Shown here: one piece after another, positions 1-64,000 of the stretch
How the letters are laid out: each line of letters begins with the position of its first letter
How positions within the stretch are numbered: position 1 is the stretch's first letter
Source: Ignavibacteria bacterium
GTDB lineage: Bacteria > Bacteroidota > Ignavibacteria > Kapaibacteriales > UBA2268
Reading direction: 5' to 3'
NCBI GenBank assembly: GCA_012518115.1
Contig: JAAYTD010000031.1
Span: 26,464-90,463 of the forward strand
Length of the DNA: 64,000 nucleotides
Position numbers and translations under genes: made by a program
The notes under the pieces: generated by a model
What the model was told of the DNA's origin: nothing
Databases searched by the model: none
Seen by the model: the letters and a program-made list of their open reading frames with translations, nothing else

Positions 1-538
1 CTTTCAAGCAACGCTCTAATCCTTTTACTTTTTTCCCTGTAGTAGGATCTGTTTCTTCAACATCACGCATATCGCTATGATTATAGATCCAACGTTGTGC
101 TTTACTTAATCTTATACCATCAATTATTGACGCATGATTTAAAGCATCTGTTAATATAGCATCTTCTTCTGAAAATAAAGGTTCAAAAAGAGCTCCATTC
201 GCATCAAAACAAGAACAGAATAAAATAGCATCTTCCATACCTAAAAATTTTGCTATTTTTTCTTCCAATTCTTTATGTATATCTTGCGTTCCGCAAATAA
301 ATCTTACGGAAGATAAACCAAAGCCACGTTTATCAATAGCATCATGAGCAGCTTTTATAAGTTCAGGATGCGAAGATAAACCTAAATAATTGTTAGCACA
401 GAAATTTAAAACTTTTTTGCCCTTAACAATAATTTCAGCCGATTGCGGACTTTCTATAATACGCTCGTGTTTATATAAATTTTGAGATTCTAGTTCTTGT
501 AACTCCTTTACAAGATATTCTTTAAGATTACCAAACAT
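1..538 (-). CDS. kbl: 2-amino-3-ketobutyrate CoA ligase (glycine C-acetyltransferase), N-terminal part; the gene runs off the window start
   Basis: Not in the ORF track because it is truncated. My translation of the minus strand from ATG at 538-536 gives [92 protein letters not shown]...[15 protein letters not shown]. This is colinear with E. coli Kbl ([30 protein letters not shown]). Confidence 0.85.
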
Positions 539-672
539 TTTTTTACCTTTCTATAAAATTAATGAATAATTATTTCGATATAGTTTTTATTTTCTGGAAA
601 ATTATAATATTATAAATATACAAAAATTATTTCAGAATATTGATATTTTTAACAATTTATCTGTCATTAATT

Positions 673-729
673 TCAATACTTTTTGAAAAATAAAAATGAA
701 GCTAAGGAACACAAAAGAATCTTTTTCAT
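673..729 (-). pseudogene. 18-codon remnant of a signal peptide (MKKILLCSLASFLFFKKY*), a relic of a lost tandem paralogue of the 733..2151 gene
   Basis: It lies inside a ~55-bp direct repeat (686-740 vs 2108-2162) that copies the start-codon region of the upstream gene. The reading frame stops after 18 codons. Confidence 0.5.
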
Positions 730-732
730 AAA

Positions 733-2151
733 CTACCTCGCTACTATAAACTTAAAACTTTCGTCATTTACACGCAAAAAATAAACGCCAGCCGGCAAAT
801 TTTGTATATTATAACTAAATACATTCTCACCTACATAATCACCTTCTGCTACTATACATAATTCTTTGCCGCTGTTATCAAATATCTTTATTAAACAATG
901 ACTAAAAGAAGGTAAAAACAATGTGAAACGTAAGAACTCTTTATCTACAAAAAAATTACTAACAATTGCAGAATAAGAAGATACAGAACCAGTAGAATCT
1001 ATAGTATAAACTCCTATATTGACTTCTGTAACTCCATCTCCTATACTTTTTGTAGTATCGGCTAAATAATAACCATTGTGATAATCCAATAAATAAAGTG
1101 GCGTCCAAAAATCCTCTAATACACTACAATTTGAAAAATCATATATACGATAATTAAAGCCTTGTTCTTCGTTACTGCCTAATATAAATATATAATTGTC
1201 ATTATCTAAAAAGGAGACCTTACTACCAAAATCATCATCTTTTTTACATTCATTCACTAATTTACCTTCCGCATCTAAATCAAATACTTTAATATGATGA
1301 GTATGACCAATTATATCGCCATAATTATCCCGAATGTCTTCTTTACACTTAACATATAACTTATTATCATCACTTAAATGAAATGGAGTAGAAGTATATC
1401 GCTCATCAATATAACCATTGTATTCATACCAGCTCATTGTTAGTCCGTATAATGCCTTATGTGTTTTTGCATCATAAACTGTGGTAAGCAAATAAGGCGC
1501 CTGATAGTAAGAATCATCGTGTTGCTCGGTTAATACTACATAATACTTACCGTCTTTACTTGTTAACAAACTATCGAAACGGGTTTCGTGTCCTAATTCT
1601 ATCTCCGTTAGTTTTAAGCTTTCTATGTTTAATACTAAAAGTTTACCATTACCATAGGGATATGGTGTAGAACCTGAAGTATCTAAAATAAAAACAGATG
1701 TATATAATTCCTTATCGTCAGCACTAAAAAATACTTTCTGATTTTTATAAGACTTGTAACTATAAGGCAAAGGTATTTCTTTGTAAAGTCCAAAGTTTTG
1801 CGTATCGTAAAGAAGTATTGTTGGAGAGGTCACTGATGAACTAGGAAGCATAACTGCTAAATACTTGCCATCATGTGATATAGTACCATTACCTATAGCT
1901 GAAGTATAATATAGTATTTTACCATTAAGAGCATCTAATACATAGATATAGTTAATACTACTACCATAATAAATAACTATAATTTTTGTACCATCGTCAG
2001 AAAAACGTTGTTCTTGCCCATAAACCTGATCGTTTTTCCATACTTGCTTAAACACTTTGCCTGCGGAAGTAGCGCTACTTGGTAGCATTAAAAAACCGAA
2101 TAAAACAAAAAATAAAAATGAAGTTAAAGGACGAAAAAGAATCTTTTTCAT
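733..2151 (-). CDS. Secreted beta-propeller-like protein with T9SS C-terminal sorting domain
   Basis: N-terminal signal peptide (MKKILFRPLTSFLFFVLFGFLMLPSSA). The last ~70 aa look like a Por-secretion tail (KIFDNSGKELCIV...LPAGVYFLRVNDESFKFIVAR). Confidence 0.6.
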   Translation of the reverse strand: MKKILFRPLTSFLFFVLFGFLMLPSSATSAGKVFKQVWKNDQVYGQEQRFSDDGTKIIVIYYGSSINYIYVLDALNGKILYYTSAIGNGTISHDGKYLAVMLPSSSVTSPTILLYDTQNFGLYKEIPLPYSYKSYKNQKVFFSADDKELYTSVFILDTSGSTPYPYGNGKLLVLNIESLKLTEIELGHETRFDSLLTSKDGKYYVVLTEQHDDSYYQAPYLLTTVYDAKTHKALYGLTMSWYEYNGYIDERYTSTPFHLSDDNKLYVKCKEDIRDNYGDIIGHTHHIKVFDLDAEGKLVNECKKDDDFGSKVSFLDNDNYIFILGSNEEQGFNYRIYDFSNCSVLEDFWTPLYLLDYHNGYYLADTTKSIGDGVTEVNIGVYTIDSTGSVSSYSAIVSNFFVDKEFLRFTLFLPSFSHCLIKIFDNSGKELCIVAEGDYVGENVFSYNIQNLPAGVYFLRVNDESFKFIVAR

Positions 2152-2285
2152 AAACTACCTCGTTGAAAATTATTAAAAAAAATATAGCTTATAAATAAGA
2201 CACTATTTTTTTGGTTTTGTTACATTTTAGTGTTTTTTTATATTTTTTTAGAAAATTATTAAAAATAATTTTGTACAATATACTT

Positions 2286-2633
2286 TTAATTAGATTCTTC
2301 TAATTCAGATAAAGCTTCTTCAACTGTAGGAAAATATGTAAAGAGCTCTTCTATTCGCGTAATACTAAGTAAATTCTGCAAAAAATCTTGAACGCCCACC
2401 AAAATTACAGGGACTTCACTCCCTTTATATTGACGATGAGCTAAAAGTAGTGCTCCTAAGCCCGAACTATCCATCATAGATACATCAGTTAAATCTATGA
2501 TAAGAGCTCTTACATCGGGTTGAGCAACTATTAAAATTTTTGCTTTCAATTCAGCAGCAGTTTTACCTTTAATTGTTTCGTCTAAAACTTTGAAAATTAC
2601 AACATCATCTTTGTTTTCTAATTTGAAATTCAT
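2286..2633 (-). CDS. STAS-domain anti-sigma-factor antagonist (SpoIIAA/RsbV-like)
   Basis: 115 aa. Contains IIDLTDVSMMDSSGLGALL with the conserved phosphorylatable Ser in DSSGLG. Confidence 0.8.
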   Translation of the reverse strand: MNFKLENKDDVVIFKVLDETIKGKTAAELKAKILIVAQPDVRALIIDLTDVSMMDSSGLGALLLAHRQYKGSEVPVILVGVQDFLQNLLSITRIEELFTYFPTVEEALSELEESN

Positions 2634-2746
2634 AGCTATTTATAAGAAATATTAAACTTTTTTATAATTATAGAAAATGAATTTAACATTATTTTTCATA
2701 ATTTCATATTTTTTTTTTAATTTTATAGAAAATAATTTGAAAAAAT

Positions 2747-3787
2747 ATGAAAAAACAAACAAATTTTACAATTATACGACTTTCTTCTATTGGCGATATT
2801 GTTTTAACTTCTGCTTTAATCAGGTCTATAAAAAGTACGTATCCTGAAGCAAAAATAGACTTTATAACAGATAAAGCGTTCAAAGAAGTTCTTGAATTTA
2901 ATCCACATATCAATAAACTTATTTTATATGACAAAAAAAACAGCTTAGCTAGTAATGATATTTTGAGAAATGAAATTTGCGAAGAAACAAAGATTATTGA
3001 TTTACAAAATAATTTTCGTACAAAATTTTTGCTAAGAAACTTCAAACAAGTTGCAAAAATGAAAAAAAGACGATTACAAAAATTACTCTTAGTTCATTTT
3101 AAAAAAACTCCTAAAGAACAACCAATAATTCCGCTTTTATATATTCAAACAGCAGAAAAATTTTGCATAAAACATGATGGTAACGGATTAGAATTTTGGT
3201 TAGAAGAAGAAAAGAAATTAGATTATTATCCACCTGCTGAAAATAAACAAAATTTTAAGTTACAACGCATTGGAATTGCACCCGGCGCTAAACATTTTAC
3301 AAAACGTTGGCTTACAGAAAACTTTGTTGAACTTATTGAAAAAATACACAATAAATTTAATGTTGAATTTTACTTGCTTGGCGGAATTAGTGATATGAAA
3401 ATTTGCGAAGAAATAGTAGAAAAAATAAATCGAAAAAAGCAAAGTATCAAAATACAAAATACGTCAGGACAAACTTCCTTACTAACTAGCGCCAAACTAA
3501 TTGATAGTTGCGATATAATCATAACAAACGATACAGGACTTATGCACATTGCAGCAGCACGACACATTCCTATAATTGCAATTTTTGGCTCTACAGTAAA
3601 AGAACTTGGCTTTGCTCCTTTTGGCGTAGAACATATTATTTGCGAAGCGGAAGTTTCTTGTCGTCCTTGCACACATATCGGACGTGCGAAATGTCCTAAA
3701 AAACATTTTGATTGTATGCAAAAAATAACAGCAGAAAAAGTATTTCAAGATTTTGAAAAATTTACAAATTATTTACAAAGCAAATAA
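2747..3787 (+). CDS. Glycosyltransferase family 9 (LPS heptosyltransferase-like)
   Basis: N-terminal IIRLSSIGDIVLTSALIRSIKSTYPEAKIDFIT and C-terminal ITNDTGLMHIAAA...CRPC motif are typical of GT9. Confidence 0.75.
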   Translation: MKKQTNFTIIRLSSIGDIVLTSALIRSIKSTYPEAKIDFITDKAFKEVLEFNPHINKLILYDKKNSLASNDILRNEICEETKIIDLQNNFRTKFLLRNFKQVAKMKKRRLQKLLLVHFKKTPKEQPIIPLLYIQTAEKFCIKHDGNGLEFWLEEEKKLDYYPPAENKQNFKLQRIGIAPGAKHFTKRWLTENFVELIEKIHNKFNVEFYLLGGISDMKICEEIVEKINRKKQSIKIQNTSGQTSLLTSAKLIDSCDIIITNDTGLMHIAAARHIPIIAIFGSTVKELGFAPFGVEHIICEAEVSCRPCTHIGRAKCPKKHFDCMQKITAEKVFQDFEKFTNYLQSK

Positions 3788-3836
3788 GAAATTTTGCATA
3801 CAAGGTATTTTTAATCATAGTTCAGACAAAATATAA
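3788..3836 (+). repeat. Truncated copy of the mosaic intergenic repeat family (terminal module ...AATCATAGTTCAGACAAAA)
   Basis: gaaattttgcatacaaggtatttttaatcatagttcagacaaaa aligns with ggaatttgcag...caagtataattttaaaaatcata...cacagttcagacaaaa of the 53726-53854 copy, with an internal deletion. It starts right after the stop codon. Confidence 0.6.
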
Positions 3837-3880
3837 AAAAAGACAATGTAACTTTTATATAAATCACATTGTCTTTCTTC
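3832..3880. terminator. Bidirectional rho-independent terminator between convergent genes
   Basis: 11-bp perfect stem AAAGACAATGT (3839-3849) / ACATTGTCTTT (3866-3876), flanked by an A-run upstream and a T-rich tract downstream. Confidence 0.65.
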
Positions 3881-3899
3881 TTACGAATTTATTTAACTT

Positions 3900-4676
3900 T
3901 TACTTTTGAGCCCCACTCTCTTCTGGAGCAGCATCTATAAGCTCAATTTCAAAAATAACTACAGAATGTGGCGGTATAACTCCCGTATCTGCATCGTCAT
4001 ATGCTAAATGTGGTGGTGCATAAATTTCCCATTTAGAACCAACTTTCATAGTTAAAAACGCTTCTTTCCAAGCAGGCAATCCTATTTCTTTTAGAGAAAT
4101 TTCAGGAGCTGTTGGCATATTGTAAGTATTTTGAAATTCTTCGCCATCAATGAATTTTCCAATCACGTGAAATTGTACTTTATAATTTTCTTTAGGAACA
4201 ATTCCTTGTCCTTCATTAATAACTTTATATTGCAATCCACTTTTTGTAGTTATCACGCCCGGTTTATTTTTATTTTCAGCTAAGAATTTTTCTCCACTTT
4301 CTTTAGCTACTTTTGAACGTTCTTCATACTTAGCTTGTCTTTCTGCTGCTTTTGCTTGCTGTTTTTCAGACATCATATTTTGCAAGTTTTGCATAACAGA
4401 GTCTCTTTCTTCTTTAGAAAGTAATGCAGTAAAAGTTGTATCTTGAATTTTCAATCCGTCAGCAATTCCTCTATATACATAATCAAGATTTACATTAATA
4501 GAGTCATCAGCTAAAGCTTTAAGATAATTACTACCAATATCATATCCAAGTGCATAGCTATATTGGTCATATTCGGCAGTTGGAGCGCTCAGCTCTTTTT
4601 CTTTTACATTTTCTTTATTACAAGAAAACAATAATAACGAAAGTGTTGCAATAGCAACGATGTTTTTTAATTTCAT
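3900..4676 (-). CDS. FKBP-type peptidyl-prolyl cis-trans isomerase, lipoprotein (FkpA/Mip-like)
   Basis: Lipobox LLLFSC. N-terminal dimerisation-type helical region, then a C-terminal FKBP domain (GLQYKVINEGQG...FHVIGKFIDGEEF...VIPPHSVVIFEIELID). Confidence 0.85.
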   Translation of the reverse strand: MKLKNIVAIATLSLLLFSCNKENVKEKELSAPTAEYDQYSYALGYDIGSNYLKALADDSINVNLDYVYRGIADGLKIQDTTFTALLSKEERDSVMQNLQNMMSEKQQAKAAERQAKYEERSKVAKESGEKFLAENKNKPGVITTKSGLQYKVINEGQGIVPKENYKVQFHVIGKFIDGEEFQNTYNMPTAPEISLKEIGLPAWKEAFLTMKVGSKWEIYAPPHLAYDDADTGVIPPHSVVIFEIELIDAAPEESGAQK

Positions 4677-4713
4677 TTCTTTTAAAATTTAGTTTAATAA
4701 AAATTATAATTAC

Positions 4714-5769
4714 TTATTTTTCTTCTCTTCCGAAAACGTTCTTTTTTAGTTGTTCAACATCTACAATAAGATCGGGCAAACGTCTTAAACAAGCTTCAAT
4801 TTTAAAAGCAGTAATCTTTGGTTTTGCAGGCGAACCGAAATACATTCCTTCTTCTTTAATTGATTTTGCAACCCCTGATTGAGCAGCAATAATCACATTA
4901 CTAACCGTTTCTAAATGTCCTGCCAATCCTACTTGTCCGCCCAATCTGTTTCGTTCCCCTACTTTTGCAGAGCCAGATATTCCGACTTGTGCTGCCATTG
5001 CTGAATTTTTTCCAACTTTACAATTATGAGCAATGTGCACTAAGTTATCTATTTTAACTCCATCTTCTATAATAGTACTATCAAGCAGCGCTCTGTCTAT
5101 TGTAGAATTTGCACCAACTTCAACTTTATCTCCAATAATTACATTACCTAAATGAGGAATTTTATCGTAAGAACCGTCTTCTTTATTCTCAATAAATCCA
5201 AAGCCGTCTGATCCTATAACTGCACCAGAATGAATTATACACTCATTTCCTATAATTGTATCTGAATAGCAGACAACATTTGAATTAATTTCTGTTTTTT
5301 GTCCTATAATTACATTGTCATAAAGCACTACATTCGGCTTAATAACAACATCGTCTGCTATCACACAATTTGCACCAATATAGCAACGCGCTCCAATAAC
5401 AGCTGATTTGCTAACTTTAGCAGTAGCATCAATTATAGCACTTCTATGTATAGTACCCTTTTTCGGCTTACTATTATTAACAACTACTAATTTAAGTATC
5501 TTAACTAAACTTAAATAAGGGTCTTTACATTCAATTATAGATTGCTGAGGTTTCGGCACTAAAACTATACCTTCTGGAACTAATATACAAGAAGCTTTCG
5601 TTTCACTTAAATATTTTTCATAGTCGCTCCGCGAAACAAAAGTTAAATCTCCAGGTTTACTGTTTTCAATACGACTAATATTAGTAATGGAAGTCGTTTC
5701 TGGTCCTATTAATTTCCCATTAACAATTCCTGCAATTTCTATAGGCGTTAATTTAATTTTGTAATTCAA
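4714..5769 (-). CDS. lpxD: UDP-3-O-acylglucosamine N-acyltransferase
   Basis: 351 aa with long left-handed beta-helix hexapeptide repeats and LpxD-type N- and C-termini (HIAHNCKVG, GISGS). TTG start preceded by AAGGAAG. Confidence 0.85.
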   Translation of the reverse strand: MNYKIKLTPIEIAGIVNGKLIGPETTSITNISRIENSKPGDLTFVSRSDYEKYLSETKASCILVPEGIVLVPKPQQSIIECKDPYLSLVKILKLVVVNNSKPKKGTIHRSAIIDATAKVSKSAVIGARCYIGANCVIADDVVIKPNVVLYDNVIIGQKTEINSNVVCYSDTIIGNECIIHSGAVIGSDGFGFIENKEDGSYDKIPHLGNVIIGDKVEVGANSTIDRALLDSTIIEDGVKIDNLVHIAHNCKVGKNSAMAAQVGISGSAKVGERNRLGGQVGLAGHLETVSNVIIAAQSGVAKSIKEEGMYFGSPAKPKITAFKIEACLRRLPDLIVDVEQLKKNVFGREEK

Positions 5770-5798
5770 AATTCTTCCTTTTTATATAATTAATTTAT

Positions 5799-6905
5799 CT
5801 AAATAATCAACATTGCATCACCATATATTAAGAAGCGATATTCTTCTCTAACCGCTCTTTTATATGCTTTTAATAAAAATTCACGGTCTGCAAATGCAGC
5901 TGCTAGTAACATAGCAGGCGAATTTGCTTGATGAAAATTAGTAAGTAAGCGAGTTACAACTTTAAAATCATAAGGCGGATATATGAATTTATCCGTCCAA
6001 CCACGATTCGGTTTGACTTTCCTATTTGTTAAGACAGACGACTCTAAAGCACGTACCACACTAGAACCCACAGCATAAATATGTTTTCCCATACTCAAAG
6101 ATTTATTAATTGTTTCAGCAGCTTCTCGTGTAATTTCAAAATTTTCTGAATACATTCTATGTTTAGTTAAATCTTCTACCTCTATCTTATCGAAAATACT
6201 TTGTCCTATATGCAAAACTATTTTTACTATTTTCACACCTTTTTTCTTTAACTCATCAAGTATTTCATTAGTAAAATGTAATCCTGCTCCAGGTGGAGCT
6301 ATAGAAGCTATGTGATCATCACTTGCAAATTCTGTTTGATAAGAACGTTTATCAAACTCGACAGGTTCTCTCTTGATATAATCAGGAAGCGGCATTTCGC
6401 CAATCCTATCAACTATTCTATAAATATCTCCTTCGTAAAAGAAACGCACAGAACGTCCTCGTGAAGTTGTATTGTCTATAATTTCACAAAATACTTTCCC
6501 ATTATCAAAATATATTCTATTGCCGATTCTAACTTTCCTAGCCGGCTCAACTAATACATCCCAGATTTGCTTCTCGTCCATTCTACCTTCGTCACCTACA
6601 AATCCTATGCGAGACAGGTCTATGTTTTTTGGCTGTTCAGCCTTTAATTCTCGCAATAAAAGTACCTCTATATTCGCATTTGTTTTTTCTTTTTGACCAT
6701 AAATCTTTGCAGGAAATACTTTTGTTTCGTTCAAAACAATACAATCTCCTTTCTGAAAATAATTAACTATATCTTCAAATTGTTGATTTAATATCTCACC
6801 TGTTTCTCTATTTAAAACCATCATACGAGATGAATTGCGAGGGTCTACCGGGAATTTAGCAATTAAGCTTTTAGGAAGTGTGTACTTAAAATCTATCAAT
6901 CTCAT
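5799..6905 (-). CDS. queA: S-adenosylmethionine:tRNA ribosyltransferase-isomerase
   Basis: MRLIDFKYTLPKSLIAKFPVDPRNSSRMMVL, AGLHFT and TNFHQANSPAMLL are hallmarks of QueA. Confidence 0.9.
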   Translation of the reverse strand: MRLIDFKYTLPKSLIAKFPVDPRNSSRMMVLNRETGEILNQQFEDIVNYFQKGDCIVLNETKVFPAKIYGQKEKTNANIEVLLLRELKAEQPKNIDLSRIGFVGDEGRMDEKQIWDVLVEPARKVRIGNRIYFDNGKVFCEIIDNTTSRGRSVRFFYEGDIYRIVDRIGEMPLPDYIKREPVEFDKRSYQTEFASDDHIASIAPPGAGLHFTNEILDELKKKGVKIVKIVLHIGQSIFDKIEVEDLTKHRMYSENFEITREAAETINKSLSMGKHIYAVGSSVVRALESSVLTNRKVKPNRGWTDKFIYPPYDFKVVTRLLTNFHQANSPAMLLAAAFADREFLLKAYKRAVREEYRFLIYGDAMLII

Positions 6906-7047
6906 AAGTATTATTATACCTTTTAATTATATCTTTTTGATTTTTTGAATAAATATTGGCTATAATAGTTACAAAAATACACTTTTTTTTATCTTTTTCC
7001 AAATAAAATTGATTATTAAATAGAAAAAACGTATATTTGCAAAATTT

Positions 7048-8139
7048 ATGAACAGAACAACACAAACTCTAAACAAACAAAATAATTATCTTTTGATTTT
7101 ACAAACTGCATTTATAGGAGACGTTACACTATCGCTATTTTTTGCTGAAGAGCTCAAACAAATTTTTCCCGACAAAAAAATAATTTTCGTTACAACAAAA
7201 ATATCCGCTCCAATTGTAAAATGTGCAAAAGCTATAGATGAAGTTATTGTTTTTGACAAAAGAAAATCTCATAAAAAAATCAAAGATATGAAAAAATTAG
7301 CTGATGAAATCAACGAGAAATTTGAAATTGATATAATTTTTTCTCTTCATCGCTCAATGCGTTCTACCCTATTTACAAAGTTTATTAATGCAAAAAAACG
7401 TGTAGGCTTTAATAGTGCTGCTTTTTCTTTTTTATATGACACTAAAATAAAATATGCAAAAAATCTACATGAAAAAGATAGAAATAGTGCTTTTTTGTCT
7501 ATATTTAATGATGTAAGTCATAATAAACAGAACAAGATAAAAAATGTTGAAATTACAATTTCTAATCAAGATATAAAAACAACCGAAACATTATTAGAAA
7601 ACTTGCCAACTAATAAAAAAAATATAACAATAGCTATCGGATCGGTATGGAACACAAAACGCTGGTCTGCAGATTATTTCAAAATTCTAGCAGAAAAACT
7701 TTTAGAAGTAAATTACAACGTGATTTTAATAGGGTCAGAAGCAGAACGCACTGAAAGCGAAACAATCGCTAATTCAATCGGAGCTCATTCCTTAGCAGGC
7801 AAAACAACCCTTCCGCAAACTTTGCAAGTTATAAAAAATTCTGTTCTTTTAATAACTAACGATTCAGCACCTACACATTTTGCAAGCATACTGAATGTGC
7901 CAACAATTACAATATTTGGACCAACTTCACCAATATTTGGATTTGCCCCATTAGCTGATTTCTCTGAAGTCGCAGAAGATAAAGAACTTTTTTGCCGCCC
8001 TTGTTCAATACACGGCGAAAAAAAATGTCCGCGAAAAAATCACATGTGTATGAACAATATAACACCTGAATTTGTCTATAATCTAGCTATGAGTATTTTA
8101 GAAAAATGCAAAAAACAAGAACAGATTTTACCCAATTAA
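7048..8139 (+). CDS. Glycosyltransferase family 9 (second heptosyltransferase-like)
   Basis: LILQTAFIGDVTLSL...ITNDSAPTHFAS...CRPCSIHG. Paralogous architecture to 2747..3787. Confidence 0.7.
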   Translation: MNRTTQTLNKQNNYLLILQTAFIGDVTLSLFFAEELKQIFPDKKIIFVTTKISAPIVKCAKAIDEVIVFDKRKSHKKIKDMKKLADEINEKFEIDIIFSLHRSMRSTLFTKFINAKKRVGFNSAAFSFLYDTKIKYAKNLHEKDRNSAFLSIFNDVSHNKQNKIKNVEITISNQDIKTTETLLENLPTNKKNITIAIGSVWNTKRWSADYFKILAEKLLEVNYNVILIGSEAERTESETIANSIGAHSLAGKTTLPQTLQVIKNSVLLITNDSAPTHFASILNVPTITIFGPTSPIFGFAPLADFSEVAEDKELFCRPCSIHGEKKCPRKNHMCMNNITPEFVYNLAMSILEKCKKQEQILPN

Positions 8140-8152
8140 CATTAAACAAAAT

Positions 8153-8830
8153 CTATACTTGTACTCCGTCTGTTAATTTCTCAAGTCCAATTTTTTGTAC
8201 AAATATAGTACTTAATCTATAAGCAGTATAAGCAAAAAATAGAGCTGCATAAACATCTATAGTGTAATGAACTCTTTGAAAAAGCACCCCACATACAGTA
8301 ATAACCAATCCTATACTTAAAAAACCTCTTAACTTTTTATTTTCGGTCATTAATAAAGCCATAAATGTTGTAGAAGTATGCCCTGAATAAAATAAATCTT
8401 TAGTAATAATTTCACCGCCGCCGAACAGAATTAATATCGGATCTATAAGCGGAATTGTACCTGGTGGCGGGTCAAGTGGCAACAAAAACAAAGCAAAAAC
8501 ACGAAAGAAATAAACAAGAAAATATCCACCTAATAATTTTAGAAAGTTTTCAGGCTTCAACAGAGCTGCTAAAATTGCTATTAAGTGCGTAAGATATATT
8601 GAAATAAATGTCAAAGCATTTAATGCTACTGGTGGGATTTCCCCTAATAATGGATCTGAAAAAGAAAATCCCGGTCGGAGCTCTATTTGTGAGTGAAATT
8701 GAGAAATAAATGCCATTAGCATTAAAAAAGCAACAAACATAGATGTTAGAACAGCTACAAACTTTTTGTTCTTAGTTGCTTCTTTCCAACGTAATTTTAG
8801 AGTATTGATATAGTTTTTCATAAAATTCAT
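8153..8830 (-). CDS. PAP2_C / sphingomyelin-synthase-like membrane phosphotransferase
   Basis: Polytopic membrane protein carrying the SMS D3/D4-type motifs DLFYSGHTS and HYTIDVYAALFFAY. Confidence 0.6.
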   Translation of the reverse strand: MNFMKNYINTLKLRWKEATKNKKFVAVLTSMFVAFLMLMAFISQFHSQIELRPGFSFSDPLLGEIPPVALNALTFISIYLTHLIAILAALLKPENFLKLLGGYFLVYFFRVFALFLLPLDPPPGTIPLIDPILILFGGGEIITKDLFYSGHTSTTFMALLMTENKKLRGFLSIGLVITVCGVLFQRVHYTIDVYAALFFAYTAYRLSTIFVQKIGLEKLTDGVQV

Positions 8831-10416
8831 TTTATTATTTCCACCGCTTGATTTCTATTTTTAATAGCTGTTTTAAACACACCATCTTCTAAAGCACTCA
8901 CTGCATAAAAAGCAGAACTACCCCAAAAATAGTGAGCTATGTTCGCCTTTAACTTATGACGAATTATTTCTTTATCTTTTAAGAACATTTCTTCGTTCCA
9001 AATTTTCTTTATATTATGCGAAAAAACTCTTAAATGCTGTAAAATTTCATCACTCACATTATAATTAAAAAGGAAATCTTCGAAAGTACTATTTGCAATC
9101 CCAGAAAATAAATGCAAATTTTTGAATACAAATTCTATCATAATACCTTTTGAAATCAAGACATCAGTTAGTAAAGTTATAGTATCTTTTGCACAAGTAA
9201 TATCAGGCATAATTCCACCTAAATTTATAATAGGTCTTTTTTTTCGCTTCGTATAATAAACATCTAATTTTGTTGGCAGATTATCTTCTTCCAATCGTTT
9301 TTCCAACTGTTTATAAATGCTAGTATCAGATAATTTGAGTTGTGGATCTATATCTAATTTCTCTTGCTTTGATTTTTCTATTGGTCGTCCCGAAGGTGTA
9401 ATAAATTTTGCAACTGTAACTTTATAACCCGTTGTATCTATTAAGTTCCAGTTTTTTTGCATAGTGCCTTTTCCAAATGTTTTTTCTCCTATCAAAATAC
9501 CTCTATCCAAATCTTGTATAGCTCCAGCAAAAATCTCACTTGCAGAAGCACTGTTGCCATTTATCAAAACTATTAAAGGTGTTTTTTTAAAACTTCCTGT
9601 ACCTGTCGAGATAGTATTATACTTAAAATCTGCTTTCTTTGCAAAACTTTCAAAAATAGTATCCTTTACGTCCATAAATTCATTAATCATCTTCAATGCA
9701 GCATCTAAAGTTCCTCCACTATTATCTCGCAAATCTATAATAATCCCTTCAAGTTTCTTTTTATTAGATAGTTTACTAGCTAGTTCCGTAAATTCTTCAT
9801 AAGTTTTTGTAGAAAAACGAGAAATTTTTATATAAGCAGTATTTATATCTGGAATAACAAAATAAGAAACTATTGATGGCTCATCGTACTTTTTACAAAT
9901 AAGAGAAACTGTTTTTACTTCTAATGATTTATAATTCATCCACTTAACAAGAATTGTATCGCCTTCTTTTGCACGCAATTCACTGTTAATTTTATAATAA
10001 TTATTTACATTAGCTTCAATATTATTGACAGAAATCAGCACTCCACCCCGCTGTATTTTTGCATCTTCGGCAGGACTATTTTGATCTACATCTAAAATAA
10101 AAATTGTATCGGCAAGCAATTGTGTAGTAATTCCAATAGATTCAGTTTGTCCTTGATTTGAATTAAAATATTTACTCCATATAGATTTTGGATAATAAGC
10201 ATTTTGTTTATTTACACTTTTCAACATCGCAGAAAATGCAGAATCGCTCGCCGTATAAATATCAACACTATCTGAACTATATTCGTACAATGTTTCCAAC
10301 ATAGAACGAAATTTCCGTGTTTGGAAATCTATAATAGTAGCTATAGAATCTTGTTGAGCATAAATCCAATTATTTGTCACGAATAATAAAATCACATATA
10401 TGATTATTTTTCTCAT
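8827..10416 (-). CDS. S41 family C-terminal processing peptidase (Ctp/Tsp-like)
   Basis: LINGNSASASEIFAGAIQDLDRGILIGEKTFGKG is the S41 catalytic core. Signal peptide present. 4-bp overlap with the downstream gene. Confidence 0.8.
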   Translation of the reverse strand: MRKIIIYVILLFVTNNWIYAQQDSIATIIDFQTRKFRSMLETLYEYSSDSVDIYTASDSAFSAMLKSVNKQNAYYPKSIWSKYFNSNQGQTESIGITTQLLADTIFILDVDQNSPAEDAKIQRGGVLISVNNIEANVNNYYKINSELRAKEGDTILVKWMNYKSLEVKTVSLICKKYDEPSIVSYFVIPDINTAYIKISRFSTKTYEEFTELASKLSNKKKLEGIIIDLRDNSGGTLDAALKMINEFMDVKDTIFESFAKKADFKYNTISTGTGSFKKTPLIVLINGNSASASEIFAGAIQDLDRGILIGEKTFGKGTMQKNWNLIDTTGYKVTVAKFITPSGRPIEKSKQEKLDIDPQLKLSDTSIYKQLEKRLEEDNLPTKLDVYYTKRKKRPIINLGGIMPDITCAKDTITLLTDVLISKGIMIEFVFKNLHLFSGIANSTFEDFLFNYNVSDEILQHLRVFSHNIKKIWNEEMFLKDKEIIRHKLKANIAHYFWGSSAFYAVSALEDGVFKTAIKNRNQAVEIIK

Positions 10417-10461
10417 TAATTTTCCTATATCTAAATCAATTATTTATCATTACGTAAATAT

Positions 10462-10492
10462 AAAAAAAAGAGTTCTTTTCAATAGAACTCTT
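10462..10492 (-). terminator. Rho-independent terminator downstream of tRNA-Ser
   Basis: Stem AAGAGTTCT (10468-10476) / AGAACTCTT (10484-10492), followed on the minus strand by a T8 run. Confidence 0.7.
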
Positions 10493-10500
10493 CTGATTAG

Positions 10501-10590
10501 CGGAGAGGGCGAGATTCGAACTCGCGGTAGAGCTTTGAACCCTACGACGGTTTAGCAAACCGCTGCCTTCAGCCACTCGGCCACCCCTCC
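10501..10590 (-). tRNA. tRNA-Ser (anticodon GCU), class II with long variable arm
   Basis: Minus strand reads GGAGGGGTGGCCGAGTGGCTGAAGGCAGCGGTTTGCTAAACCGTCGTAGGGTTCAAAGCTCTACCGCGAGTTCGAATCTCGCCCTCTCCG. It has a 7-bp acceptor stem, anticodon loop TTGCTAA and T-arm GCGAG-TTCGAAT-CTCGC. CCA is not encoded. Confidence 0.95.
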
Positions 10591-10694
10591 GTAAAATAAT
10601 TTTTAACAAGGTATATTTTATTTCAGTATAAAACAGAAATAAATAGAACACAAAAATAAATAAAAAAAACGAATTTACCAAATTTTTAGAAAAA

Positions 10695-11687
10695 TTATAT
10701 TATTTTTTCTATCTCAGGTATTAAAATTTGTTTGGCTTCTTCTATTGTCATATCATGAAATCTGCAACCGGCTGCATATATATGCCCGCCTCCGTCATAT
10801 TTAGCTGCAAGTGTTCGTACATCAATACCGTTACGAGAACGCAACGAAATGCGAAGTTCACTTTTTTCTTTAAGTTCTACAATTAGCAAGCCTACAAAAG
10901 AGTTTTTCAAAGACAAAGTTTTTTCAGCATATCCTTCTATCATATCATCATTTGTATTTGTTTTTTTAAACATTTCATCAGAAACAACCATGCAAGAAAT
11001 TTTATCATTAGCAAATGTTTCTAAATTTGAATAAGCAAGTCCTAATAATCTAATTTGATTTAAAGAATTTTGATTATAAATTGCATCATAAATTTTATCA
11101 GGCTCCACTCCTTTAGAAACTAGATCTGTAGCAATAGCTAGTACTTTTTCATTTGTATTGCTAAACCTGAAATTTCCTGTATCGGTCATCATCGCAACAT
11201 AAATTGCTTCAGCAATATCTAATGAAATTTTTCCACCTGTTTGATGTATTAAATTATATACTAATTCACCTGTTGAAGAAACATTTGTATCAACTATATA
11301 TAAATCAGCTATATCCTCACCATCAACATGGTGATCAATTATAACTTTTCTTGCGCTAGAATCTTCAATATGGCAAGCCATGTTTTTCAACCGTCTAAAG
11401 CTATTTAGATCTAGCATAAATATCACATCAGCTTCATAGATATGTTTGTTATGCAAATCAGGCACATATTTTTTTACTTTATTTGAATTTGTCAAAAACT
11501 TCATGTTTTCTGGTGCATAGCTTTCTGGTACCAAAATATGTGCTGACTTCCCATTATCTACAGCAAAATTATATAAAGCTAGTGCCGAACCAATAGCATC
11601 ACCATCAGGATTAATGTGAGTTGTTATTATAATTTTTTCAGCTGAATATAGAAGTTCTACTGCTGCTGCATAATTTAAATTTGTCAT
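10695..11687 (-). CDS. nrnA: DHH/DHHA1 phosphoesterase (NrnA-like oligoribonuclease / pAp phosphatase)
   Basis: THINPDGDAIGSALAL, IIDHHV and GGGHIYAAG motifs. Confidence 0.8.
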   Translation of the reverse strand: MTNLNYAAAVELLYSAEKIIITTHINPDGDAIGSALALYNFAVDNGKSAHILVPESYAPENMKFLTNSNKVKKYVPDLHNKHIYEADVIFMLDLNSFRRLKNMACHIEDSSARKVIIDHHVDGEDIADLYIVDTNVSSTGELVYNLIHQTGGKISLDIAEAIYVAMMTDTGNFRFSNTNEKVLAIATDLVSKGVEPDKIYDAIYNQNSLNQIRLLGLAYSNLETFANDKISCMVVSDEMFKKTNTNDDMIEGYAEKTLSLKNSFVGLLIVELKEKSELRISLRSRNGIDVRTLAAKYDGGGHIYAAGCRFHDMTIEEAKQILIPEIEKII

Positions 11688-11705
11688 TAAAATTGATCCT
11701 TTCTA

Positions 11706-13013
11706 TTAAAATCGATATTGTAAACCGCCAGTGAAAACATTAAATTTACTAATACTATAATCTAAATAAATAGTTATAGGTCCTATATTTTTATTAGCTC
11801 CTATCGTCCATTTTATATGGTTTTCATTTACTTTAACATAAGAAGTTTGAGGTTGATCATCACCTGGATATTCAGGTGGATCTTTTATCCAATTATCAGG
11901 ATTATTTGGATCTTGCTTCAACAATCCTAATGAAATTTGCATCTCATGCGGCAAATAATATTTATAGCTACCGTCAATATAAATACTTTCGTATCCAACA
12001 CCTGTATAAACTTCAAACATATTATCAAAATTTTTGCTAAAGCTTAAATTTACGTTATAGATATTGCCTGTTGCATCTAAATTTGCTTTCGTTACGCCAA
12101 CAGTATTCTCTAAACCCGTATTTTGATAAACAAATTGCAAAGCTATATCAACTGGAGCAGGTTCTATTCTTTTTACACTATTTCCATCAAAATTTTTATC
12201 TTCAAAAAAATATTGAGACAAACTATGTTTTAGCCCTATTCCCCAAAAATGAAATTTTCCTATATATTGCCCAAGATCAATAGACGGAATAAATCGTATT
12301 AGCAATTCCGTACCGAACAAAGAACCTATTTCTAACTGCGGAACTCCTGCAATAAGATGCGTAACATCACCACCGCCATATAGAGTAAAATGTTCAGGCA
12401 AAGAAGCAACTGTAGATTCTATCATCTCAGCTGCCTCTGGATATTGTTTCAATATTAATGGCATAGCAGGATGTTTTTTCACTAGTTCCACCATAACTGA
12501 ATGTGGAAGTTTCAAATAAGTATCGCCTTTTCCTAATGAAGTTGAAGCCAAAGCAGGTGGCACAATAGTTTTATCAACCACAACACCTTGATAAAGCAAT
12601 GTTTGCAAAAAATAATTCAATAAAGCAGCCGTATCTTGAGAAGTTACAAATCCAAGAGCAGTTAATAAATCAAATTCTTGCATAGGAAATTGCGGAGTAA
12701 AACTACGCATTTCATCAATTACACTTCCATACATTCCATTAACGCTAATTCTAAAGTACGGCTTGTTCACTTTTTTAGGAACATAAGCTGAATGATAAAA
12801 CGCAGAATTCGTAACTGAATTTGCTACTTTCGTCGTCGGAGCAAGATAAGATTGAGCATTTGCATCAAACAAGTCTTTACTAAAAGCACGACATAAAGGC
12901 ACTACATAGCTATTAGGAGGTGCTGAAGTCAAAGTACCAGTCAAGATAAAGAAAAACAATAAAAATAAATTTAAAAACTTTGAAAACGAATAATTTTCCA
13001 TAAATACATTCAA
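11706..13013 (-). CDS. Hypothetical outer-membrane beta-barrel protein
   Basis: Signal peptide. Alternating amphipathic C-terminal strands ending in ...GGLQYRF (terminal Phe typical of OMPs). No family recognised. Confidence 0.4.
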   Translation of the reverse strand: MNVFMENYSFSKFLNLFLLFFFILTGTLTSAPPNSYVVPLCRAFSKDLFDANAQSYLAPTTKVANSVTNSAFYHSAYVPKKVNKPYFRISVNGMYGSVIDEMRSFTPQFPMQEFDLLTALGFVTSQDTAALLNYFLQTLLYQGVVVDKTIVPPALASTSLGKGDTYLKLPHSVMVELVKKHPAMPLILKQYPEAAEMIESTVASLPEHFTLYGGGDVTHLIAGVPQLEIGSLFGTELLIRFIPSIDLGQYIGKFHFWGIGLKHSLSQYFFEDKNFDGNSVKRIEPAPVDIALQFVYQNTGLENTVGVTKANLDATGNIYNVNLSFSKNFDNMFEVYTGVGYESIYIDGSYKYYLPHEMQISLGLLKQDPNNPDNWIKDPPEYPGDDQPQTSYVKVNENHIKWTIGANKNIGPITIYLDYSISKFNVFTGGLQYRF

Positions 13014-13349
13014 CTTAACAAAATTAAACAGACGATAATTTAATTATAACCAAGCGAAAAAACAAAACAAATTTACAATAGAAAGAGTGAAAGTTGAAAA
13101 AACAGCTTAAATATAGATTAAATTTAAGATATTTTTAATTATTTTATGTTTTTACATATTTTTTTCTTATTTTTAAAGATATTGTGTGGTGTTATATATA
13201 GATTAAAATTAATTATAAGTAATTGAGTCAAATACCTCTTATAGCTATAAGCATAATAGTTAATATAGAATAAAACATAAAAACACTAATAATAATTTGG
13301 CTTATAATAGCTAGAAGCTAGAAAATATACAAAAAATTAAAAAAAATTT

Positions 13350-13778
13350 ATGGCAACAGAAAGAATCACAAGTGAAAAGATTGTAAAAACTTCACATTTC
13401 GGAGAAATAAAAGTAACTCCGGAAACGATTTTCTATTTTGAAAATGGTGTATTAGGATTTGAAGAGTTAAACAATTTTGTTCTTATAACAGAAGATGAAA
13501 CCGTACCTTTCAAATGGCTGTTAGCTATTGAAAACCCTGAAATTATTTTTCCGGTAATCAGTCCGTGGTATATTATAGACACCTATAATCCAGGTAAAAA
13601 TTTTAATTTGGAAAACAATGTACTTTTTGCTATTGTTACTTTAAATGATGGCGAGGGAAATATCACTGCTAATTTAAAAGCTCCTGTTGCACTTAATGTT
13701 ACAGAACAAACTGGCGAACAAATTATTCTTCCTACAGATAAATATGCATTAAATCATATTATTAGCCAAAAAAAATAG
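13350..13778 (+). CDS. fliW: Flagellar assembly factor FliW (CsrA antagonist)
   Basis: 142 aa. FENGVLGFEELNNFVLI...PFKWLLAIENPEI is the FliW signature. Immediately upstream of csrA. Confidence 0.85.
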   Translation: MATERITSEKIVKTSHFGEIKVTPETIFYFENGVLGFEELNNFVLITEDETVPFKWLLAIENPEIIFPVISPWYIIDTYNPGKNFNLENNVLFAIVTLNDGEGNITANLKAPVALNVTEQTGEQIILPTDKYALNHIISQKK

Positions 13779-13787
13779 AGGTTCATA

Positions 13788-14102
13788 ATGTTAGTTCTGT
13801 CAAGAAAAACTGGTGAAGTTATTACCGTAGGAAAATCAATTACTATCACAGTACTCAGCAATGATCGAGGAATTGTTCGTTTAGGTATAGAAGCACCGAA
13901 AAATGTTCCTGTGCATAGAAAAGAAGTTTTTGATAAAATAGTTGAGCTAAATCAACAAGCTTCAAAATTTCGTTTTATTGACCTTAAAAATGCGATTTCA
14001 AACAAAGAAGTTGTTGTTGTACGAAAAAAGAACGAACAAAACTATAATAAACAACATAATCAAAATCTTATTACTAATAATATTGTTACTAAGAAAAAAT
14101 AA
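13788..14102 (+). CDS. csrA: Carbon storage regulator CsrA with extended C-terminal tail
   Basis: MLVLSRKTGEVITVGKSITITVLSNDRGIVRLGIEAPKNVPVHRKEV is canonical CsrA. It is followed by a ~35-aa N/K/Q-rich extension. Confidence 0.9.
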   Translation: MLVLSRKTGEVITVGKSITITVLSNDRGIVRLGIEAPKNVPVHRKEVFDKIVELNQQASKFRFIDLKNAISNKEVVVVRKKNEQNYNKQHNQNLITNNIVTKKK

Positions 14103-14125
14103 ATCATTAGATTAATAATTTAATT

Positions 14126-14773
14126 GTGAGAAATTATTCTGTACTTATAATAGAAGATGATATTTGGTTTAGAAGAGTTCTTTCTAAAATTATGGAAGAA
14201 CAAGGATTTTCTATTAGATATCAAGCTGTAACAGGTTATGAAGGAATTGCACTTGCTGTAGAACATGCTCCGGATCTAATCCTATTAGATATCTTAATGC
14301 CGGAATTAGACGGCGAACAAACTTTAAGACTTCTTAAACAAATTCAAAGCGTAAGAAATATACCTGTCATAATTGTTTCTGCTTGTTTAGACCCAGAACT
14401 TGTAACAGAATTAATACAATTAGGAGCAGCTGAAATTATAGGCAAACCTTTCACTTTAGCTACTGTACAAAGTAAATTAGAAAAAGTCTTCGGAAGCGAA
14501 AATTTATTGAAAATAAAACAAGGTGAAGAAATTGATACTTCTTATTTTATAAAAGATATTGACTACGATAATGAATTTAGCGTAAACAATATGATAAATA
14601 ATGAGATTAATTTAGAAAATTTCAATGAAACTACCGCCCAAAAACTAAAAGAAGAAAACATCACTACACAAATAAGTTCAATTGTAGAAGATAAATTAAA
14701 AATTTATAACGAAAAAAACAACGGATCTGCCGAAAAGATTAAAAATATTCTCGGGGATTTGTCTCAAAAATAA
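14126..14773 (+). CDS. Single-domain response regulator (REC) with acidic/N-rich C-terminal extension
   Basis: GTG start. Has the EDD pair, DLILLDILMP phospho-acceptor Asp, VSA and GKPF motifs. No output domain recognised. Confidence 0.75.
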   Translation: MRNYSVLIIEDDIWFRRVLSKIMEEQGFSIRYQAVTGYEGIALAVEHAPDLILLDILMPELDGEQTLRLLKQIQSVRNIPVIIVSACLDPELVTELIQLGAAEIIGKPFTLATVQSKLEKVFGSENLLKIKQGEEIDTSYFIKDIDYDNEFSVNNMINNEINLENFNETTAQKLKEENITTQISSIVEDKLKIYNEKNNGSAEKIKNILGDLSQK

Positions 14774-14793
14774 CAAATAGCTTTCCGGTAATT

Positions 14794-15600
14794 ATGAAAA
14801 AAATAGATAACATAGCTTCTGTAAACGGTAGATTGCTCCTACATGAAGTTTATCATAAGCTTAAATTTGAAAGACAAAGAAATTCACTCTCCGTATTGCT
14901 AACTTTATGGCGTATCTGCACAGTCGAAACAGAAATAAATCAATATATAGATGAAGATGAAGTAATTATTCTGCACAAATTAGGTTTTTGGCGTGGCACT
15001 CTATTGTGGATAGAAGAAATAGTAAGTCGATATTATTTTTCAACAATAAATTCACTCGTTTATTTTGGTGCAGCTGTTTTACTCGTGCTTATAGGACTTA
15101 ACAACTTTACTGACAAAGTAGATAGTTCTGTCGTTGTCTATGGATTAGCCTTTGAAGCTTCTATGCTCCTATTAATGTTTTTTATAATGCTTTTCACCCC
15201 TAATGATGATATTTTTCTCTTAAAAAACTATGAAAAAGAAGATGATTTACAAAAAGAATTACTTGAGGAAATCGGAGAAATAAGTCGTGATTTCGCTCTA
15301 ACTTCCGCTCAATTAGAAAAAAGTATTTCTTTTTTTGAAACTATTATTGACAAACAAAATAGCCTTTTAGAAATTATTAGTAAAATATCGCAAACTAATA
15401 TTGAAGCAGTAAATCCAAATCCAAAAATGATAGAAATTATGCAAGAAACTAATATAAGTATCGCTAAATTTAATGAAAACTTAAAGACTATAAACTCAAC
15501 CCTTGAAGAAGTCAAATCCTATGAAATTCAAGCTATTGTAAAAAAAGAAATAGAGCTTTTTTTTACTGATAGATTTTCTAATAATTCCCATAATAAATAA
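14794..15600 (+). CDS. Hypothetical membrane protein with C-terminal coiled coil
   Basis: Two or three hydrophobic helices (residues ~85-135), then a long E/K/I-rich helical region. Same strand and close spacing with fliW-csrA-REC. Confidence 0.35.
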   Translation: MKKIDNIASVNGRLLLHEVYHKLKFERQRNSLSVLLTLWRICTVETEINQYIDEDEVIILHKLGFWRGTLLWIEEIVSRYYFSTINSLVYFGAAVLLVLIGLNNFTDKVDSSVVVYGLAFEASMLLLMFFIMLFTPNDDIFLLKNYEKEDDLQKELLEEIGEISRDFALTSAQLEKSISFFETIIDKQNSLLEIISKISQTNIEAVNPNPKMIEIMQETNISIAKFNENLKTINSTLEEVKSYEIQAIVKKEIELFFTDRFSNNSHNK

Positions 15601-15634
15601 AAAAAGACACTAAAAAATTATAGTGTCTTTTAAT
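15601..15634. terminator. Bidirectional terminator between convergent genes
   Basis: AAAGACACTA (15603-15612) / TAGTGTCTTT (15621-15630), with an A-run before and a T-run after. Confidence 0.65.
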
Positions 15635-15660
15635 AAACTTCAACAAAATATCAAAAATTG

Positions 15661-18600
15661 TTATTGTTTTATAAATGTACTCCATTTGCTTTCAGTATCT
15701 TTTTCAATACAAATAGAATACCTTCCCGCTTGCAATTGCATTATATTCAATAGCAATGTTTGCCCTGCAACGAGCTCTACATTTTTTTCTAATACGAGCT
15801 CTCCAGCTATATTATAAATTTTTAATTTTGTTAATCCAAAATCTTCACTCACCTCTAACAACAATTGTTCGCTGGTAGGGTTAGGATATACAAATATTGA
15901 GTTTACAATATCATTCGTTGCAATACTTTCAAAATTATCTAATCCAAAAGAATAAACTATTCGCTTCCCAAAATCTGGGTTAAAAGTTTTCAATACTTTC
16001 CCATCGTTACTAACTATATCAAAAGCACCTTTCCCTTGATTAGGCACCATCCACGAAGAAAGTCCGTAGTAATATCTTGTATCTTCAAATTCCAAACGAT
16101 AGCAACCATTTGGTAAATCTTTCAACTCAATATTACTAGTTGAATTAGCACCTATAGCTTGATATGTTTTTACAACTTCATTTTTAAAATCATAAATTTT
16201 CAATACATAATCATTCGGTCTCAAATTACTTCTATAACGAATTACGCAATTATCTTTATTGTAAGTATCAGGAATAGAAAATCTTGCTTTAGCTATATTA
16301 TTTTCAGGTTTTTCATCGCCATCGACTACAACTTCTATTAAAATTTCAGGATTATTATTATCTGTTGCTAAAAATTTTGGATCATTTAAGCTAACAACAA
16401 TAGTATCGTAACTTCTTGCTTTAATGTTTTGTTCAATTAAGTGATTTTCAGTCTTTCCACTGTTCTTCAAGATAACTTCACAACTTGCTATGTCTTCGTC
16501 AGAATTGTTTTGAACAATAAATTTTATACCGTTGCATATAGGATTTAATTTACTATATATATCTTCTTTCGAAGGTGTTATAATTTTAAAAACCTCTAAA
16601 TCATTTTTATATTTTGCAGCAGCATATTCAACAAGATGGAAGTTTGCAATATAGTTTCCTGTTCCTATTTCCGGAAACTGCAACAAAGGAGAATTGTCCG
16701 TTTGATAGTTTATAGCTACTTCATTATTTTTTACATATGGTGTCAAATCAACTTCATAATCTTTGACTATATCGCCCGGACACCAACCTTCACGAGCTAA
16801 CATCCATGTGCCACCTTGTGGCCACACCGGATTTTCTGTACAATTTTGCCATATTTTCCACTCTGCAGCTACTTCATACTCATCTACAGTAGGACCTGCA
16901 TAAAGATAATGTATGTTATCCAAAAACTCACAGCATTGTGATTGATGTTGCGTATTAGGCACCATTCCATGACCTGTTAAACGTACTTTTAATTTTGCCG
17001 ATTTTGTTTCCGGTAAAAGCTTAACTATTGCATCAGATATAACTTTATCCGTTCCTAAATCTTTATACGCATAGCTACTAACAGAACCCCAAGGCTCACT
17101 AATTCTTAAAACTTCTCTATTTGGCTCACCTTTTATAAATAGAAATTTAAGATCTATTAATTCTTGATTGTTATGTGCTATAATTTCAACATTACCACGT
17201 AATTCGTTCATATAATCTGTTAGATTATATTCCCATTCAAAACCATTTTCACCTAAAGATAAATTAATTCCATAAGGAGTTATAAATCGTCCTAATTCAA
17301 AAACATCTTTTTTCGGATAATGTTTTGTTTCATAATCAAACAATGCATTTTCAACAGTAAATTCTTCAATGTCTTCAGTAATTTCCGTTGAATCTATTTT
17401 GTTACCATTTTCATCATAAGTATAAGAATAATTAGAGTATTTGTAATCAATTCTTTCTATTTCAGGATAATGGTTATCTGCTGAAAAATAAACAATTGAA
17501 ATAGGCAATTGTTTTCTTTCTTGCTGGATAGTATTTTCTTCTTTAGAATAAGTAAAATCGCCTGTATAGAGCGTTATATTTGGTAAAAAATTTGTTTGCG
17601 TCTCAAGAAGAGGAGCATCATTAGAAGACAAAAACTCAACTTGCCCAACAACTTTTGCCATTGGAGTTTCAGGAATAAGCGAAGGTAAAATAAGAGTTAA
17701 AGTCGCACCATATTCTTCCATAAAAAGCATACAGATTTTTAGATGGTCTTGCTTTTGGTGCTCTTCTGTTATAAAAGTTTTATTTTTCCAATCTTTTATT
17801 TCTTGTTCTGTTAAGCCAGTATCCCATACACGAACTTGAGCAAAACATGCATCTGCATTTTCCGATATATATGTTTCTGTTTTTGCATCAACGTTTTCTG
17901 GTTTTAGTTTATAAAAATCTCCACGACCTACGGAAAATCGGACTGGCAAATCATCAATAAAACGTGAAAGATATACATCCCAGCCATGAGCATACCAATT
18001 AGTAAAACCTAATGGTACAGATAGTCCATTAACAAAAAGTTTTACAACATCTTTACACTCTTCACCATCTTTTCCGTCGAAAACTAAAGCAATATGAGCC
18101 CATTTTCCAACCATTAGAGGCGAATTATTAGAAGTTACCGTACTATTCATATCACTTCTGAAATTTACTTGTAACTTCATATTATTTTTGTCGTCAGGTT
18201 GATTTGCCGACAAAACTACTTTATCGCCTAATCTAAAAATAGTCCCTTCTTTTTCCATTTTCACCCAAGCTTCCCAAGTAAAATTTTGTTTTCCAGAAAT
18301 TGTTGGCAAAGATATAGTCTCAATCCAAGCATTATTTCCATCGAGTTTAGCATAATTACACGGTACTATAGTCACTCCTACATCTTCTTTAGAAAACTCT
18401 CCTTTTAGTTTATTTTGAGTGTTAGGTTTTACTGTAGCTGTTATATCAAGAATCAAATTTGATTTCCCGTCATATACAAAATCTTCGCTGAAATTCAGAA
18501 AGAATTTACCGTCTATGCAATCTTCTTTTGTTATAAAAGTTTGAAAAGCTACTTCTTTAAAATCAAATCTAGTATTATATTCAACAAGTTTACTAGCTGC

Positions 18601-19206
18601 CAACTTGTTCGCACTAGCTATACGTAATGTGACATTTTTCATAGTATCTAAAATCTCAGCCTCAAATGAGATTTTACCTATTTTTGTTCCTTCAACTATA
18701 TTTTTCTCTGTCAATTCTTTATTAGTTAATAAAAATTGATGTCTTGTAAAATTACTTAATTCTTCAGTTGCATTACCTATAGCTATCTCTGTTACGTTAT
18801 CTGCTACTGCATTTAGTTTAACATTATTAATCTTAATTTTATCAAGAATAGGTTTTGAAGTAAGTTTTAATTTTGTACCTGTTTCCGGCTTTTTAAAGTT
18901 TCCAAAAGTATAAACAGGATGTTGACAAGTATTGAAAATTACTTCATTTGTAGGTTTTAAAATTTTCAAATGCGTGGTATAATCCCACTCGCCACAATGA
19001 TAATTATCATGTTGAGTTTTTGGATCACATTTTAATCTATATTTTGCAATAACTCGCTCAAATTTTTCCTCTACTGACGGAAAATGAAATGTTGCTTGAC
19101 GTGTAAAAACTGAATCAAAAGTAAAAGTTTGAACAACAATAGTATCAGACCCCTTCAAACATAATGATGTAGTCGCTAATAATAGTGTTAAAAAAAAATG
19201 TCTCAT
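15661..19206 (-). CDS. Large secreted PNGase F-like (peptide-N-glycosidase F fold) protein with LamG/concanavalin-like insertion and T9SS C-terminal domain
   Basis: Matches to Elizabethkingia PNGase F blocks: CGEWDYTTHLKI (cf CDEWDRYANVYV), ELGRFITPYG (cf EIGRFITPYW), TGHGMVP...CCEF (cf SGWGHAK...CAEWC), AREGWCPGDIV (cf DRAGWCPGMAV). The central region looks LamG-like (WEAWVKM...GKWAHIALVFDG). The C-terminus IFVYPNPTSEQLLLEV...LKIYNIAGELV is a Por tail. Confidence 0.7.
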   Translation of the reverse strand: MRHFFLTLLLATTSLCLKGSDTIVVQTFTFDSVFTRQATFHFPSVEEKFERVIAKYRLKCDPKTQHDNYHCGEWDYTTHLKILKPTNEVIFNTCQHPVYTFGNFKKPETGTKLKLTSKPILDKIKINNVKLNAVADNVTEIAIGNATEELSNFTRHQFLLTNKELTEKNIVEGTKIGKISFEAEILDTMKNVTLRIASANKLAASKLVEYNTRFDFKEVAFQTFITKEDCIDGKFFLNFSEDFVYDGKSNLILDITATVKPNTQNKLKGEFSKEDVGVTIVPCNYAKLDGNNAWIETISLPTISGKQNFTWEAWVKMEKEGTIFRLGDKVVLSANQPDDKNNMKLQVNFRSDMNSTVTSNNSPLMVGKWAHIALVFDGKDGEECKDVVKLFVNGLSVPLGFTNWYAHGWDVYLSRFIDDLPVRFSVGRGDFYKLKPENVDAKTETYISENADACFAQVRVWDTGLTEQEIKDWKNKTFITEEHQKQDHLKICMLFMEEYGATLTLILPSLIPETPMAKVVGQVEFLSSNDAPLLETQTNFLPNITLYTGDFTYSKEENTIQQERKQLPISIVYFSADNHYPEIERIDYKYSNYSYTYDENGNKIDSTEITEDIEEFTVENALFDYETKHYPKKDVFELGRFITPYGINLSLGENGFEWEYNLTDYMNELRGNVEIIAHNNQELIDLKFLFIKGEPNREVLRISEPWGSVSSYAYKDLGTDKVISDAIVKLLPETKSAKLKVRLTGHGMVPNTQHQSQCCEFLDNIHYLYAGPTVDEYEVAAEWKIWQNCTENPVWPQGGTWMLAREGWCPGDIVKDYEVDLTPYVKNNEVAINYQTDNSPLLQFPEIGTGNYIANFHLVEYAAAKYKNDLEVFKIITPSKEDIYSKLNPICNGIKFIVQNNSDEDIASCEVILKNSGKTENHLIEQNIKARSYDTIVVSLNDPKFLATDNNNPEILIEVVVDGDEKPENNIAKARFSIPDTYNKDNCVIRYRSNLRPNDYVLKIYDFKNEVVKTYQAIGANSTSNIELKDLPNGCYRLEFEDTRYYYGLSSWMVPNQGKGAFDIVSNDGKVLKTFNPDFGKRIVYSFGLDNFESIATNDIVNSIFVYPNPTSEQLLLEVSEDFGLTKLKIYNIAGELVLEKNVELVAGQTLLLNIMQLQAGRYSICIEKDTESKWSTFIKQ

Positions 19207-19215
19207 AGCTGCTTT

Positions 19216-19767
19216 CTATTTGTTTGCATTATTAATCATTTCTCTAATAGCTTCAAAAGCTTGAAATTCTAACAGCCCATTTGAATTAAAAAAATGAGCC
19301 TTAAAACTGGCATTATCTTCAAATCCGCTTAATTCTCCTCTTAACTCTACATTAATATTGTTCGCTTCAATTTCTGTTACAATAAATACATACTTCATTC
19401 TACCACTAGTCCAAACACCACCACGAATAAAAGGTGGATCAAGTGCATATTTTTGAATTTTAGGAAAAACAGTTGCATCATTTTGAGCAAAAATACATAA
19501 TTCTGATTTTATAACACCACGCGATTTTCCATCTTCCATTTCTCTTATTTTTTGACTTAAAATCTGGCAAGATATTTCTTTCTCAATAAAGGTTTTACAA
19601 GCATCAAAAACTGTTTGAAAATTTGCTTCGAAATTCTCTTCATATTTTTCTCGTAAATATTTCAACCTTTCAGGTACATTTTTTTCTTCTTCTGTTTGTG
19701 AAAAAGCAACAAATTGGGTTTGTGACAAAATAAACGCACAAGCTATAAATAAAATAAATTTTTTCAT
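19216..19767 (-). CDS. Hypothetical secreted protein
   Basis: Signal peptide MKKFILFIACAFILSQTQFVAFSQ. 9 bp upstream of the PNGase F-like gene, so probably co-transcribed. Confidence 0.4.
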   Translation of the reverse strand: MKKFILFIACAFILSQTQFVAFSQTEEEKNVPERLKYLREKYEENFEANFQTVFDACKTFIEKEISCQILSQKIREMEDGKSRGVIKSELCIFAQNDATVFPKIQKYALDPPFIRGGVWTSGRMKYVFIVTEIEANNINVELRGELSGFEDNASFKAHFFNSNGLLEFQAFEAIREMINNANK

Positions 19768-20172
19768 TTTTTCACCTTTCTTTTTATAAATTTAGTTAAT
19801 AAAATTAATTGTATTCCTGTTTTTTAAAATTAATAATAAATTAGCAAAAAAACAAAATAATTTGAACTAAATATTAACAATATTAATTTTTCATATCTTT
19901 ATTTTGGAAAAAATTACTAAAATTAAAATTGTGTATTTTTTTAAAAAACAAATATTGCATTTTTATTTACAACAAGATGAATAAGTAAACTATGTAGCTA
20001 TGGATGGATAGTTAAATCTAAATATAGACAAAAGTTTTTTCTATATGAAAAAACGTGGTATTATGAGATGAGTTACGAATTTGAAAATAGTAGAAACGCA
20101 AAAAACACCCTAAGAATACTCTGCAAAATAATATTTTTTGGAGTAATCTATTTTTTATTAGCACGAAGAAAT

Positions 20173-20436
20173 TTAGAATTCGCCAAGTTCTTTTAGGAGT
20201 TTCGCAGCAGTTTCACGTATAATTCCAGGATCGTTGTAATATCCCATACGAATTTTTGCTCTAATAGAATCCATTTTTGATATATCTAAAGAAACGTCAA
20301 GCGTATCTATATTATCTTGAATATTATTTTCTTTTGGCATTTCTTCGATATTTTCTTTTTTATGTTTTATTTCTAGATTATTTTTAGTATTTACTAATTT
20401 GTTATAAGGTGTTATTTTCATTGTTCTATTGATCAT
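20173..20436 (-). CDS. flgM: Anti-sigma-28 factor FlgM
   Basis: 87 aa. C-terminal DSIRAKIRMGYYNDPGIIRETAAKLLKEL matches the FlgM sigma-28-binding helices. Lies within the late flagellar operon. Confidence 0.7.
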   Translation of the reverse strand: MINRTMKITPYNKLVNTKNNLEIKHKKENIEEMPKENNIQDNIDTLDVSLDISKMDSIRAKIRMGYYNDPGIIRETAAKLLKELGEF

Positions 20437-20782
20437 TATATAATAATAATTTTTTTGTTTTAGTAATTTCCAATAATTTCTCTTTTATTTCTGAAAGCTT
20501 TGTTTCAAAGAAATTTATATTTTCTTCTTCTACAGGTATAATTTTTTCCATAAATTGTGTCCATCTATCTGTTGCAGGAATTTTAACTCCTTCGCTTGTT
20601 GAAATTAATTTATTTAATTCCTCTATACTTTGCTCTCGCTTTAGATATCTATCCTCTATTGTAAGAATATCTGAAGTTTCATCAAAATTATTTTTTTTTA
20701 TAATTTCTGCTATTTCTTGAGTCAAGCTAATTATTTCTTTAGAAATAATTTCAAACTGTTCTATAACATTAAACTTTTGCAT
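20426..20782 (-). CDS. Uncharacterised helical flagellar-operon protein (possible FliT/FlgN-type export chaperone)
   Basis: 118 aa, predicted all-helical. Overlaps flaG by 14 nt and flgM by 11 nt. The assignment rests on context and weak resemblance only. Confidence 0.35.
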   Translation of the reverse strand: MQKFNVIEQFEIISKEIISLTQEIAEIIKKNNFDETSDILTIEDRYLKREQSIEELNKLISTSEGVKIPATDRWTQFMEKIIPVEEENINFFETKLSEIKEKLLEITKTKKLLLYNDQ

Positions 20783-21218
20783 CTGTAATTTGCCCTACTT
20801 CTAAAGTTTTATTTATAATTTTAGCTATTTTCAGAGTAATCTCTGATGGATATTGTCTTATAATTTCATTTGTTTCTTTATCAATAACTCGCATTAACAT
20901 TTCTTCAGTTTCTTCATCTTTTACAAATTCAAAATAAATTCCTTCAATTTTAGCTATACTCTCCATTTTTTCAGCAAGTTTTTTATATGTAACTTTCGGA
21001 GAATCCTCTTGCGAATTTTTATTTTCTTCCTTGTTACGGCTATTATCAAGTTGATTATCTTTAATGTTTTTTCTATTTACATCTAATTTTTCTTTTTTTG
21101 CAGATACATTTTCATTACTTAGCATTTCAGCAAAAGCATTATCTGTATTTTTTCTAAAGGTATTATCATATTTTACTCTATCATTTACTATTGAAATGTT
21201 ATTTATTGTAGTAATCAT
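20769..21218 (-). CDS. flaG: Flagellar protein FlaG
   Basis: C-terminal LMRVIDKETNEIIRQYPSEITLKIAKII is the FlaG family core. Strong SD TAGGAGGGAG lies 5-8 nt upstream. Confidence 0.75.
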   Translation of the reverse strand: MITTINNISIVNDRVKYDNTFRKNTDNAFAEMLSNENVSAKKEKLDVNRKNIKDNQLDNSRNKEENKNSQEDSPKVTYKKLAEKMESIAKIEGIYFEFVKDEETEEMLMRVIDKETNEIIRQYPSEITLKIAKIINKTLEVGQITDAKV

Positions 21219-21260
21219 AATAATCTCCCTCCTAATTTATATATATAATAATATATTTTT

Positions 21261-22847
21261 TTAACCATACTGTTGTCTTAACAAACTGTCGTAACTACTT
21301 CCATAATTACCTATAGTTCCCATTGTATTTAATAATAGCAATTGATTTTGCGCCTTATAATATGTTTCCAAATAACTAGTATATTGTTTCCTATAAGACT
21401 CTGCTTGTTTGTCTATTCCTTGTTTAACGCTCTCTATCCTTTTTTGATTATACTTAAGTTGGTCTTCTATTGCCGATAAGCGATTTTGAACCAACCCATT
21501 TTCTTCTTCTTTGCTCATAAGCGAACTAATTGTTTCACTTATTTTAGCAGCAAATCCTGTAGAAGATGTGAATAAATCGGCAACAAGTTGTGCGCCATTT
21601 TCACGTTTTAGTATATTTTCTAATTTACTTGAGTCAGTTAAAGATAAAATATTTTCAGAATTTATTGTATATCCGATTTCTGAAATATATTTTGGAACAT
21701 TTACATCATCTGTTTTTACTAAACTTATCGCTGCAAAATTCCGGAATTCACCTTGCAAAGCACGTATAGCTGAATCATTTCCTGATTTATCTTTAGCTAC
21801 AACTAAATAATTAGCTAAGCTATTAAATGCAGTAATAAGAGGTTCTATCAAAGTTTTAACTGCCTCTGTATCTATAGCAGTTTCTAAAGCAATAGGAAGC
21901 TCATCTGTATTTTGTACTTTTTTCAAAGTAAATGTAAGTCCGTCCACAGCATCATCAATTGTATTAGAAGACCGGACAATAGTTACGCCATTAAGTTCTA
22001 TTATTGAATTTAGTTGAGAAGCACTTGCAACTTTAAAACCCGGACTTTGAGAATCACTTTCATAAACTTTCCTAACATTTCCAGTATCTTGAGAAATTTC
22101 TGCATCAAATCCTATTTTTTTCGCAAATGTTGATTCAGTGGTTTTTTCTTCATTTATAAATACAATTTGATTTGCTTCGCCACTGTTTTTAGAAGTTAAA
22201 GTTATACAACCTGTTTCAGCTGTTGTTTTTATGAATGAAGCATTTAATAAACCGCCAAACCCTCCGTCTTTTGCAGAGGCATTTATACTCTTAACAAGAT
22301 TTTTCAGTACAGTTTCATTCGTATCTTCAGCACCAACTGTTATTTTAAATGTTTTTGTTTCGTCGCCAACTTTTATAGAAAATTGTTGAACGCCTACACC
22401 TAATTTACCATTTCCATCTACTGTATCTTCATTGCTGAAAATATCGTTTAAATTGAATTGAGCTCCAATAAAGGTATCACTTGTAGCTAGTTGTTGAACT
22501 TTAACCGTATTAGCTCCTAAAGAAGCTTTACTGTTTGCTGCAACAGAAACAAAATCATTATTAGAAGATATTACTTTCCTCGTAATAAATTTTTCATCAA
22601 TAGTATCAACTTTCTGAAAAGTAGGCTTACCGTTCTCGTCAAGTTTAACTTCTCCAAACTTATCTAATTCTTTAGCTAAAGAACTTAACTTAGAGAAAAC
22701 TGTATTAAAGAAAACCTTTTTATTGTTAAGCTGTGTTGCTCTTGCTTCTAAAGGCGCAACTTTATACTGTTGTGTAGATCTAAAAGCTTCAATAAGTTTT
22801 TCCGTATCTGATTGTCCTGTTGTGTTAATACCGAAATAGGATGCCAT
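21261..22847 (-). CDS. fliD: Flagellar filament cap protein FliD (HAP2)
   Basis: 528 aa. N-terminal GINTTG...LIEAFRSTQQYKVAPLE and a C-terminal coiled coil (RLSAIEDQLKYNQKRIE...YRKQYTSYLE) are typical of FliD. Confidence 0.85.
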   Translation of the reverse strand: MASYFGINTTGQSDTEKLIEAFRSTQQYKVAPLEARATQLNNKKVFFNTVFSKLSSLAKELDKFGEVKLDENGKPTFQKVDTIDEKFITRKVISSNNDFVSVAANSKASLGANTVKVQQLATSDTFIGAQFNLNDIFSNEDTVDGNGKLGVGVQQFSIKVGDETKTFKITVGAEDTNETVLKNLVKSINASAKDGGFGGLLNASFIKTTAETGCITLTSKNSGEANQIVFINEEKTTESTFAKKIGFDAEISQDTGNVRKVYESDSQSPGFKVASASQLNSIIELNGVTIVRSSNTIDDAVDGLTFTLKKVQNTDELPIALETAIDTEAVKTLIEPLITAFNSLANYLVVAKDKSGNDSAIRALQGEFRNFAAISLVKTDDVNVPKYISEIGYTINSENILSLTDSSKLENILKRENGAQLVADLFTSSTGFAAKISETISSLMSKEEENGLVQNRLSAIEDQLKYNQKRIESVKQGIDKQAESYRKQYTSYLETYYKAQNQLLLLNTMGTIGNYGSSYDSLLRQQYG

Positions 22848-22910
22848 GATTTATTTCAAAATTATGTTATAAAGATAGAATAAGTAAAATTTTATTTTTT
22901 ATTAATGCTA

Positions 22911-23318
22911 CTATCCAATATTGTTAACTGCGTTATCGGTAATATTAGTATCTTCTTGTTTTTTCGGCTTTTCCTCTAAGTTAAAAGCCTTAGCCCAAGT
23001 ATTACGCAACTCCGTAATAATATAAAGTGCTTCATCACTTTTATTTTGGAAAATACAACGCTGACAATACTCATAAAGTCTATAGAGTCTTGTCGAAGTT
23101 TCTTCATATTCAAAATTCAATGCGCCCATAAGTTCTACTAATACTCTTGTCATTTTTTGCGTATCACCTCTTTTTGTAGAGACTATAAACAAATCATACA
23201 TCTTCAAGATAAGTTTCTCTTTACTCCAAGAATAAACTTCCTGTTCTAAGTATCCAGGTACTTTTTTATTATTAGCATATAACTTATTTGCTGCAAGTTG
23301 TTGTCCTATTAGTGCCAT
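22911..23318 (-). CDS. fliS: Flagellin-specific export chaperone FliS
   Basis: 135 aa four-helix pattern (ILKMYDLFI...LVELMGALNFE...LYRLYEYCQRCI) plus its position between flagellin and fliD. Confidence 0.8.
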   Translation of the reverse strand: MALIGQQLAANKLYANNKKVPGYLEQEVYSWSKEKLILKMYDLFIVSTKRGDTQKMTRVLVELMGALNFEYEETSTRLYRLYEYCQRCIFQNKSDEALYIITELRNTWAKAFNLEEKPKKQEDTNITDNAVNNIG

Positions 23319-23360
23319 AGTTTTTTATTTTATGAATATAAATTAATTTGATTTCTTTTT

Positions 23361-23389
23361 TTATCGGCTTGTTCGATAAAAAACTTTAG
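23361..23389 (-). promoter_or_regulatory. Sigma-28 (FliA)-type promoter for fliS-fliD-flaG-orf-flgM
   Basis: Minus strand reads TAAA-N16-GCCGATAA (-35 from 23388-23385, -10 from 23368-23361). The -10 is a perfect consensus and lies 43 nt upstream of the fliS ATG. Confidence 0.7.
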
Positions 23390-23513
23390 TTTTGTACTGT
23401 TAAAACAAACAAAATGAATATAAATTAATTTATTATTTGAAAAATATATATTAAAATCGTTGAAAATAATTATAACGAAATAGGTATTTATTTATTTGAT
23501 AGCTAATTAAAAT

Positions 23514-23561
23514 ATTGCCGAAAAATCCAAATTATAAATTTAATCTAAATCTTTCGGCAAT
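23514..23561 (-). terminator. Possible terminator / stem-loop downstream of flagellin
   Basis: 10-bp inverted repeat ATTGCCGAAA (23514-23523) / TTTCGGCAAT (23552-23561). The loop is long (28 nt) and the T-tract weak, so the call is tentative. Confidence 0.35.
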
Positions 23562-23622
23562 TAGCATTCTGTTATACTCTATTTACTTATCAGTTCTTAA
23601 AAACCAATTTTTTGATTATATT

Positions 23623-24759
23623 TTATTGCAATAACTGCAAGAAAGTTGCTGGATTTTGGTTTGACTGCGCTAAGGAAGTTAGCGATGCACTTTGTAAGAA
23701 CTGTGCTGTAATAAGTCTCATTTGTTCTTCTGCTATATCAGTATCTTCTATTCTTGATATAGCTGCTTTATAGTTTGTAGTTTGGCTCTTCAAAACTTCT
23801 TCTTGCGAACTTAATCTTGTATGTATTCCGCCGAGATAAGAAGCTACTTTGTTTATATTATTAATAGCTCTTGATAAACTCTGCAAAGTTAGATGAACTC
23901 CTGTACCACTTCCTCCATTACCGTCATTAGTAAATATACCTAAATCATTAGCTGCTACTTCGTTAAAGTCTTCTAAGTTAAGACCTGCAACTCCAGCAAA
24001 AGAAGTAGCCGCGCCTGTCATTAATTTAGTTTCTTCTAAGTTTACTATCTGTCTGTTAATAGTTTCCGTTGTTAGATTACCATCTTCATCAACTCCTGTA
24101 TTGCGTGTTTCATCTGGTCCAGCAGTATAGGTCACTGCTTGTCTAATTGCTTTTGCATCTTTTGTTGCATTTAAGTCAAAAAGACCAACTGTGGTACTAT
24201 CGGGAGAACCTGGGACATTGACAATATTAAATTCTTCAAGATTGTTGGTTGTTAAATCAATTTTTACTGTCATTAATTCATCATTAGCGTAATAACCTGT
24301 TACCCAGTCGCCTGAAAAATTACCTTGTAAAAGTTGTTTTCCACCAAACACTGTTGAATCTGTGATGAATTGGATTTGTTGCGCTAATCTATAGCTTGAT
24401 TTTGCAAGAGCTACTTTTTCGTCTGAGCCTAATGCACCTGACGAAGCTTGAGCAGTAGCATCTTTAATTTGTGTAAGAAGAGCGCCTATTTGATCTAAGG
24501 CATCTTGTGCTATACCGGTTACGTTCTTTGCATCACCGGCAGCTTGCAACGCAGCTTGTAAAGCTCCTGTACGAGCTGTTAATGACTTTGATGTAATATA
24601 ACCTGCAACATCATCTGATGCTGAATTGATACGCTTTCCTGTAGAAAGTCGTAATTGACTGCGAGCTATAATATTACTCGCTTCACTTAATGAATTGTAA
24701 GCATTTTGAGCTGGAATGTTAGTCCGAATGCGTGCGCCACCACTGATTGGTATTGGCAT
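23623..24759 (-). CDS. fliC: Flagellin
   Basis: Start reassigned to the internal ATG at 24759 (MPIPISGGARIRTNIPAQNAYNSL...), which is preceded by GGAGG. Conserved flagellin N-terminus (RLSTGKRINSASDDVAGY) and C-terminus (LITAQFLQSASLTSLAQSNQNPATFLQLLQ). Confidence 0.9.
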   Translation of the reverse strand: MPIPISGGARIRTNIPAQNAYNSLSEASNIIARSQLRLSTGKRINSASDDVAGYITSKSLTARTGALQAALQAAGDAKNVTGIAQDALDQIGALLTQIKDATAQASSGALGSDEKVALAKSSYRLAQQIQFITDSTVFGGKQLLQGNFSGDWVTGYYANDELMTVKIDLTTNNLEEFNIVNVPGSPDSTTVGLFDLNATKDAKAIRQAVTYTAGPDETRNTGVDEDGNLTTETINRQIVNLEETKLMTGAATSFAGVAGLNLEDFNEVAANDLGIFTNDGNGGSGTGVHLTLQSLSRAINNINKVASYLGGIHTRLSSQEEVLKSQTTNYKAAISRIEDTDIAEEQMRLITAQFLQSASLTSLAQSNQNPATFLQLLQ

Positions 24760-24763
24760 AAAA

Positions 24764-24820
24764 CCTCCGTGTTTTATACAAATTAAATTAAAAAAATATT
24801 TAGTTTGAGGGCTTCCTGCC
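24764..24820 (-). promoter_or_regulatory. Flagellin 5-prime leader with two candidate CsrA sites
   Basis: On the mRNA strand, GGC-AGGAA-GCC (24820-24809) presents GGA in a hairpin loop. The SD ACGGAGG (GGAGG = complement of 24764-24768) is the second GGA site. Confidence 0.5.
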
Positions 24821-24894
24821 AATTATTTGTCCAAATAACCGCTAAAAACGGTTTGAAGTATCAGTAATTTTTTTACTATCTGCTTCTTTTTACA

Positions 24895-24922
24895 TTATCG
24901 TCGTCTTTTTCGATAACTTTAG
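24895..24922 (-). promoter_or_regulatory. Sigma-28 (FliA)-type promoter for flagellin
   Basis: Minus strand reads TAAA-N15-GACGATAA (-35 from 24921-24918, -10 from 24902-24895), ~136 nt upstream of the flagellin ATG. Confidence 0.7.
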
Positions 24923-24951
24923 TTTTTTTTTAACAAAAATTTAATTTTATT

Positions 24952-26274
24952 TTAAATTGTTTGTTTTATTTCAAAAAACAATTGATTAATTCTTCTTTCA
25001 ATGCCATTATCGGCACTATTTGAAAAAACTAAATCAGAAGAAAAGAAATAATTTTCAAAACGTTTGTCAAATAGGATACTAGCTTCTTTTTCTTTCATAT
25101 CACACAAAACAGGACGAGTAGCTAAATCAATTCTTTGCAAACAAGTCTCTAAGTCGCTATATAGATAAATATTATATCCTGTCCGCCTTATTAGATTTCT
25201 GTTTTTGTCATTATCTAACGCTCCTGCTCCTAAAGCAACAATTTTCTTTTCTTTGTCAAATGCTATTTTTTCTAAATACTGACTTTCTTTGTTACGAAAA
25301 TAATTTTCTCCGTATTTAGAAAAAATTTTCTCAATCGACATATTTAACTCACTTTCAATCATTTTATCTAAATCAACATAATTAACCTTTAGCTTTTCTG
25401 ATAAAATTGGAGCTATTGTAGTCTTTCCGCTGCCACTAAAACCAGACAAATAAATATTATTTTTTGAAAGACTTTTAGGTAATTCTTGTAGAATATCCTT
25501 CATATCATCATTTCTAAGATTTATTTTATGATTATTAAAAAATATTTGAAAGGATTTAATCGCTTGATAAAAAAGCCAATTATAACAAGGAATAACCTTG
25601 TTGTATTCTTGCTGGAAATGTAAAATCGTATTTTTATCAGAATAGTTAGCTATGAATAGTATTGCATTTTTCTTAAATTTTATATTTTTTAGAAAATTAT
25701 TAAATTGCGGAATAGCAACAAAAACAATATCAAATTGTTGCAAGTTTTCAAACGATTTTTCTTCATTCTCTATAAATTTAACATTAAATTTATGAGATAA
25801 GTTCTTAGCATTTTGAGTAGTACGATTAAAAATAGTTATATCGGCATCTTTGAATAAATTTTGAATTACATAAATAATTGTAGCTGCCGCTCCTCCAGCA
25901 CCTATAATCGCAATTTTTTTCTCTCCAAAATCTACATTTGCTTTAAAGATTTCTTCTTGTATACCAAAAATATCTGTATTGTAAGATATGATTTGTTCAT
26001 CAGCAAAGTAAAGAGTATTTGCAGAATCTGTTTGCTGCACTCCATAATCCAATTTATCACAAAATTTAGTAATATCCTTTTTGAAAGGTGAAGTTATATT
26101 AACTCCACTCAATTTCATTTTTTTAGATAACAAAACTACTTCTTCGCTATCACTTGCAAAAATTCTTGTATAATAGCATTCTTTCAAATCAAACTTCTTG
26201 AAAAAAGTATTATAAATTATTGGACTTTTGCTGTGAGAAATAGGATTACCAAACACCCCAAAAAACTTCTTCAT
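24952..26274 (-). CDS. aroE/aroK: Fused shikimate dehydrogenase (N-terminal) / shikimate kinase (C-terminal)
   Basis: N-terminal half: GNPISHSKSPIIYN, GVNITSPFK, ANTL, YNTDIFG, GAGGAA. C-terminal ~170 aa: P-loop LSGFSGSGKTTIAPILSEKL, then DLD, GENYFRNKE and ALGAGAL. Confidence 0.8.
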   Translation of the reverse strand: MKKFFGVFGNPISHSKSPIIYNTFFKKFDLKECYYTRIFASDSEEVVLLSKKMKLSGVNITSPFKKDITKFCDKLDYGVQQTDSANTLYFADEQIISYNTDIFGIQEEIFKANVDFGEKKIAIIGAGGAAATIIYVIQNLFKDADITIFNRTTQNAKNLSHKFNVKFIENEEKSFENLQQFDIVFVAIPQFNNFLKNIKFKKNAILFIANYSDKNTILHFQQEYNKVIPCYNWLFYQAIKSFQIFFNNHKINLRNDDMKDILQELPKSLSKNNIYLSGFSGSGKTTIAPILSEKLKVNYVDLDKMIESELNMSIEKIFSKYGENYFRNKESQYLEKIAFDKEKKIVALGAGALDNDKNRNLIRRTGYNIYLYSDLETCLQRIDLATRPVLCDMKEKEASILFDKRFENYFFSSDLVFSNSADNGIERRINQLFFEIKQTI

Positions 26275-26284
26275 AGTTTTTACT

Positions 26285-26932
26285 CTAATTACAATGGAAG
26301 CAATTTTTTTGCATATCTTCGTAAAGCATCTGTCCTGGTGCTTGTGGTTTTCCAGTATGACAATACATAAACTGTGCGCCGAGTTTCAGCGCCTCTACTC
26401 TCGCTTGCGGGAACTTATCCGACATCGGAACAAGAATTAATTTTTCTCTTAAGCTTTCAAAACGCTTATAAAAAGAAAACAGATAGTCAATTTCAGCTCG
26501 CGTTTGACAGGAAACCGCTATTTTATAATAATCAGGCAAAAACATATACATTCGTTCTATAGCTTCTTCAATCTCACTTTTCCAAATATCATAAGAACCG
26601 AAGTTATGATAAGAAAACAATAATTGAGGCATAAACCCTGTCATATTATTTCTGACCCTATTTACAATTAAAGAACTTAGATAACGTATAGGAATGTCAA
26701 TTATATTAGCACCACATTTTGCAGCACATAATGTATAAGATAAAATATCTTCTTGTTTACAGGTAGAAAAAGATGCTATAACACGATCTGCAAAAGGTAT
26801 TACACTAGCTAGTTCAAAAGCACTATAATTTAATTTATCTAAGCATAGTTCGACAAATCCATATTTTTGCATAACTGGAATAATCTGTATAGGTTTTCCT
26901 TCTGTTATGCTAACACACAACTTACTATTCAT
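26285..26932 (-). CDS. aroD: Type I 3-dehydroquinate dehydratase-like
   Basis: KLCVSIT N-terminus, LFSYHNF motif and YKIAV (candidate Schiff-base Lys). Adjacent to aroE/aroK. The sequence is divergent. Confidence 0.55.
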   Translation of the reverse strand: MNSKLCVSITEGKPIQIIPVMQKYGFVELCLDKLNYSAFELASVIPFADRVIASFSTCKQEDILSYTLCAAKCGANIIDIPIRYLSSLIVNRVRNNMTGFMPQLLFSYHNFGSYDIWKSEIEEAIERMYMFLPDYYKIAVSCQTRAEIDYLFSFYKRFESLREKLILVPMSDKFPQARVEALKLGAQFMYCHTGKPQAPGQMLYEDMQKNCFHCN

Positions 26933-27842
26933 CTATATCTTCAGCTTTATCAATGCCGAGAACTTCAACATCTTCTACAATTCTTTTTACAAGCCCTTGA
27001 AGAACTTTGCCAGCACCTAGCTCAATAAATTTTGTAATACCATCAGCTTTCATTTGCCTTATTGATTGCGTCCACAGAACAGGAGCAGTTAATTGTTTTA
27101 TAAGCGACTCACGAATATCATTTGATTTTAGTAACGGTTTTGCATAAACATTTGAATAAACTGGAACTTTAGCATTATTGAAATTAATTGAGTTGATAGC
27201 TTCTGCTAATTTATCTTGTGCCGGTTTCATAAGTGGCGAATGGAAAGCACCACTTACTGCAAGTTCCTTAACAAGCTTAGCACCTGCTTCTTTAAATCTA
27301 AATATATTATCACGCAAATAATCGGCAGAACCCGCAACAACAACTTGTCCCGGCGAATTAAAGTTTGCAGGCACAACGACATTTCCAGAATCAGATAGAG
27401 TTAATTGTTCGCAAATCTCATTAACTTTATCATCATTGAGTCCTATAACGGCAAACATTGTACCAGGTGCTAATTCACCAACTGTAAACATTAACTGACC
27501 TCGTAAAGAAACAAGATTTAACGCATCTTCAAAGCTAAGAACTCCCGCAATATATAACGCTGCATATTCACCAACTGAATGACCAGCTACAGCCTCACAG
27601 TTAACTTTGTTACGAATAACTTCATAAACCGCTACTGAATGCAAAAATAAAGCAGGTTGCGTATAACGTGTTTCCGTCAATTTCTCAATAGGACCTTCAA
27701 AACATATAGTAGAAAGTGGATAACCAACTATAGAATTTGCATTCTCAACCATTTTAGATATAATATCATATTTGTCCGCCAAAGATTTAATCATTCCAAC
27801 ATACTGCGAACCTTGTCCAGAACATAAAAAAGCTGTTTTCAT
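26925..27842 (-). CDS. fabD: Malonyl-CoA:ACP transacylase
   Basis: FLCSGQGSQYVGM, GHSVGEYAAL and VSGAFHSPLM motifs. Confidence 0.9.
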   Translation of the reverse strand: MKTAFLCSGQGSQYVGMIKSLADKYDIISKMVENANSIVGYPLSTICFEGPIEKLTETRYTQPALFLHSVAVYEVIRNKVNCEAVAGHSVGEYAALYIAGVLSFEDALNLVSLRGQLMFTVGELAPGTMFAVIGLNDDKVNEICEQLTLSDSGNVVVPANFNSPGQVVVAGSADYLRDNIFRFKEAGAKLVKELAVSGAFHSPLMKPAQDKLAEAINSINFNNAKVPVYSNVYAKPLLKSNDIRESLIKQLTAPVLWTQSIRQMKADGITKFIELGAGKVLQGLVKRIVEDVEVLGIDKAEDIDE

Positions 27843-27993
27843 ATTTCTTTATTAAATTAATTCATTATAAATATATTTTACAAAGTTACAAAATTATTTC
27901 TAATCTATAATTAAGTTTTTAGAATAAAATATTGCAAATTGTTTTTTTCTAACAGGTAGTTTGCAACTTAAACAAAAAAGTAAGAAAAAAATC

Positions 27994-30180
27994 TTATTTG
28001 CCATTAAAAGAGAAAGTTAGAATTGTTAAATCATCTCGCTGTTCAGCCATTTCACTATATCTCTCTAATTCATTTATAATTAAAGAATTGACTTCGCTAG
28101 CTATATTTTCTTCATTAACTTCTAAATTAGATATGAAGTTTTTAAAGTTTTCCAATCCATATTCTTCATTTTTTTCATTTCTCAGTTCATTTAATCCATC
28201 TGTAAAAAGCACACAAAAATCATTTTTATTCATTTTTAATGTAAATTCTTCTATTTTATCAGCAAAAGAAAAGTCTCTTGCAATCCCATTATTTATCAAT
28301 CCTATCCCAAGTCCAGCAGGTTGATAGAACTGACAACTGTTCGAAAGTTTTGCCAATAGCGGTGTATGTCCTGCACGTGCAAAAGTTATATTCCCATCAT
28401 CATCATCAATTCTAACAGCTAACATTGTAACAAACAATTTTCTATCTATTTGATTTATTTCAAAAGCCGAATTTATGAGAACAAGTAATTCTTTAGGCGA
28501 GTTAGCTAGTGGCGCTAAGCTTGAAACAATACCTTTTATATATGCCATAATAAAAGCAGCAGTTATGCCTTTCCCTGAAACATCTCCTATTATAATACAA
28601 GAACGTCCGTCAGCTAATTTAACAAAATCATAATAATCACCACCAACTTCTTTTGAAGATTTAGAATGTACATCAATACTATATGAAGGAAAATCGGGAC
28701 AAGATAGTGGCAATAATTGCGCTTGTATTTTTTGCCCAAGTTCTAATTCTTTGTGCATCTCAATAGATTCTATGCTCATTTTCACATTATTATAGACTAC
28801 ATTCATTATATCAAACAAAGTATTCATCAATATTAAACTTTCTTCATTAAATTTATACTCTTTTTTATCGATTAAAATTAATGTTCCGATACGTCGCTTA
28901 TTTGATATTATAGGAATAATTGCTACAGAATTTGCCTCCGGAATAAATTTTATAAAAAATCTCCAATAAGAACTAGTTGGTACTGTTTCTATAACTGTTG
29001 GCTCTTCAATATCATATAACATTTCTTTTAACTTAGAGTTCTTATGTAATTTATATATTAATTCCACATCAATTCCTTCAAAAAATGGAACTTCAACATG
29101 TTTTTTAGCACTATTTTTCTTATATAGCTCACACCAAGCTGCCGTAGCTTCCGTAGCTACTTTGGTATCATGTAAAATTTTTTTTAGCAATAAATTAAAG
29201 TCAGTCCTTATTGAAATAATATTTTTATAGCTATTACTAATTAGATTTATTTCATCTGTTTGTTTGTCAATAATTTTAGCTGTCGGCAGAGATACAATTA
29301 ATACAAAAAACAATTTTATAGAATATGCTATAAATACTATAGCTGCTAACATTAAGAACATTCTATAATTATAGTTAATTACTAAGTAATTTATATCTTG
29401 TCTTACTTGTATTACTTGTTGAATTGAGAAAAAACCTATAAATAATATTAGTAATGTAACTGAAGTTGTAACCAATAAAATATTTTTTTTCGAGGTTGTT
29501 AGTGTGGCTAGCCATCTAAAATTATTTGTAATAGAAAAGATAAGAATAAATATTGTCAGATAAATGATAACATTAACTGTTGAAGACATTATTTGCTGAT
29601 TAAATATAATTTCAATCAATGTAATAACATAGGATAGAAGAGCAAGTATTATTAGAACAAGTATTATAGATTCTGTATATTTATTTTTGAACAATATCAG
29701 CCATTTATATACAAAAGACATCATTTTCGTAAATATATATGCTGCTATTATAGAGAAAATATCTATTGTTGTTATATAGCTAAGAGTATTTGTGTTATAA
29801 ACTAAACGACTATTGTTTTCTACAAATAACATTATTAGCAGCATAATGAGAACAACAACAACAGATATTCTTATATAATCCTTAAAAAACTGCTCTTTTT
29901 TCTGCTTTATTTTACTAATAGTATTTTTTAATTTTTGATATTCAAAAATTACTAAAGTAACAATAAGAATTACAGAATGGAAATAATTGATTAAATCAAA
30001 AGAAAATGAATCAAAAGAATTAATAAGATAAAATACGACATTTATAGCTACTCGTAATAGAATAAGAACAAATATTGACAATAAAATAGCATATTTTCCA
30101 TTACCTATATTATTTTCAATAAAATTTATTAAAGCTGATTTTATAAATTCTTTTATTCTTTTTACAGGCATTTTTATCAT
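27994..30180 (-). CDS. Polytopic membrane PP2C-type serine phosphatase (SpoIIE/RsbU family)
   Basis: ~8-9 hydrophobic helices in the first ~330 aa, a central GAF-like region, and a C-terminal SpoIIE-type PP2C domain (GGDYYDFVKL, IIGDVSGKGITAAFIMAYIKG, FTDGLNE, DDLTILTF). Confidence 0.8.
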   Translation of the reverse strand: MIKMPVKRIKEFIKSALINFIENNIGNGKYAILLSIFVLILLRVAINVVFYLINSFDSFSFDLINYFHSVILIVTLVIFEYQKLKNTISKIKQKKEQFFKDYIRISVVVVLIMLLIMLFVENNSRLVYNTNTLSYITTIDIFSIIAAYIFTKMMSFVYKWLILFKNKYTESIILVLIILALLSYVITLIEIIFNQQIMSSTVNVIIYLTIFILIFSITNNFRWLATLTTSKKNILLVTTSVTLLILFIGFFSIQQVIQVRQDINYLVINYNYRMFLMLAAIVFIAYSIKLFFVLIVSLPTAKIIDKQTDEINLISNSYKNIISIRTDFNLLLKKILHDTKVATEATAAWCELYKKNSAKKHVEVPFFEGIDVELIYKLHKNSKLKEMLYDIEEPTVIETVPTSSYWRFFIKFIPEANSVAIIPIISNKRRIGTLILIDKKEYKFNEESLILMNTLFDIMNVVYNNVKMSIESIEMHKELELGQKIQAQLLPLSCPDFPSYSIDVHSKSSKEVGGDYYDFVKLADGRSCIIIGDVSGKGITAAFIMAYIKGIVSSLAPLANSPKELLVLINSAFEINQIDRKLFVTMLAVRIDDDDGNITFARAGHTPLLAKLSNSCQFYQPAGLGIGLINNGIARDFSFADKIEEFTLKMNKNDFCVLFTDGLNELRNEKNEEYGLENFKNFISNLEVNEENIASEVNSLIINELERYSEMAEQRDDLTILTFSFNGK

Positions 30181-30198
30181 TTTCTATAATAATATTAG

Positions 30199-30717
30199 CT
30201 ACATTTTTATCCTATTAGAAGGTATTTGGAACAAAAAAAGTAAAGCAGCAAAAAAAGTAGTATATACGGCTGACGCTACTCCATACTTTAGATAAAAAAT
30301 CATAAAATTTTGTTCGCTAGTTTTTATATAAAAAAAGTAATAAATTAAATTATGCACAAATGCTACTAAGGCAACAATCAAAATAAAACGATAGTTTTTG
30401 GTGATTTTATGCGTCTCTGTTTCTTTATAAAAAAAACTAGCTGTAAAGGCAGCGACAGTTTTAGACAAAGCGTTTGTTCCTATAATATCTGCAGAAACTA
30501 AGTCAAAAAATAATCCTACTGCAAAAGCTGCAATTAAACTAAAAACAGTTTCTTCTTTAAGTGCAATCCATACAACTAAAATTATAAATAAATCAGGTGT
30601 TATTTCTTGAATAGCTATAAAATCTAATATTGTAGAATGTACAAACAATATTCCTAAAAAAACTAGAATATAATTAATATATTTTTTATAAAATTTAAAA
30701 GTAAAATTTGTTAGCAT
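30199..30717 (-). CDS. mreD: Rod shape-determining protein MreD
   Basis: 172-aa polytopic membrane protein directly after mreC (stop and start abut). Confidence 0.7.
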   Translation of the reverse strand: MLTNFTFKFYKKYINYILVFLGILFVHSTILDFIAIQEITPDLFIILVVWIALKEETVFSLIAAFAVGLFFDLVSADIIGTNALSKTVAAFTASFFYKETETHKITKNYRFILIVALVAFVHNLIYYFFYIKTSEQNFMIFYLKYGVASAVYTTFFAALLFLFQIPSNRIKM

Positions 30718-31574
30718 TACTTACTCTTTTTATCAAGAAATTTTATTTTATCTTCAATTTCAGATATTAAACTTTGGATTTGTCTATCAGGTTCAACATT
30801 TATTACAAAAACATTCTTGGAATTAAAGAATTTTGAAGCAGGTTTAATTGTAATTCTACTGAAATGAGTGCCGGGCTCGTCTTCTACTTTTTCAACTGTA
30901 CCAATAGGTATATTATGTGGATATTTTATACTAAACATAGAAGTAATAACCATCTCACCTTTTTTTACTTCATAAGCTTTTGAAATATTTTTTAAAAGCA
31001 AATTTTCGCCTCCTTCCCATACAACAAGTCCTTCGTTCTGACTATTTACTAATCGTGCCGGAATTCTTATGTTACGATTGTTAATGAGTTCTATAATAGA
31101 ATAAGTATTGCTTGTTCCTATTATATTACCGAGCAATCCGGCAGAAGATCTTGCAGTCATCCCCACTTTAACTTTATCATTTGTTCCTTTATTTATAATA
31201 ACATAATTTCGCATTTGTACAGAACTTTTTTGTACAACATCTGCCGCAATTACACTATACTCACTTTTATCTTTCAATGCAAGCATTGCACGTAATTCTT
31301 CGTTTTCTTGCTGCGCTTGTCTCATAGTTGCAACTTCCGTTGAAAGCTGAAGGTTCAGTTCAGTCAACACCTTATTTTCACTCATCAGCGAACCTGGATT
31401 AGGTATCCAAAAAAAAGTTTCTTGTAAATAACCTATAACTGTAATAACAACAGTTCTAAAACCACCTATAGCTGACGAAGAAGTTGTAGAAATCAAAGAA
31501 AGCGATATAATTACTAATGCTACAAAAACAAAGTAATTTTTAAAATCATTTATAATTCTTAAGAGTTTATGCAT
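30717..31574 (-). CDS. mreC: Rod shape-determining protein MreC
   Basis: N-terminal TM segment, coiled coil (LNLQLSTEVATMRQAQQENEELRAML), then beta-rich domains. Position after mreB. Confidence 0.8.
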   Translation of the reverse strand: MHKLLRIINDFKNYFVFVALVIISLSLISTTSSSAIGGFRTVVITVIGYLQETFFWIPNPGSLMSENKVLTELNLQLSTEVATMRQAQQENEELRAMLALKDKSEYSVIAADVVQKSSVQMRNYVIINKGTNDKVKVGMTARSSAGLLGNIIGTSNTYSIIELINNRNIRIPARLVNSQNEGLVVWEGGENLLLKNISKAYEVKKGEMVITSMFSIKYPHNIPIGTVEKVEDEPGTHFSRITIKPASKFFNSKNVFVINVEPDRQIQSLISEIEDKIKFLDKKSK

Positions 31575-31600
31575 ATTTCAAAACAGAAGTAACTTAACCC

Positions 31601-32635
31601 TTATAAATATGGTGTATGCTTAATTAAAACATTTTTATATTCACGTAAATTATCTAAAACAATTCCTGTACCTTTAGCTACTGCAAGTAATGGTTCTTCA
31701 GGAACACTAACTTTAAGTTTTGTCTCTTTTTCTATACGTTTGTCCAAACCTTGCAATAGCGCGCCACCGCCCGCTAACCATATACCACGATCATAAATAT
31801 CTGCAGCTAGCTCTGGGGGAGTTTTTACAAGTAAGTTTATAATAGATTCATTTATTCGCTTAATAGAATCGTTTAAGGCATTTTCACGAATTTCTATTGA
31901 AGAAACATTAATTCGTTTAGGAATACCAGTAACTAAATCTCTACCTTTTACACCAATTTCCAATTCTTCATTCATTTTATAAGCACTTCCTCCGGCAATT
32001 TTTATTCCTTCTGCTGTAGCTTCACCTATACCAAGATTATGTCTAGCTCTAAAATATTGCAAAATCGCATGAGTCATAGTATTTCCTGCCACTTTTATCG
32101 ATTCTTGACAAACTATACCGCCTAAAGCTATCACTGCAATTTCAGTTGTCCCACCACCAATATCAACAATTAAATTGCCTTCAGGCTCTAATACATTCAA
32201 ACCAATACCAATTGCACTTGCCATAGGCTCTGCAATAAGATGAACTTCTTTTGCACCAGCATGCTCACAACTATCACGAACAATACGCTTTTCCGCTTCT
32301 GTAACACCTGAGGGAACACAAACAATTATACGACGCGCCCAATTACCGGAAATCCTACTTATATATGCTCTAAGCATACCTTCTGCCACACTAAAATCAG
32401 CAATAACTCCGTCTTTCATAGGATAGATAATGCTTATATCTTTATGAACCTTACCTATCATTTTTTGTGCATCACCACCTATTGCAATAATTTTATGTGT
32501 GTTATTGTCAAAAGCAACAATAGACGGCTCATTTAAGGCAATCTCCCCTCCCTTCCAAATTATTGTGTTCGCTGTTCCCAAATCTATAGCAAGATCATTG
32601 CTAAAGTATTTAAATAAATCTAAAAATTTCATCAT
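31601..32635 (-). CDS. mreB: Actin-like rod shape protein MreB
   Basis: DLGTANT, VCVPSGVTEAEKR, DIGGGTTE and GGGALL motifs. Confidence 0.95.
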   Translation of the reverse strand: MMKFLDLFKYFSNDLAIDLGTANTIIWKGGEIALNEPSIVAFDNNTHKIIAIGGDAQKMIGKVHKDISIIYPMKDGVIADFSVAEGMLRAYISRISGNWARRIIVCVPSGVTEAEKRIVRDSCEHAGAKEVHLIAEPMASAIGIGLNVLEPEGNLIVDIGGGTTEIAVIALGGIVCQESIKVAGNTMTHAILQYFRARHNLGIGEATAEGIKIAGGSAYKMNEELEIGVKGRDLVTGIPKRINVSSIEIRENALNDSIKRINESIINLLVKTPPELAADIYDRGIWLAGGGALLQGLDKRIEKETKLKVSVPEEPLLAVAKGTGIVLDNLREYKNVLIKHTPYL

Positions 32636-32847
32636 AATTATAAATATCGCTTTTTTTATCTAAAGATATATTTTTGTAAAATTACAAATTTACGCAAAAA
32701 GATTGAAAATAATACTATAAAAAAATATCAAAATAAAGATGTTTTTACATTTTTATCATTATATTATCTTAAAACATCAATTTTAGACGTTTTTTATAGA
32801 TAACATTAAGTTATAAGAAATATTTTTAAAAATCAACATTTTTTTTA

Positions 32848-33013
32848 ATTCTCCTCTTGAGAGTTGTAGATAAGGGTGTTCTGCCCTCATTTTTGCTAAG
32901 CAGGAGAGGTGTGGCATTCTCCTCTTGAGAGGAGTACCCGCGAAGCGGGGGAGGTGTGGGACTACACCGTCAAACTTCGTTTGCCACCCCTTCGTACCAA
33001 AGAGGAAATTTTG
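32848..33013 (+). repeat. Mosaic GC-rich hairpin repeat locus (two M1 units followed by an ACTAC...CCGTCAAAC module)
   Basis: 32915-32958 equals the reverse complement of 61690-61745 apart from a few changes. 32961-33013 parallels 53726-53775. Hairpins: CTCCTCT-TGA-GAGGAG and CCCGC-GAA-GCGGG. Confidence 0.75.
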
Positions 33014-33026
33014 GTATTAAAATAAT

Positions 33027-33722
33027 TTATAATTCAAAAATATGTGTTTCTAATGTCAATAAATTTATAGTAAACAACTGATTGGAAAGTATATTCCCCA
33101 TATTTACAATAACTTTAATAGCTTCCGTAGCTTCTATGCACCCTATAATTCCTGCTAATGTCCCTATTACAGATTTTTCAGGTTTCATTTCTAAAACATC
33201 TTCTTCCGAAAATAAAGTGCGATAGTTCGCTCCTCCTTTGTAATTAAAAACAGAAACTTGTCCCGAAAATCCTGCTATAGCTCCATATATATACACCTTA
33301 TCACAAAGGACGCAAGTATCGTTAATTAAAAAACGTGTCTGAAAATTATCCGTTCCGTCAACAACAATATCATAGTTACTAATAATATCTTTAGCATTAT
33401 CAGCAGTTAAGTTTTCTTGATAGATATTTATTTTTGTGTCAGAATTAAGTTTTTGTAATTTTTTTTTCGCACATTTTACTTTACTTTTACCTATTTCACT
33501 TTCATAATATAGAATTTGTCTTTGCAAGTTAGAAAGCGAAACAACATCACTATCTATAACGCCAAGAGTGCCTATTCCTGCTGCTGTCAAATATATAGAA
33601 ACTGCAGAACCTAATCCACCAGCACCTACTAACAATACTTTTGCTTGTTTTAACTTTTTCTGTCCTTCAATTCCAATTTCTTGTAAAGATATTTGTCGTT
33701 TATATTTTTTTTCAAAATCCAT
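33027..33722 (-). CDS. ThiF/MoeB/HesA-family E1-like adenylyltransferase
   Basis: KVLLVGAGGLGSAVSIYLTAAGIG...LSNLQRQILY, a Rossmann/ATP-binding core. No rhodanese or Cys-rich tail, so the exact role (MoeB, ThiF or TcdA) is unresolved. Confidence 0.7.
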   Translation of the reverse strand: MDFEKKYKRQISLQEIGIEGQKKLKQAKVLLVGAGGLGSAVSIYLTAAGIGTLGVIDSDVVSLSNLQRQILYYESEIGKSKVKCAKKKLQKLNSDTKINIYQENLTADNAKDIISNYDIVVDGTDNFQTRFLINDTCVLCDKVYIYGAIAGFSGQVSVFNYKGGANYRTLFSEEDVLEMKPEKSVIGTLAGIIGCIEATEAIKVIVNMGNILSNQLFTINLLTLETHIFEL

Positions 33723-33733
33723 TTTTATAAAAA

Positions 33734-35674
33734 TTAAAATTTAAAATCAATTTGCAAATAAAACCTATTTTGCTGATTTGAGTTAATTTTTTCGTAAGAA
33801 GAACCTATGCTTTCTACATCAAATTTATAGTAATTAACGTATCTTAAATATAATTTTAAGCAATCCATCGGCATTATTTGTAAAGCTATATATGCTCTTG
33901 TACCTTCTTCATATAGAGCTGGTGAATAAGAAGCACCCGGATAATAATATTCATATTGCCAAATAGCAGAAGCATAGCTATCAGTAGAAAAATAACTGCC
34001 TCTGGCTTGTAAGCGTAGAAATTTTGCTACCTTCCAAGTTCCTTCAACAAAAAAAGCAGCACCAAACTCATTGTCAAACACATTTTTATTATCTAAATAA
34101 ACTAATTCCGCACGCGACCTGACATTAATTTTTTTTGAAAAATCATAGCTATATTCTAAACGTGCGCCGTACTTTTCGCCTTGAAAAAATGTCGTTACTT
34201 TTTTATCTTTCTTTTGATTTGTCTTATTCTTCAAATACAATCTTCCATAGCAACTAGCTTCTTTGGATAATATTGCATCAGCTTGTGTGAAAATTGCAAA
34301 ACCTGTTACGTTTGTATCTATTGTATATGTTGGAGCATAGCTATAGAACCAATCAAAATATGCCTTTACTTTAATTCTATCTACCCCTTTCCATAAAAAT
34401 CCTACATACATTCCTAATTCATTTGCAGGATAAGAAAATTCGCCGAAAATAGAGCCAAAAGGCGAGCGAAAACTTTCCTCAAAAGAACGAAAATGTAAAG
34501 AAAAATCAAAATTTGGACTACGAAAAATAGAACCAAGCTTCAAGCCAATATTAGAACGATTGTCAATAGAAAGTTCACCACTAGTTTGAAGAGCTCCTAA
34601 ATGGAAAGTAGAAAAAATACTCGACAAAAAGCCTGTTTTTCCCGAAAATACGCGAGAAGAAGTAGATTTTATTTCCTTGTCATAGTCAATATAAGAAACG
34701 TTAATTCCACAGCTATAAGAACAACCATTGAGCTCTATTGTAGCGCCAGCTATTTGTTCCCGCACAGCATTTTTTTTGCTTATCTCTGTCTCTGTTCTAT
34801 AAGTACCTGCGGTATAAAGAGATGAAATAAAATCATCTTTTATATTTCCTGAACGAAAAATGTTAGAATACCATAAAGTAGAAACAATATTCAATCTCTC
34901 TTTAATCGGAATATCCAAACGAGTTGCCACCCCTCTAAGTGTACGATAATCCATCTTTGAAACATAAGGCGAAAGTTTGCTACCGTAATTCATAGCAAGA
35001 TCTATAACGTTCACACTTTTTCCTAAAGTAAAAGCATCGCCCCATAAATTCCCCATTCCTGTAGATACTGCAAAATCGCCTAAAATCACTTTAATTTTTT
35101 CTGAATCATACTCAAGAAAACCAGAGTAAAATTCAGCAAGATGTTGTTCGCCCGAGTTTTTATTTAGGGTCAATCCGCCACGATACTCGCCATAGCTAGC
35201 TTGATATCTTTGATACAAGTTCCATTTATCACCTAAATATTTCTCTTTTTCGTAACCTACAGGAGTTTCAATTTGATAGCTAGTTCTTTCACGTATTGAC
35301 CCCGAAAAAGTTTTTACTTTCTCAACTTCAATTATTGTACAAACTTTCAAAATATAAATTTGATACTCATTCAAATTTAAATAAACTGCTATAGAATCAA
35401 TAGTGTATTTTTTGTCTTTTTTACGAAACATTTCATGTATCAAATAAGCATCTATATATAAAATGCCCGGAATTTCAGCAATTTGTGCTGTTGTTGCGTA
35501 GTATAAATTTACAGGATTATCTATAAAATAATCTAGCTTTTCAAGTAAAAAAGTAGCTTCTTCATCAGTTGAAATTGTTTCAAAATATTGCTCTAACTCT
35601 AACCTTGTTTGTGGCAAAAGTTGCAACTGAAAAAACAGGAATAAGATAATTAAGCAAACAATATGGCGAAGCAT
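33734..35674 (-). CDS. Hypothetical outer-membrane protein with N-terminal helix-hairpin-helix-like segment
   Basis: I prefer the start at Met32 of the track ORF (MLRHIVCLIILFLFFQLQLLPQ signal peptide). The beta-rich body ends in YLQIDFKF. The TTAQIAEIPGI segment looks ComEA/HhH-like. Confidence 0.45.
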   Translation of the reverse strand: MLRHIVCLIILFLFFQLQLLPQTRLELEQYFETISTDEEATFLLEKLDYFIDNPVNLYYATTAQIAEIPGILYIDAYLIHEMFRKKDKKYTIDSIAVYLNLNEYQIYILKVCTIIEVEKVKTFSGSIRERTSYQIETPVGYEKEKYLGDKWNLYQRYQASYGEYRGGLTLNKNSGEQHLAEFYSGFLEYDSEKIKVILGDFAVSTGMGNLWGDAFTLGKSVNVIDLAMNYGSKLSPYVSKMDYRTLRGVATRLDIPIKERLNIVSTLWYSNIFRSGNIKDDFISSLYTAGTYRTETEISKKNAVREQIAGATIELNGCSYSCGINVSYIDYDKEIKSTSSRVFSGKTGFLSSIFSTFHLGALQTSGELSIDNRSNIGLKLGSIFRSPNFDFSLHFRSFEESFRSPFGSIFGEFSYPANELGMYVGFLWKGVDRIKVKAYFDWFYSYAPTYTIDTNVTGFAIFTQADAILSKEASCYGRLYLKNKTNQKKDKKVTTFFQGEKYGARLEYSYDFSKKINVRSRAELVYLDNKNVFDNEFGAAFFVEGTWKVAKFLRLQARGSYFSTDSYASAIWQYEYYYPGASYSPALYEEGTRAYIALQIMPMDCLKLYLRYVNYYKFDVESIGSSYEKINSNQQNRFYLQIDFKF

Positions 35675-35980
35675 TATATATTTCTTAGTTAAAAAAGTAA
35701 ATAATAAAAAAAGAAGTAAATTACTAAAATTATTTAAATTTAACAAAAAAACACTATATAAAATCATTTTTTTATATAAAATTATATTATTTTTTTACAA
35801 TTATTTTTTTAATCTGCATATTAACTGCTGAATAATATTATTTTTCCTATCCTTTTGAATAAGTATAAATTATTTTTTTTTAAACAAATTATTTTGTATT
35901 TTTGGGACTATTAATTTATAGTATTACTATTATATTGTTACATAAAAAAGAAAAATAAACTAATTAAAAAAATAGAAGTT

Positions 35981-38900
35981 ATGAAAAGAATATTACTGCT
36001 TATTTTTGTTTTTACATCTCAAGTACTCTTGTCCGCTCCTATAAACAAGTTTAATACCCAAACTAATAAAGAACTTACCACATTTGAATTATTGAAACTC
36101 AATCACAAGTTTAGTGATATTTCCAATTATCATAAAAACATAATCTTATTAAAAACAAAAAAAAATCAAAAACTAGATAAATATAATAACGTTATTTTGT
36201 CTAATTCTATTTCAGAAAAACTTGAAAAATTAGGAGCATCAGTTCAAGATATAAGAGCTCCTTTTGCAAAATATTACTTTTCTAATGGATTGCAAACAGA
36301 ACAAAGTACAAACGGGATAGAACGCATTTGCGAAATTACTATAGAAGAAACTGACGATATTCTTCGCATTTGCGAGGAGCTCTCAAAAGATGAAATGGTT
36401 GAATACGCTGAACCTGCACCTATAAGATACACCACAGGTTTTATGCCTGACGATCCCGGAATTTCATCGCAATGGCACATTAAAAATGTTAAAATTGATG
36501 AAGCTTGGGAAATTATAAAAGATAAAACTGGAGTTTTAATCGGAATTTGCGATAGTGGCACAGACCTCAATCATGTTGATTTAAAAGCTAATATCTGGAC
36601 AAATCCTAATGAAAAATTAGACGGCATAGACAATGATGGAAACGGAAAAATAGACGATATTAATGGTTGGGATTTCGTATATGAAGACAATGATCCTGGC
36701 GTTAGTAACAACCCCAAAAATGCACACGGAACTCATGTTGCAGGTTGCGCCGCTGCAGTAACAAACAATGGAACAGGAGTTGGCAGTCCTGCCGGACTAA
36801 ATTGTAAAATTGTAGTTACAAAGCATACCCCCGATCTTCAAGATCAAGCTGCAGGGATATATCGCGGCTATGAAGGAATAATATATTTGGCAAGATTAGG
36901 TGCTAGAATTATCAACTGCAGCTGGGGTGGTAATGCTAGTAGTCTTACAGAATATGAAATTATACAAGAAGCAATGAAATTAGGATCTACTATATTTGTA
37001 GCTAGTGGAAACGAGGCAAGAGATAATGATATTCACCCTTCCTATCCCGCATGCTATCCTAATGTAATTTCTATTGGTGCTACCGGATCTAACAACGGAG
37101 TAGCAAATTTTTCTAACTATGGATTCTGTACTCCTCTTTTTGCTCCTGGTGATAGAATATATTCTACAATACCATTATCTTATGGAGTAAATACTGGTAC
37201 ATCAATGGCTTCACCTATAGCTGCTGGAGTAGGAGCTATGGTTCTTTCCGTTTTTCCGAACTATACAAACAAGCAAATCTATCATCAATTACGTAGCACA
37301 GGTGATGTTATTAATGTGGCACATAAATATAAAGCTTTTAAAAAAATAAATGCTTATAATGCAGTAACTTACAATAATCCTGATTTTCCCGATAAAATTA
37401 TTCCGGGTGCTTCTGTATCAAATATATCTTTGCCTCCTTTTGATAACTTTATTAATTTTTCCTATAAAAATTTAGATTTAACTATCAAAAATTATATAGG
37501 AAAAACAGAAAATATGAAAGTTGTTATTAGAAGTGTTGACGGTTATTTGACTTCAAATGATTTTAACAAAGAATTTGAATTAGGTGATATGGAAATTAAT
37601 ACCGAAAAAAATATTTCTTTGCAAGTTGCCCTTGATTCTTTAGCAGGCATCTCCGATGGAAAAGCAAAAATTATACTTGAATACTACGACAACGAATTTT
37701 ATGATTTTGAAGTTATATATATACCAATAAAAACCTCTACAGAAAATACATATAGATATAATATGATAAGTGGTGCTACCGCTTCAAGAACACAATATGA
37801 AATGTATTACAACATACATCATTATAACGATAATTTAACGTTTGCTGTAGGTGGTCTTCATGTATACGGACGTTTATATGAAGCATATTTGCAAACAATT
37901 TCAAAATTTGCATTAGCATCTGTGAAAACAAAATTGTATCTGCCTCAACAAAGTACACCTTATACTGTCTATGCGCTTTCAGAAAAAAACTTAATTGTAA
38001 CATCGGCTACAAACACACAAAGATCTTTTATGACTCACACAAAAGATAAATTTACAAATAGTACTCCGAAATATATAGAAACAACAAGTGCAACACCATT
38101 CATTAATTATTTAACTTTTTTTGACTCAAAAAATGGAGTATTTGTAGGCGATCCTAATAAAAATGGCGAATGGGGAATAGCTATAAGCTCTGATGCAGGT
38201 GAAAATTGGGCGCCAATAACTAACTCTCCGAAAGCTGAGATAAAAAATGAAACAGGACTATTAAATGTAGCTACAACATTAGATAGCACTATATGGTTCG
38301 GTACTACTCATGGCAGAATTCTGAAAAGTAAAAATTTAGGTAAAGATTGGAAAATTGATACAGTAGCCCTAAATTCCATGATTCTTTCAATTAGTTTTGC
38401 AAATACAAATAGAGGTGCTGCAATTTACTTTGAAAACAACAATTATTATCTTGCTACAAATACAGGATTTGATGAAAAATGGCGAAAAAATGTTTTTGAT
38501 TTTTCAAAATTATCTACTGCTTATGTGCCTCAATATGTGTACGGCAATCATTTAGGTTTCTTTTTTGTAGTACTTAGCAATAATGCAACATTTGTAAGTA
38601 AAGATTTTGGTAGAAGTTGGGAAAGTATGCCAAATAAAGAACTTGCAAATGCTCAATTGTCTTATGCTGTTACTTCAAAGGATAACAGAACAATTACTTT
38701 AAAAACCTATGGATTAAATACGGACTTTAATACTAATGAGAGAGAAAATATATTTTATAATTATGTTATTGCAACATCAACGCTGGCTATTCCATTTGTA
38801 ACAAAGAACATAACAGCTACTCTAACACCAGCTAATATAGATTATGGACTTGTCAATTTGGGAGAAGATTCACTCTCTAAACTTGTTATTACTAATACAG

Positions 38901-39769
38901 GCACAAGCAACTTAATTGTAAGTGATGTAAAAATTATACCTCAAAATTCTAACACAAAAGAAAACGATTTCATAATCAAATCTTTCACTAAGGAGCTCAG
39001 CCCCGATAATCAAGGAACAATTGAAATTATATTTGCTCCGAAATCTGACGGCAAAAAGGAAGCAAAAGTTTATATTGCCAACAATAGCCAAACCCCTGAA
39101 CTTATGGCAACTTTGACAGGCGAAGGCAATTTCGTTCCTTTTGCAGAGCTGGCAGTAGATAAAAGATCTATGTTGTGGAATGAAAAATCAGAAGAAGAGT
39201 ATTTTGAAACGCAAACTATAGAACTAAAAAATGTCGGCAACTCAAATTTAGAAATTACCGAGTGCATTATAACACCTAAAAATGATGAAACTAATGCTAA
39301 AGATTTTACTTTGTTAGACACTCTACCTATAGTAATTGAACCGAATGACATTTATAAAATATCAATTAAAGCTACTCCACAAGAAGAAGAAAATTATAAA
39401 AGGCGTGAAGCTCTTTTAACTATAAAAAACAATGGGGTTAAAGATAACTATATTATTTCATTGCTACATATCAGAAATAACAAGTCAATCATAATGGTAT
39501 GTGATACAAACGTATTTTCTGCACCTTATCCAAATCCCAGCAAATTAGACATAAATATTACTGTATTTCTAAACGAAACAACAAGTTACAATATAGATAT
39601 ATTTGATATATTAGGTAATAAACTAAACCAAGTATTTAACGGTGTAGGTACAAAAGGTGAAAATAAATTAAAAATAGCGACAGATGAACTAGCTAGCGGA
39701 ACATATTATTTAGTATTAAACTTAGAAGGGAAAAAATACTACAATAAATTCGTTATAGCTAAAGAATAA
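35981..39769 (+). CDS. Subtilisin-family (S8) serine protease with central BNR/Ycf48-like repeats, Ig-like repeats and T9SS C-terminal domain
   Basis: Catalytic triad contexts ICDSGTD, HGTHVAG and GTSMASP. DxGxxW repeats (SSDAGENW, SKNLGKDW, SKDFGRSW). C-terminus PYPNPSKLDINITVF...GTYYLVLNLEGKKYYNKFVIAKE. Confidence 0.85.
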   Translation: MKRILLLIFVFTSQVLLSAPINKFNTQTNKELTTFELLKLNHKFSDISNYHKNIILLKTKKNQKLDKYNNVILSNSISEKLEKLGASVQDIRAPFAKYYFSNGLQTEQSTNGIERICEITIEETDDILRICEELSKDEMVEYAEPAPIRYTTGFMPDDPGISSQWHIKNVKIDEAWEIIKDKTGVLIGICDSGTDLNHVDLKANIWTNPNEKLDGIDNDGNGKIDDINGWDFVYEDNDPGVSNNPKNAHGTHVAGCAAAVTNNGTGVGSPAGLNCKIVVTKHTPDLQDQAAGIYRGYEGIIYLARLGARIINCSWGGNASSLTEYEIIQEAMKLGSTIFVASGNEARDNDIHPSYPACYPNVISIGATGSNNGVANFSNYGFCTPLFAPGDRIYSTIPLSYGVNTGTSMASPIAAGVGAMVLSVFPNYTNKQIYHQLRSTGDVINVAHKYKAFKKINAYNAVTYNNPDFPDKIIPGASVSNISLPPFDNFINFSYKNLDLTIKNYIGKTENMKVVIRSVDGYLTSNDFNKEFELGDMEINTEKNISLQVALDSLAGISDGKAKIILEYYDNEFYDFEVIYIPIKTSTENTYRYNMISGATASRTQYEMYYNIHHYNDNLTFAVGGLHVYGRLYEAYLQTISKFALASVKTKLYLPQQSTPYTVYALSEKNLIVTSATNTQRSFMTHTKDKFTNSTPKYIETTSATPFINYLTFFDSKNGVFVGDPNKNGEWGIAISSDAGENWAPITNSPKAEIKNETGLLNVATTLDSTIWFGTTHGRILKSKNLGKDWKIDTVALNSMILSISFANTNRGAAIYFENNNYYLATNTGFDEKWRKNVFDFSKLSTAYVPQYVYGNHLGFFFVVLSNNATFVSKDFGRSWESMPNKELANAQLSYAVTSKDNRTITLKTYGLNTDFNTNERENIFYNYVIATSTLAIPFVTKNITATLTPANIDYGLVNLGEDSLSKLVITNTGTSNLIVSDVKIIPQNSNTKENDFIIKSFTKELSPDNQGTIEIIFAPKSDGKKEAKVYIANNSQTPELMATLTGEGNFVPFAELAVDKRSMLWNEKSEEEYFETQTIELKNVGNSNLEITECIITPKNDETNAKDFTLLDTLPIVIEPNDIYKISIKATPQEEENYKRREALLTIKNNGVKDNYIISLLHIRNNKSIIMVCDTNVFSAPYPNPSKLDINITVFLNETTSYNIDIFDILGNKLNQVFNGVGTKGENKLKIATDELASGTYYLVLNLEGKKYYNKFVIAKE

Positions 39770-39771
39770 TA

Positions 39772-40692
39772 ATGGAAAATAAGTCAAGTAGAAATAAAAC
39801 ATTAAAAGTATCCGAAGAGGACGTTAAATTTTATTCAGAAAAACTATTGTTGGCAGATGACATATCTCCGTCAAATTATATAAATAAAACGATATTAGGC
39901 AATACACTAGCTGTTTTAGAAAAACTCCCTGATGAATTTGCAGATTTAATTATAATAGATCCGCCATATAATTTGACAAAAGATTTTAATAAAATAAAAT
40001 TCAAATCTCTTCCTAACTCTGAATATATTGAATACTTAACGACTTGGTTTCCTCAGGTATGTAAAAAACTTAAATCTACTGGTTCTTTGTATTTATGTGG
40101 TGATTGGAAATGTACTGCTGCCTTGCAAACAGTTTTAGAAAAAGAACTAACTATCTTAAATAGAATAACTTGGCAACGCGAAAAAGGTAGAGGTGCAAAA
40201 GCTAATTGGAAAAATTCAATGGAAGATATATGGTTCGCAGTAAAAAATCCTAAAAAATATACTTTTAATATAAATGCCGTTAAAATTAAACGCAAGGTAC
40301 TAGCGCCGTATAGAGTTAATGGAGTGCCAAAAGATTGGGAAGAGTCGGATAAAGGCAAATTTCGTAAAACATATCCTTCAAACTTTTGGGACGATATTAC
40401 TGTACCTTTTTGGTCAATGTTAGAAAATACAATACATCCTACACAAAAACCCGAAAAATTAATAGCTAAATTAATTTTAGCATCTTCAAAAGAAGGTGAT
40501 ATTGTATTTGATCCATTTTTAGGTTCTGGAACTACTTCCGTCGTCGCAAAAAAATTAAATAGAAATTATTGCGGCATTGAAATAGATAAAGAATATGCAG
40601 TTTTAGCAGAAAAAAGATTGGAACTAGCTAGTAGTAACAAAAAAATTCAAGGATATGAAGACGGAGTTTTCTGGGAAAGAAATACAAGATAA
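39772..40692 (+). CDS. Beta-class N6-adenine/N4-cytosine DNA methyltransferase, no adjacent endonuclease
   Basis: Motif IV IIIDPPYNL precedes motif I FDPFLGSGTTSVVA (beta-class order). Starts 3 nt after the protease stop. Confidence 0.8.
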   Translation: MENKSSRNKTLKVSEEDVKFYSEKLLLADDISPSNYINKTILGNTLAVLEKLPDEFADLIIIDPPYNLTKDFNKIKFKSLPNSEYIEYLTTWFPQVCKKLKSTGSLYLCGDWKCTAALQTVLEKELTILNRITWQREKGRGAKANWKNSMEDIWFAVKNPKKYTFNINAVKIKRKVLAPYRVNGVPKDWEESDKGKFRKTYPSNFWDDITVPFWSMLENTIHPTQKPEKLIAKLILASSKEGDIVFDPFLGSGTTSVVAKKLNRNYCGIEIDKEYAVLAEKRLELASSNKKIQGYEDGVFWERNTR

Positions 40693-40738
40693 ATGTAGAA
40701 AATAATTATATTAGATAAAATTGTAAATTAATAAAAAT

Positions 40739-41551
40739 ATGAAAAACAAAGTACCAACGCCAAAAAATCCTGACGATGCTCTTTCTCAAATGGAAGCATT
40801 TATTGAAATTGTAAAACTATTACGAAGAGATTGTCCTTGGGATAATAAACAAACACATAAAAGTATTTCACATTTATTAATAGAAGAAACTTACGAAACT
40901 ATTGATGCTATTAACCAAAACGATATGAAAGAGTTTCCAAAAGAATTAGGAGATCTACTCTTGCATATCGTAATGCACAGCGTTATCGCAGAAGAAAATG
41001 GTGATTTTAATTTTGCGAAGGTAATTTCTAAAGTTAGCGAAAAAATGGTACGCAGACATCCTCACGTTTTTGAATTGGACGAAAGTTATAAAGCCGAAAC
41101 TGAAGAAGAAGTTCTAAATAATTGGGAAACAATAAAAATGAAAGAAGGTAGAAAATCTGCTTTAGAAGGAGTTCCTAAAAATTTACCATCGCTACTGAAA
41201 GCTGAAAGAATACAAGAAAAAGCAGCGCGAGTAGGATTTGACTGGGATAACAAACAAGATGTTTGGGCAAAAGTAGAAGAAGAATTTTTAGAGCTAAAAC
41301 AAGAACTAGCTTCAGGAGCTCCAGCAAGAAAAGAAGAAGAATTTGGCGATTTAATATTCGCGCTTGTTAATGCTGCCCGATTTGAAAAAATTGTACCTGA
41401 AGAAGCTTTGCAATTAACAAACTTAAAATTTATAAAACGATTCCAATATGTTGAAAAACGCGCTAAAGAAGAAAACTTAAAATTAACTGAAATGACTTTA
41501 GCCGAAATGGATAAATTTTGGGATGAAGCAAAAAATATAGAAAAGAATTAA
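40739..41551 (+). CDS. mazG: Nucleoside triphosphate pyrophosphohydrolase MazG
   Basis: Tandem MazG domains: CPWDNKQTHKSISHLLIEETYE and GFDWDNKQDVWAKVEEEFLELK...EEFGDLIFALVN. Confidence 0.9.
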   Translation: MKNKVPTPKNPDDALSQMEAFIEIVKLLRRDCPWDNKQTHKSISHLLIEETYETIDAINQNDMKEFPKELGDLLLHIVMHSVIAEENGDFNFAKVISKVSEKMVRRHPHVFELDESYKAETEEEVLNNWETIKMKEGRKSALEGVPKNLPSLLKAERIQEKAARVGFDWDNKQDVWAKVEEEFLELKQELASGAPARKEEEFGDLIFALVNAARFEKIVPEEALQLTNLKFIKRFQYVEKRAKEENLKLTEMTLAEMDKFWDEAKNIEKN

Positions 41552-41565
41552 CAACAAAAAAAACT

Positions 41566-41850
41566 ATGGAAAAATCAGATTTAAAATATATAGAGCAACT
41601 AGCTGCTATTCATATTGAGCAAAAAGATGAAGAAACAGTTTTAAATACAATAAACAACGTATTAGATTATGTTTCTATTTTAGATACATACACGTTAGAC
41701 GACACAATGCAAGTCAATGAACAGATGACAGAAGGCGAGAATTTTTTGCGAGAAGACGAAGCTAAACCTTCAATATCACTAGAAGAAGCTTTATCAAATG
41801 CTACAAGAAAAAATGAGAACTTTTTCAAAGTTCCAAAAGTTATAGAATAA
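41566..41850 (+). CDS. gatC: Asp/Glu-tRNA amidotransferase subunit C
   Basis: 94 aa with IEQLAAIHIEQ...LREDEAKPS, the typical GatC pattern. Confidence 0.75.
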   Translation: MEKSDLKYIEQLAAIHIEQKDEETVLNTINNVLDYVSILDTYTLDDTMQVNEQMTEGENFLREDEAKPSISLEEALSNATRKNENFFKVPKVIE

Positions 41851-41851
41851 T

Positions 41852-42619
41852 ATGAAACAGTTGAATGCAATAGGAATTATTCCTGCACGATATGCTTCTA
41901 CACGTCTTCAAGCGAAACCTTTGGTAGATATTGGCGGTATTCCTTTAATTATTCGTGTATGGAAAAACATCTCTGAATCTAAGTTGTTAAAAAGAGTTGT
42001 TGTTGCAACCGACGATGAAAGAATTTTAGAAATTTGTAACCAATATGGTGCTGAAGCAATACTAACTCCAATAGAGCTCGTCTCGGGAACAGACAGAGTT
42101 TATAATGCTTATAAAAAAATTGGAGCTAGCGAAGAAATTATTGTCAATATACAAGGCGATGAACCTCTTTTAACTTATGATATTGTAGATAATTTATTAG
42201 AAAAATTTGCTTTATCTTCGGCTGATGTTGCTACAATTATTACAAAAATTAATGATGAAAAAGAACTTTTTTCAGGAAATTGTGTAAAAGTAGTAATTGA
42301 CAAGAACAATATAGCTATCTATTTTTCGCGCTCTCCAATTCCCTATCTACGAGATAAGGCAAAAAGCGAATGGATAGAAAACGCACTTTTTTGGAAACAT
42401 ATCGGAATATATGCTTACAAAAAAGAAGCATTAGAAAAATTTGTGAATTTACCAGTATCTAAGTATGAAAACTTAGAAAAGTTGGAACAACTTCGTCTTT
42501 TAGAAGAAAACGCAAAGTATTTATGCGTTGAATGTAACAAAAAACTTATAGGTGTTGATACTCCAGAAGATTTAGAACTTGTAAGAAAAATTATAATTAA
42601 TAACAATCTAACAAAATAA
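41852..42619 (+). CDS. kdsB: 3-deoxy-manno-octulosonate cytidylyltransferase (CMP-KDO synthetase)
   Basis: GIIPARYASTRLQAKPL, GTDRV, NIQGDEPL and EQLRLLE motifs. Confidence 0.9.
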   Translation: MKQLNAIGIIPARYASTRLQAKPLVDIGGIPLIIRVWKNISESKLLKRVVVATDDERILEICNQYGAEAILTPIELVSGTDRVYNAYKKIGASEEIIVNIQGDEPLLTYDIVDNLLEKFALSSADVATIITKINDEKELFSGNCVKVVIDKNNIAIYFSRSPIPYLRDKAKSEWIENALFWKHIGIYAYKKEALEKFVNLPVSKYENLEKLEQLRLLEENAKYLCVECNKKLIGVDTPEDLELVRKIIINNNLTK

Positions 42620-42634
42620 AAAACAATTTACATA

Positions 42635-43429
42635 ATGAAAAAAACACTAATCTTCCTTATATTAGCAATATGCTCTTTAAGCTTATTGACTGCACAAAGC
42701 AAATATCGTTATATAAAAAATGAAGCTTTTGGCTACGGTGAACGTTTAGAATACAAAGTCGGATTGATAGGTGGAGTTTTAAATGGATTGGGCGGAAGTG
42801 GTGGAATTGCTGTTGGTAAAAAACCAGTATTTCGCGAAGGACGCCCCTGTTATGATGTACGTTTTTGGGTAGATTCCGAAGGAATTGTAGAATTAACTTA
42901 TCCTGTCCACGATAAATATCGTAGCGTTATTGATATAGCAGGAATTTTTCCATACGAATTTTATCAAAGAATTCGCGAAGGAAGCTATAAACGAGATTTC
43001 AAAGCTAGCTTTGACCAAACTAACAATTATGCTATAGTTGATAATAAAAAGTATAAGATTGAAGAATATATGCAGGATATACTTTCAGCGTTTTATTATG
43101 TGCGAACAATGGATTTATCTTCTATGCCTTCAGGTCATACGTTTGAGTTGAAGAACTTCTATAGAGACACTACTTTTACTTTACCTGTAAGAATTATAAA
43201 ACGTGAATTAATTTCAGTTCCAGCGGGAAAATTCAATACAATTGTTGTCAAACCAATAATAAAAGAAGGTGGATTGTTTAAGTTTAACAGCGACATTAGT
43301 ATTTGGCTAACTGATGACGAAAGAAAAATACCTGTAAAAGTTGCAACATCTATTATTATAGGTGAAGCTGGAGCGGAGCTCGTTAGATACAGCGGAGTAC
43401 GTGGAAAAGTTTCTGCAAAAGTAGAATAA
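42635..43429 (+). CDS. Secreted DUF3108-like protein
   Basis: Signal peptide. GERLEYKV...WLTDDERKIPVKV pattern as I recall it for DUF3108. Function unknown. Confidence 0.45.
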   Translation: MKKTLIFLILAICSLSLLTAQSKYRYIKNEAFGYGERLEYKVGLIGGVLNGLGGSGGIAVGKKPVFREGRPCYDVRFWVDSEGIVELTYPVHDKYRSVIDIAGIFPYEFYQRIREGSYKRDFKASFDQTNNYAIVDNKKYKIEEYMQDILSAFYYVRTMDLSSMPSGHTFELKNFYRDTTFTLPVRIIKRELISVPAGKFNTIVVKPIIKEGGLFKFNSDISIWLTDDERKIPVKVATSIIIGEAGAELVRYSGVRGKVSAKVE

Positions 43430-43442
43430 ATAAATTTGACTT

Positions 43443-43781
43443 ATGCTTAAGATAGATAAGTTTTTAGATACTGAACCTGTTATTATAAAAATTAGCGGAA
43501 TACTTGATTCTGTTACAACAAAAGAATTTCAAAACGAAATCAACGACATTCTATCACTTAATCATAAAAAAATGATAATAGATTTTGCTGAAATTTCTTA
43601 TATTAACAGCAAAGGAATAAAAGCTCTTATAGAAATACTAAAAACTATTTCTTCTATGAGAGGAGAACTATATTTTGTAGCTCTCTCGCCTCATATCTAT
43701 GAAATATTTAAAGTATTAGGATTAGATAAAGTATTTCAAGTATTTGATAATTATAAAGATATCATAGCAAAACTAACGTAA
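43443..43781 (+). CDS. STAS-domain anti-sigma-factor antagonist-like protein
   Basis: 112 aa. IIDFAEISYINSKGIKALIEIL with Ser at the phospho-site position, and a C-terminal LGLDKVFQVF typical of SpoIIAA/RsbV. Confidence 0.7.
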   Translation: MLKIDKFLDTEPVIIKISGILDSVTTKEFQNEINDILSLNHKKMIIDFAEISYINSKGIKALIEILKTISSMRGELYFVALSPHIYEIFKVLGLDKVFQVFDNYKDIIAKLT

Positions 43782-43793
43782 TTTTTCTTAATT

Positions 43794-44828
43794 ATGAATA
43801 ATATAAAAAAAATACTGAAAATATATTTAACTTTACTGATTTTGGTAACTACTTTTAACAGTTCAATTGTTCTTGCAACAACTAATGAACAATATCAAAA
43901 AGTTAATATAATAACAACATATGCACCGAATATAAAACTTGCGGGATTGGCATTTGCTAAGTACTCTAATTCGTTTGCAGATAATGGTATTCTTGTTTCT
44001 ATAGATAATACTAACTCCAATAGCAAAGTTTTAGATCTCGTTTCCTCAGGTAAAAAACAATTTGGAATAATGAATGCAAATGATTTTTTTATTTATTATG
44101 CCGAATCTGAAAAAACACCTAATATTATAGTTGTAGGAAGTACAATAGTAAAATCAAAACAATTTATAGTTGCTAAAAAGAGTTCAGGAATTAAAAAAAT
44201 CAATGATTTAGAAAACAAGAAAATTGCTATTTCTATACATAATGACGGCACAAGCAAAAAATATAAAATATATGAATTACTTTTAAAGAAAAACAAGGTA
44301 AAAGCAAGTAAAATAGTTCATCAAAAAAACTATACAGTAATGCCACTTCTATTTGATGCAGTTGATGCTATGTTAGTAACAGATCCTGAAGAGCTCTTTG
44401 CTTGCTTTACTAACGGTCTTAATGATAGAACATTAGAAATTATTCCATTAGAAGATAAAGTATTAGAAAATATACCTGAAAGTTTTGTAATTGTAAATCG
44501 CGATTTTTATAATCTACACCCTATATTAACTCAGAAACTATTAAAGCTATTGACACAAGGTTGGCAAAACGCCGCTAATCCTAATAAAATAACAGACGTA
44601 TTAAAAATAATCAATAAAAGCGTTGTTATGAACAACTCAGAATTTTCATATCCAAAAGAAGTTTGGCTATTAAAACATATTGGAAAGAATCTAAAGCCTA
44701 AAGTAGGAATGGATATTATGACGAAAGAGAATTTTGAAAATATTATAAACATGTATTATAACAATAATATAATTCCAACTAAATTAAATTACAACAAAAT
44801 TTTTTCCCGGTTACTGATAAAACAATAA
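43794..44828 (+). CDS. Periplasmic solute-binding protein-like (NMT1/SsuA-type fold suspected)
   Basis: N-terminal signal/anchor. Alternating beta-alpha pattern resembling type II SBPs. No strong motif, so this is a low-confidence family call. Confidence 0.3.
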   Translation: MNNIKKILKIYLTLLILVTTFNSSIVLATTNEQYQKVNIITTYAPNIKLAGLAFAKYSNSFADNGILVSIDNTNSNSKVLDLVSSGKKQFGIMNANDFFIYYAESEKTPNIIVVGSTIVKSKQFIVAKKSSGIKKINDLENKKIAISIHNDGTSKKYKIYELLLKKNKVKASKIVHQKNYTVMPLLFDAVDAMLVTDPEELFACFTNGLNDRTLEIIPLEDKVLENIPESFVIVNRDFYNLHPILTQKLLKLLTQGWQNAANPNKITDVLKIINKSVVMNNSEFSYPKEVWLLKHIGKNLKPKVGMDIMTKENFENIINMYYNNNIIPTKLNYNKIFSRLLIKQ

Positions 44829-44831
44829 ATT

Positions 44832-47555
44832 ATGAATACATTACTAAGACGACTTAAAAGATTTTCACGTGCCTTCAATTTGCCATTAAGAGCCATATTT
44901 GTTTATATATTTGCAATTATATTATGTATAGCTGCATTTACTATTAGAATTCAACATGTAGCTAAAAATCAATTAGAAAAGGATACTCAATCTAAATTAA
45001 AAGCTATAACATCGAAAGTTGAAACGCAATGCGAAAACATTATGACAACTGCACAAATTGTAGCTAACAATGTTGTTGATCTAAATAATATGGCTAGTTT
45101 ATCTGACGATAAAATACGAGCTCTATCTGTAATAACACGCAATATAATGTATGCAAACAAAGATATTTTAGCAATTAATATAGCTTTAGAACCAGAAAAT
45201 AAAATTAAATATTCATTTGAAGGAATATCTTTTAATTATAAAGATAATGGAAAAATTGATACAAATTATTTTGAGTCTGATTCTAAAGAAAATGATTTCA
45301 GATTAGAAGATTGGTATATTATTGCAAAAGAAAACAAAAAAGCATTTTTTTCAGAGCCTTACATACTTAAATTAAACAATTTAAACAAAAAAGTCTTTTC
45401 GTATTCAATTCCACTTATGAAAACAGAGCCTATATCTAATAAAGATAAAAACAAAGAAACATTTTTAGGTGTAGTTTCTCTCGTTTATTCAGTAGATATT
45501 TTCAAAAACAATGTTGATTTTTTTTCTGATTTAAAAAACAACTTCAATATAGTTGTTTCTAAGTTTAATAGATTTATATGTCATCCATTAGAACGTTTTA
45601 AAGTTAATGAATCTAGTTACTCTATTCCTTTTAGCCCTATACAAGATATATCTAAAAAAATAACGCAAGAGACAGAGAAAAACAATAATAATATGAAACA
45701 CTTCTGGTTACATTCTGATGGAAAAAGTATCTTGGAAAAAGGTAATTATTATGTATCTTTTCAAATCATACCATTAAACAACTGGAAAGTTGTAACCGTT
45801 TATTCTGAGGATTATTTTAGTAATGTTGCTGAATCATTTTCAAGATACAACATAGCAGTCTCTATTGTTATACTTTTGTTAGTTATAATTGCTAATGTAT
45901 TGATATTTAAAAATTTTGATAAAGAAATCAGTATTATTACTGACGGTATCAATCGCTCTATATCTAATAACAATATAAATCATTTTGTTTTACCTACTTC
46001 AGTAAACAATGTTACTTATATTAAATTTTATGAAGCTATAAAAAAAATATTAGACAACTATACTACTCTGTGGCAAAAAAATAAAGATATTGAAATTGAG
46101 CTACAACACAATTACTTAGAACACGAAACTGCAATAAATACAATAACAAAAGAGGCAAACAACCAAATTTATAATATAATTAAAGAAAATGAAGAAATTC
46201 TTATAAGTAATCAGAAACTTATAGCTTGTGAAAGAATTGCAAGAATTTTAACTAAATCAGATGATCTCAAAAATAATTTAATTCAACTTTTTGAAGAAAT
46301 TAAAATTATCGTACCTTTAGATGTTTTAGCTATATTCACAGAAGATGAAGAAAAAGACAAACAACATTTATTGTGTAAATTTAGTACAAACGGAGTACAA
46401 CTCTTTAAGCAATTTCATATAAGCAAGAAACAAAGCAGCGAGATAATTTCCGAATGCTACAATAATAAAGAAGAAATTCTTATAAATGATATTAGTAAAT
46501 TTAATGATAAATATATTGCTACTCACAAAGAAATAGTGATAGAAGAAGACATACAAGCTATCTTCTGTGCTCCTATATTTGATGAGAGAAAAAACACTGT
46601 TGGTGTCTTAACACTACAATCAACTAACAAAAATATATTTAGAAAAATAGATAGGGTTTTCTTAGATATTATAATATTTCATATAACTAATGTAATTACT
46701 AGAAATAATAACAAGGAAAAAACAAGCACTAATCTGCATATAGAAGACAACCAAAATTTAATTTTAAAAACAAACTTTTTATATTTTATTAAAAAACTGC
46801 AAACTGCGGTAAATACAACTAGCACTCCATATGTTTCTTTAAGTTCTACACTATATTATTTGCTCCAAGAATTAAGACAAATCGACTATGCAAATAATGA
46901 AGAAAAGAAACAATATATTATTGATTTATTTGACAAACTAGATTATAATTTTCTTCAAATCAATGAAAACAATAAGTATGTCAATAGAATATTAAGAAAA
47001 GTGTTGCAAGATTTCAAACAAGAAAGTTTATCATTTGTAGAAATTGACTTAAATGATTTAGTACAGGAATATGCTTGTTTAGCTTATAATGGATTTAGAG
47101 CAACTCATCCGGATATGAACATAAAATTAGAATTTTACTTAGACAATACTTTAAGGACAATTAAAATCATCCCAAAAGATATTGCAACAGTCATTATAAA
47201 TCTTATTAATAATGCTTGTTATTCTGTTTACGACAAATTAAACAAAATTAAAAAGAACACAACAGAACAAGATAAAATTGTTTTTCAACCTAGAGTTGCA
47301 ATATATACAGAAAACTATTATAATGCAGTCTCTATTATTGTTAGAGATAATGGAAACGGTATACTTGAAGAAAACAAAGCAAATTTATTTACTCCATTCT
47401 TCTCTACAAAGTCGGAACATGATGGAGTTGGACTTGGATTAACTATTTGTCATAAGAAAATAGTTGAAAAACATAGAGGCGAAATCATTGTTAATTCTAT
47501 TTTAGGTGAATCTGCTCAATTTACAGTTGTTTTACCTAAAAATTTAGAAGAATAA
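44832..47555 (+). CDS. Membrane sensor with extracytoplasmic Cache-like domain, GAF-like domain and intact HATPase_c domain, but no recognisable H-box
   Basis: TM1 (residues ~20-40), ~290-aa extracytoplasmic region, TM2 (IAVSIVILLLVIIANVLIF). N-box INLINNACYSV, G1 VRDNGNGI, F-box LFTPFFSTK, G2 GVGLGLTICHKKIV. Where SHELRTPL is expected the sequence reads FIKKLQTAV. Confidence 0.65.
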   Translation: MNTLLRRLKRFSRAFNLPLRAIFVYIFAIILCIAAFTIRIQHVAKNQLEKDTQSKLKAITSKVETQCENIMTTAQIVANNVVDLNNMASLSDDKIRALSVITRNIMYANKDILAINIALEPENKIKYSFEGISFNYKDNGKIDTNYFESDSKENDFRLEDWYIIAKENKKAFFSEPYILKLNNLNKKVFSYSIPLMKTEPISNKDKNKETFLGVVSLVYSVDIFKNNVDFFSDLKNNFNIVVSKFNRFICHPLERFKVNESSYSIPFSPIQDISKKITQETEKNNNNMKHFWLHSDGKSILEKGNYYVSFQIIPLNNWKVVTVYSEDYFSNVAESFSRYNIAVSIVILLLVIIANVLIFKNFDKEISIITDGINRSISNNNINHFVLPTSVNNVTYIKFYEAIKKILDNYTTLWQKNKDIEIELQHNYLEHETAINTITKEANNQIYNIIKENEEILISNQKLIACERIARILTKSDDLKNNLIQLFEEIKIIVPLDVLAIFTEDEEKDKQHLLCKFSTNGVQLFKQFHISKKQSSEIISECYNNKEEILINDISKFNDKYIATHKEIVIEEDIQAIFCAPIFDERKNTVGVLTLQSTNKNIFRKIDRVFLDIIIFHITNVITRNNNKEKTSTNLHIEDNQNLILKTNFLYFIKKLQTAVNTTSTPYVSLSSTLYYLLQELRQIDYANNEEKKQYIIDLFDKLDYNFLQINENNKYVNRILRKVLQDFKQESLSFVEIDLNDLVQEYACLAYNGFRATHPDMNIKLEFYLDNTLRTIKIIPKDIATVIINLINNACYSVYDKLNKIKKNTTEQDKIVFQPRVAIYTENYYNAVSIIVRDNGNGILEENKANLFTPFFSTKSEHDGVGLGLTICHKKIVEKHRGEIIVNSILGESAQFTVVLPKNLEE

Positions 47556-47613
47556 ATGTACAAGTACTGTAAAATATTGTTCTGTGTTTTTGTATAATAC
47601 CAAATTGAATTAT

Positions 47614-47678
47614 AAAATTCCTCTTTGCAGATTGTTGGGACGTGTAGCGACACATCCTAGAAAGTTTGACGGGGTAGT
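47614..47678 (-). repeat. Copy of the mosaic intergenic repeat (ACTACCCCGTCAAACTT + hairpin + GCAAAGAGGAATTTT)
   Basis: Reverse complement reads actaccccgtcaaactttctaGGATGTGTcgctACACGTCCcaacaatctgcaaagaggaatttt. Its end modules are shared with the 32961-33013 and 53726 copies. Confidence 0.65.
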
Positions 47679-47696
47679 AAAAAAAATATTATTGCA

Positions 47697-49781
47697 ATGA
47701 CAAATCTGACAATTATAAATTTAATAAATAATTTTACTTTGCCATTAAACCACTCGGTTCATGTTTTTGCTATCTTGTTGGCAATTATACTTTTTGTACC
47801 GATAATTTTGAAACGAATAAATGTACCTAACATAATTGGACTTATTATTGCAGGTGTGATTATTGGTCCTTATGGACTTAACTTAATTGATAACCATCAT
47901 CAAGGTGTGTCAATGTTTTCCACTATAGGACTTCTGTACATAATGTTTATTGTAGGATTAGAACTTGATTTGAACGAGTTTTTAGCCAATAAAAACAAGA
48001 GTATAGTTTTCGGTTTTTTCACCTTTATTATTCCAATTTCAATTGGCTTTCCAGTTTGTTACTACCTATTAGGATACGATTTTAATGCAAGTTTTTTAAC
48101 AGCTAGTATGTTTGCTACTCACACACTTGTAACTTACCCTATTGTCAGTAGGCTTGGTGTTGCAAAAAATCAAGCTGTTGCAATAACAGTGGGCGGTACT
48201 ATTTTGACAGATACAGCAGTACTGATAATTCTAGCACTTATTTTATCTAATACTGACGGCGGTATCAACACGATATTTTTAATAAAGCTAGCTTTGTCGG
48301 TGATCGTTTTTTTCGCAATTGTTTTTCTATTAATACCACGAATTGCCAAATGGTTTTTTCAGAAAGGTGGAGGTGAAAAGTATTCTCATTATATTTTTGT
48401 TCTTTTTATCATCTTTTTCTGTGGTTTTTTAGCCGAACTTTGTGGATTAGAGGCAATAATTGGAGCTTTTACAGCTGGTCTAGCTTTAAATCGTCTAATT
48501 CCTCATTCATCGGCATTAATGAATCGTATAGATTTTTTTGGCAATTCCTTGTTCATTCCAATTTTTTTAATATCTGTTGGTATGTTAGTCAATATTTCAG
48601 TAGTTTTCAATGGAATGACAACAATAATTATAGCAGGAATTCTCACTATAACGGCACTACTCGGCAAATGGTTTGCCGCTTTTTTTACACAAATTATTTT
48701 CAAATATTCCACAATACAGAGAAATATAATCTTCGGTTTAAGTAGTTCACGTGCAGCTGCAACTATAGTGATAATTATAGTTGGATACAATGCTGGAATA
48801 GTAGATGAATACATATTAAATGGTACAATTGTACTGATTTTATTGACTTGTATCGTGGCATCTTTTGTAACACAAGCTTCAGCAAAAAAACTTGCTGTAA
48901 TTCAAGAAAATGCTCCATTGACAGCTTCTGAATTAGGTGCTTTCGGACAAGAAAAAATTTTAGTACCTATTGCAAATCCATCTAATATCGGTCATCACGT
49001 AGAACTTGCACTTCTTATTAAAGACAAATCCTCTGTAAATTCAATATCTTTGTTAGGTGTAGTCCCCAACAATGAAGCTGCAGAGAAAAATATAATTTCT
49101 TTTAAAAAGCAATTGCAAGATTTTATAGATAATGCAACAGCAGCCGAAATTGATGTAGATACAATCACTACTATTGACCATAATGCTGCAAATGGCATTG
49201 TGCGAACAGCACGAGAGCTTATGACAGATATTATTATTTTAGGGTGGCCTGGAAAAACAGGTGTGTTAGAAAAGCTATTAGGTGACAAAGTTGATTTGAT
49301 AATCAAGAATGTAGATAGAAATTTATTTATTTGTCATATCGAACAAGATTTTATTAATCATAAACGTATAGTTGTAATTTCACCACCTTTGGTAGAAAAA
49401 GAAACTGGATTTAATTTGTGGCTCGCTAAGATTGTAAGGTTGTCGCAAGAACTCTCTATCCCAATTTTACATTTAGGAGATCCCAAAACACAAGAAATAA
49501 TTGCGAACACTAAAAACTTATCTGCTCCATTTACTTTTCAGCCCCTTGTTGAATGGCAAAATCCGGTTTTGTATGGTGATATAATCAAGGATAATGATAT
49601 GATAATAATGGTGTCTGCACACCAAGGATATATTTCTTATATGCCTGTACTTGATCATTTGCCTACACGACTTGAAGAACGGTATCCACATCATAGCCGC
49701 ATAGTTGTTTATCCTAAACAACGCACTATAGAAGGTTTGTTGGAAAGCGACGATTCAATATTTGTGCCGTCAAATTTTTAA
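47697..49781 (+). CDS. CPA2-family cation:proton antiporter (Kef/NhaP-like) with ~280-aa cytoplasmic C-terminal domain (tandem USP-like suspected)
   Basis: 12-13 TM helices with a Na_H_Exchanger-type pattern (GLIIAGVIIGPYGL, LELDLNEF, GAFTAGLAL), then a soluble C-terminal region (ILVPIANPSN...IIILGWPG...IVVISPP). Confidence 0.75.
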   Translation: MTNLTIINLINNFTLPLNHSVHVFAILLAIILFVPIILKRINVPNIIGLIIAGVIIGPYGLNLIDNHHQGVSMFSTIGLLYIMFIVGLELDLNEFLANKNKSIVFGFFTFIIPISIGFPVCYYLLGYDFNASFLTASMFATHTLVTYPIVSRLGVAKNQAVAITVGGTILTDTAVLIILALILSNTDGGINTIFLIKLALSVIVFFAIVFLLIPRIAKWFFQKGGGEKYSHYIFVLFIIFFCGFLAELCGLEAIIGAFTAGLALNRLIPHSSALMNRIDFFGNSLFIPIFLISVGMLVNISVVFNGMTTIIIAGILTITALLGKWFAAFFTQIIFKYSTIQRNIIFGLSSSRAAATIVIIIVGYNAGIVDEYILNGTIVLILLTCIVASFVTQASAKKLAVIQENAPLTASELGAFGQEKILVPIANPSNIGHHVELALLIKDKSSVNSISLLGVVPNNEAAEKNIISFKKQLQDFIDNATAAEIDVDTITTIDHNAANGIVRTARELMTDIIILGWPGKTGVLEKLLGDKVDLIIKNVDRNLFICHIEQDFINHKRIVVISPPLVEKETGFNLWLAKIVRLSQELSIPILHLGDPKTQEIIANTKNLSAPFTFQPLVEWQNPVLYGDIIKDNDMIIMVSAHQGYISYMPVLDHLPTRLEERYPHHSRIVVYPKQRTIEGLLESDDSIFVPSNF

Positions 49782-49845
49782 AATTCCACTTTGGAACTAA
49801 GGAGTGGCAGGGCGCGCTAGCTTGATGGAACGGTTTGAAGACGGA
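49782..49845 (-). repeat. Copy of the mosaic intergenic repeat, beginning at the antiporter stop codon
   Basis: Reverse complement ...ccatcaagctagcgcgccctgCCACTccttagttccaaAGTGGaattt parallels ccgtcaagctagcgcttgacaCCCCTtctggaaAGGGGaattt (53732-53775). The hairpin pair is changed in a compensatory way. Confidence 0.65.
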
Positions 49846-49911
49846 AGACAGATAATAATTTTTTAACCGCAAAGAGCACAAAGATTTACGAAAAGCACGC
49901 AATCAATATTT

Positions 49912-50328
49912 TCAAATATCTTTAATTAAAGTTAATACATTAAATTCTCTTTCATCGTTCTTTGCTTCATAGTAAATTTCGTCCATAATTTTACCAACAA
50001 GAGGCATACCTAAACCTCCCGGCACCATTTTTCTTATATGCTCACATATATTTTTATCTAAATGCTGACGAATATCAAACGGCACTGCTGAATCTTTAAT
50101 TTTTATAATAATTTGATGTGGACACGTCTCAACTAAAACTGCAATAATACTGTTCTGATTATATTTATACGCATACTTTATTAGATTTGTGCATATTTCA
50201 TCAACAGCTAATACTATTAAATTTGCTACTTCGTTATCTAATGAGACATTTTTAATAAAACTCATTATTTGTTGCCTCATATTCGCAAGTTCTTCTAATT
50301 TCGCATTAATTTTTATATCTAACATCAT
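49912..50328 (-). CDS. RsbW/SpoIIAB-like anti-sigma-factor serine kinase (HATPase_c_2)
   Basis: 138 aa. LAVDEICTNLIKYAY (N-box-like) and PGGLGMPLVGKIMDE (G2). Immediately downstream of a STAS gene. Confidence 0.75.
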   Translation of the reverse strand: MMLDIKINAKLEELANMRQQIMSFIKNVSLDNEVANLIVLAVDEICTNLIKYAYKYNQNSIIAVLVETCPHQIIIKIKDSAVPFDIRQHLDKNICEHIRKMVPGGLGMPLVGKIMDEIYYEAKNDEREFNVLTLIKDI

Positions 50329-50333
50329 AACTT

Positions 50334-50690
50334 TTACGAATTATTAAACAAATTTATAGCTTCTTCTACTGTATTTGTAATGTGAAAAATTTCATCAAAA
50401 CCAAGTAAATTCATAACTTCAAAAATAGATTTAGATAAATTTGTCATAATTATATCACCTTCATTCTTTCGTATTTTTTCAATATACAACATAAATACAC
50501 CTAAACCTGCTGAAGAAATATAAGTCAAACTTTTCAAATCTAAAATAATTTTAAAACAATTGTTGTCTACATTCTTTTTTATTTCCTCTTCCAATACAAC
50601 TGAGGTAAGAGCATCTAAAAAACCATTTAAATGCAGAACACAAACTGTATCCTCTTTTGTCGTATTAATAAAAAATTTATTATTGTTCAT
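50334..50690 (-). CDS. STAS-domain anti-anti-sigma factor (RsbV-like)
   Basis: 118 aa. ILDLKSLTYISSAGLGVFM with the conserved Ser, and a C-terminal LLGFDEIFHI. Confidence 0.8.
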   Translation of the reverse strand: MNNNKFFINTTKEDTVCVLHLNGFLDALTSVVLEEEIKKNVDNNCFKIILDLKSLTYISSAGLGVFMLYIEKIRKNEGDIIMTNLSKSIFEVMNLLGFDEIFHITNTVEEAINLFNNS

Positions 50691-50791
50691 TTTTTTATAT
50701 ATTTAATTATTATCTGAAAATATTGATTATTATTTAAAGTTTTTTTGTTATCTTTGAAATTATATAAACAAAAATATTAGATGTTGATATT

Positions 50792-51775
50792 ATGATAAAT
50801 AAATTATTTCTGCTTTTTATTTTGGTTAGTAGCCTTTTTATATCTTGCAATCAGGAAGATATTTTTATTGATAATCTTCAAAATTCCGACTACTATCTAT
50901 TTGCTAGCGATACACAATTAATAAAATTTTCAATTCATAACGCAACTCAAGAAATCATACATGATTTACCTGCTCCCGTAACAAAAATAAAGTATTTTCG
51001 TGGAAATTTCTTTCTATTAATGCCTTCTATAAACTCTATTTACGTTATTGAAGAGAAAAGTTTAACAATTATTTCAAAAATTGACCTTAAAAGTATAAAT
51101 TTTACTCCTACGGACATTTGTTTTCCTAACGCAACAGATGCTTATATTTGCTGTAGCAATAGTAATTTTGTATCAATAATAGACTTGACTAGCTTAAAGT
51201 TGTCAAATATCAAAATCGCAGTAGGCAAAAAAGCCGTTTCAATAGATGGCAAAGGCAACCAAGTTTATGTATGTTGCCAAGATGATGACGCTGTGTTCGT
51301 TATTGACACTAGAGTAAACACAGTTGTAGATACTATAAATGTTTCTTCAAATCCTACTTTTGTAAATTTTAGCGACAACAACCAGCTAGCTTTTGTCGTA
51401 TCATCAGCTACAGAAAAAACAGATGCTTTCTTTCAATCAATTGATGTAAATACCCGAGAAATAGTTAAACAATTCAAGTTAGGAACAAGTACAACAGCAA
51501 ATATCGTTCCTACAGGAGTTGCAAGTTCTAAAAAAAATCTCTATATCACATCAAATGAATATCTGTTTCGCATATCAATTCCGAACGGAAACAGCACGAA
51601 CAATATAGCTAAAACTTCTTATAATTCTATAGGTTACAATCAAAGATTAGAAGAATTTTATCTTGTAAAAAACGATAGCAATTCATCTTCTATTATTATT
51701 TATGATGCAATTCAAAATAAACGAACTGCAACATACTTTATAGAAAATAAAATAGATGCAATTATTATAAAGTAA
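50792..51775 (+). CDS. Lipoprotein, YVTN/YncE-like beta-propeller suspected
   Basis: Lipobox SLFISC. Repeated ...V.VID... strands (VYVCCQDDDAVFVIDTRVNTVVDTINV). Family assignment is tentative. Confidence 0.4.
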   Translation: MINKLFLLFILVSSLFISCNQEDIFIDNLQNSDYYLFASDTQLIKFSIHNATQEIIHDLPAPVTKIKYFRGNFFLLMPSINSIYVIEEKSLTIISKIDLKSINFTPTDICFPNATDAYICCSNSNFVSIIDLTSLKLSNIKIAVGKKAVSIDGKGNQVYVCCQDDDAVFVIDTRVNTVVDTINVSSNPTFVNFSDNNQLAFVVSSATEKTDAFFQSIDVNTREIVKQFKLGTSTTANIVPTGVASSKKNLYITSNEYLFRISIPNGNSTNNIAKTSYNSIGYNQRLEEFYLVKNDSNSSSIIIYDAIQNKRTATYFIENKIDAIIIK

Positions 51776-51784
51776 ATTTAAGTT

Positions 51785-53041
51785 ATGACTAATATGGAAA
51801 AAAATATACAAAAAAACGATTGTATTGAACCAAAAACATTTGAAGCTACTAAACAAATGTTAAAAACGATTTTTAAAATATCAAGTACTTTCAATGGTTT
51901 AATGCAACAAGATGAAATTTTACGGCAATTTGCAATATATTTAATGGGACAATTTGCTATTAAAAATTTCGCTCTTTATTTGTTTGACAAGACAAAAGCA
52001 AGCTTTGTATTATTAGAATCGAAAAACTTTGACAATATCGCTAAAATTATTGATAACAATGATCTCAACTTTCAAGAAAATAATATAATTAATTTAGAAA
52101 ATTCAGACCACAAAAATAATAATTTGTTTGACAAAGATATAGCAAAGTTTGCTATAATGTTATCTGAAAACAAAGGCTTGCTTGTTATTGGAAGTCGTAT
52201 GCTCAATAAAGATTTTACTGAAATGGATTTCAGTTTTATGATTTCAATTAGCGAGCTAGCTATTCTGGCATTTGAAAACTCGAGATTAATTTCGGAAGAG
52301 AAAAAGAAAATACTTTTAGAACAGGAGCTAAATACTGCACGTGAAATTCAACAAGTTTTGCTACCTAAAAATAACCCTGCAATAGATAACTACGAAATAA
52401 TTGGCGATACTCAATCTTCTCTTTCTGTCGGTGGCGATTATTATGATTTTATAAAAATTGACGATGAAAATTATATGATAGTAGTTGCTGATGTTTGTGG
52501 CAACGGCATTCCCGCAGCACTTATTATGTCAAATTTGCAATCGGCACTAAAATCACAATTGTTTTTTGTTACTGACTTGAAAAAAATCATAAGTAACTTA
52601 AATTCTATAATTTACGACAATACAGACGCAGACCGCTATGTAACTTTTTTCTACGGAATTTTAAACATAAAAACTAATAAATTTACTTACATTAATGGCG
52701 GACATAACCCACCTATTTTTTACCAAAAACATAATAAAAAAATTAATCTTTTAGATGTTGGCGGAACAATTATAGGAGCTTTTGATCCACTTCCTTTTGA
52801 ATATGAACTCGGACAAATAAAATTGAAAAGTGGCGATTTAATATTGTTCTATACCGATGGTATTATTGAAGCAAAAGATAAAAATGGCAAGCTATTAGAT
52901 GAAGAATGGTTGGTTAACTTTGTAGAAAACAATTCGGAAATTTCTGCAAAACAAATGTTTGAAAAAATAAAAAATGAAACAAACAATTGCCAACCTGAAG
53001 AAAATGACGATATTACTTTAATTGTATTAAAAAAAATGTAA
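51785..53041 (+). CDS. Cytoplasmic GAF-like + PP2C (SpoIIE/RsbU-type) serine phosphatase
   Basis: ARE IQQVLLP, GGDYYDFIKI, VADVCGNGIPAALIMSNLQ, FYTDGIIEA and DDITLIVL motifs. Confidence 0.8.
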   Translation: MTNMEKNIQKNDCIEPKTFEATKQMLKTIFKISSTFNGLMQQDEILRQFAIYLMGQFAIKNFALYLFDKTKASFVLLESKNFDNIAKIIDNNDLNFQENNIINLENSDHKNNNLFDKDIAKFAIMLSENKGLLVIGSRMLNKDFTEMDFSFMISISELAILAFENSRLISEEKKKILLEQELNTAREIQQVLLPKNNPAIDNYEIIGDTQSSLSVGGDYYDFIKIDDENYMIVVADVCGNGIPAALIMSNLQSALKSQLFFVTDLKKIISNLNSIIYDNTDADRYVTFFYGILNIKTNKFTYINGGHNPPIFYQKHNKKINLLDVGGTIIGAFDPLPFEYELGQIKLKSGDLILFYTDGIIEAKDKNGKLLDEEWLVNFVENNSEISAKQMFEKIKNETNNCQPEENDDITLIVLKKM

Positions 53042-53629
53042 ATGACAAAAAAAACACTTCTTGAACCTGCACAATTAATATCTGCTTACACGCAAGGTTT
53101 TTTCCCTATGGCAGATTTTAATGAGCAAATTCGCTGGTACTCGCCTGAATCTCGTGCAATTTTTCCATTATATGATTTGAAACCGCCGCGCTCTTTGGTC
53201 AAGTTTATTCAAAAAAACAACTTACAATTTACAATAAATATGGATTTTGAATTTGTAATAACAAATTGTGCTAATCGCGAAGTAACTTGGATATCAGATA
53301 GTATTATTGAAAGTTACATAAAACTACATCAATTGGGATATGCACATTCTGTTGAAGTTTGGTTAGGTGATGAGATAGTTGGCGGGCTTTACGGTGTTTC
53401 AATTTCAGCGGCTTTTTTTGGCGAATCAATGTTTAATTTAATTTCAAATGCTTCTAAATCTGCATTCTATTTTCTTGTTTCATATCTCAAGAAAAAAGAA
53501 TTTGTTCTGCTTGATTCACAATTTATTAATGAGTTCACTGCACAATTAGGAGCTATTGAAATTCCACGTAATCAATATCTTCATCTTCTTCGAATTGCAT
53601 TAAATAAAGAATGCTATTTTATAGATTAA
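53042..53629 (+). CDS. aat: Leucyl/phenylalanyl-tRNA--protein transferase
   Basis: AYTQGFFPMA, WYSPESRAIFPL, GGLYGVSISAAFFGESMF. ATG directly abuts the upstream stop (TAAATG). Confidence 0.85.
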   Translation: MTKKTLLEPAQLISAYTQGFFPMADFNEQIRWYSPESRAIFPLYDLKPPRSLVKFIQKNNLQFTINMDFEFVITNCANREVTWISDSIIESYIKLHQLGYAHSVEVWLGDEIVGGLYGVSISAAFFGESMFNLISNASKSAFYFLVSYLKKKEFVLLDSQFINEFTAQLGAIEIPRNQYLHLLRIALNKECYFID

Positions 53630-53689
53630 TAATATTTTAAGAAGTTTTGGTAATCTTATTCAAAACAGAAAAAAGATTCTATAATAATT

Positions 53690-53900
53690 TCACCCCTTCG
53701 GGGTTTGTGGTTAATTTTTTAATAGACTACCCCGTCAAGCTAGCGCTTGACACCCCTTCTGGAAAGGGGAATTTGCAGCCCGACCTTCAGGCAAGTATAA
53801 TTTTAAAAATCATACTAATCATACAAATCCCATAAATCACAGTTCAGACAAAAAAGGGCGTATTGGGTACACCCCAACATTCGCAAAAGGAAAATTTTTC
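53690..53900 (+). repeat. Mosaic GC-rich hairpin repeat locus, including the 129-bp unit 53726-53854
   Basis: Hairpins ACCCC-TTC-GGGGT (53692-53704), GTCAAGC-TAGC-GCTTGAC and CCCCTT-CTGGA-AAGGGG. 9-bp sub-repeats AATCATACT/AATCATACA/AATCCCATA. Terminal TTCAGACAAAA. The 53726-53854 unit is ~90 percent identical to the reverse complement of 61379-61517. Confidence 0.85.
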
Positions 53901-53909
53901 AATTTATTC

Positions 53910-56480
53910 TTATTTCTGAAAAGGTAAATTTAATTGCAACGTTGCACCCCAATTTCCTTTTGCATATTCGCCAACACATAACCTAGCTTCAATAGCCCAA
54001 AATGCTAAATCTGTACCGGGAATAGGAATTCTACCGATTTTTACACCTAACTCAGAATAATAACCTTTTAATGTGCTATGATATAAACTAGCTAGCGCAG
54101 TATTTCCTTTGTTGAAAAATTTACCTGTTGTGTAATTTACTGCAAACTCTAAACCTCTGCCCTTTATGCGCGGCAACCTCATTAAACGCCACAACCAATC
54201 TTTAAAATCTAACGAAAAATGATATGAAAAATACTCAGTGCCGCCTAAACCAGTTTCATAAGCCGTCATAAATGTATTTTCAACATCTGACGATAAATCT
54301 ACAAATACACTATTTGTTTTCGGTACAAACAAACTTTGTACGGGCAAATTCTTACTAGCTAGTCCGCCTGCTGCCGAAATCAAGAAAATTATATTGCCGT
54401 ACCCAGTTTCAAATATAGGAAAATTAAGTGTAGCTAATCCTAAAACATACGAAAAGCGTTCCGAAGTCTCTTCTTTTATTCCAAATTTAGAGTTTATATT
54501 TATTCTGTATTGTATATGTTCCGAAGTAGTATTATGTCTATTGCTAAAAGAAATAATAGACTTAAAAAGATTAAATCTCCCTATCTCAGGTGTAGGATTT
54601 TCTCTGAGTTCAGCTTGAGAAAAAAGACTTTTGTCTGTAGTTTTCTGCACAGCAATATCTTGCCTGCTTTCATAATCTATAGAAAAACCCAAGTTTTTAT
54701 AAGCAAAATTAAAGTTCGTTGCCCAACCGTCGCTACGAAAATAATCATATCCATCTTCATGGAAAACAGCTAAGACTAATGAATTAAAAAACAATCCCGC
54801 ATTATGAAATGGATCACCAAAAGCATTAATTTTAGAAAACATCTTAGCACCTACAGAAAACAAAGCATCACTCTCTCTTTTTCTAAAAATATTATTACTA
54901 AAATTAATCCCCAAACTACCAAAAGCTTGCTTTTGTCCGAACGAATAATATGCTTCGCCGCCTAATTGCACAAAAGAAATACCAAGATTCGGAAGAATAC
55001 CAACAAGAAAACTTTCTACTCTGTTATATCGCAAGTAAGGCAACAGAGAAAAACCTAACGAAGTTTTATCATTTCTCTGATTTGTTAATTCGGGAGAATT
55101 TACGTCAATATCAAGTTTTTTAGCAGCAGTATCTATTTCTGAATACATTTCTTTTTCCTTTTCGGTTAACGCTATCAAAGAATTTTCTTCCCAATATTCA
55201 GATTTTGTTGAATCAGCATAAGAAGCCACAACTTTATTTTCGATATTATCTTGATAAATCGTATCGGGCAGCGGTTTGTCAAGTGCTATATCACTAACAA
55301 TTGCCGTCATATTCCACTTCAATTCAATAGCAGGCAAAAGAGGAACAATTTTAGTAGAAAAATCAGCACAATTCTCCATATATGTAGGCAGCCATATATC
55401 ATTACTTACATTTTCAAATTTTTCATAATATGCTATGTTATCAAAAAAATGAATTTTAGTGTTTTCACTCAGCATAAGATTTACTTCTATAAGCTGATAA
55501 GTTCCTTCTATAATTGATATTGTACCTTGAAAAGTCGGATAAACTTTAGTATTAGGAATAACTTTTATAACATAAACATATTTATCTTCAAAGAGTTTTT
55601 TTTCAAGCAATTCAAACTTATAATGAGTCAAAGCATTATTATGCAGTGGCGTGATTATTTTAGCATCTCCGAAAGATATTTCATCTTCCGAAAAATCTAC
55701 AAATTCATCTAAAGTCAATATATTCATTGCCTTAGGGAAGTTTGCCGTTTGCCTTCTATTTACGATAACTGTTTTATCTATATTTTTCTCAATATCAATA
55801 AATCTTTGAGAAAAATTTTCCCCGATAAGACCTTGAAACAGAATAGATTGTAGCGTGTCATCTTCACTAACAAACGAAGTAAGATCCATAGTGTTTTCTA
55901 ACATAAATTTTGAATATAGCAAACATTGCATCGTTTTATATTTATTGCGGTTAGCTTCTTTCCTCGCTATAGCGCGCCTAATAACTTCATCTACATTGAT
56001 ATCGCCGATAACAACAACTTCTTTTAATTGCACAGGATCTTGATCTAAATATATTGTTGCCGTATCTTCCCGCAAATCTAAAGTTAAGACTTTTGATTTA
56101 TATCCTACTGCTGTTACTCTAATATCACTTTTATTTACAAAGTAGCGTTTAGGAAGACGAAATTTACCATTTTTTAAACAAATTGTACCACGATTTATAC
56201 CAACTATTCTAACCGTCGCAGAAGGTACAGGTTTTTTAGTTTCTTTATCAAGAACGACCCCGCTTACAAATTGCCTCTTTTCTACATTATTTAACTCTGG
56301 AACTTCTTCTTCGGAAAGCGTAGCTATAGCTACATCTTGAAATGCTGTTTTTTCATAAGATAGAAAAGTATTTTTAGCATTTAGATTGTAAAAACATAAA
56401 AAAATACTAGCTAGCAAAAAAACATATTTTTTTGTATTCTGTTGAAAGTAATTCATATCATAGTTGATAAATGATTTCAT
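53910..56480 (-). CDS. CarboxypepD_reg-domain outer-membrane protein (DUF5686-like)
   Basis: Signal peptide. VSGVVLDKETKKPVPSATVRIVGINRGTICLKNGKFRL (carboxypeptidase-regulatory-like fold), then a large beta-rich body ending in LNLPFQK. Confidence 0.5.
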   Translation of the reverse strand: MKSFINYDMNYFQQNTKKYVFLLASIFLCFYNLNAKNTFLSYEKTAFQDVAIATLSEEEVPELNNVEKRQFVSGVVLDKETKKPVPSATVRIVGINRGTICLKNGKFRLPKRYFVNKSDIRVTAVGYKSKVLTLDLREDTATIYLDQDPVQLKEVVVIGDINVDEVIRRAIARKEANRNKYKTMQCLLYSKFMLENTMDLTSFVSEDDTLQSILFQGLIGENFSQRFIDIEKNIDKTVIVNRRQTANFPKAMNILTLDEFVDFSEDEISFGDAKIITPLHNNALTHYKFELLEKKLFEDKYVYVIKVIPNTKVYPTFQGTISIIEGTYQLIEVNLMLSENTKIHFFDNIAYYEKFENVSNDIWLPTYMENCADFSTKIVPLLPAIELKWNMTAIVSDIALDKPLPDTIYQDNIENKVVASYADSTKSEYWEENSLIALTEKEKEMYSEIDTAAKKLDIDVNSPELTNQRNDKTSLGFSLLPYLRYNRVESFLVGILPNLGISFVQLGGEAYYSFGQKQAFGSLGINFSNNIFRKRESDALFSVGAKMFSKINAFGDPFHNAGLFFNSLVLAVFHEDGYDYFRSDGWATNFNFAYKNLGFSIDYESRQDIAVQKTTDKSLFSQAELRENPTPEIGRFNLFKSIISFSNRHNTTSEHIQYRININSKFGIKEETSERFSYVLGLATLNFPIFETGYGNIIFLISAAGGLASKNLPVQSLFVPKTNSVFVDLSSDVENTFMTAYETGLGGTEYFSYHFSLDFKDWLWRLMRLPRIKGRGLEFAVNYTTGKFFNKGNTALASLYHSTLKGYYSELGVKIGRIPIPGTDLAFWAIEARLCVGEYAKGNWGATLQLNLPFQK

Positions 56481-56633
56481 ATAAAACCTAAGTTTTGTTT
56501 TTTCGTAATTTTTTAATATAGATAAAAATCATTAAAATTTTGTAGAATATTTTTTAACTTATTCAAGAAATTGATAAATCTATATTCTACCAAAATATTT
56601 ATTTTGTTTTTTAAATTATTCCATACGAAATTC

Positions 56634-58880
56634 ATGTTGAAAAGATTTTTTTTACTTTTCTTTTTAATACAATGCACTTTAGAAGCTTCTGGAATTAACG
56701 GAATTATCAAAGACAATAAATCAGATGAACCGTTAGTAAATGCAACTGTTTACTTAGAAGGCACAAAAATAGGTACAAAAACAAACAAGAAAGGCTACTA
56801 TTCAATACAAGGAATAAAAAAAGGTAAATACACCGTTCGTATAACTTATTTAGGATATGCAACTTACAGAGAAGAAATAGTCATTGACAACAAAGACATA
56901 CGCTTAGATGTTTCTTTAGAACCCGAAGCTATAAAAACTGAAGCGGTTGAAGTTGTATCTAACCGTGAAGTTCTGCAACGAGAAATAAAAATTTCCTCTG
57001 TTAATGTTCCCGTCTCACAAATCAAAGATATTCGCATTGGCGGAGAATCAGACGTGTTTCGCACTCTGCAATTTTTGCCCGGCGTACTTACTTCATCGCA
57101 AATCTCAAGTGGTTTGTTTGTACGCGGCGGTTCCCCTGACCAAAATTTAGTACTTTTAGATGGAAATACTGTTTATAATCCGTCGCATTTATTTGGTTTT
57201 TTCTCAACTTTTAACACAAACGCTATAAAAGATGTTGAATTTATTAAAGGCGGGTTTGAAGCTGAATATGGCGGTAGACTAGCTTCTGTTTTAACCATCA
57301 CACAAAAAGACGGCAATAAGAATGATTATCACGGCAGTTTAAGTTTAGGATTAATTTCTTCACAAGCTAATTTTGAAGGACCGCTTGGTAATGGTTCGTT
57401 TTTCATTTCAGGTAGGCGTACTTATCTTGATTTCATTCTATCAATAATTCCTCAAGATGAAAAAAATCCTTTTCCTAGCTTTTATTTTTATGATTTAAAT
57501 GCAAAAATAGTTCAAGACATAGGAGAAAACGATAAGATTTCTATAATAGGATTTTTAGGACGCGATGTTTTAAGTCAAAAAAGTAATTCTAGTGCTATCA
57601 ATATGAACACAGGAAATTCATTAGTTGCAGCTAGTTGGTCGCATATTTTTTCAAATAATTTATTTTCTGATTTCAATGTACATTACAGCGAATATAAAAA
57701 TAATTTTAATGGCGGCGAATCAAGCTATGAAATGAAAATGGATAATAAAATAAAAGATTTGAGTGCGAAATATAATGTAGAGTTATTTATAAAAAACAAC
57801 GCATCGGCGAAATTCGGTTTTGAAGTTTCCAAACTTAATTTTGATTACCTGCTTAATTTTACGGGTGATACCGATACAACAATAAATGAAGGACATTTAA
57901 GTTCAACAAATTTAACAATTCCCGATATGAATTATGCTTTGTTTTCACAAACGAAATTTAATATCACAGAAAAATTATCTACGCAAGCAGGAATAAGAGC
58001 TAATTATTTCCAACTCAATAATTCTTTAAAAATTGATCCGCGACTAGCGCTACGTTATATGCTTAAGGAAAATATTTGGTTGAAAGCAGCTTGGGGAATA
58101 TATCATCAAAATTTACGCATTGCAACATTGCAAACTTTTAATATTATTGATACTTGGCTTCCTTCAGATACAACTGTTCCTATATCTAAAGCAAATCATT
58201 ATATTTTTAGCATTGAAACGCAACCAGCAAATAATCTAAATCTAAATTTTGATTTCTACTACAAAACTATGAACAACATAGGCGAGCTGAATATGTTCAC
58301 CTTAAAATCTTCGGTCGTTTCCGACGTTCTTTTTATTGGTAATGCAAAATCTTATGGAGCAGAGGTGTTTTTACAAAAAAGCATTGGAAAACTAACAGGT
58401 TGGTTGGGTTATGCTTTTAGTTTTGTTGAAATGAATTTTGACAGCATAAACGGCGGAAGAACTTTTAATCCTAAATACGACAGAAGACACGATTTCAAAA
58501 TTGTTGCTCAATATGCTTTTAATAAAAATTGGAATATAGGTGCATCTTTTACTCTGCAAAGCGGGCAACCTTATACAGGTTATCAATCACGAGGAAAACT
58601 ATTTTTACCGGGAATGAACTATGGAACTAACAAACTAACTAGCTCCGAACGATACGGGTTAAGACTTCCAGCTTCACACCAACTTAATCTATCAGCAACT
58701 TATAATTTCAAATTTTTCAAACAAGATGCTAATTTAACTTTAGATATATTTAATGTTTACAATAGAAGAGATATACTAATGCGAGTTTACAATATGTATG
58801 AAAAAGAAAATCAAACTATTGTAGAAGATTTTCGTTTGTTACCGATTATTCCGACACTTTCTTTTGAAATAAAATTTTAA
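56634..58880 (+). CDS. TonB-dependent receptor with N-terminal CarboxypepD_reg domain
   Basis: I prefer the start at Met22 of the track ORF (MLKRFFLLFFLIQCTLEASG). Plug motifs DVFRTLQFLPGV and GGSPDQNLVLLDGNTVYNPSHLFGFFSTFN. The barrel ends in LSFEIKF. Confidence 0.85.
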   Translation: MLKRFFLLFFLIQCTLEASGINGIIKDNKSDEPLVNATVYLEGTKIGTKTNKKGYYSIQGIKKGKYTVRITYLGYATYREEIVIDNKDIRLDVSLEPEAIKTEAVEVVSNREVLQREIKISSVNVPVSQIKDIRIGGESDVFRTLQFLPGVLTSSQISSGLFVRGGSPDQNLVLLDGNTVYNPSHLFGFFSTFNTNAIKDVEFIKGGFEAEYGGRLASVLTITQKDGNKNDYHGSLSLGLISSQANFEGPLGNGSFFISGRRTYLDFILSIIPQDEKNPFPSFYFYDLNAKIVQDIGENDKISIIGFLGRDVLSQKSNSSAINMNTGNSLVAASWSHIFSNNLFSDFNVHYSEYKNNFNGGESSYEMKMDNKIKDLSAKYNVELFIKNNASAKFGFEVSKLNFDYLLNFTGDTDTTINEGHLSSTNLTIPDMNYALFSQTKFNITEKLSTQAGIRANYFQLNNSLKIDPRLALRYMLKENIWLKAAWGIYHQNLRIATLQTFNIIDTWLPSDTTVPISKANHYIFSIETQPANNLNLNFDFYYKTMNNIGELNMFTLKSSVVSDVLFIGNAKSYGAEVFLQKSIGKLTGWLGYAFSFVEMNFDSINGGRTFNPKYDRRHDFKIVAQYAFNKNWNIGASFTLQSGQPYTGYQSRGKLFLPGMNYGTNKLTSSERYGLRLPASHQLNLSATYNFKFFKQDANLTLDIFNVYNRRDILMRVYNMYEKENQTIVEDFRLLPIIPTLSFEIKF

Positions 58881-58887
58881 TATAAAT

Positions 58888-59751
58888 ATGAAAAAAATAT
58901 TATTCTTGTGTGCTTTTATTTTTCTTATCTCTTGCGAAGATCCTGTACCTCAAGACTACAAACCGAGTAACGTAGTTGAAGCCTTACTTATTGTGAACGA
59001 ACCGATAAAAAATATTCGTATCACGAAAACACAATCACTTTTTGATGAATATAAATACGAAAATGCTATTATTTCTGATGCTAAGGTGATTATTTTTGAA
59101 AATGATAGAGAACTTGAGCTCCAATTCAAAAAGAGCGAAAAAGAGGAAGAAACAGGTTATTTTTATTCGGACACAAATTATTTAGTAAAGAAAAACACTA
59201 ATTATAAATTAAAAATTGTTTTTCCTGACGGTCAAATCGCAACAGGAGAAACAACAACACCTGATACGATATATTGGAAAAGATCTATTCAGAAATATAT
59301 GCAATATCCAAAAGATACAATAAATCTTCCGCCTGGGGATTCTTTGGAATGGGCAGGCAAACTTCCACAAAGCGTCTTTTATTATTTTCTTACAATTTCT
59401 TGTTTAGATACTTTGAATTATGGAACTTACTTAAATCCCCCAACTAATGAACTTAACCGTAGAACATATTCTATAATACGAGACGACAATTCTTATAGAG
59501 AAAGAACATCATTTATAACAATTCCCAGCACAAAAACACCTCTTGTTTGGAGTTTTTTAAAATGGTTTGGTTTGCATAGCTTAAATGTATGGTTGCCCGA
59601 CAATAATTATCAATTATGGGCGTTACAAGTACTTATGACAAACAAATTTGATGAAAGATTTTGTAGCGTGAAAGGCGAAAATACTTTTGGCTTTTTTGGT
59701 TCTGCTTCTGTGATACGCGATACAAGTGTAGTCTTGAAAAATCAGCCGTAA
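58888..59751 (+). CDS. DUF4249-like lipoprotein (usual partner of this TonB-receptor subtype)
   Basis: Lipobox FLISCEDP. Size and position immediately after the receptor. Confidence 0.55.
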   Translation: MKKILFLCAFIFLISCEDPVPQDYKPSNVVEALLIVNEPIKNIRITKTQSLFDEYKYENAIISDAKVIIFENDRELELQFKKSEKEEETGYFYSDTNYLVKKNTNYKLKIVFPDGQIATGETTTPDTIYWKRSIQKYMQYPKDTINLPPGDSLEWAGKLPQSVFYYFLTISCLDTLNYGTYLNPPTNELNRRTYSIIRDDNSYRERTSFITIPSTKTPLVWSFLKWFGLHSLNVWLPDNNYQLWALQVLMTNKFDERFCSVKGENTFGFFGSASVIRDTSVVLKNQP

Positions 59752-59980
59752 AAAACAACTTTTCTGTAGTACAACATAGTAAAAACGAAAAAACTTATAT
59801 TGTAAAAATCTCTATTTTTGTTATTTTAAAACTTTTTTGCACTTTTTCAAATATTTCCTTTTTTATTTATAAAAAAATTATTAATTTACAAACAATTGAA
59901 TTTGATTTGTTTTTTTGTTTGATAATTTTTTTAGGCAAAAACAAGTAACATTTTTATTAATAAATTTATATTAAATAATT

Positions 59981-61321
59981 ATGAAAAAATTTACTTTATT
60001 AATACTTGTTATTCTCTTTTATTCATATACAAGTATAGCACAATGGGAAATGGTAAGCGCAGGTACAGGACACGGCATCAACAAAATTGTATTTTTTGAT
60101 GAAAATACTGTTTTTTTGGTAGGTAATGGCATTCTGAATACTGTCGAAAAAACGATGACCAAATATGATTTTTCGTCACAAAAATCTTCAACTATTCAAA
60201 TTTCTGATGAAATACCTTCTACAGCACAGTATTCTTCCATTGATATTCTATCAAACAAAGATATTATATTTTGTTCCAAAACAGAAGGTGGCACAGGTGA
60301 ATCACAATTATTTATTTCAAAAGACAATGGCGAAACTTGGAATTTTTTAACAAAATTTTCCGGTGAAACATCATTAGCAGCTAATGGACTAAAATTTTTT
60401 GACGAAGAACTTGGGTTTGCTGTTGGACTGACAAAAACAACAGCAAAGATATTAAAGACACAAGACGGTGGGAAAAACTGGGAAGTTGTTTATGATGATA
60501 ATGACACTAAAAGTAAAGCACCAGGAGGAAATAAAGGAAATTTAAGTTCAATTGTTTTTATAGATAAAGAAACGATTTTAGTAGGTGGCTCAAACGGTCT
60601 TTTACTTAGAAGTGAAGATTGTGGAAAAAGCTGGTCTGAAGAATATATAATTGATGATCCTCTCTACGGCATGAACTTGTTTATAGATGAGATATTAAAA
60701 ATGTCTGACAACACTTTAATTGCCAAAGGAGCTTTTGCTAAACAACTTTATATTTCAAAAGATAAAGGAAAAAATTGGGAGAAAATTAATTTTGGAGAAC
60801 ATTCATCAAAATTTCTCTATGGTGGTGTCGGTTCTATAAGTACTACGCAAGATAACTACATTTATTTTACTACTCAGGCAACAGGAAATACAAGTTTTTT
60901 ACTATGCTCAAAGGATTTTGGTAAAACTTGGGATAAGATTTATGAAGACAGTGGTTTATTTATAGATATTGAAATAAATAATAATTTAGCAGTAATCGGA
61001 TACTTTGATTCTGATGAAATTATTTTTAATCGTAATTTCAAATCTATTAAATTACTTACAAAAATACAAACTTCACTTTATCCAAATCCAGCAAATTCAG
61101 TTTGTACGATAAGCGGATTTTTAGAGACGTTAGCTAAGGATTTCAGTATTTCAATTTATGATATTGCGGGAAACAAATTATTTGACATTTATAACGACAA
61201 AAATTTAGAAGGCGAATTTTCTGTTCCATTTAACACTAAACAGCTAGTTAGTGGAAGTTATAATGTTATTATCAACGCTGATGGAGCAAAAAAAGTAGAA
61301 AAACTAATAATTGAGAGATAG
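59981..61321 (+). CDS. Secreted BNR/Ycf48-like beta-propeller protein with T9SS C-terminal domain
   Basis: Repeated S/T-x-D-x-G-x-x-W motifs (SKDNGETW, TQDGGKNW, SEDCGKSW, SKDKGKNW, SKDFGKTW). C-terminus LYPNPANSVCTISGF...SISIYDIAGNKL...GSYNVIINADGAKKVEKLIIER. Confidence 0.75.
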   Translation: MKKFTLLILVILFYSYTSIAQWEMVSAGTGHGINKIVFFDENTVFLVGNGILNTVEKTMTKYDFSSQKSSTIQISDEIPSTAQYSSIDILSNKDIIFCSKTEGGTGESQLFISKDNGETWNFLTKFSGETSLAANGLKFFDEELGFAVGLTKTTAKILKTQDGGKNWEVVYDDNDTKSKAPGGNKGNLSSIVFIDKETILVGGSNGLLLRSEDCGKSWSEEYIIDDPLYGMNLFIDEILKMSDNTLIAKGAFAKQLYISKDKGKNWEKINFGEHSSKFLYGGVGSISTTQDNYIYFTTQATGNTSFLLCSKDFGKTWDKIYEDSGLFIDIEINNNLAVIGYFDSDEIIFNRNFKSIKLLTKIQTSLYPNPANSVCTISGFLETLAKDFSISIYDIAGNKLFDIYNDKNLEGEFSVPFNTKQLVSGSYNVIINADGAKKVEKLIIER

Positions 61322-61342
61322 CAAAAAAGTATAGAAACAAAA

Positions 61343-61376
61343 GGCACGTTAATTGAAATAACGTGTCTTTTTTTTG
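61343..61376 (+). terminator. Rho-independent terminator
   Basis: GCACGTT-aattgaaat-AACGTGTC stem followed by a T8 run, 22 nt after the stop codon. Confidence 0.7.
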
Positions 61377-61378
61377 TA

Positions 61379-61770
61379 TTTTGTCTGAACTGTGATTTAT
61401 ATGATTAGTATGATTAGTATGATTAGTATGATTTTTAAAATTATACTTGCCTGAAGGTCGGACTGCAAATTCCCCTTCGGCACGAAGGGGTGGCAAGCGC
61501 TAGCTTGACGGGGTAGTTTTTGTCTGAACCGAGATTAACAAGATTAAAGGATTAGCAGGATTGTGCCGTAGGCACAAAATTTCGGTAAAAGAAATGTAAT
61601 CTTACTCATCTCGTCCCGTACGGGACGAAACATAAGCAAGTATAAGTTTTTACCGATATTTAATCCCTACAGGATTTTTAAGGATATATTCCATAACCAC
61701 ACCTCCCCTGCTTCGCAGGTACTCCTCTCAAAGAGGAGAATTTAACAACAAACCACGAAGGAAAATTTTA
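61379..61770 (-). repeat. Largest mosaic GC-rich hairpin repeat locus (about 390 bp, at least seven stem-loops, two units each ending in 9-bp sub-repeats + TTCAGACAAAA)
   Basis: Hairpins: CCCCTTCG-GCA-CGAAGGGG (61472-61490), TTGTGCC-GTA-GGCACAA (61561-61577), TCGTCCCGTACGGGACGA (61611-61628), AATCC-CTACA-GGATT (61662-61676), CCTGC-TTC-GCAGG (61707-61719), CTCCTCT-CAA-AGAGGAG (61722-61738). 61379-61517 is the inverted twin of 53726-53854. Confidence 0.85.
61394..61437. repeat. 9-bp tandem sub-repeat (GATTTATAT GATTAGTAT x3 GATTTTTA)
   Basis: Read directly from the sequence. The twin copy at 53808-53842 has one fewer unit and more divergence. Confidence 0.9.
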
Positions 61771-61777
61771 AATTATA

Positions 61778-62899
61778 TTATTTATCTACTTCATCTATTG
61801 TGCTTTGCTTATAAAACACATATTGCCCTGTTTTTAATTGATAAATATATGCTAATACTTGCGCTACTGTTTTGAACAATGTTTCAGGAATTTCTTGATC
61901 AACTTCAACAAGTTTAAACAATGTTCTAGCTAGTGGTGGATCTTCTACAATAGGGATATTATTTTCATTTGCAACATCTTTAATTTTCATCGCAAGAAAA
62001 TCTACTCCTTTTGCAACCACAATTGGAGCGTTATGTTCGCCTTGTTTATACATTAAAGCAACAGCAAAGTGAGTAGGGTTAGTTATCACAACATCAGCTT
62101 TATTAACATTTTGTATCATTTTTTGACGCAACATATTTCGTCCTAAAGCGCGTAGCCGCGATTTCACGTGTTGATCACCTTCAAGTTGCTTCATCTCTTC
62201 TTTCAATTCTTGCTTAGTCATTTTCATATCTTGCTTAAATTTCCATTTTTGGAAAATAAAATCAGCAACAGCAATGACAATATATAACCCTGCAACTTTC
62301 AATATAATTTCTAATGCCATACTTGTCATTAGATTTGTTACTTCAAAAAAAGGTTTCTCGCTAATAGTAGATATCTCATCAATATGACTTTTAATAACAA
62401 AGAACGATACGCCACCTAATAAAAGAATTTTGAGAATACCTTTAATCAGTTCTACAACTGAATGAGCTGAAAAGAAAACTCGTTTCAAACCAGATAGCAA
62501 CTTAAATGGTTTTGATAAACTTTGCGGATCTGTAAATCTTTTCAACGATAATTTTAATCCAACTTGTGAAATTTCACCAATTAAGACGATAGCTACTACA
62601 ACCAACATAATTGGCAAAAGGAGCTCTCCTAAAAATATAATCAGCTCTTTTATGTATCTAATAAGATTCGTTTCTGTAAAACTAAATTGTGCCGAAGTAC
62701 TTAAAGAATTTGCAAGAAAAGCTTGGAATTTTCTGACAAGAGGCGAACCTAAAGCAAACACAGAAAGCCCACCAAGAAACAGAACTCCTGCAGTAGTCAT
62801 ATCTTGACTTTTTGAAACTTGTCCTTTTTCTCTCGCATCGGCAAGCCGTTTGGCGGTTGGTTCTTCGGTTTTTTCTTGTCCGTCTTTATTCTCTGCCAT
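61778..62899 (-). CDS. flhB: Flagellar type III export switch protein FlhB
   Basis: N-terminal EKTEEPTAKRLADAREKGQVSKS, four TM segments, NPTH autocleavage site in VVITNPTHFAVAL. Confidence 0.9.
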   Translation of the reverse strand: MAENKDGQEKTEEPTAKRLADAREKGQVSKSQDMTTAGVLFLGGLSVFALGSPLVRKFQAFLANSLSTSAQFSFTETNLIRYIKELIIFLGELLLPIMLVVVAIVLIGEISQVGLKLSLKRFTDPQSLSKPFKLLSGLKRVFFSAHSVVELIKGILKILLLGGVSFFVIKSHIDEISTISEKPFFEVTNLMTSMALEIILKVAGLYIVIAVADFIFQKWKFKQDMKMTKQELKEEMKQLEGDQHVKSRLRALGRNMLRQKMIQNVNKADVVITNPTHFAVALMYKQGEHNAPIVVAKGVDFLAMKIKDVANENNIPIVEDPPLARTLFKLVEVDQEIPETLFKTVAQVLAYIYQLKTGQYVFYKQSTIDEVDK

Positions 62900-62910
62900 C
62901 TCTTATGTTT

Positions 62911-63711
62911 TTAATTAGCTAATGCGGGGTTAAAAGTCAGTAATAATTTTGTAATTTCTATCTCCATAATGTTAAGCGCTTGTTTGCTAACAACTCCTAC
63001 AATTGGAACAGCCACAAATAAAATCAACAACCCAACAGCGATTTTTACTTGGAAGCTCAACATAAAAATATTCATTTGCGGTGCAACTCTAGCAAGCATT
63101 GTCAAAGCTAAGTTCATATTAAAAAGAGTAATTAGAACTGGAGCTGCCATTTTCAAACCAAGCATCATAAACGAGGAAACTATAAGAAACAACATTTTTA
63201 ATGTTGATTCTGTCATTAAAAATGTTGTCAGCGGAACAGCTTTTATACTTAAAACTAATGTTTCTATAACAAAATGATGACCTTGCATATATAAAAAAAT
63301 CATCATAGCTGATAAAGCATAAAATTCACCAACTAAAGTTGGAGCCCCTGCTTCTTGGTCAAACATTAAACTCGCTTGATAGCCCATATCCATATCCGTT
63401 ATTCCGCCACCAAAGCGCGCAGCCCAATAAACAATATTTGTTGCAAACCCAAGAATAGCACCTATTAAAAACTCCTTGAATAATAAGAAAAACATATTGA
63501 GAATATTAAAATCAATATGCGGAGCATCTGCAAAACAAGTAGGCGCTAGTATCATAGTGATAATTAGTATCAACATAATTTTAACAGGAATAGGAATTGC
63601 TAAATTACCGTAAAAATGTCCAGCAGTAAAAATACCTGAAATTCGTGCTAAAACAAGAATACCAATAATCAATTTTTCTTGTGTTAATTGTAAAAAAGCC
63701 GTATCAAACAC
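62911..63711 (-). CDS. fliR: Flagellar export apparatus protein FliR
   Basis: 266-aa polytopic protein positioned between fliQ and flhB. Contains the typical GFATNIVYWAARFGGGITDMDMG segment. Confidence 0.8.
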   Translation of the reverse strand: MFDTAFLQLTQEKLIIGILVLARISGIFTAGHFYGNLAIPIPVKIMLILIITMILAPTCFADAPHIDFNILNMFFLLFKEFLIGAILGFATNIVYWAARFGGGITDMDMGYQASLMFDQEAGAPTLVGEFYALSAMMIFLYMQGHHFVIETLVLSIKAVPLTTFLMTESTLKMLFLIVSSFMMLGLKMAAPVLITLFNMNLALTMLARVAPQMNIFMLSFQVKIAVGLLILFVAVPIVGVVSKQALNIMEIEITKLLLTFNPALAN

Positions 63712-63729
63712 TTCTATATTCTCTCTATT

Positions 63730-63993
63730 TTACATTGTCTGAATCATAGTAAACATCTGTATTGTAAACGTTTTTAACGTCGTTATCAAATAGGGTAACA
63801 AAAGTACAACTAAAAGAAGAACAACAATCAACTTTGGAACAAAAGTCAAAGTTTGTTCGGAAATCGAAGTAGCTGCTTGAAAAATAGAAATCAACAAACC
63901 AACTATAAGAGAAGCTAGTAAAAGCGGTCCAACTATAAGTAATATATAATAAAAAGCATCACGTACGATCTGCATTACAAGTTGTTCTGTCAT
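63730..63993 (-). CDS. fliQ: Flagellar export apparatus protein FliQ
   Basis: 87 aa, two TM helices, ISIFQAATSISEQTLTFVPKL core. Confidence 0.85.
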   Translation of the reverse strand: MTEQLVMQIVRDAFYYILLIVGPLLLASLIVGLLISIFQAATSISEQTLTFVPKLIVVLLLVVLLLPYLITTLKTFTIQMFTMIQTM

Positions 63994-64000
63994 ATATTTT

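Follow-up and report, generated by a model that had tools for sequence, protein, structure and literature searches.

A STAS-linked membrane sensor with a decayed histidine site in an Ignavibacteria bacterium is probably a recently degenerated pseudo-histidine kinase

We analysed a 64,000-nucleotide stretch of DNA (the window) from the genome of an Ignavibacteria bacterium, a draft MAG of 92 contigs that is 97% complete. ORF coordinates confirm three tightly spaced + strand genes, separated by only 12 and 3 nt. The first (43443..43781, +) encodes STAS1, a single-domain anti-sigma-antagonist-like protein of 112 aa (PF01740, 1e-17; TIGR00377, 9.5e-15). Its Ser56 (YINS56KG) is the equivalent of SpoIIAA Ser58 and is invariant. 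The second gene (43794..44828, +) encodes a 344-aa periplasmic solute-binding protein (SBP) of the NMT1/SsuA type (NMT1 PF09084, 1.8e-22; TIGR01728, 1.6e-13) with a signal-like hydrophobic segment at its N-terminus. No ABC permease or ATPase gene is adjacent to it at the locus, and the SBP is therefore probably a co-sensor. The third gene (44832..47555, +), which lies in the same operon-like run with STAS1 about 1 kb upstream, encodes a membrane sensor of 907 aa.

The sensor consists of TM1, a dCache/PDC ectodomain, TM2, a coiled coil, a GAF domain, a degenerate DHp region and an intact HATPase_c domain. Pfam matches bear out this layout, which had been proposed from the letters alone. The ectodomain core is MCP-like PDC (residues 101-199; 45132..45428, +; PF22673, 1.7e-8), and dCache_1 is recorded for homologues P0003 and P0121. 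The GAF domain spans residues 486-622 (46287..46697, +; PF13185, 1.8e-8; PF01590, 5.7e-6), and the HATPase_c domain spans residues 782-903 (47175..47540, +; PF02518, 5.1e-17). As first annotated, its N, G1, F and G2 boxes are intact; the ATP-binding motifs (Asn, DNGxG, FxPFF and GxGLGL) are invariant in an alignment of 14 family sequences, and the domain is modelled confidently by AF2 (pLDDT 80-95).

Downstream, the window carries further components of a partner switch. An RsbW/SpoIIAB-like serine kinase of 138 aa (49912..50328, -; PF13581, 2.4e-20; RsbW model, 2.1e-12), one of two RsbW-like (PF13581) kinase genes in this genome, is paired with a second antagonist, STAS2 (50334..50690, -; PF01740, 1.3e-19). 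This kinase is the orthodox candidate for phosphorylating the STAS proteins of the locus. Synteny in a genome of the same genus (G001) is uninformative, as colinearity breaks down over this region and its RsbW is only 48% identical. A SpoIIE-type PP2C phosphatase of 418 aa with a non-receiver N-terminus follows at 51785..53041 (+); PF07228 is recorded for its L015 orthologue, and a PF07228 match lies at C8:78923-79495. STAS1, the RsbW-like kinase, STAS2 and this receiver-less PP2C thus occur within 9 kb, and a phosphatase fused to a receiver (REC-PP2C) is missing from among them.

The first-pass annotation had read Lys in place of the phospho-acceptor His of the sensor, and this reading stands in part. 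The DHp region (residues 626-760; 46707..47111, +) has no detectable H-box of the HisKA type: the isolated segment gives no match to the HisKA, HisKA_2, HisKA_3 or HWE profiles even at E<=10, and in the same search the sister protein P0121, a positive control, matches HisKA at 2.4e-8. The Lys, residue 654, is not at the acceptor column, the register having been off by three. Both alignment with canonical relatives and ungapped extension of the family-HMM match place Tyr651 (codon TAT, 46782..46784, +) at that column, with Lys654 at H+3. The three nearest relatives (P0001, P0002 and P0003; 75-90% identical) carry His (CAT) there. Since the three closest homologues retain it, loss of the His appears to be specific to the window strain, inside an H-box that is degenerate across the clade. 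Relatives have 8-11 more residues in the DHp region; in the clade, Phe or Leu has replaced the acidic residue (Glu or Asp) at H+1, and the N-P motif is gone. AF2 confidence in the DHp region is low (pLDDT 34-58, compared to 61-88 in P0121), for which a shallow alignment may be partly responsible. The annotation saw no alternative H-box; His636 (TNLHIED), which it had named as a possible alternative acceptor, is not conserved, being Asp in P0003, and is ruled out.

It should also be noted that the alpha-1 helix is very diverged. Because two MAFFT runs place gaps differently and hmmalign to a canonical DHp-CA HMM leaves the helix of the clade unaligned, homology between the His of the clade and the acceptor His is probable, not proven. 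The second MAFFT run deletes the HEIKNPLN segment outright. A functional H-box is absent under either alignment.

Could Tyr651 be an assembly or consensus artefact of the MAG, the true residue being His? The TAT codon differs from the CAT of L015 by a single C-to-T difference within an otherwise identical stretch of 60 nt, and the genome is a draft. However, short-read assemblies seldom contain consensus base errors, and about 10% of the other sites in the gene differ from L015, which makes the two distinct strains. We regard an artefact as extremely unlikely, and the main conclusion would be unchanged by it, the H-box being degenerate even with His.

A different possibility is that histidine kinase activity persists in the clade protein, with the His of FLHFIKK as acceptor, and that the window strain carries an H651Y null allele or another regulator serves as partner. 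In keeping with this, the whole gene stays open, His is kept at the aligned column in three of the four clade members, the segment shares 8 of 23 residues with the canonical H-box without gaps, and the genome encodes 17 receiver domains, orphans among them. Against it, the residues that surround the His have changed as described above, one of the two alignments removes the H-box altogether, and the His-bearing relatives fare no better in profile searches: the HisKA-type profiles have no match at E<=10 in the window protein, L015 or L016. The conserved partner of the family, REC-PP2C, is missing and the helix evolves at dN/dS >=1 (both below). We consider a working histidine kinase unlikely. 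As a possible heterodimer partner of the sensor, the small soluble kinase of contig C64 was rejected; it has a canonical H-box and shows no link to the locus.

Selection on the locus is uneven. The dN/dS of the sensor against its relatives is 0.36-0.40 and that of the SBP is 0.32-0.38, compared to 0.04-0.20 in eight of the nine other locus genes; the sensor and SBP are under relaxed selection and evolve 3-5 times faster than their neighbours. Within the sensor, dN/dS is 0.23-0.30 for the GAF domain and 1.0-1.9 for the H-box helix (residues 636-675, 40 codons), which looks to be evolving neutrally. STAS1 is under strong purifying selection (dN/dS 0.12 against L015, a comparison of two strains), and its rate is about one third that of the sensor. 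In the P0003 strain (L016/L017), STAS1 is a pseudogene and the sensor is intact. The sensor gene itself is not dead, as its ORF is intact in four lineages, its ATP-binding motifs are kept and its dN/dS is near 0.4.

The relatives of the sensor were obtained by a search of genomes, as a contig scan with the sensor gave none. All more distant full-length homologues have a perfect H-box (LTAGIAHEIKNPLNF). The window clade, sampled with only four sequences, is sister to the canonical histidine kinase P0121 and nested within canonical kinases (support 99/98; stem branch 2.12 versus 0.99). That STAS1, the SBP and the sensor form a conserved unit is supported by four further lineages in which a STAS1 orthologue immediately precedes the orthologous sensor: P0121 (STAS-SBP-HK), P0144 and genomes G017 and G100. 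Counting the window, five lineages have adjacent STAS1 and sensor genes, and the pairing spans at least three genera. One cassette type among the homologues is thus STAS-(SBP)-HK. A second, in genome G064, is SBP-HK-REC-(REC-PP2C)-RsbW-STAS, and the P0125 cassette is the same minus the separate REC gene. In P0121, G064 and P0125, the gene just upstream of the kinase encodes the same SBP. The STAS1 orthogroup is confined to genera that have this sensor; in G141, a genome only 72% complete, no sensor lies within 4 kb of the STAS1 orthologue. In the STAS tree, STAS1, STAS2 and the cassette-type STAS proteins group together, and an origin of STAS1 from either of the other two is compatible with the tree.

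All of the STAS-linked orthologous sensors have a perfect H-box. Therefore, the STAS link is older than the loss of the His and belongs to bona fide histidine kinases. The REC-PP2C orthologues of three other genera (G064, G100 and G017) are 54-55% identical, and another is found in G141. Neither phmmer nor six-frame tblastn found a REC-PP2C orthologue in the window genome, within the limits of a 97%-complete draft in 92 contigs, and the companion REC is also absent from it. The window PP2C lacks a receiver domain, and its similarity to the REC-PP2C of G064 is confined to the PP2C half.

These data bear directly on the proposal that loss of the His marks a receptor-type serine kinase, whose HK-type ATPase domain phosphorylates Ser56 of STAS1 directly when the SBP delivers a ligand. 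The adjacency of STAS1 and sensor in five lineages, the invariance of Ser56, the presence of the STAS1 orthogroup only in genera with the sensor, and the combination of intact ATP-binding motifs with a lost His limb are all in its favour. Proteins of the histidine kinase fold can also turn into serine kinases, as in mitochondrial PDK and BCKDK and in plant phytochromes and ethylene receptors. However, the STAS link is present with fully canonical kinases, STAS1 is pseudogenised where the sensor is intact, and the sensor evolves at roughly three times the STAS1 rate. The nearest relatives also have His at the acceptor column, and a conserved His in the DHp helix had been named with the proposal as an observation that would speak against it. 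Nor is the catalytic domain of the RsbW type. It is an HK-type PF02518 domain with AtoS, ZraS and NtrB as the nearest models, the sensor is absent among the PF13581 (HATPase_c_2) matches of the genome, and it keeps a DHp remnant and sensor domains, unlike a small kinase of the RsbW type. The sensor as the sole possible STAS kinase is ruled out, as every genome with a STAS1-HK pair, the window genome included, also has free-standing RsbW-like kinases and PP2Cs. Furthermore, the related cassettes of G064 and P0125 carry their own RsbW and REC-PP2C, a known indirect route from kinase to STAS. Direct serine phosphorylation of STAS by the sensor is neither supported nor contradicted, and we judge it improbable; the decayed histidine site is no sign of a novel type of serine kinase. 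We are similarly doubtful that STAS1 and the HK-type catalytic domain are direct physical partners, with ligand-driven binding or serine phosphorylation as the sole output in the His-less clade. The purifying selection on STAS1 and its persistent linkage to the sensor would also fit a direct interaction.

We propose that the sensor, which belongs to an Ignavibacteria-type family of SBP-assisted dCache-GAF histidine kinases, has recently degenerated into a lineage-specific pseudo-histidine kinase, and that it is either the relic of a partner-switch input or such an input put to new use. We put the probability of this reading at roughly 0.6. Most simply, the STAS link would reflect the known wiring from histidine kinase to REC-PP2C to STAS. 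In canonical members, the NMT1-type SBP would report a periplasmic ligand to the ectodomain, and the kinase would autophosphorylate the His of its H-box and pass the phosphate to the REC-PP2C response regulator. This would set the phosphorylation state of STAS, with the RsbW-like serine kinase phosphorylating STAS in opposition. In the window lineage, the phosphotransfer limb would have been lost, with the H-box helix shortened beyond recognition and the REC-PP2C and its companion REC gone; in the window strain, a single C-to-T change would have converted its last vestige, His651, to Tyr. Against this reading, the intact ORF and the conserved ATP-binding motifs indicate that some activity is still selected. 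The sensor probably still binds ATP and, if it signals at all, would do so by protein contact and not by His-to-Asp transfer. The enzymes that act on STAS1 are most likely the free-standing RsbW-like kinases and PP2C phosphatases of the same 64-kb window.

If this main reading is true, the locus is a two-component input to a partner switch caught mid-dismantling, with no receiver-phosphatase left, a drifting H-box and, in one strain, loss of the final His, while the ATP-binding and ligand-sensing parts are kept. It would be a natural example of how a pseudo-histidine kinase originates, not a new signalling principle. The wider pattern is that, in Ignavibacteria-like genomes, a dCache-GAF kinase family is accompanied by a small STAS protein and an NMT1-type SBP, and sometimes by REC-PP2C and RsbW as well. 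The locus would be of real interest only if the kinase domain bound STAS1 directly or used it as a substrate, which would make the sensor a receptor-type partner-switch kinase evolved from a true histidine kinase.

Several known systems resemble parts of this locus. In LuxP-LuxQ, TorT-TorS and ChvE-VirA, a periplasmic SBP without a transporter is encoded beside a membrane kinase and acts as a ligand-binding co-sensor. The arrangement at this locus is similar, but its SBP belongs to the NMT1/SsuA family, and synteny is what suggests that SBP and sensor interact. Like RsbW, SpoIIAB and RsbT, the sensor has a GHKL ATPase fold without a phospho-His, and its gene lies beside that of a STAS protein with a conserved Ser. 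Those kinases are small, single-domain HATPase_c_2 proteins with no DHp or sensor domains, whereas the sensor has an HATPase_c domain of the NtrB/AtoS type and descends from true histidine kinases. Published precedents for the route from histidine kinase through REC-PP2C to STAS are RsbK-RsbY-RsbV-RsbW of Bacillus cereus sigma-B (PMC4574943, PMC9912610), RsfS-RsfR-RsfB of Mycobacterium smegmatis SigF (PMC10950880) and HenR (PMC13555669). RsbK-RsbY and RsfS-RsfR resemble the relatives of the window sensor (G064, P0125), in that a membrane histidine kinase acts through a REC-PP2C to set the STAS state and an RsbW-type kinase opposes it. The window differs from them in its sensor module (dCache and GAF with a dedicated NMT1-type SBP, where RsfS has CHASE3 and RsbK is a hybrid kinase) and in having no sigma factor in cis; with REC-PP2C absent and the H-box decayed, its wiring is broken or changed. 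A parallel for the residue itself is DivL of Caulobacter, a pseudo-histidine kinase that has Tyr for His, keeps its CA domain and signals by protein contact (PMC4211667). Both proteins keep the histidine kinase fold and the CA domain and carry Tyr where the acceptor His would be. However, the Tyr of DivL is conserved in orthologues, as expected of a fixed new function, and DivL has a defined partner (DivK~P/CckA), while the Tyr of the window sensor occurs in one strain, among relatives with His and in a neutral-looking helix.

Three closely spaced forward-strand genes end a tightly packed run that also holds mazG, gatC, kdsB and a DUF3108 gene. Profile searches with Pfam and NCBIfam identify them as a STAS/anti-sigma-antagonist protein of 112 aa (STAS1; 43443-43781; PF01740, 1e-17), an NMT1/SsuA-type solute-binding protein of 344 aa (SBP; 43794-44828; PF09084, 1.8e-22) and a 907-aa sensor (44832-47555), in which Pfam places a PDC/dCache segment at residues 101-199, a GAF domain at 486-622 and HATPase_c at 782-903. 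These matches, and ORF coordinates that leave intergenic gaps of 12 and 3 nt, bear out the first-pass annotation, which had described a tight array of STAS protein, SBP and a sensor with Cache-like, GAF-like and HATPase_c regions. The three starts (43443, 43794 and 44832) share one reading frame; the first gap consists of a stop codon followed by 9 nt, the second of nothing but a stop codon. This probably reflects mere tight packing. Downstream of the sensor lies a CPA-type Na+/H+ antiporter with a C-terminal Usp-like domain (47697-49781), followed, by domain profiles, by an RsbW-like kinase (49912-50328, reverse strand), a second STAS protein (STAS2; 50334-50690, reverse strand) and a PP2C phosphatase without a receiver domain (51785-53041); a beta-propeller lipoprotein is also encoded downstream. 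The antiporter also stands between the sensor and the RsbW-STAS2 pair in L015 and L016, the corresponding loci of close relatives.

Among NCBIfam models, AtoS, ZraS, VirA and NtrB fit the kinase core of the sensor best, and all of these matches begin past the H-box position. HisKA-family models gave no match to the whole sensor at E<=0.1, nor, at E<=10, to the DHp segments of the window protein and its close relatives searched on their own; in that search the canonical sister kinase, P0121, scores 2.4e-8 for HisKA. In an alignment with canonical relatives, LTAGIAHEIKNPLNFVNNF stands opposite LKTNFLYFIKKLQTAVNTT (8 of 23 identities, ungapped, with an 11-residue deletion just before). The local match of the family HMM begins at fvnnf/AVNTT and can be extended without gaps. 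Because the alignment and this extension give one register, the acceptor column is assigned to Tyr651 (TAT, 46782-46784) and Lys654 to H+3. The earlier claim that Lys replaces the H-box His is thus right in that no H-box is recognisable there, as the HisKA-type profiles confirm, and wrong as to the residue, its register being off by three. The alignment of this helix is insecure, as hmmalign leaves it unaligned and a further run of MAFFT drops HEIKNPLN altogether; judged from the sequence, both alignment readings agree that a functional H-box would be gone. His636 in TNLHIED, which had been put forward as a possible conserved DHp histidine, is ruled out as an alternative acceptor because the homologue P0003 has Asp there. 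AF2 pLDDT for the sensor is 80-95 in the CA domain and 34-58 in the DHp, where the alpha-1 helix is broken; the alpha-1 helix of P0121, run with the same 14-sequence alignment, is continuous at 61-88.

All three of the closest homologues carry His at the acceptor column (FLHFIKK or CLHLAKK); over the C-terminal region searched, P0001 and P0002 are 89-90% and P0003 75% identical to the sensor. Compared with L015, the acceptor codon region differs by a single C-to-T change, the rest of the 60-nt stretch being identical. The loss of the His is strain-specific. Clade-wide, and so even in His-bearing members, position H+1 is not acidic and there is no N-P motif. As a less likely alternative, the relatives that keep the His may still have weak kinase activity, the window carrying a null allele.

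Selection, estimated as dN/dS for the window versus L015 and L016, looks relaxed on the sensor and the SBP. Values were 0.36-0.40 for the sensor and 0.32-0.38 for the SBP, compared with 0.12 for STAS1 and 0.04-0.20 for mazG, gatC, kdsB, DUF3108, the antiporter, RsbW, STAS2 and PP2C; the H-box helix (residues 636-675, 40 codons) gave 1.0-1.9. Within the species-level cluster, amino-acid identity is 77-84% for the SBP and sensor (43794-47555) and 93-99% for the eight other locus genes compared, a difference that may come from relaxed constraint or from diversifying selection on surface-exposed parts. Since the sensor gene stays free of stop codons in four lineages that have diverged by ~10% in nucleotide sequence, purifying selection on its sensing parts and ATP-binding domain appears to be weakened but real. 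In the P0003 strain, STAS1 is a pseudogene with an internal deletion (about residues 29-52) and a frameshift, and the Ser motif is gone (L016:3115-3386 and L017:2238-2509, two assemblies of possibly one sample); the 905-aa sensor is intact, as are the flanking DUF3108 and SBP genes.

Among 1.84 billion representative proteins searched, only a handful proved to be full-length homologues (19-28% identity), all with a perfect LTAGIAHEIKNPLNF motif. P0121 is the sister of the window clade in a maximum-likelihood tree (support 99/98), and the stem of that clade, which comprises four sequences only, measures 2.12 substitutions per site versus 0.99 for P0121. Co-occurrence of homologues with a STAS gene, a point raised in the first-pass annotation, holds for P0121 (STAS, NMT1 SBP, HK), for P0144, G017 and G100 (STAS, HK), for G064 (SBP, HK, REC, REC-PP2C, RsbW-like kinase, STAS) and for P0125 (SBP, HK, REC-PP2C, RsbW-like kinase, STAS); for P0123 and P0130, the ~400 nt available upstream contain no STAS gene. 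STAS1 orthologues (>175 bits) are confined to genera holding the sensor, the next-best STAS matches reach no more than 94 bits, and Ser56, the phosphorylatable residue, does not vary. Many genomes of the family also encode proteins of ~405-430 aa with a STAS1-like N-terminal STAS domain (72-95 bits; L067:7817-9070, G064:C1:3288435-3288764 (L040), G088, G089, G090, G093, G105), one such protein being the last gene of the P0125 cassette. G141, a 72% complete genome from the genus of G017, has a STAS1 orthologue (L072:4749-5090, C16) and a REC and REC-PP2C pair; no sensor gene was seen within 4 kb of STAS1.

The STAS-linked homologues have canonical H-boxes; therefore the STAS link is old and a property of canonical histidine kinases. 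The first-pass annotation had proposed that the sensor is a receptor-type serine kinase for the STAS protein. The functional unit of STAS1, SBP and sensor on which this idea was built is real, but nothing speaks positively for the serine-kinase mechanism, which is possible though unlikely: the sensor has a kinase domain of the HK rather than the RsbW type, the STAS link is older than the loss of the His, orthodox STAS kinases exist in all genomes concerned, and STAS1 is dispensable in one strain.

The fuller cassettes show an orthodox route from kinase to STAS, in which an HK would act on a REC-PP2C and an RsbW-type kinase would oppose it. REC-PP2C orthologues in G064, G100 and G017 share 54-55% mutual identity, and another is found in G141. 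In the window's own genome (a 97% complete draft in 92 contigs), phmmer on ORFs and six-frame tblastn found no REC-PP2C orthologue, only partial PP2C-only or REC-only matches, and the companion single-domain REC is likewise missing from this draft. The genome encodes two RsbW-like kinases, six STAS domains, three PP2Cs and 17 receiver domains. The window holds most of the partner-switch components of the 2.5-Mb genome (3/6 STAS domains, 1/2 RsbW-like kinases, 2/3 PP2C phosphatases), at 2286-2633 and 27994-30180 (both reverse strand) and 49912-53041; no sigma factor was seen adjoining them in the window.

Most economically, the sensor can be read as a pseudo-histidine kinase specific to this lineage. 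Its His-to-Asp limb (H-box and REC-PP2C) would have been lost in the window lineage, while the sensing parts and ATP-binding domain would have been retained under the weakened purifying selection. Wiring of the orthodox kind, from HK to REC-PP2C with an RsbW-type kinase in opposition, has been demonstrated both for RsfS/RsfR/RsfB (PMC10950880) and for RsbK/RsbY (PMC4574943, PMC9912610), and proposed for HenR (PMC13555669).

Follow-up and report, generated by a model that had tools for sequence, protein, structure and literature searches.

Results

Genomic setting of the repeat arrays

The window, by which we mean the whole 64,000-nt stretch of DNA that was analysed, has a GC content of ~30%, and its proteins are recorded in NCBI as belonging to an uncultured 'Ignavibacteria bacterium' metagenome-assembled genome (MAG); further copies of the sequence come from biogas-fermenter metagenomes. 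The genes are of housekeeping and motility type, and include MreBCD, LpxD, QueA, FliW-CsrA, flagellin, FliD/S and FliPQR-FlhB, together with T9SS-sorted proteins and TonB receptors. A tRNA-Ser was the sole RNA gene found, and the only Rfam match in the window at gathering score. No transposase or integrase was seen among the window genes. Six intergenic loci carry the repeats described here, and are named with the coordinates given in a preliminary description: A (3788-3836), B (32848-33013), C (47614-47678), D (49782-49845), E (53690-53900) and F (61379-61770). Extra sequence was gained by walking outward from the window proteins and their paralogues into the same or closely related organisms (sequences with L numbers below); neither the window nor ~75 kb of this further sequence contained a transposase of any kind.

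All six loci were recovered as repeats at or near their proposed positions, with a likeness to one another well above chance. By BLAST, 53726-53829 in E matched 61412-61517 in F over 106 nt (92.5%, E 4e-36) and 53832-53853 in E matched 61379-61400 in F at 22/22 nt, while F also matched B (32916-32959 versus 61697-61741; 45 nt, 93%, E 3.5e-11) and A (3813-3833 versus 61377-61397; 21 nt, 95%, E 1.3e-4), the 21 nt of A being common to the ends of E and F. A separate repeat search of the window returned the same locus pairs. Allowing at most one mismatch, the motif TTTTGTCTGAAC occurred five times in the window against 0.78 expected (0/100 shuffles reached five), and GACGGGGTAGT four times against 0.10 expected from shuffles. 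A covariance model built on the commonest unit alone, U1, and then run over the loci recovered F, E, B and D with high scores (Table 1). Locus C matched this model weakly (15 bits, E 0.03), and also matches a variant module present in L128 and L141. Runs of 9-bp units were delimited by TRF at 61400-61433 (3.8 copies, 100% match), 53807-53829 and 61532-61562.

Repeat-bearing spacers have a GC content of 29-41% as against 8-23% for ordinary spacers of the window, and every intergenic GC-rich island falls within B, D, E or F. The description of all six loci as GC-rich needs amending for A, whose spacer has a GC content of 0.21 and contains no more than a decayed unit with the GTTCAGACAAAA end. 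Two boundaries also move, the end of D to ~49902 by way of a purine-rich module and the start of E to 53676, and the 'AGGAAAATTTT end' listed among the original modules proved, on the opposite strand, to be the head (AAATT) of a degenerate unit. The placement of the loci downstream of stop codons held, with A and D starting at the stop itself (of the GT9 gene at A); at its other side, the tail of the unit at A adjoins the native terminator of the FKBP gene. At F, the last unit begins 8 nt past the FlhB stop codon.

No copy was found in the coding part of the window (~58 kb by our own gene list), and coding potential of the repeats was rejected, the open reading frames that span E and F being spurious. 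The proposal that neither a gene nor a known RNA or mobile element explains the loci therefore stands: the repeats had no match in Rfam, and none in phages, plasmids or IMG/VR viral contigs by blastn and pattern scans. Rfam scans by E-value of L128-L135 and of array F returned sub-threshold miRNA and sRNA noise only. An assembly artefact was ruled out by independent JGI and ENA assemblies with identical arrays, and is further countered by a Logan assembly in which array B is present as a 96% variant. Across the independent JGI, ENA, NCBI and Logan assemblies that carry the repeats, contigs stop inside them, and several public contigs start or stop there.

Unit types and the mosaic structure of the arrays

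The commonest unit is ~50 nt long: an AAATT head is followed by two short hairpins rich in GC and by a G/T-rich tail that is conserved and unpaired, either GGGGTAGT or GGAGGTGTGG. Related units have a single hairpin, a minisatellite of 9-bp units that ends in GTTCAGACAAAA, or a structured core of 125 nt. The five modules proposed previously reduce to head-and-tail units of one superfamily; the third of them is the reverse of the unit here called S'. About 20 copies of U1 were collected. S' and U1 are alike in layout and loops and differ in their stems, and S' was found at 26-28 bits by the covariance model built only on U1. The variant V is present at locus C, L128 and L141. Four copies of the Type II core (F, L129, L136 and L137) are 87-96% identical and have a common predicted fold, which in F consists of a hairpin GTGCCGTAGGCAC, a long stem TTTCGGTAAAAG/TTTTTACCGA around TCGTCCCGTACGGGACGA, and a hairpin AATCCCTACAGGATT.

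Table 1. Composition of the unit types, and positions of repeat units in the window and in further sequences.
Locus	Positions	Strand	Feature	Evidence or remark
Unit type			U1: AAATT-CCCCTTCG(GGA)CGAAGGGG-TG-GCAAGC(GCTA or GAA)GCTTGAC-GGGGTAGT	
Unit type			S': AAATT-CTCCTCT(TGA)GAGGAG-TA-CC(C/T)GC(GAAG or GCTA)GC(G/A)GG-GGAGGTGTGG	
Unit type			V: U1 with a longer hairpin in place of the second hairpin	
Unit type			M5': AATTTC-ACCCC(TTCG/TAC)GGGGT-TTTGTGG..	
Unit type			X: AATTTGCAG, hairpin, AAGTATAATTTTAAA, (AATCNNNNN) x 2-5, GTTCAGACAAAA	
Unit type			Type II core: ~125 nt, structured	
Unit type			R: purine-rich module	
A	3788..3836	+	Decayed unit X (GAAATTTTGCATAC..AATCATAGTTCAGACAAAA)	Motif and BLAST matches
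B	32848..32915	+	Long S' variant, second hairpin replaced or interrupted	Like variant in L116, ~15100-15190
B	32913..32959	+	S'	BLAST match to F
B	32961..33010	-	U1, tail-to-tail with S'	Covariance model, 65.5 bits
C	47615..47678	+	Variant V of U1, with GGGACGTGTAGCGACACATCC in place of the second hairpin and an intact GACGGGGTAGT tail	
D	49781..49834	+	Decayed U1, AAATT head overlapping the Na+/H+ exchanger stop codon	Covariance model, 51 bits (E 7e-17)
D	49835..49902	+	Purine-rich module R (..GAAGACGGAAGACAG..AACCGCAAAGAGCACAAAGATTTACG..)	Also in L128, L137, L121
E	53677..53725	+	M5': AATTTC-ACCCC(TTCG)GGGGT-TTGTGGTTAATTTTTT	Terminator-like, co-oriented with aat gene
E	53726..53774	-	U1	Covariance model, 68 bits
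E	53770..53853	+	Unit X, four 9-bp units	Head 53770, tail GTTCAGACAAAA 53842-53853
E	53850..53897	-	Repeat-borne terminator-like unit (AAAATTTTCCTTTTGCGAATGTT-GGGGTGTACCCAATACGCCC-TTTTTT)	Terminator scan
F	61339..61376	+	Left edge of array: native intrinsic terminator of upstream T9SS/BNR gene	13-bp stem, T8
F	61379..61471	-	Unit X: AATTTGCAG, hairpin, five 9-bp GATT/AATC units, GTTCAGACAAAA	Head 61471, tail 61379
F	61467..61517	+	U1: AAATT-CCCCTTCG(GCA)CGAAGGGG-TG-GCAAGC(GCTA)GCTTGAC-GGGGTAGT	Covariance model, 81.5 bits; alignment and pair counts
F	61518..61562	+	Second TTTTGTCTGAAC motif, then four GATT units at 8-9 bp spacing	Motif count, TRF
F	61563..61686	+	Type II core, ~125 nt	Four copies, shared predicted fold
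F	61696..61743	-	S': AAATT-CTCCTCT(TTGA)GAGGAG-TA-CCTGC(GAAG)GCAGG-GGAGGTGTGG	U1 model, 25.8 bits, E 1.4e-6
F	61744..61770	-	Degenerate single-hairpin unit (AAAATTTTCCTTCGTGGTTTGTTGTT)	Sequence inspection, comparison with M5' 53677-53725
L116	15018-15122		Repeat copy	
L121	6900-7145; 11462-11549		Repeat copies	Contig ends inside repeat
L136	6323-6500		Repeat copy	
L137	5350-5860; 9618-9742; 11380-11685		Repeat copies	
L141	3720-4060; 6100-6715		Repeat copies	

Units are joined head-to-head at AAATT/AATTT (X-U1, and S'-linker-U1, with two recurring linkers) or, for S' and U1 in B, tail-to-tail, and their combinations differ from locus to locus. A single master element with a fixed module order was considered and rejected, because the order of unit types varies between loci: S' precedes U1 in L129, L137 and L132 and follows it in B. 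Some unlinked U1 copies are identical over 51 nt. The TTTTGTCTGAAC end of unit X usually adjoins the T-run of a native, gene-specific terminator; at F this terminator is not part of the repeat, since paralogous copies in L136 and L141 share it, lack the TTTTGTCTGAAC end and then diverge from the window.

Hairpin pairing and fixed tags

The stems of U1 covary between copies, and the hairpins are maintained by compensated changes. In the aligned stems 91% of cells were paired, as against 28-55% in controls in which the partners were slid, and seven cells carried double changes; 0/500 shuffles reached the observed values. The second hairpin occurs as CAAGC/GCTTG, CAGGC/GCCTG, CAAAC/GTTTG and CGGC/GCCG, and in B it has the compensated form CAAAC(GAA)GTTTG. 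Through these stem variants, the adjoining CGTC, CCA and GGGGTAGT remain fixed. A protein that recognises hairpins would leave just such a pattern, in which the stem covaries and the unpaired tags on either side are constant.

Counts of G-U and A-C mispairs gave no strand asymmetry (9 versus 5), and array F folds below shuffles about equally on its two strands (z -4.8 and -4.4), so that a role at the RNA level and one at the DNA level are inseparable on this evidence. In the Type II core, where variation is too low for the count to carry weight, 1/56 pairs covaries. The GCGAAGC loop is unusually stable in DNA, and C-TTCG-G is unusually stable in RNA.

Position relative to genes and terminators

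In the window the repeats occupy four of the six convergent spacers (the unoccupied two are 13 and 60 bp long), two tandem spacers, and none of the six divergent spacers of at least 50 bp. Where a stop codon is followed by a repeat with no native terminator between them, the first unit lies head-first along the gene, as at A, B, C, D, E (M5') and F (a remnant). Overall, U1 copies in tandem spacers are co-oriented with the genes in four cases and anti-oriented in two, and one related locus, L132 373-597, is found in a spacer that appears to be divergent. The rule that the repeats belong to 3-prime spacers therefore describes a strong bias, and neither position nor orientation is absolute.

In a scan for intrinsic terminators (a GC-rich stem-loop with a T-run immediately after it, along the gene), 53850-53897 matched and 53692-53704 matched weakly; U1, S' and the Type II core did not match. 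The unit at 53850-53897 is co-oriented with the DUF5686 gene, and a second copy is present in L129.

Copies beyond the window and differences between close strains

The modules are not confined to the window: among the same or closely related organisms, at least 15 more spacers contain them. In ~121 kb chosen independently of the repeat, at least 15 spacers bear copies, or about one per 8 kb, from which ~300 loci per 2.56-Mb genome can be extrapolated. A 21-nt pattern searched against metagenomes identified nine short JGI contigs, all with ~30-35% GC; one is the window (L127), one the L121 locus (L131), and the other seven share the repeats only. A 15-nt pattern, ACTACCCCGTCAARC, is too short to be informative, giving only chance matches across 596 Gb of genome contigs, in genomes that are unrelated and mostly of high GC. 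Two more distant relatives with MreB proteins 86% and 73% identical had no copy in small samples of 13.7 and 21 kb, their spacers being plain AT-rich DNA, and weakly suggest that the family might be confined to a narrow clade.

Copy content varies among close strains. Arrays A, E and F are identical in other samples of the same strain, and B is kept in a 96%-identical strain (L143) with ~6 changes in 166 nt (counted by eye), a rate near the genome average; some of these changes weaken stems. In a 91%-identical strain (L138), C is absent and D is present, with different small deletions in each lineage. At E, strains that are 91-96.5% identical (L138-L140) have another module after the same junction (AACAGAAAAAAG), and their contigs end there. 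In a 10.7-kb comparison, C and D account for most indels of at least 4 nt. Neither a target-site duplication nor a clean empty site could be recovered: the comparison at C is blurred by 9% divergence and AT-rich sequence, an AAAT duplication there being indistinguishable from background, and no duplication was seen at L121. These strain comparisons thus show single copies behaving as short-lived, neutral DNA, whereas across the family the hairpins are retained.

Comparison with known repeat systems

The preliminary description likened the arrays to BIME/REP mosaics with unrelated sequences, and this comparison is borne out by units in alternating orientation, recurring linkers and extragenic arrays. 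The closest described class is that of the CGTC-tagged REPs, including the neisserial dRS3/NIME repeats (PMC3733652; for NIME also Bentley et al. 2007, PMC1797815). These have a terminal CGTC (or TGTC/CCTC) tag directly beside a stem of 8-9 bp with A-T first and second pairs, a loop of 4-5 nt and an unpaired CCA, and are reported in Chlorobaculum, Chlorobium and Gramella of the Bacteroidetes/Chlorobi group (PMC3733652); no transposase is known for the class (PMC3733652, PMC1797815). The second U1 hairpin, taken on the reverse strand, has the sequence CGTC-AAGC-TAGC-GCTT-G-CCA, so that here too the tag adjoins a stem with an A-T start, the loop has 4 nt and CCA follows, tag and tail being fixed while the stem covaries. 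Among 15 aligned U1 copies, 14 show the tag as forward-strand GACG (reverse-strand CGTC), locus D having GATG; the first two stem pairs are A-T in 10 copies, with G-C as the second pair in four; the loop is GCTA/TAGC (4 nt) in 11 and GAA (3 nt) in four; and the unpaired tail is CCA in 11 and ACA in four. As in NIME and CGTC-tagged REPs, units lie in opposite orientations and are clustered downstream of genes. Unlike the CGTC-tagged REPs, U1 has a stem of 4-5 bp (7 bp in the four TGTC copies) and adds an unrelated second hairpin, an AAATT head and the conserved GGGGTAGT tail, and the repeats have no sequence similarity to dRS3. We do not file U1 as a member of that class, because its stem is half as long and lies inside a larger two-hairpin unit; CGTC-tagged REPs have no report from Ignavibacteria.

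Like REP, BIME and REPIN sequences (PMC2817692, PMC3116915), the Ignavibacteria repeats are high-copy extragenic imperfect palindromes. They form mosaic arrays with alternating orientation and recurring linkers, of the BIME and NIME type, share the compensated stem changes and a conserved unpaired tag containing GTAG, and are biased to convergent and tandem spacers. In U1, however, the GTAG lies 3-prime of the hairpin at a 5-nt distance (..GCTTGACGGGGTAGT), reading CTAC at the 5-prime side on the other strand, whereas GTAG REPs carry it 5-prime. The GTAG/RAYT class fails because of this difference in tag polarity, and no RAYT gene was seen in the window and ~75 kb of further sequence. REPINs are inverted copies of one REP, whereas the paired units here are of different types.

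Two further systems offer looser parallels. The BOX elements of S. pneumoniae are modular non-coding repeats with few box types in variable number and order, which lie after genes and are predicted to fold, all features shared by the Ignavibacteria repeats; BOX elements keep the order A-(B)n-C, whereas unit order and orientation vary here. The GC clusters and double-hairpin elements of AT-rich fungal mitochondria are likewise short GC-rich palindromes scattered through very AT-rich spacers, vary from strain to strain and are probably mobile, but belong to organelle genomes and are unrelated in sequence, and serve as an analogy only. Integron attC sites, CsrA-binding sRNAs, DnaA boxes and group II intron domains were considered and set aside because their motifs appear not to fit.

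Discussion

Taken together, we regard the arrays as a lineage-specific, non-coding and non-autonomous repeat family of the REP/BIME/NIME/BOX-like kind, in which the hairpins of some units are terminator-like (probability about 0.7). The units are probably non-autonomous selfish DNA. Of the three roles put forward in the preliminary description (transcript 3-prime stabilisers or terminators, protein-binding sites, non-autonomous mobile DNA), the data speak more for non-autonomous mobile or selfish DNA, to which terminator-like effects would be incidental, than for a function selected site by site. An enzyme whose gene lies elsewhere in the genome would act in trans to copy units to new sites; it might read the hairpins together with the invariant tag (CGTC...CCA, with GGGGTAGT on the other strand), most plausibly on single-stranded DNA, as RAYT or HUH transposases do. 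Fresh units would land at AAATT-like sites and beside earlier units, giving rise to mosaics, and single copies would afterwards undergo neutral drift and decay. Co-oriented units could incidentally supply neighbouring genes with stable 3-prime hairpins; the unit types at 53850-53897 and 53677-53725 resemble intrinsic terminators, which the flanking genes otherwise appear to lack. Alternatively, spread may have come about through recombination or gene conversion between arrays.

The head-first placement of the first unit past the stop at all six loci, the terminator-like sequences at 53850-53897 and 53692-53704 beside genes that have no other terminator, and UUCG among the loops on the co-oriented strand could all be taken as signs of host cis-elements, that is, terminators or 3-prime stabilisers selected gene by gene, their repetition reflecting convergent use or duplication. 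We consider this unlikely, given that the tails of U1 and S' are not U-rich, that the arrays at A, F, L130 and L136 sit beyond strong native terminators, that the 4:2 split in tandem spacers shows no clear bias, and that copies are eroded by deletions, are missing or exchanged in close strains, and show an approximately neutral rate of divergence. That the Type II core of 125 nt, or else the 230-nt composite in its entirety, might be a multi-copy structured small RNA gene is the least probable reading. The four similar Type II copies with their strong common predicted fold, the folding of array F well below shuffles and the shared orientation of the F, L136 and L137 copies downstream of a terminator would suit such a gene, but Rfam has no match, the single covarying pair reflects too little variation, the opposite strand folds equally well, no promoter was evident, and the L136 copy is decayed in its 3-prime part.

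Were the TTTTGTCTGAAC-plus-9-mer unit the end of a DDE-type IS, the arrays would be MITEs, internally deleted elements with terminal inverted repeats. L121 6958-7142 (~185 nt), flanked by two inverted copies of this unit, has the corresponding form, the number of 9-mers varies as in subterminal repeats, and the frequent position of the TTTTGTCTGAAC motif right after a T-run could be a target preference. Yet inverted TTGTCTGAA.. ends were seen only there among the loci examined, most loci having one such end or, as in F and L134, two in direct orientation; U1, S' and M5' are present without the TTTTGTCTGAAC motif at B, C, D, L132 and L133; target-site duplications were not seen at L121 and locus C; and a full-length element or transposase was not found in the sampled sequence. 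An origin as MITEs is accordingly quite improbable. We rate equally low the idea that the double-hairpin units are substrates of an undescribed kind of mobilisation, by a non-RAYT enzyme that would cut or join hairpin DNA at AAATT or by a recombinase guided by the multi-copy 125-nt Type II RNA, the mosaics arising as insertions recur at units already in place. Given that stems covary around fixed tags, a complete genome could then reveal the recognition rules.

Our preferred reading, a REP/BIME/NIME/BOX-like family, adds a further phylum-level lineage to a phenomenon already known and does not overturn current views: the family resembles REP/BIME and NIME repeats of other bacteria and is a fresh instance of a familiar kind, not a new kind of system. 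Among the papers searched, none ties Ignavibacteria to REP, MITE or REPIN-type repeats, and we came upon no published account of the family, in keeping with the preliminary description, which knew of none for this lineage. For CGTC-type REPs and NIMEs, which have no known enzyme, a compact genome of ~2.5 Mb with perhaps several hundred copies, clear unit boundaries and strain polymorphism would be good ground for a search. The repeats break short-read and some long assemblies of a common biogas lineage, and knowledge of them should therefore help MAG finishing and strain typing. Finally, two unit types are candidate portable terminators, each providing the sole terminator-like hairpin of its neighbouring genes, which bears on how hosts may put selfish repeats to use.

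Repeats and sequence differences between strains

Public metagenome contigs of the organism repeatedly start or stop within or beside units of the main repeat family, the short GC-rich double hairpins arrayed in spacers after genes, and this family therefore limits assembly contiguity. Main-family units in L141, a sequence from the same or a closely related organism, also adjoin a second, unrelated family, represented there by two inverted copies of ~90 nt with the hairpins GCCGTCAGTTTTAACTGACGG, GGGTTTTAACCC and GGGATAAATCCC.

Directly after the histidine-kinase stop codon, the 91%-identical strain L138 carries 37 additional nucleotides with a hairpin (AAACTATTTCTTGCAAATAGCT) that are missing from the window, and remodelling of this spacer is seen on both sides. 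A further stretch of ~91 nt within a small ORF of the window is absent both from L138 and from the 96%-identical strain L143; it is AT-rich and bears no relation to the main repeat family. The product of this ORF, 112 aa long, resembles by eye a small protein of the STAS type. Because no gene was called at the matching site in L143 or L138, the counterpart in these related strains may be a pseudogene.

Features of the window and of related sequences
Feature	Sequence	Position
Contig end at repeat	L117 (end)	window 61664
Contig end at repeat	L121 (start)	window 3922
Contig end at repeat	L121 (end)	
Contig end at repeat	L138, L139, L140 (ends)	
Second repeat family	L141	3772-3860; 6266-6352
37 additional nt	L138	4541-4580
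Equivalent site	window	47555/47556
~91-nt stretch	window	43517-43609
ORF containing it	window	43443-43781
55-nt direct repeat	window	686-740; 2108-2162
First gene with direct repeat	window	733-2151
BNR gene	window	59946-61377
BNR paralogues	L141; L136	2281-3722; 3069-3377
FliW-CsrA and flagellar genes	window	13350-14102; 20426-24822; 61778-64000
ORF-poor stretch (658 bp)	window	19768-20425
87-aa ORF, minus strand	window	20173-20436

Apparent gene duplicates and the flagellar gene set

The T9SS-sorted BNR gene adjoining array F, a main-family array, has paralogues in L141 and L136, with which it shares its C-terminal sorting domain and terminator at 93–97% nucleotide identity. The paralogues look like the products of a recent gene duplication in which the terminator was copied along with the gene. 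Elsewhere, a 55-nt direct repeat (91% identity) spans the start codon and leader of two successive genes, which suggests that these are tandem paralogues with a common 5-prime region.

The window also encodes a FliW-CsrA pair, together with a set of genes for the flagellar filament and for flagellar export. One stretch lacks any ORF of at least 100 aa, and an 87-aa ORF there adjoins the flagellar genes. The same organism has many T9SS-sorted proteins, and the presence of both together fits with flagellated Ignavibacteria.
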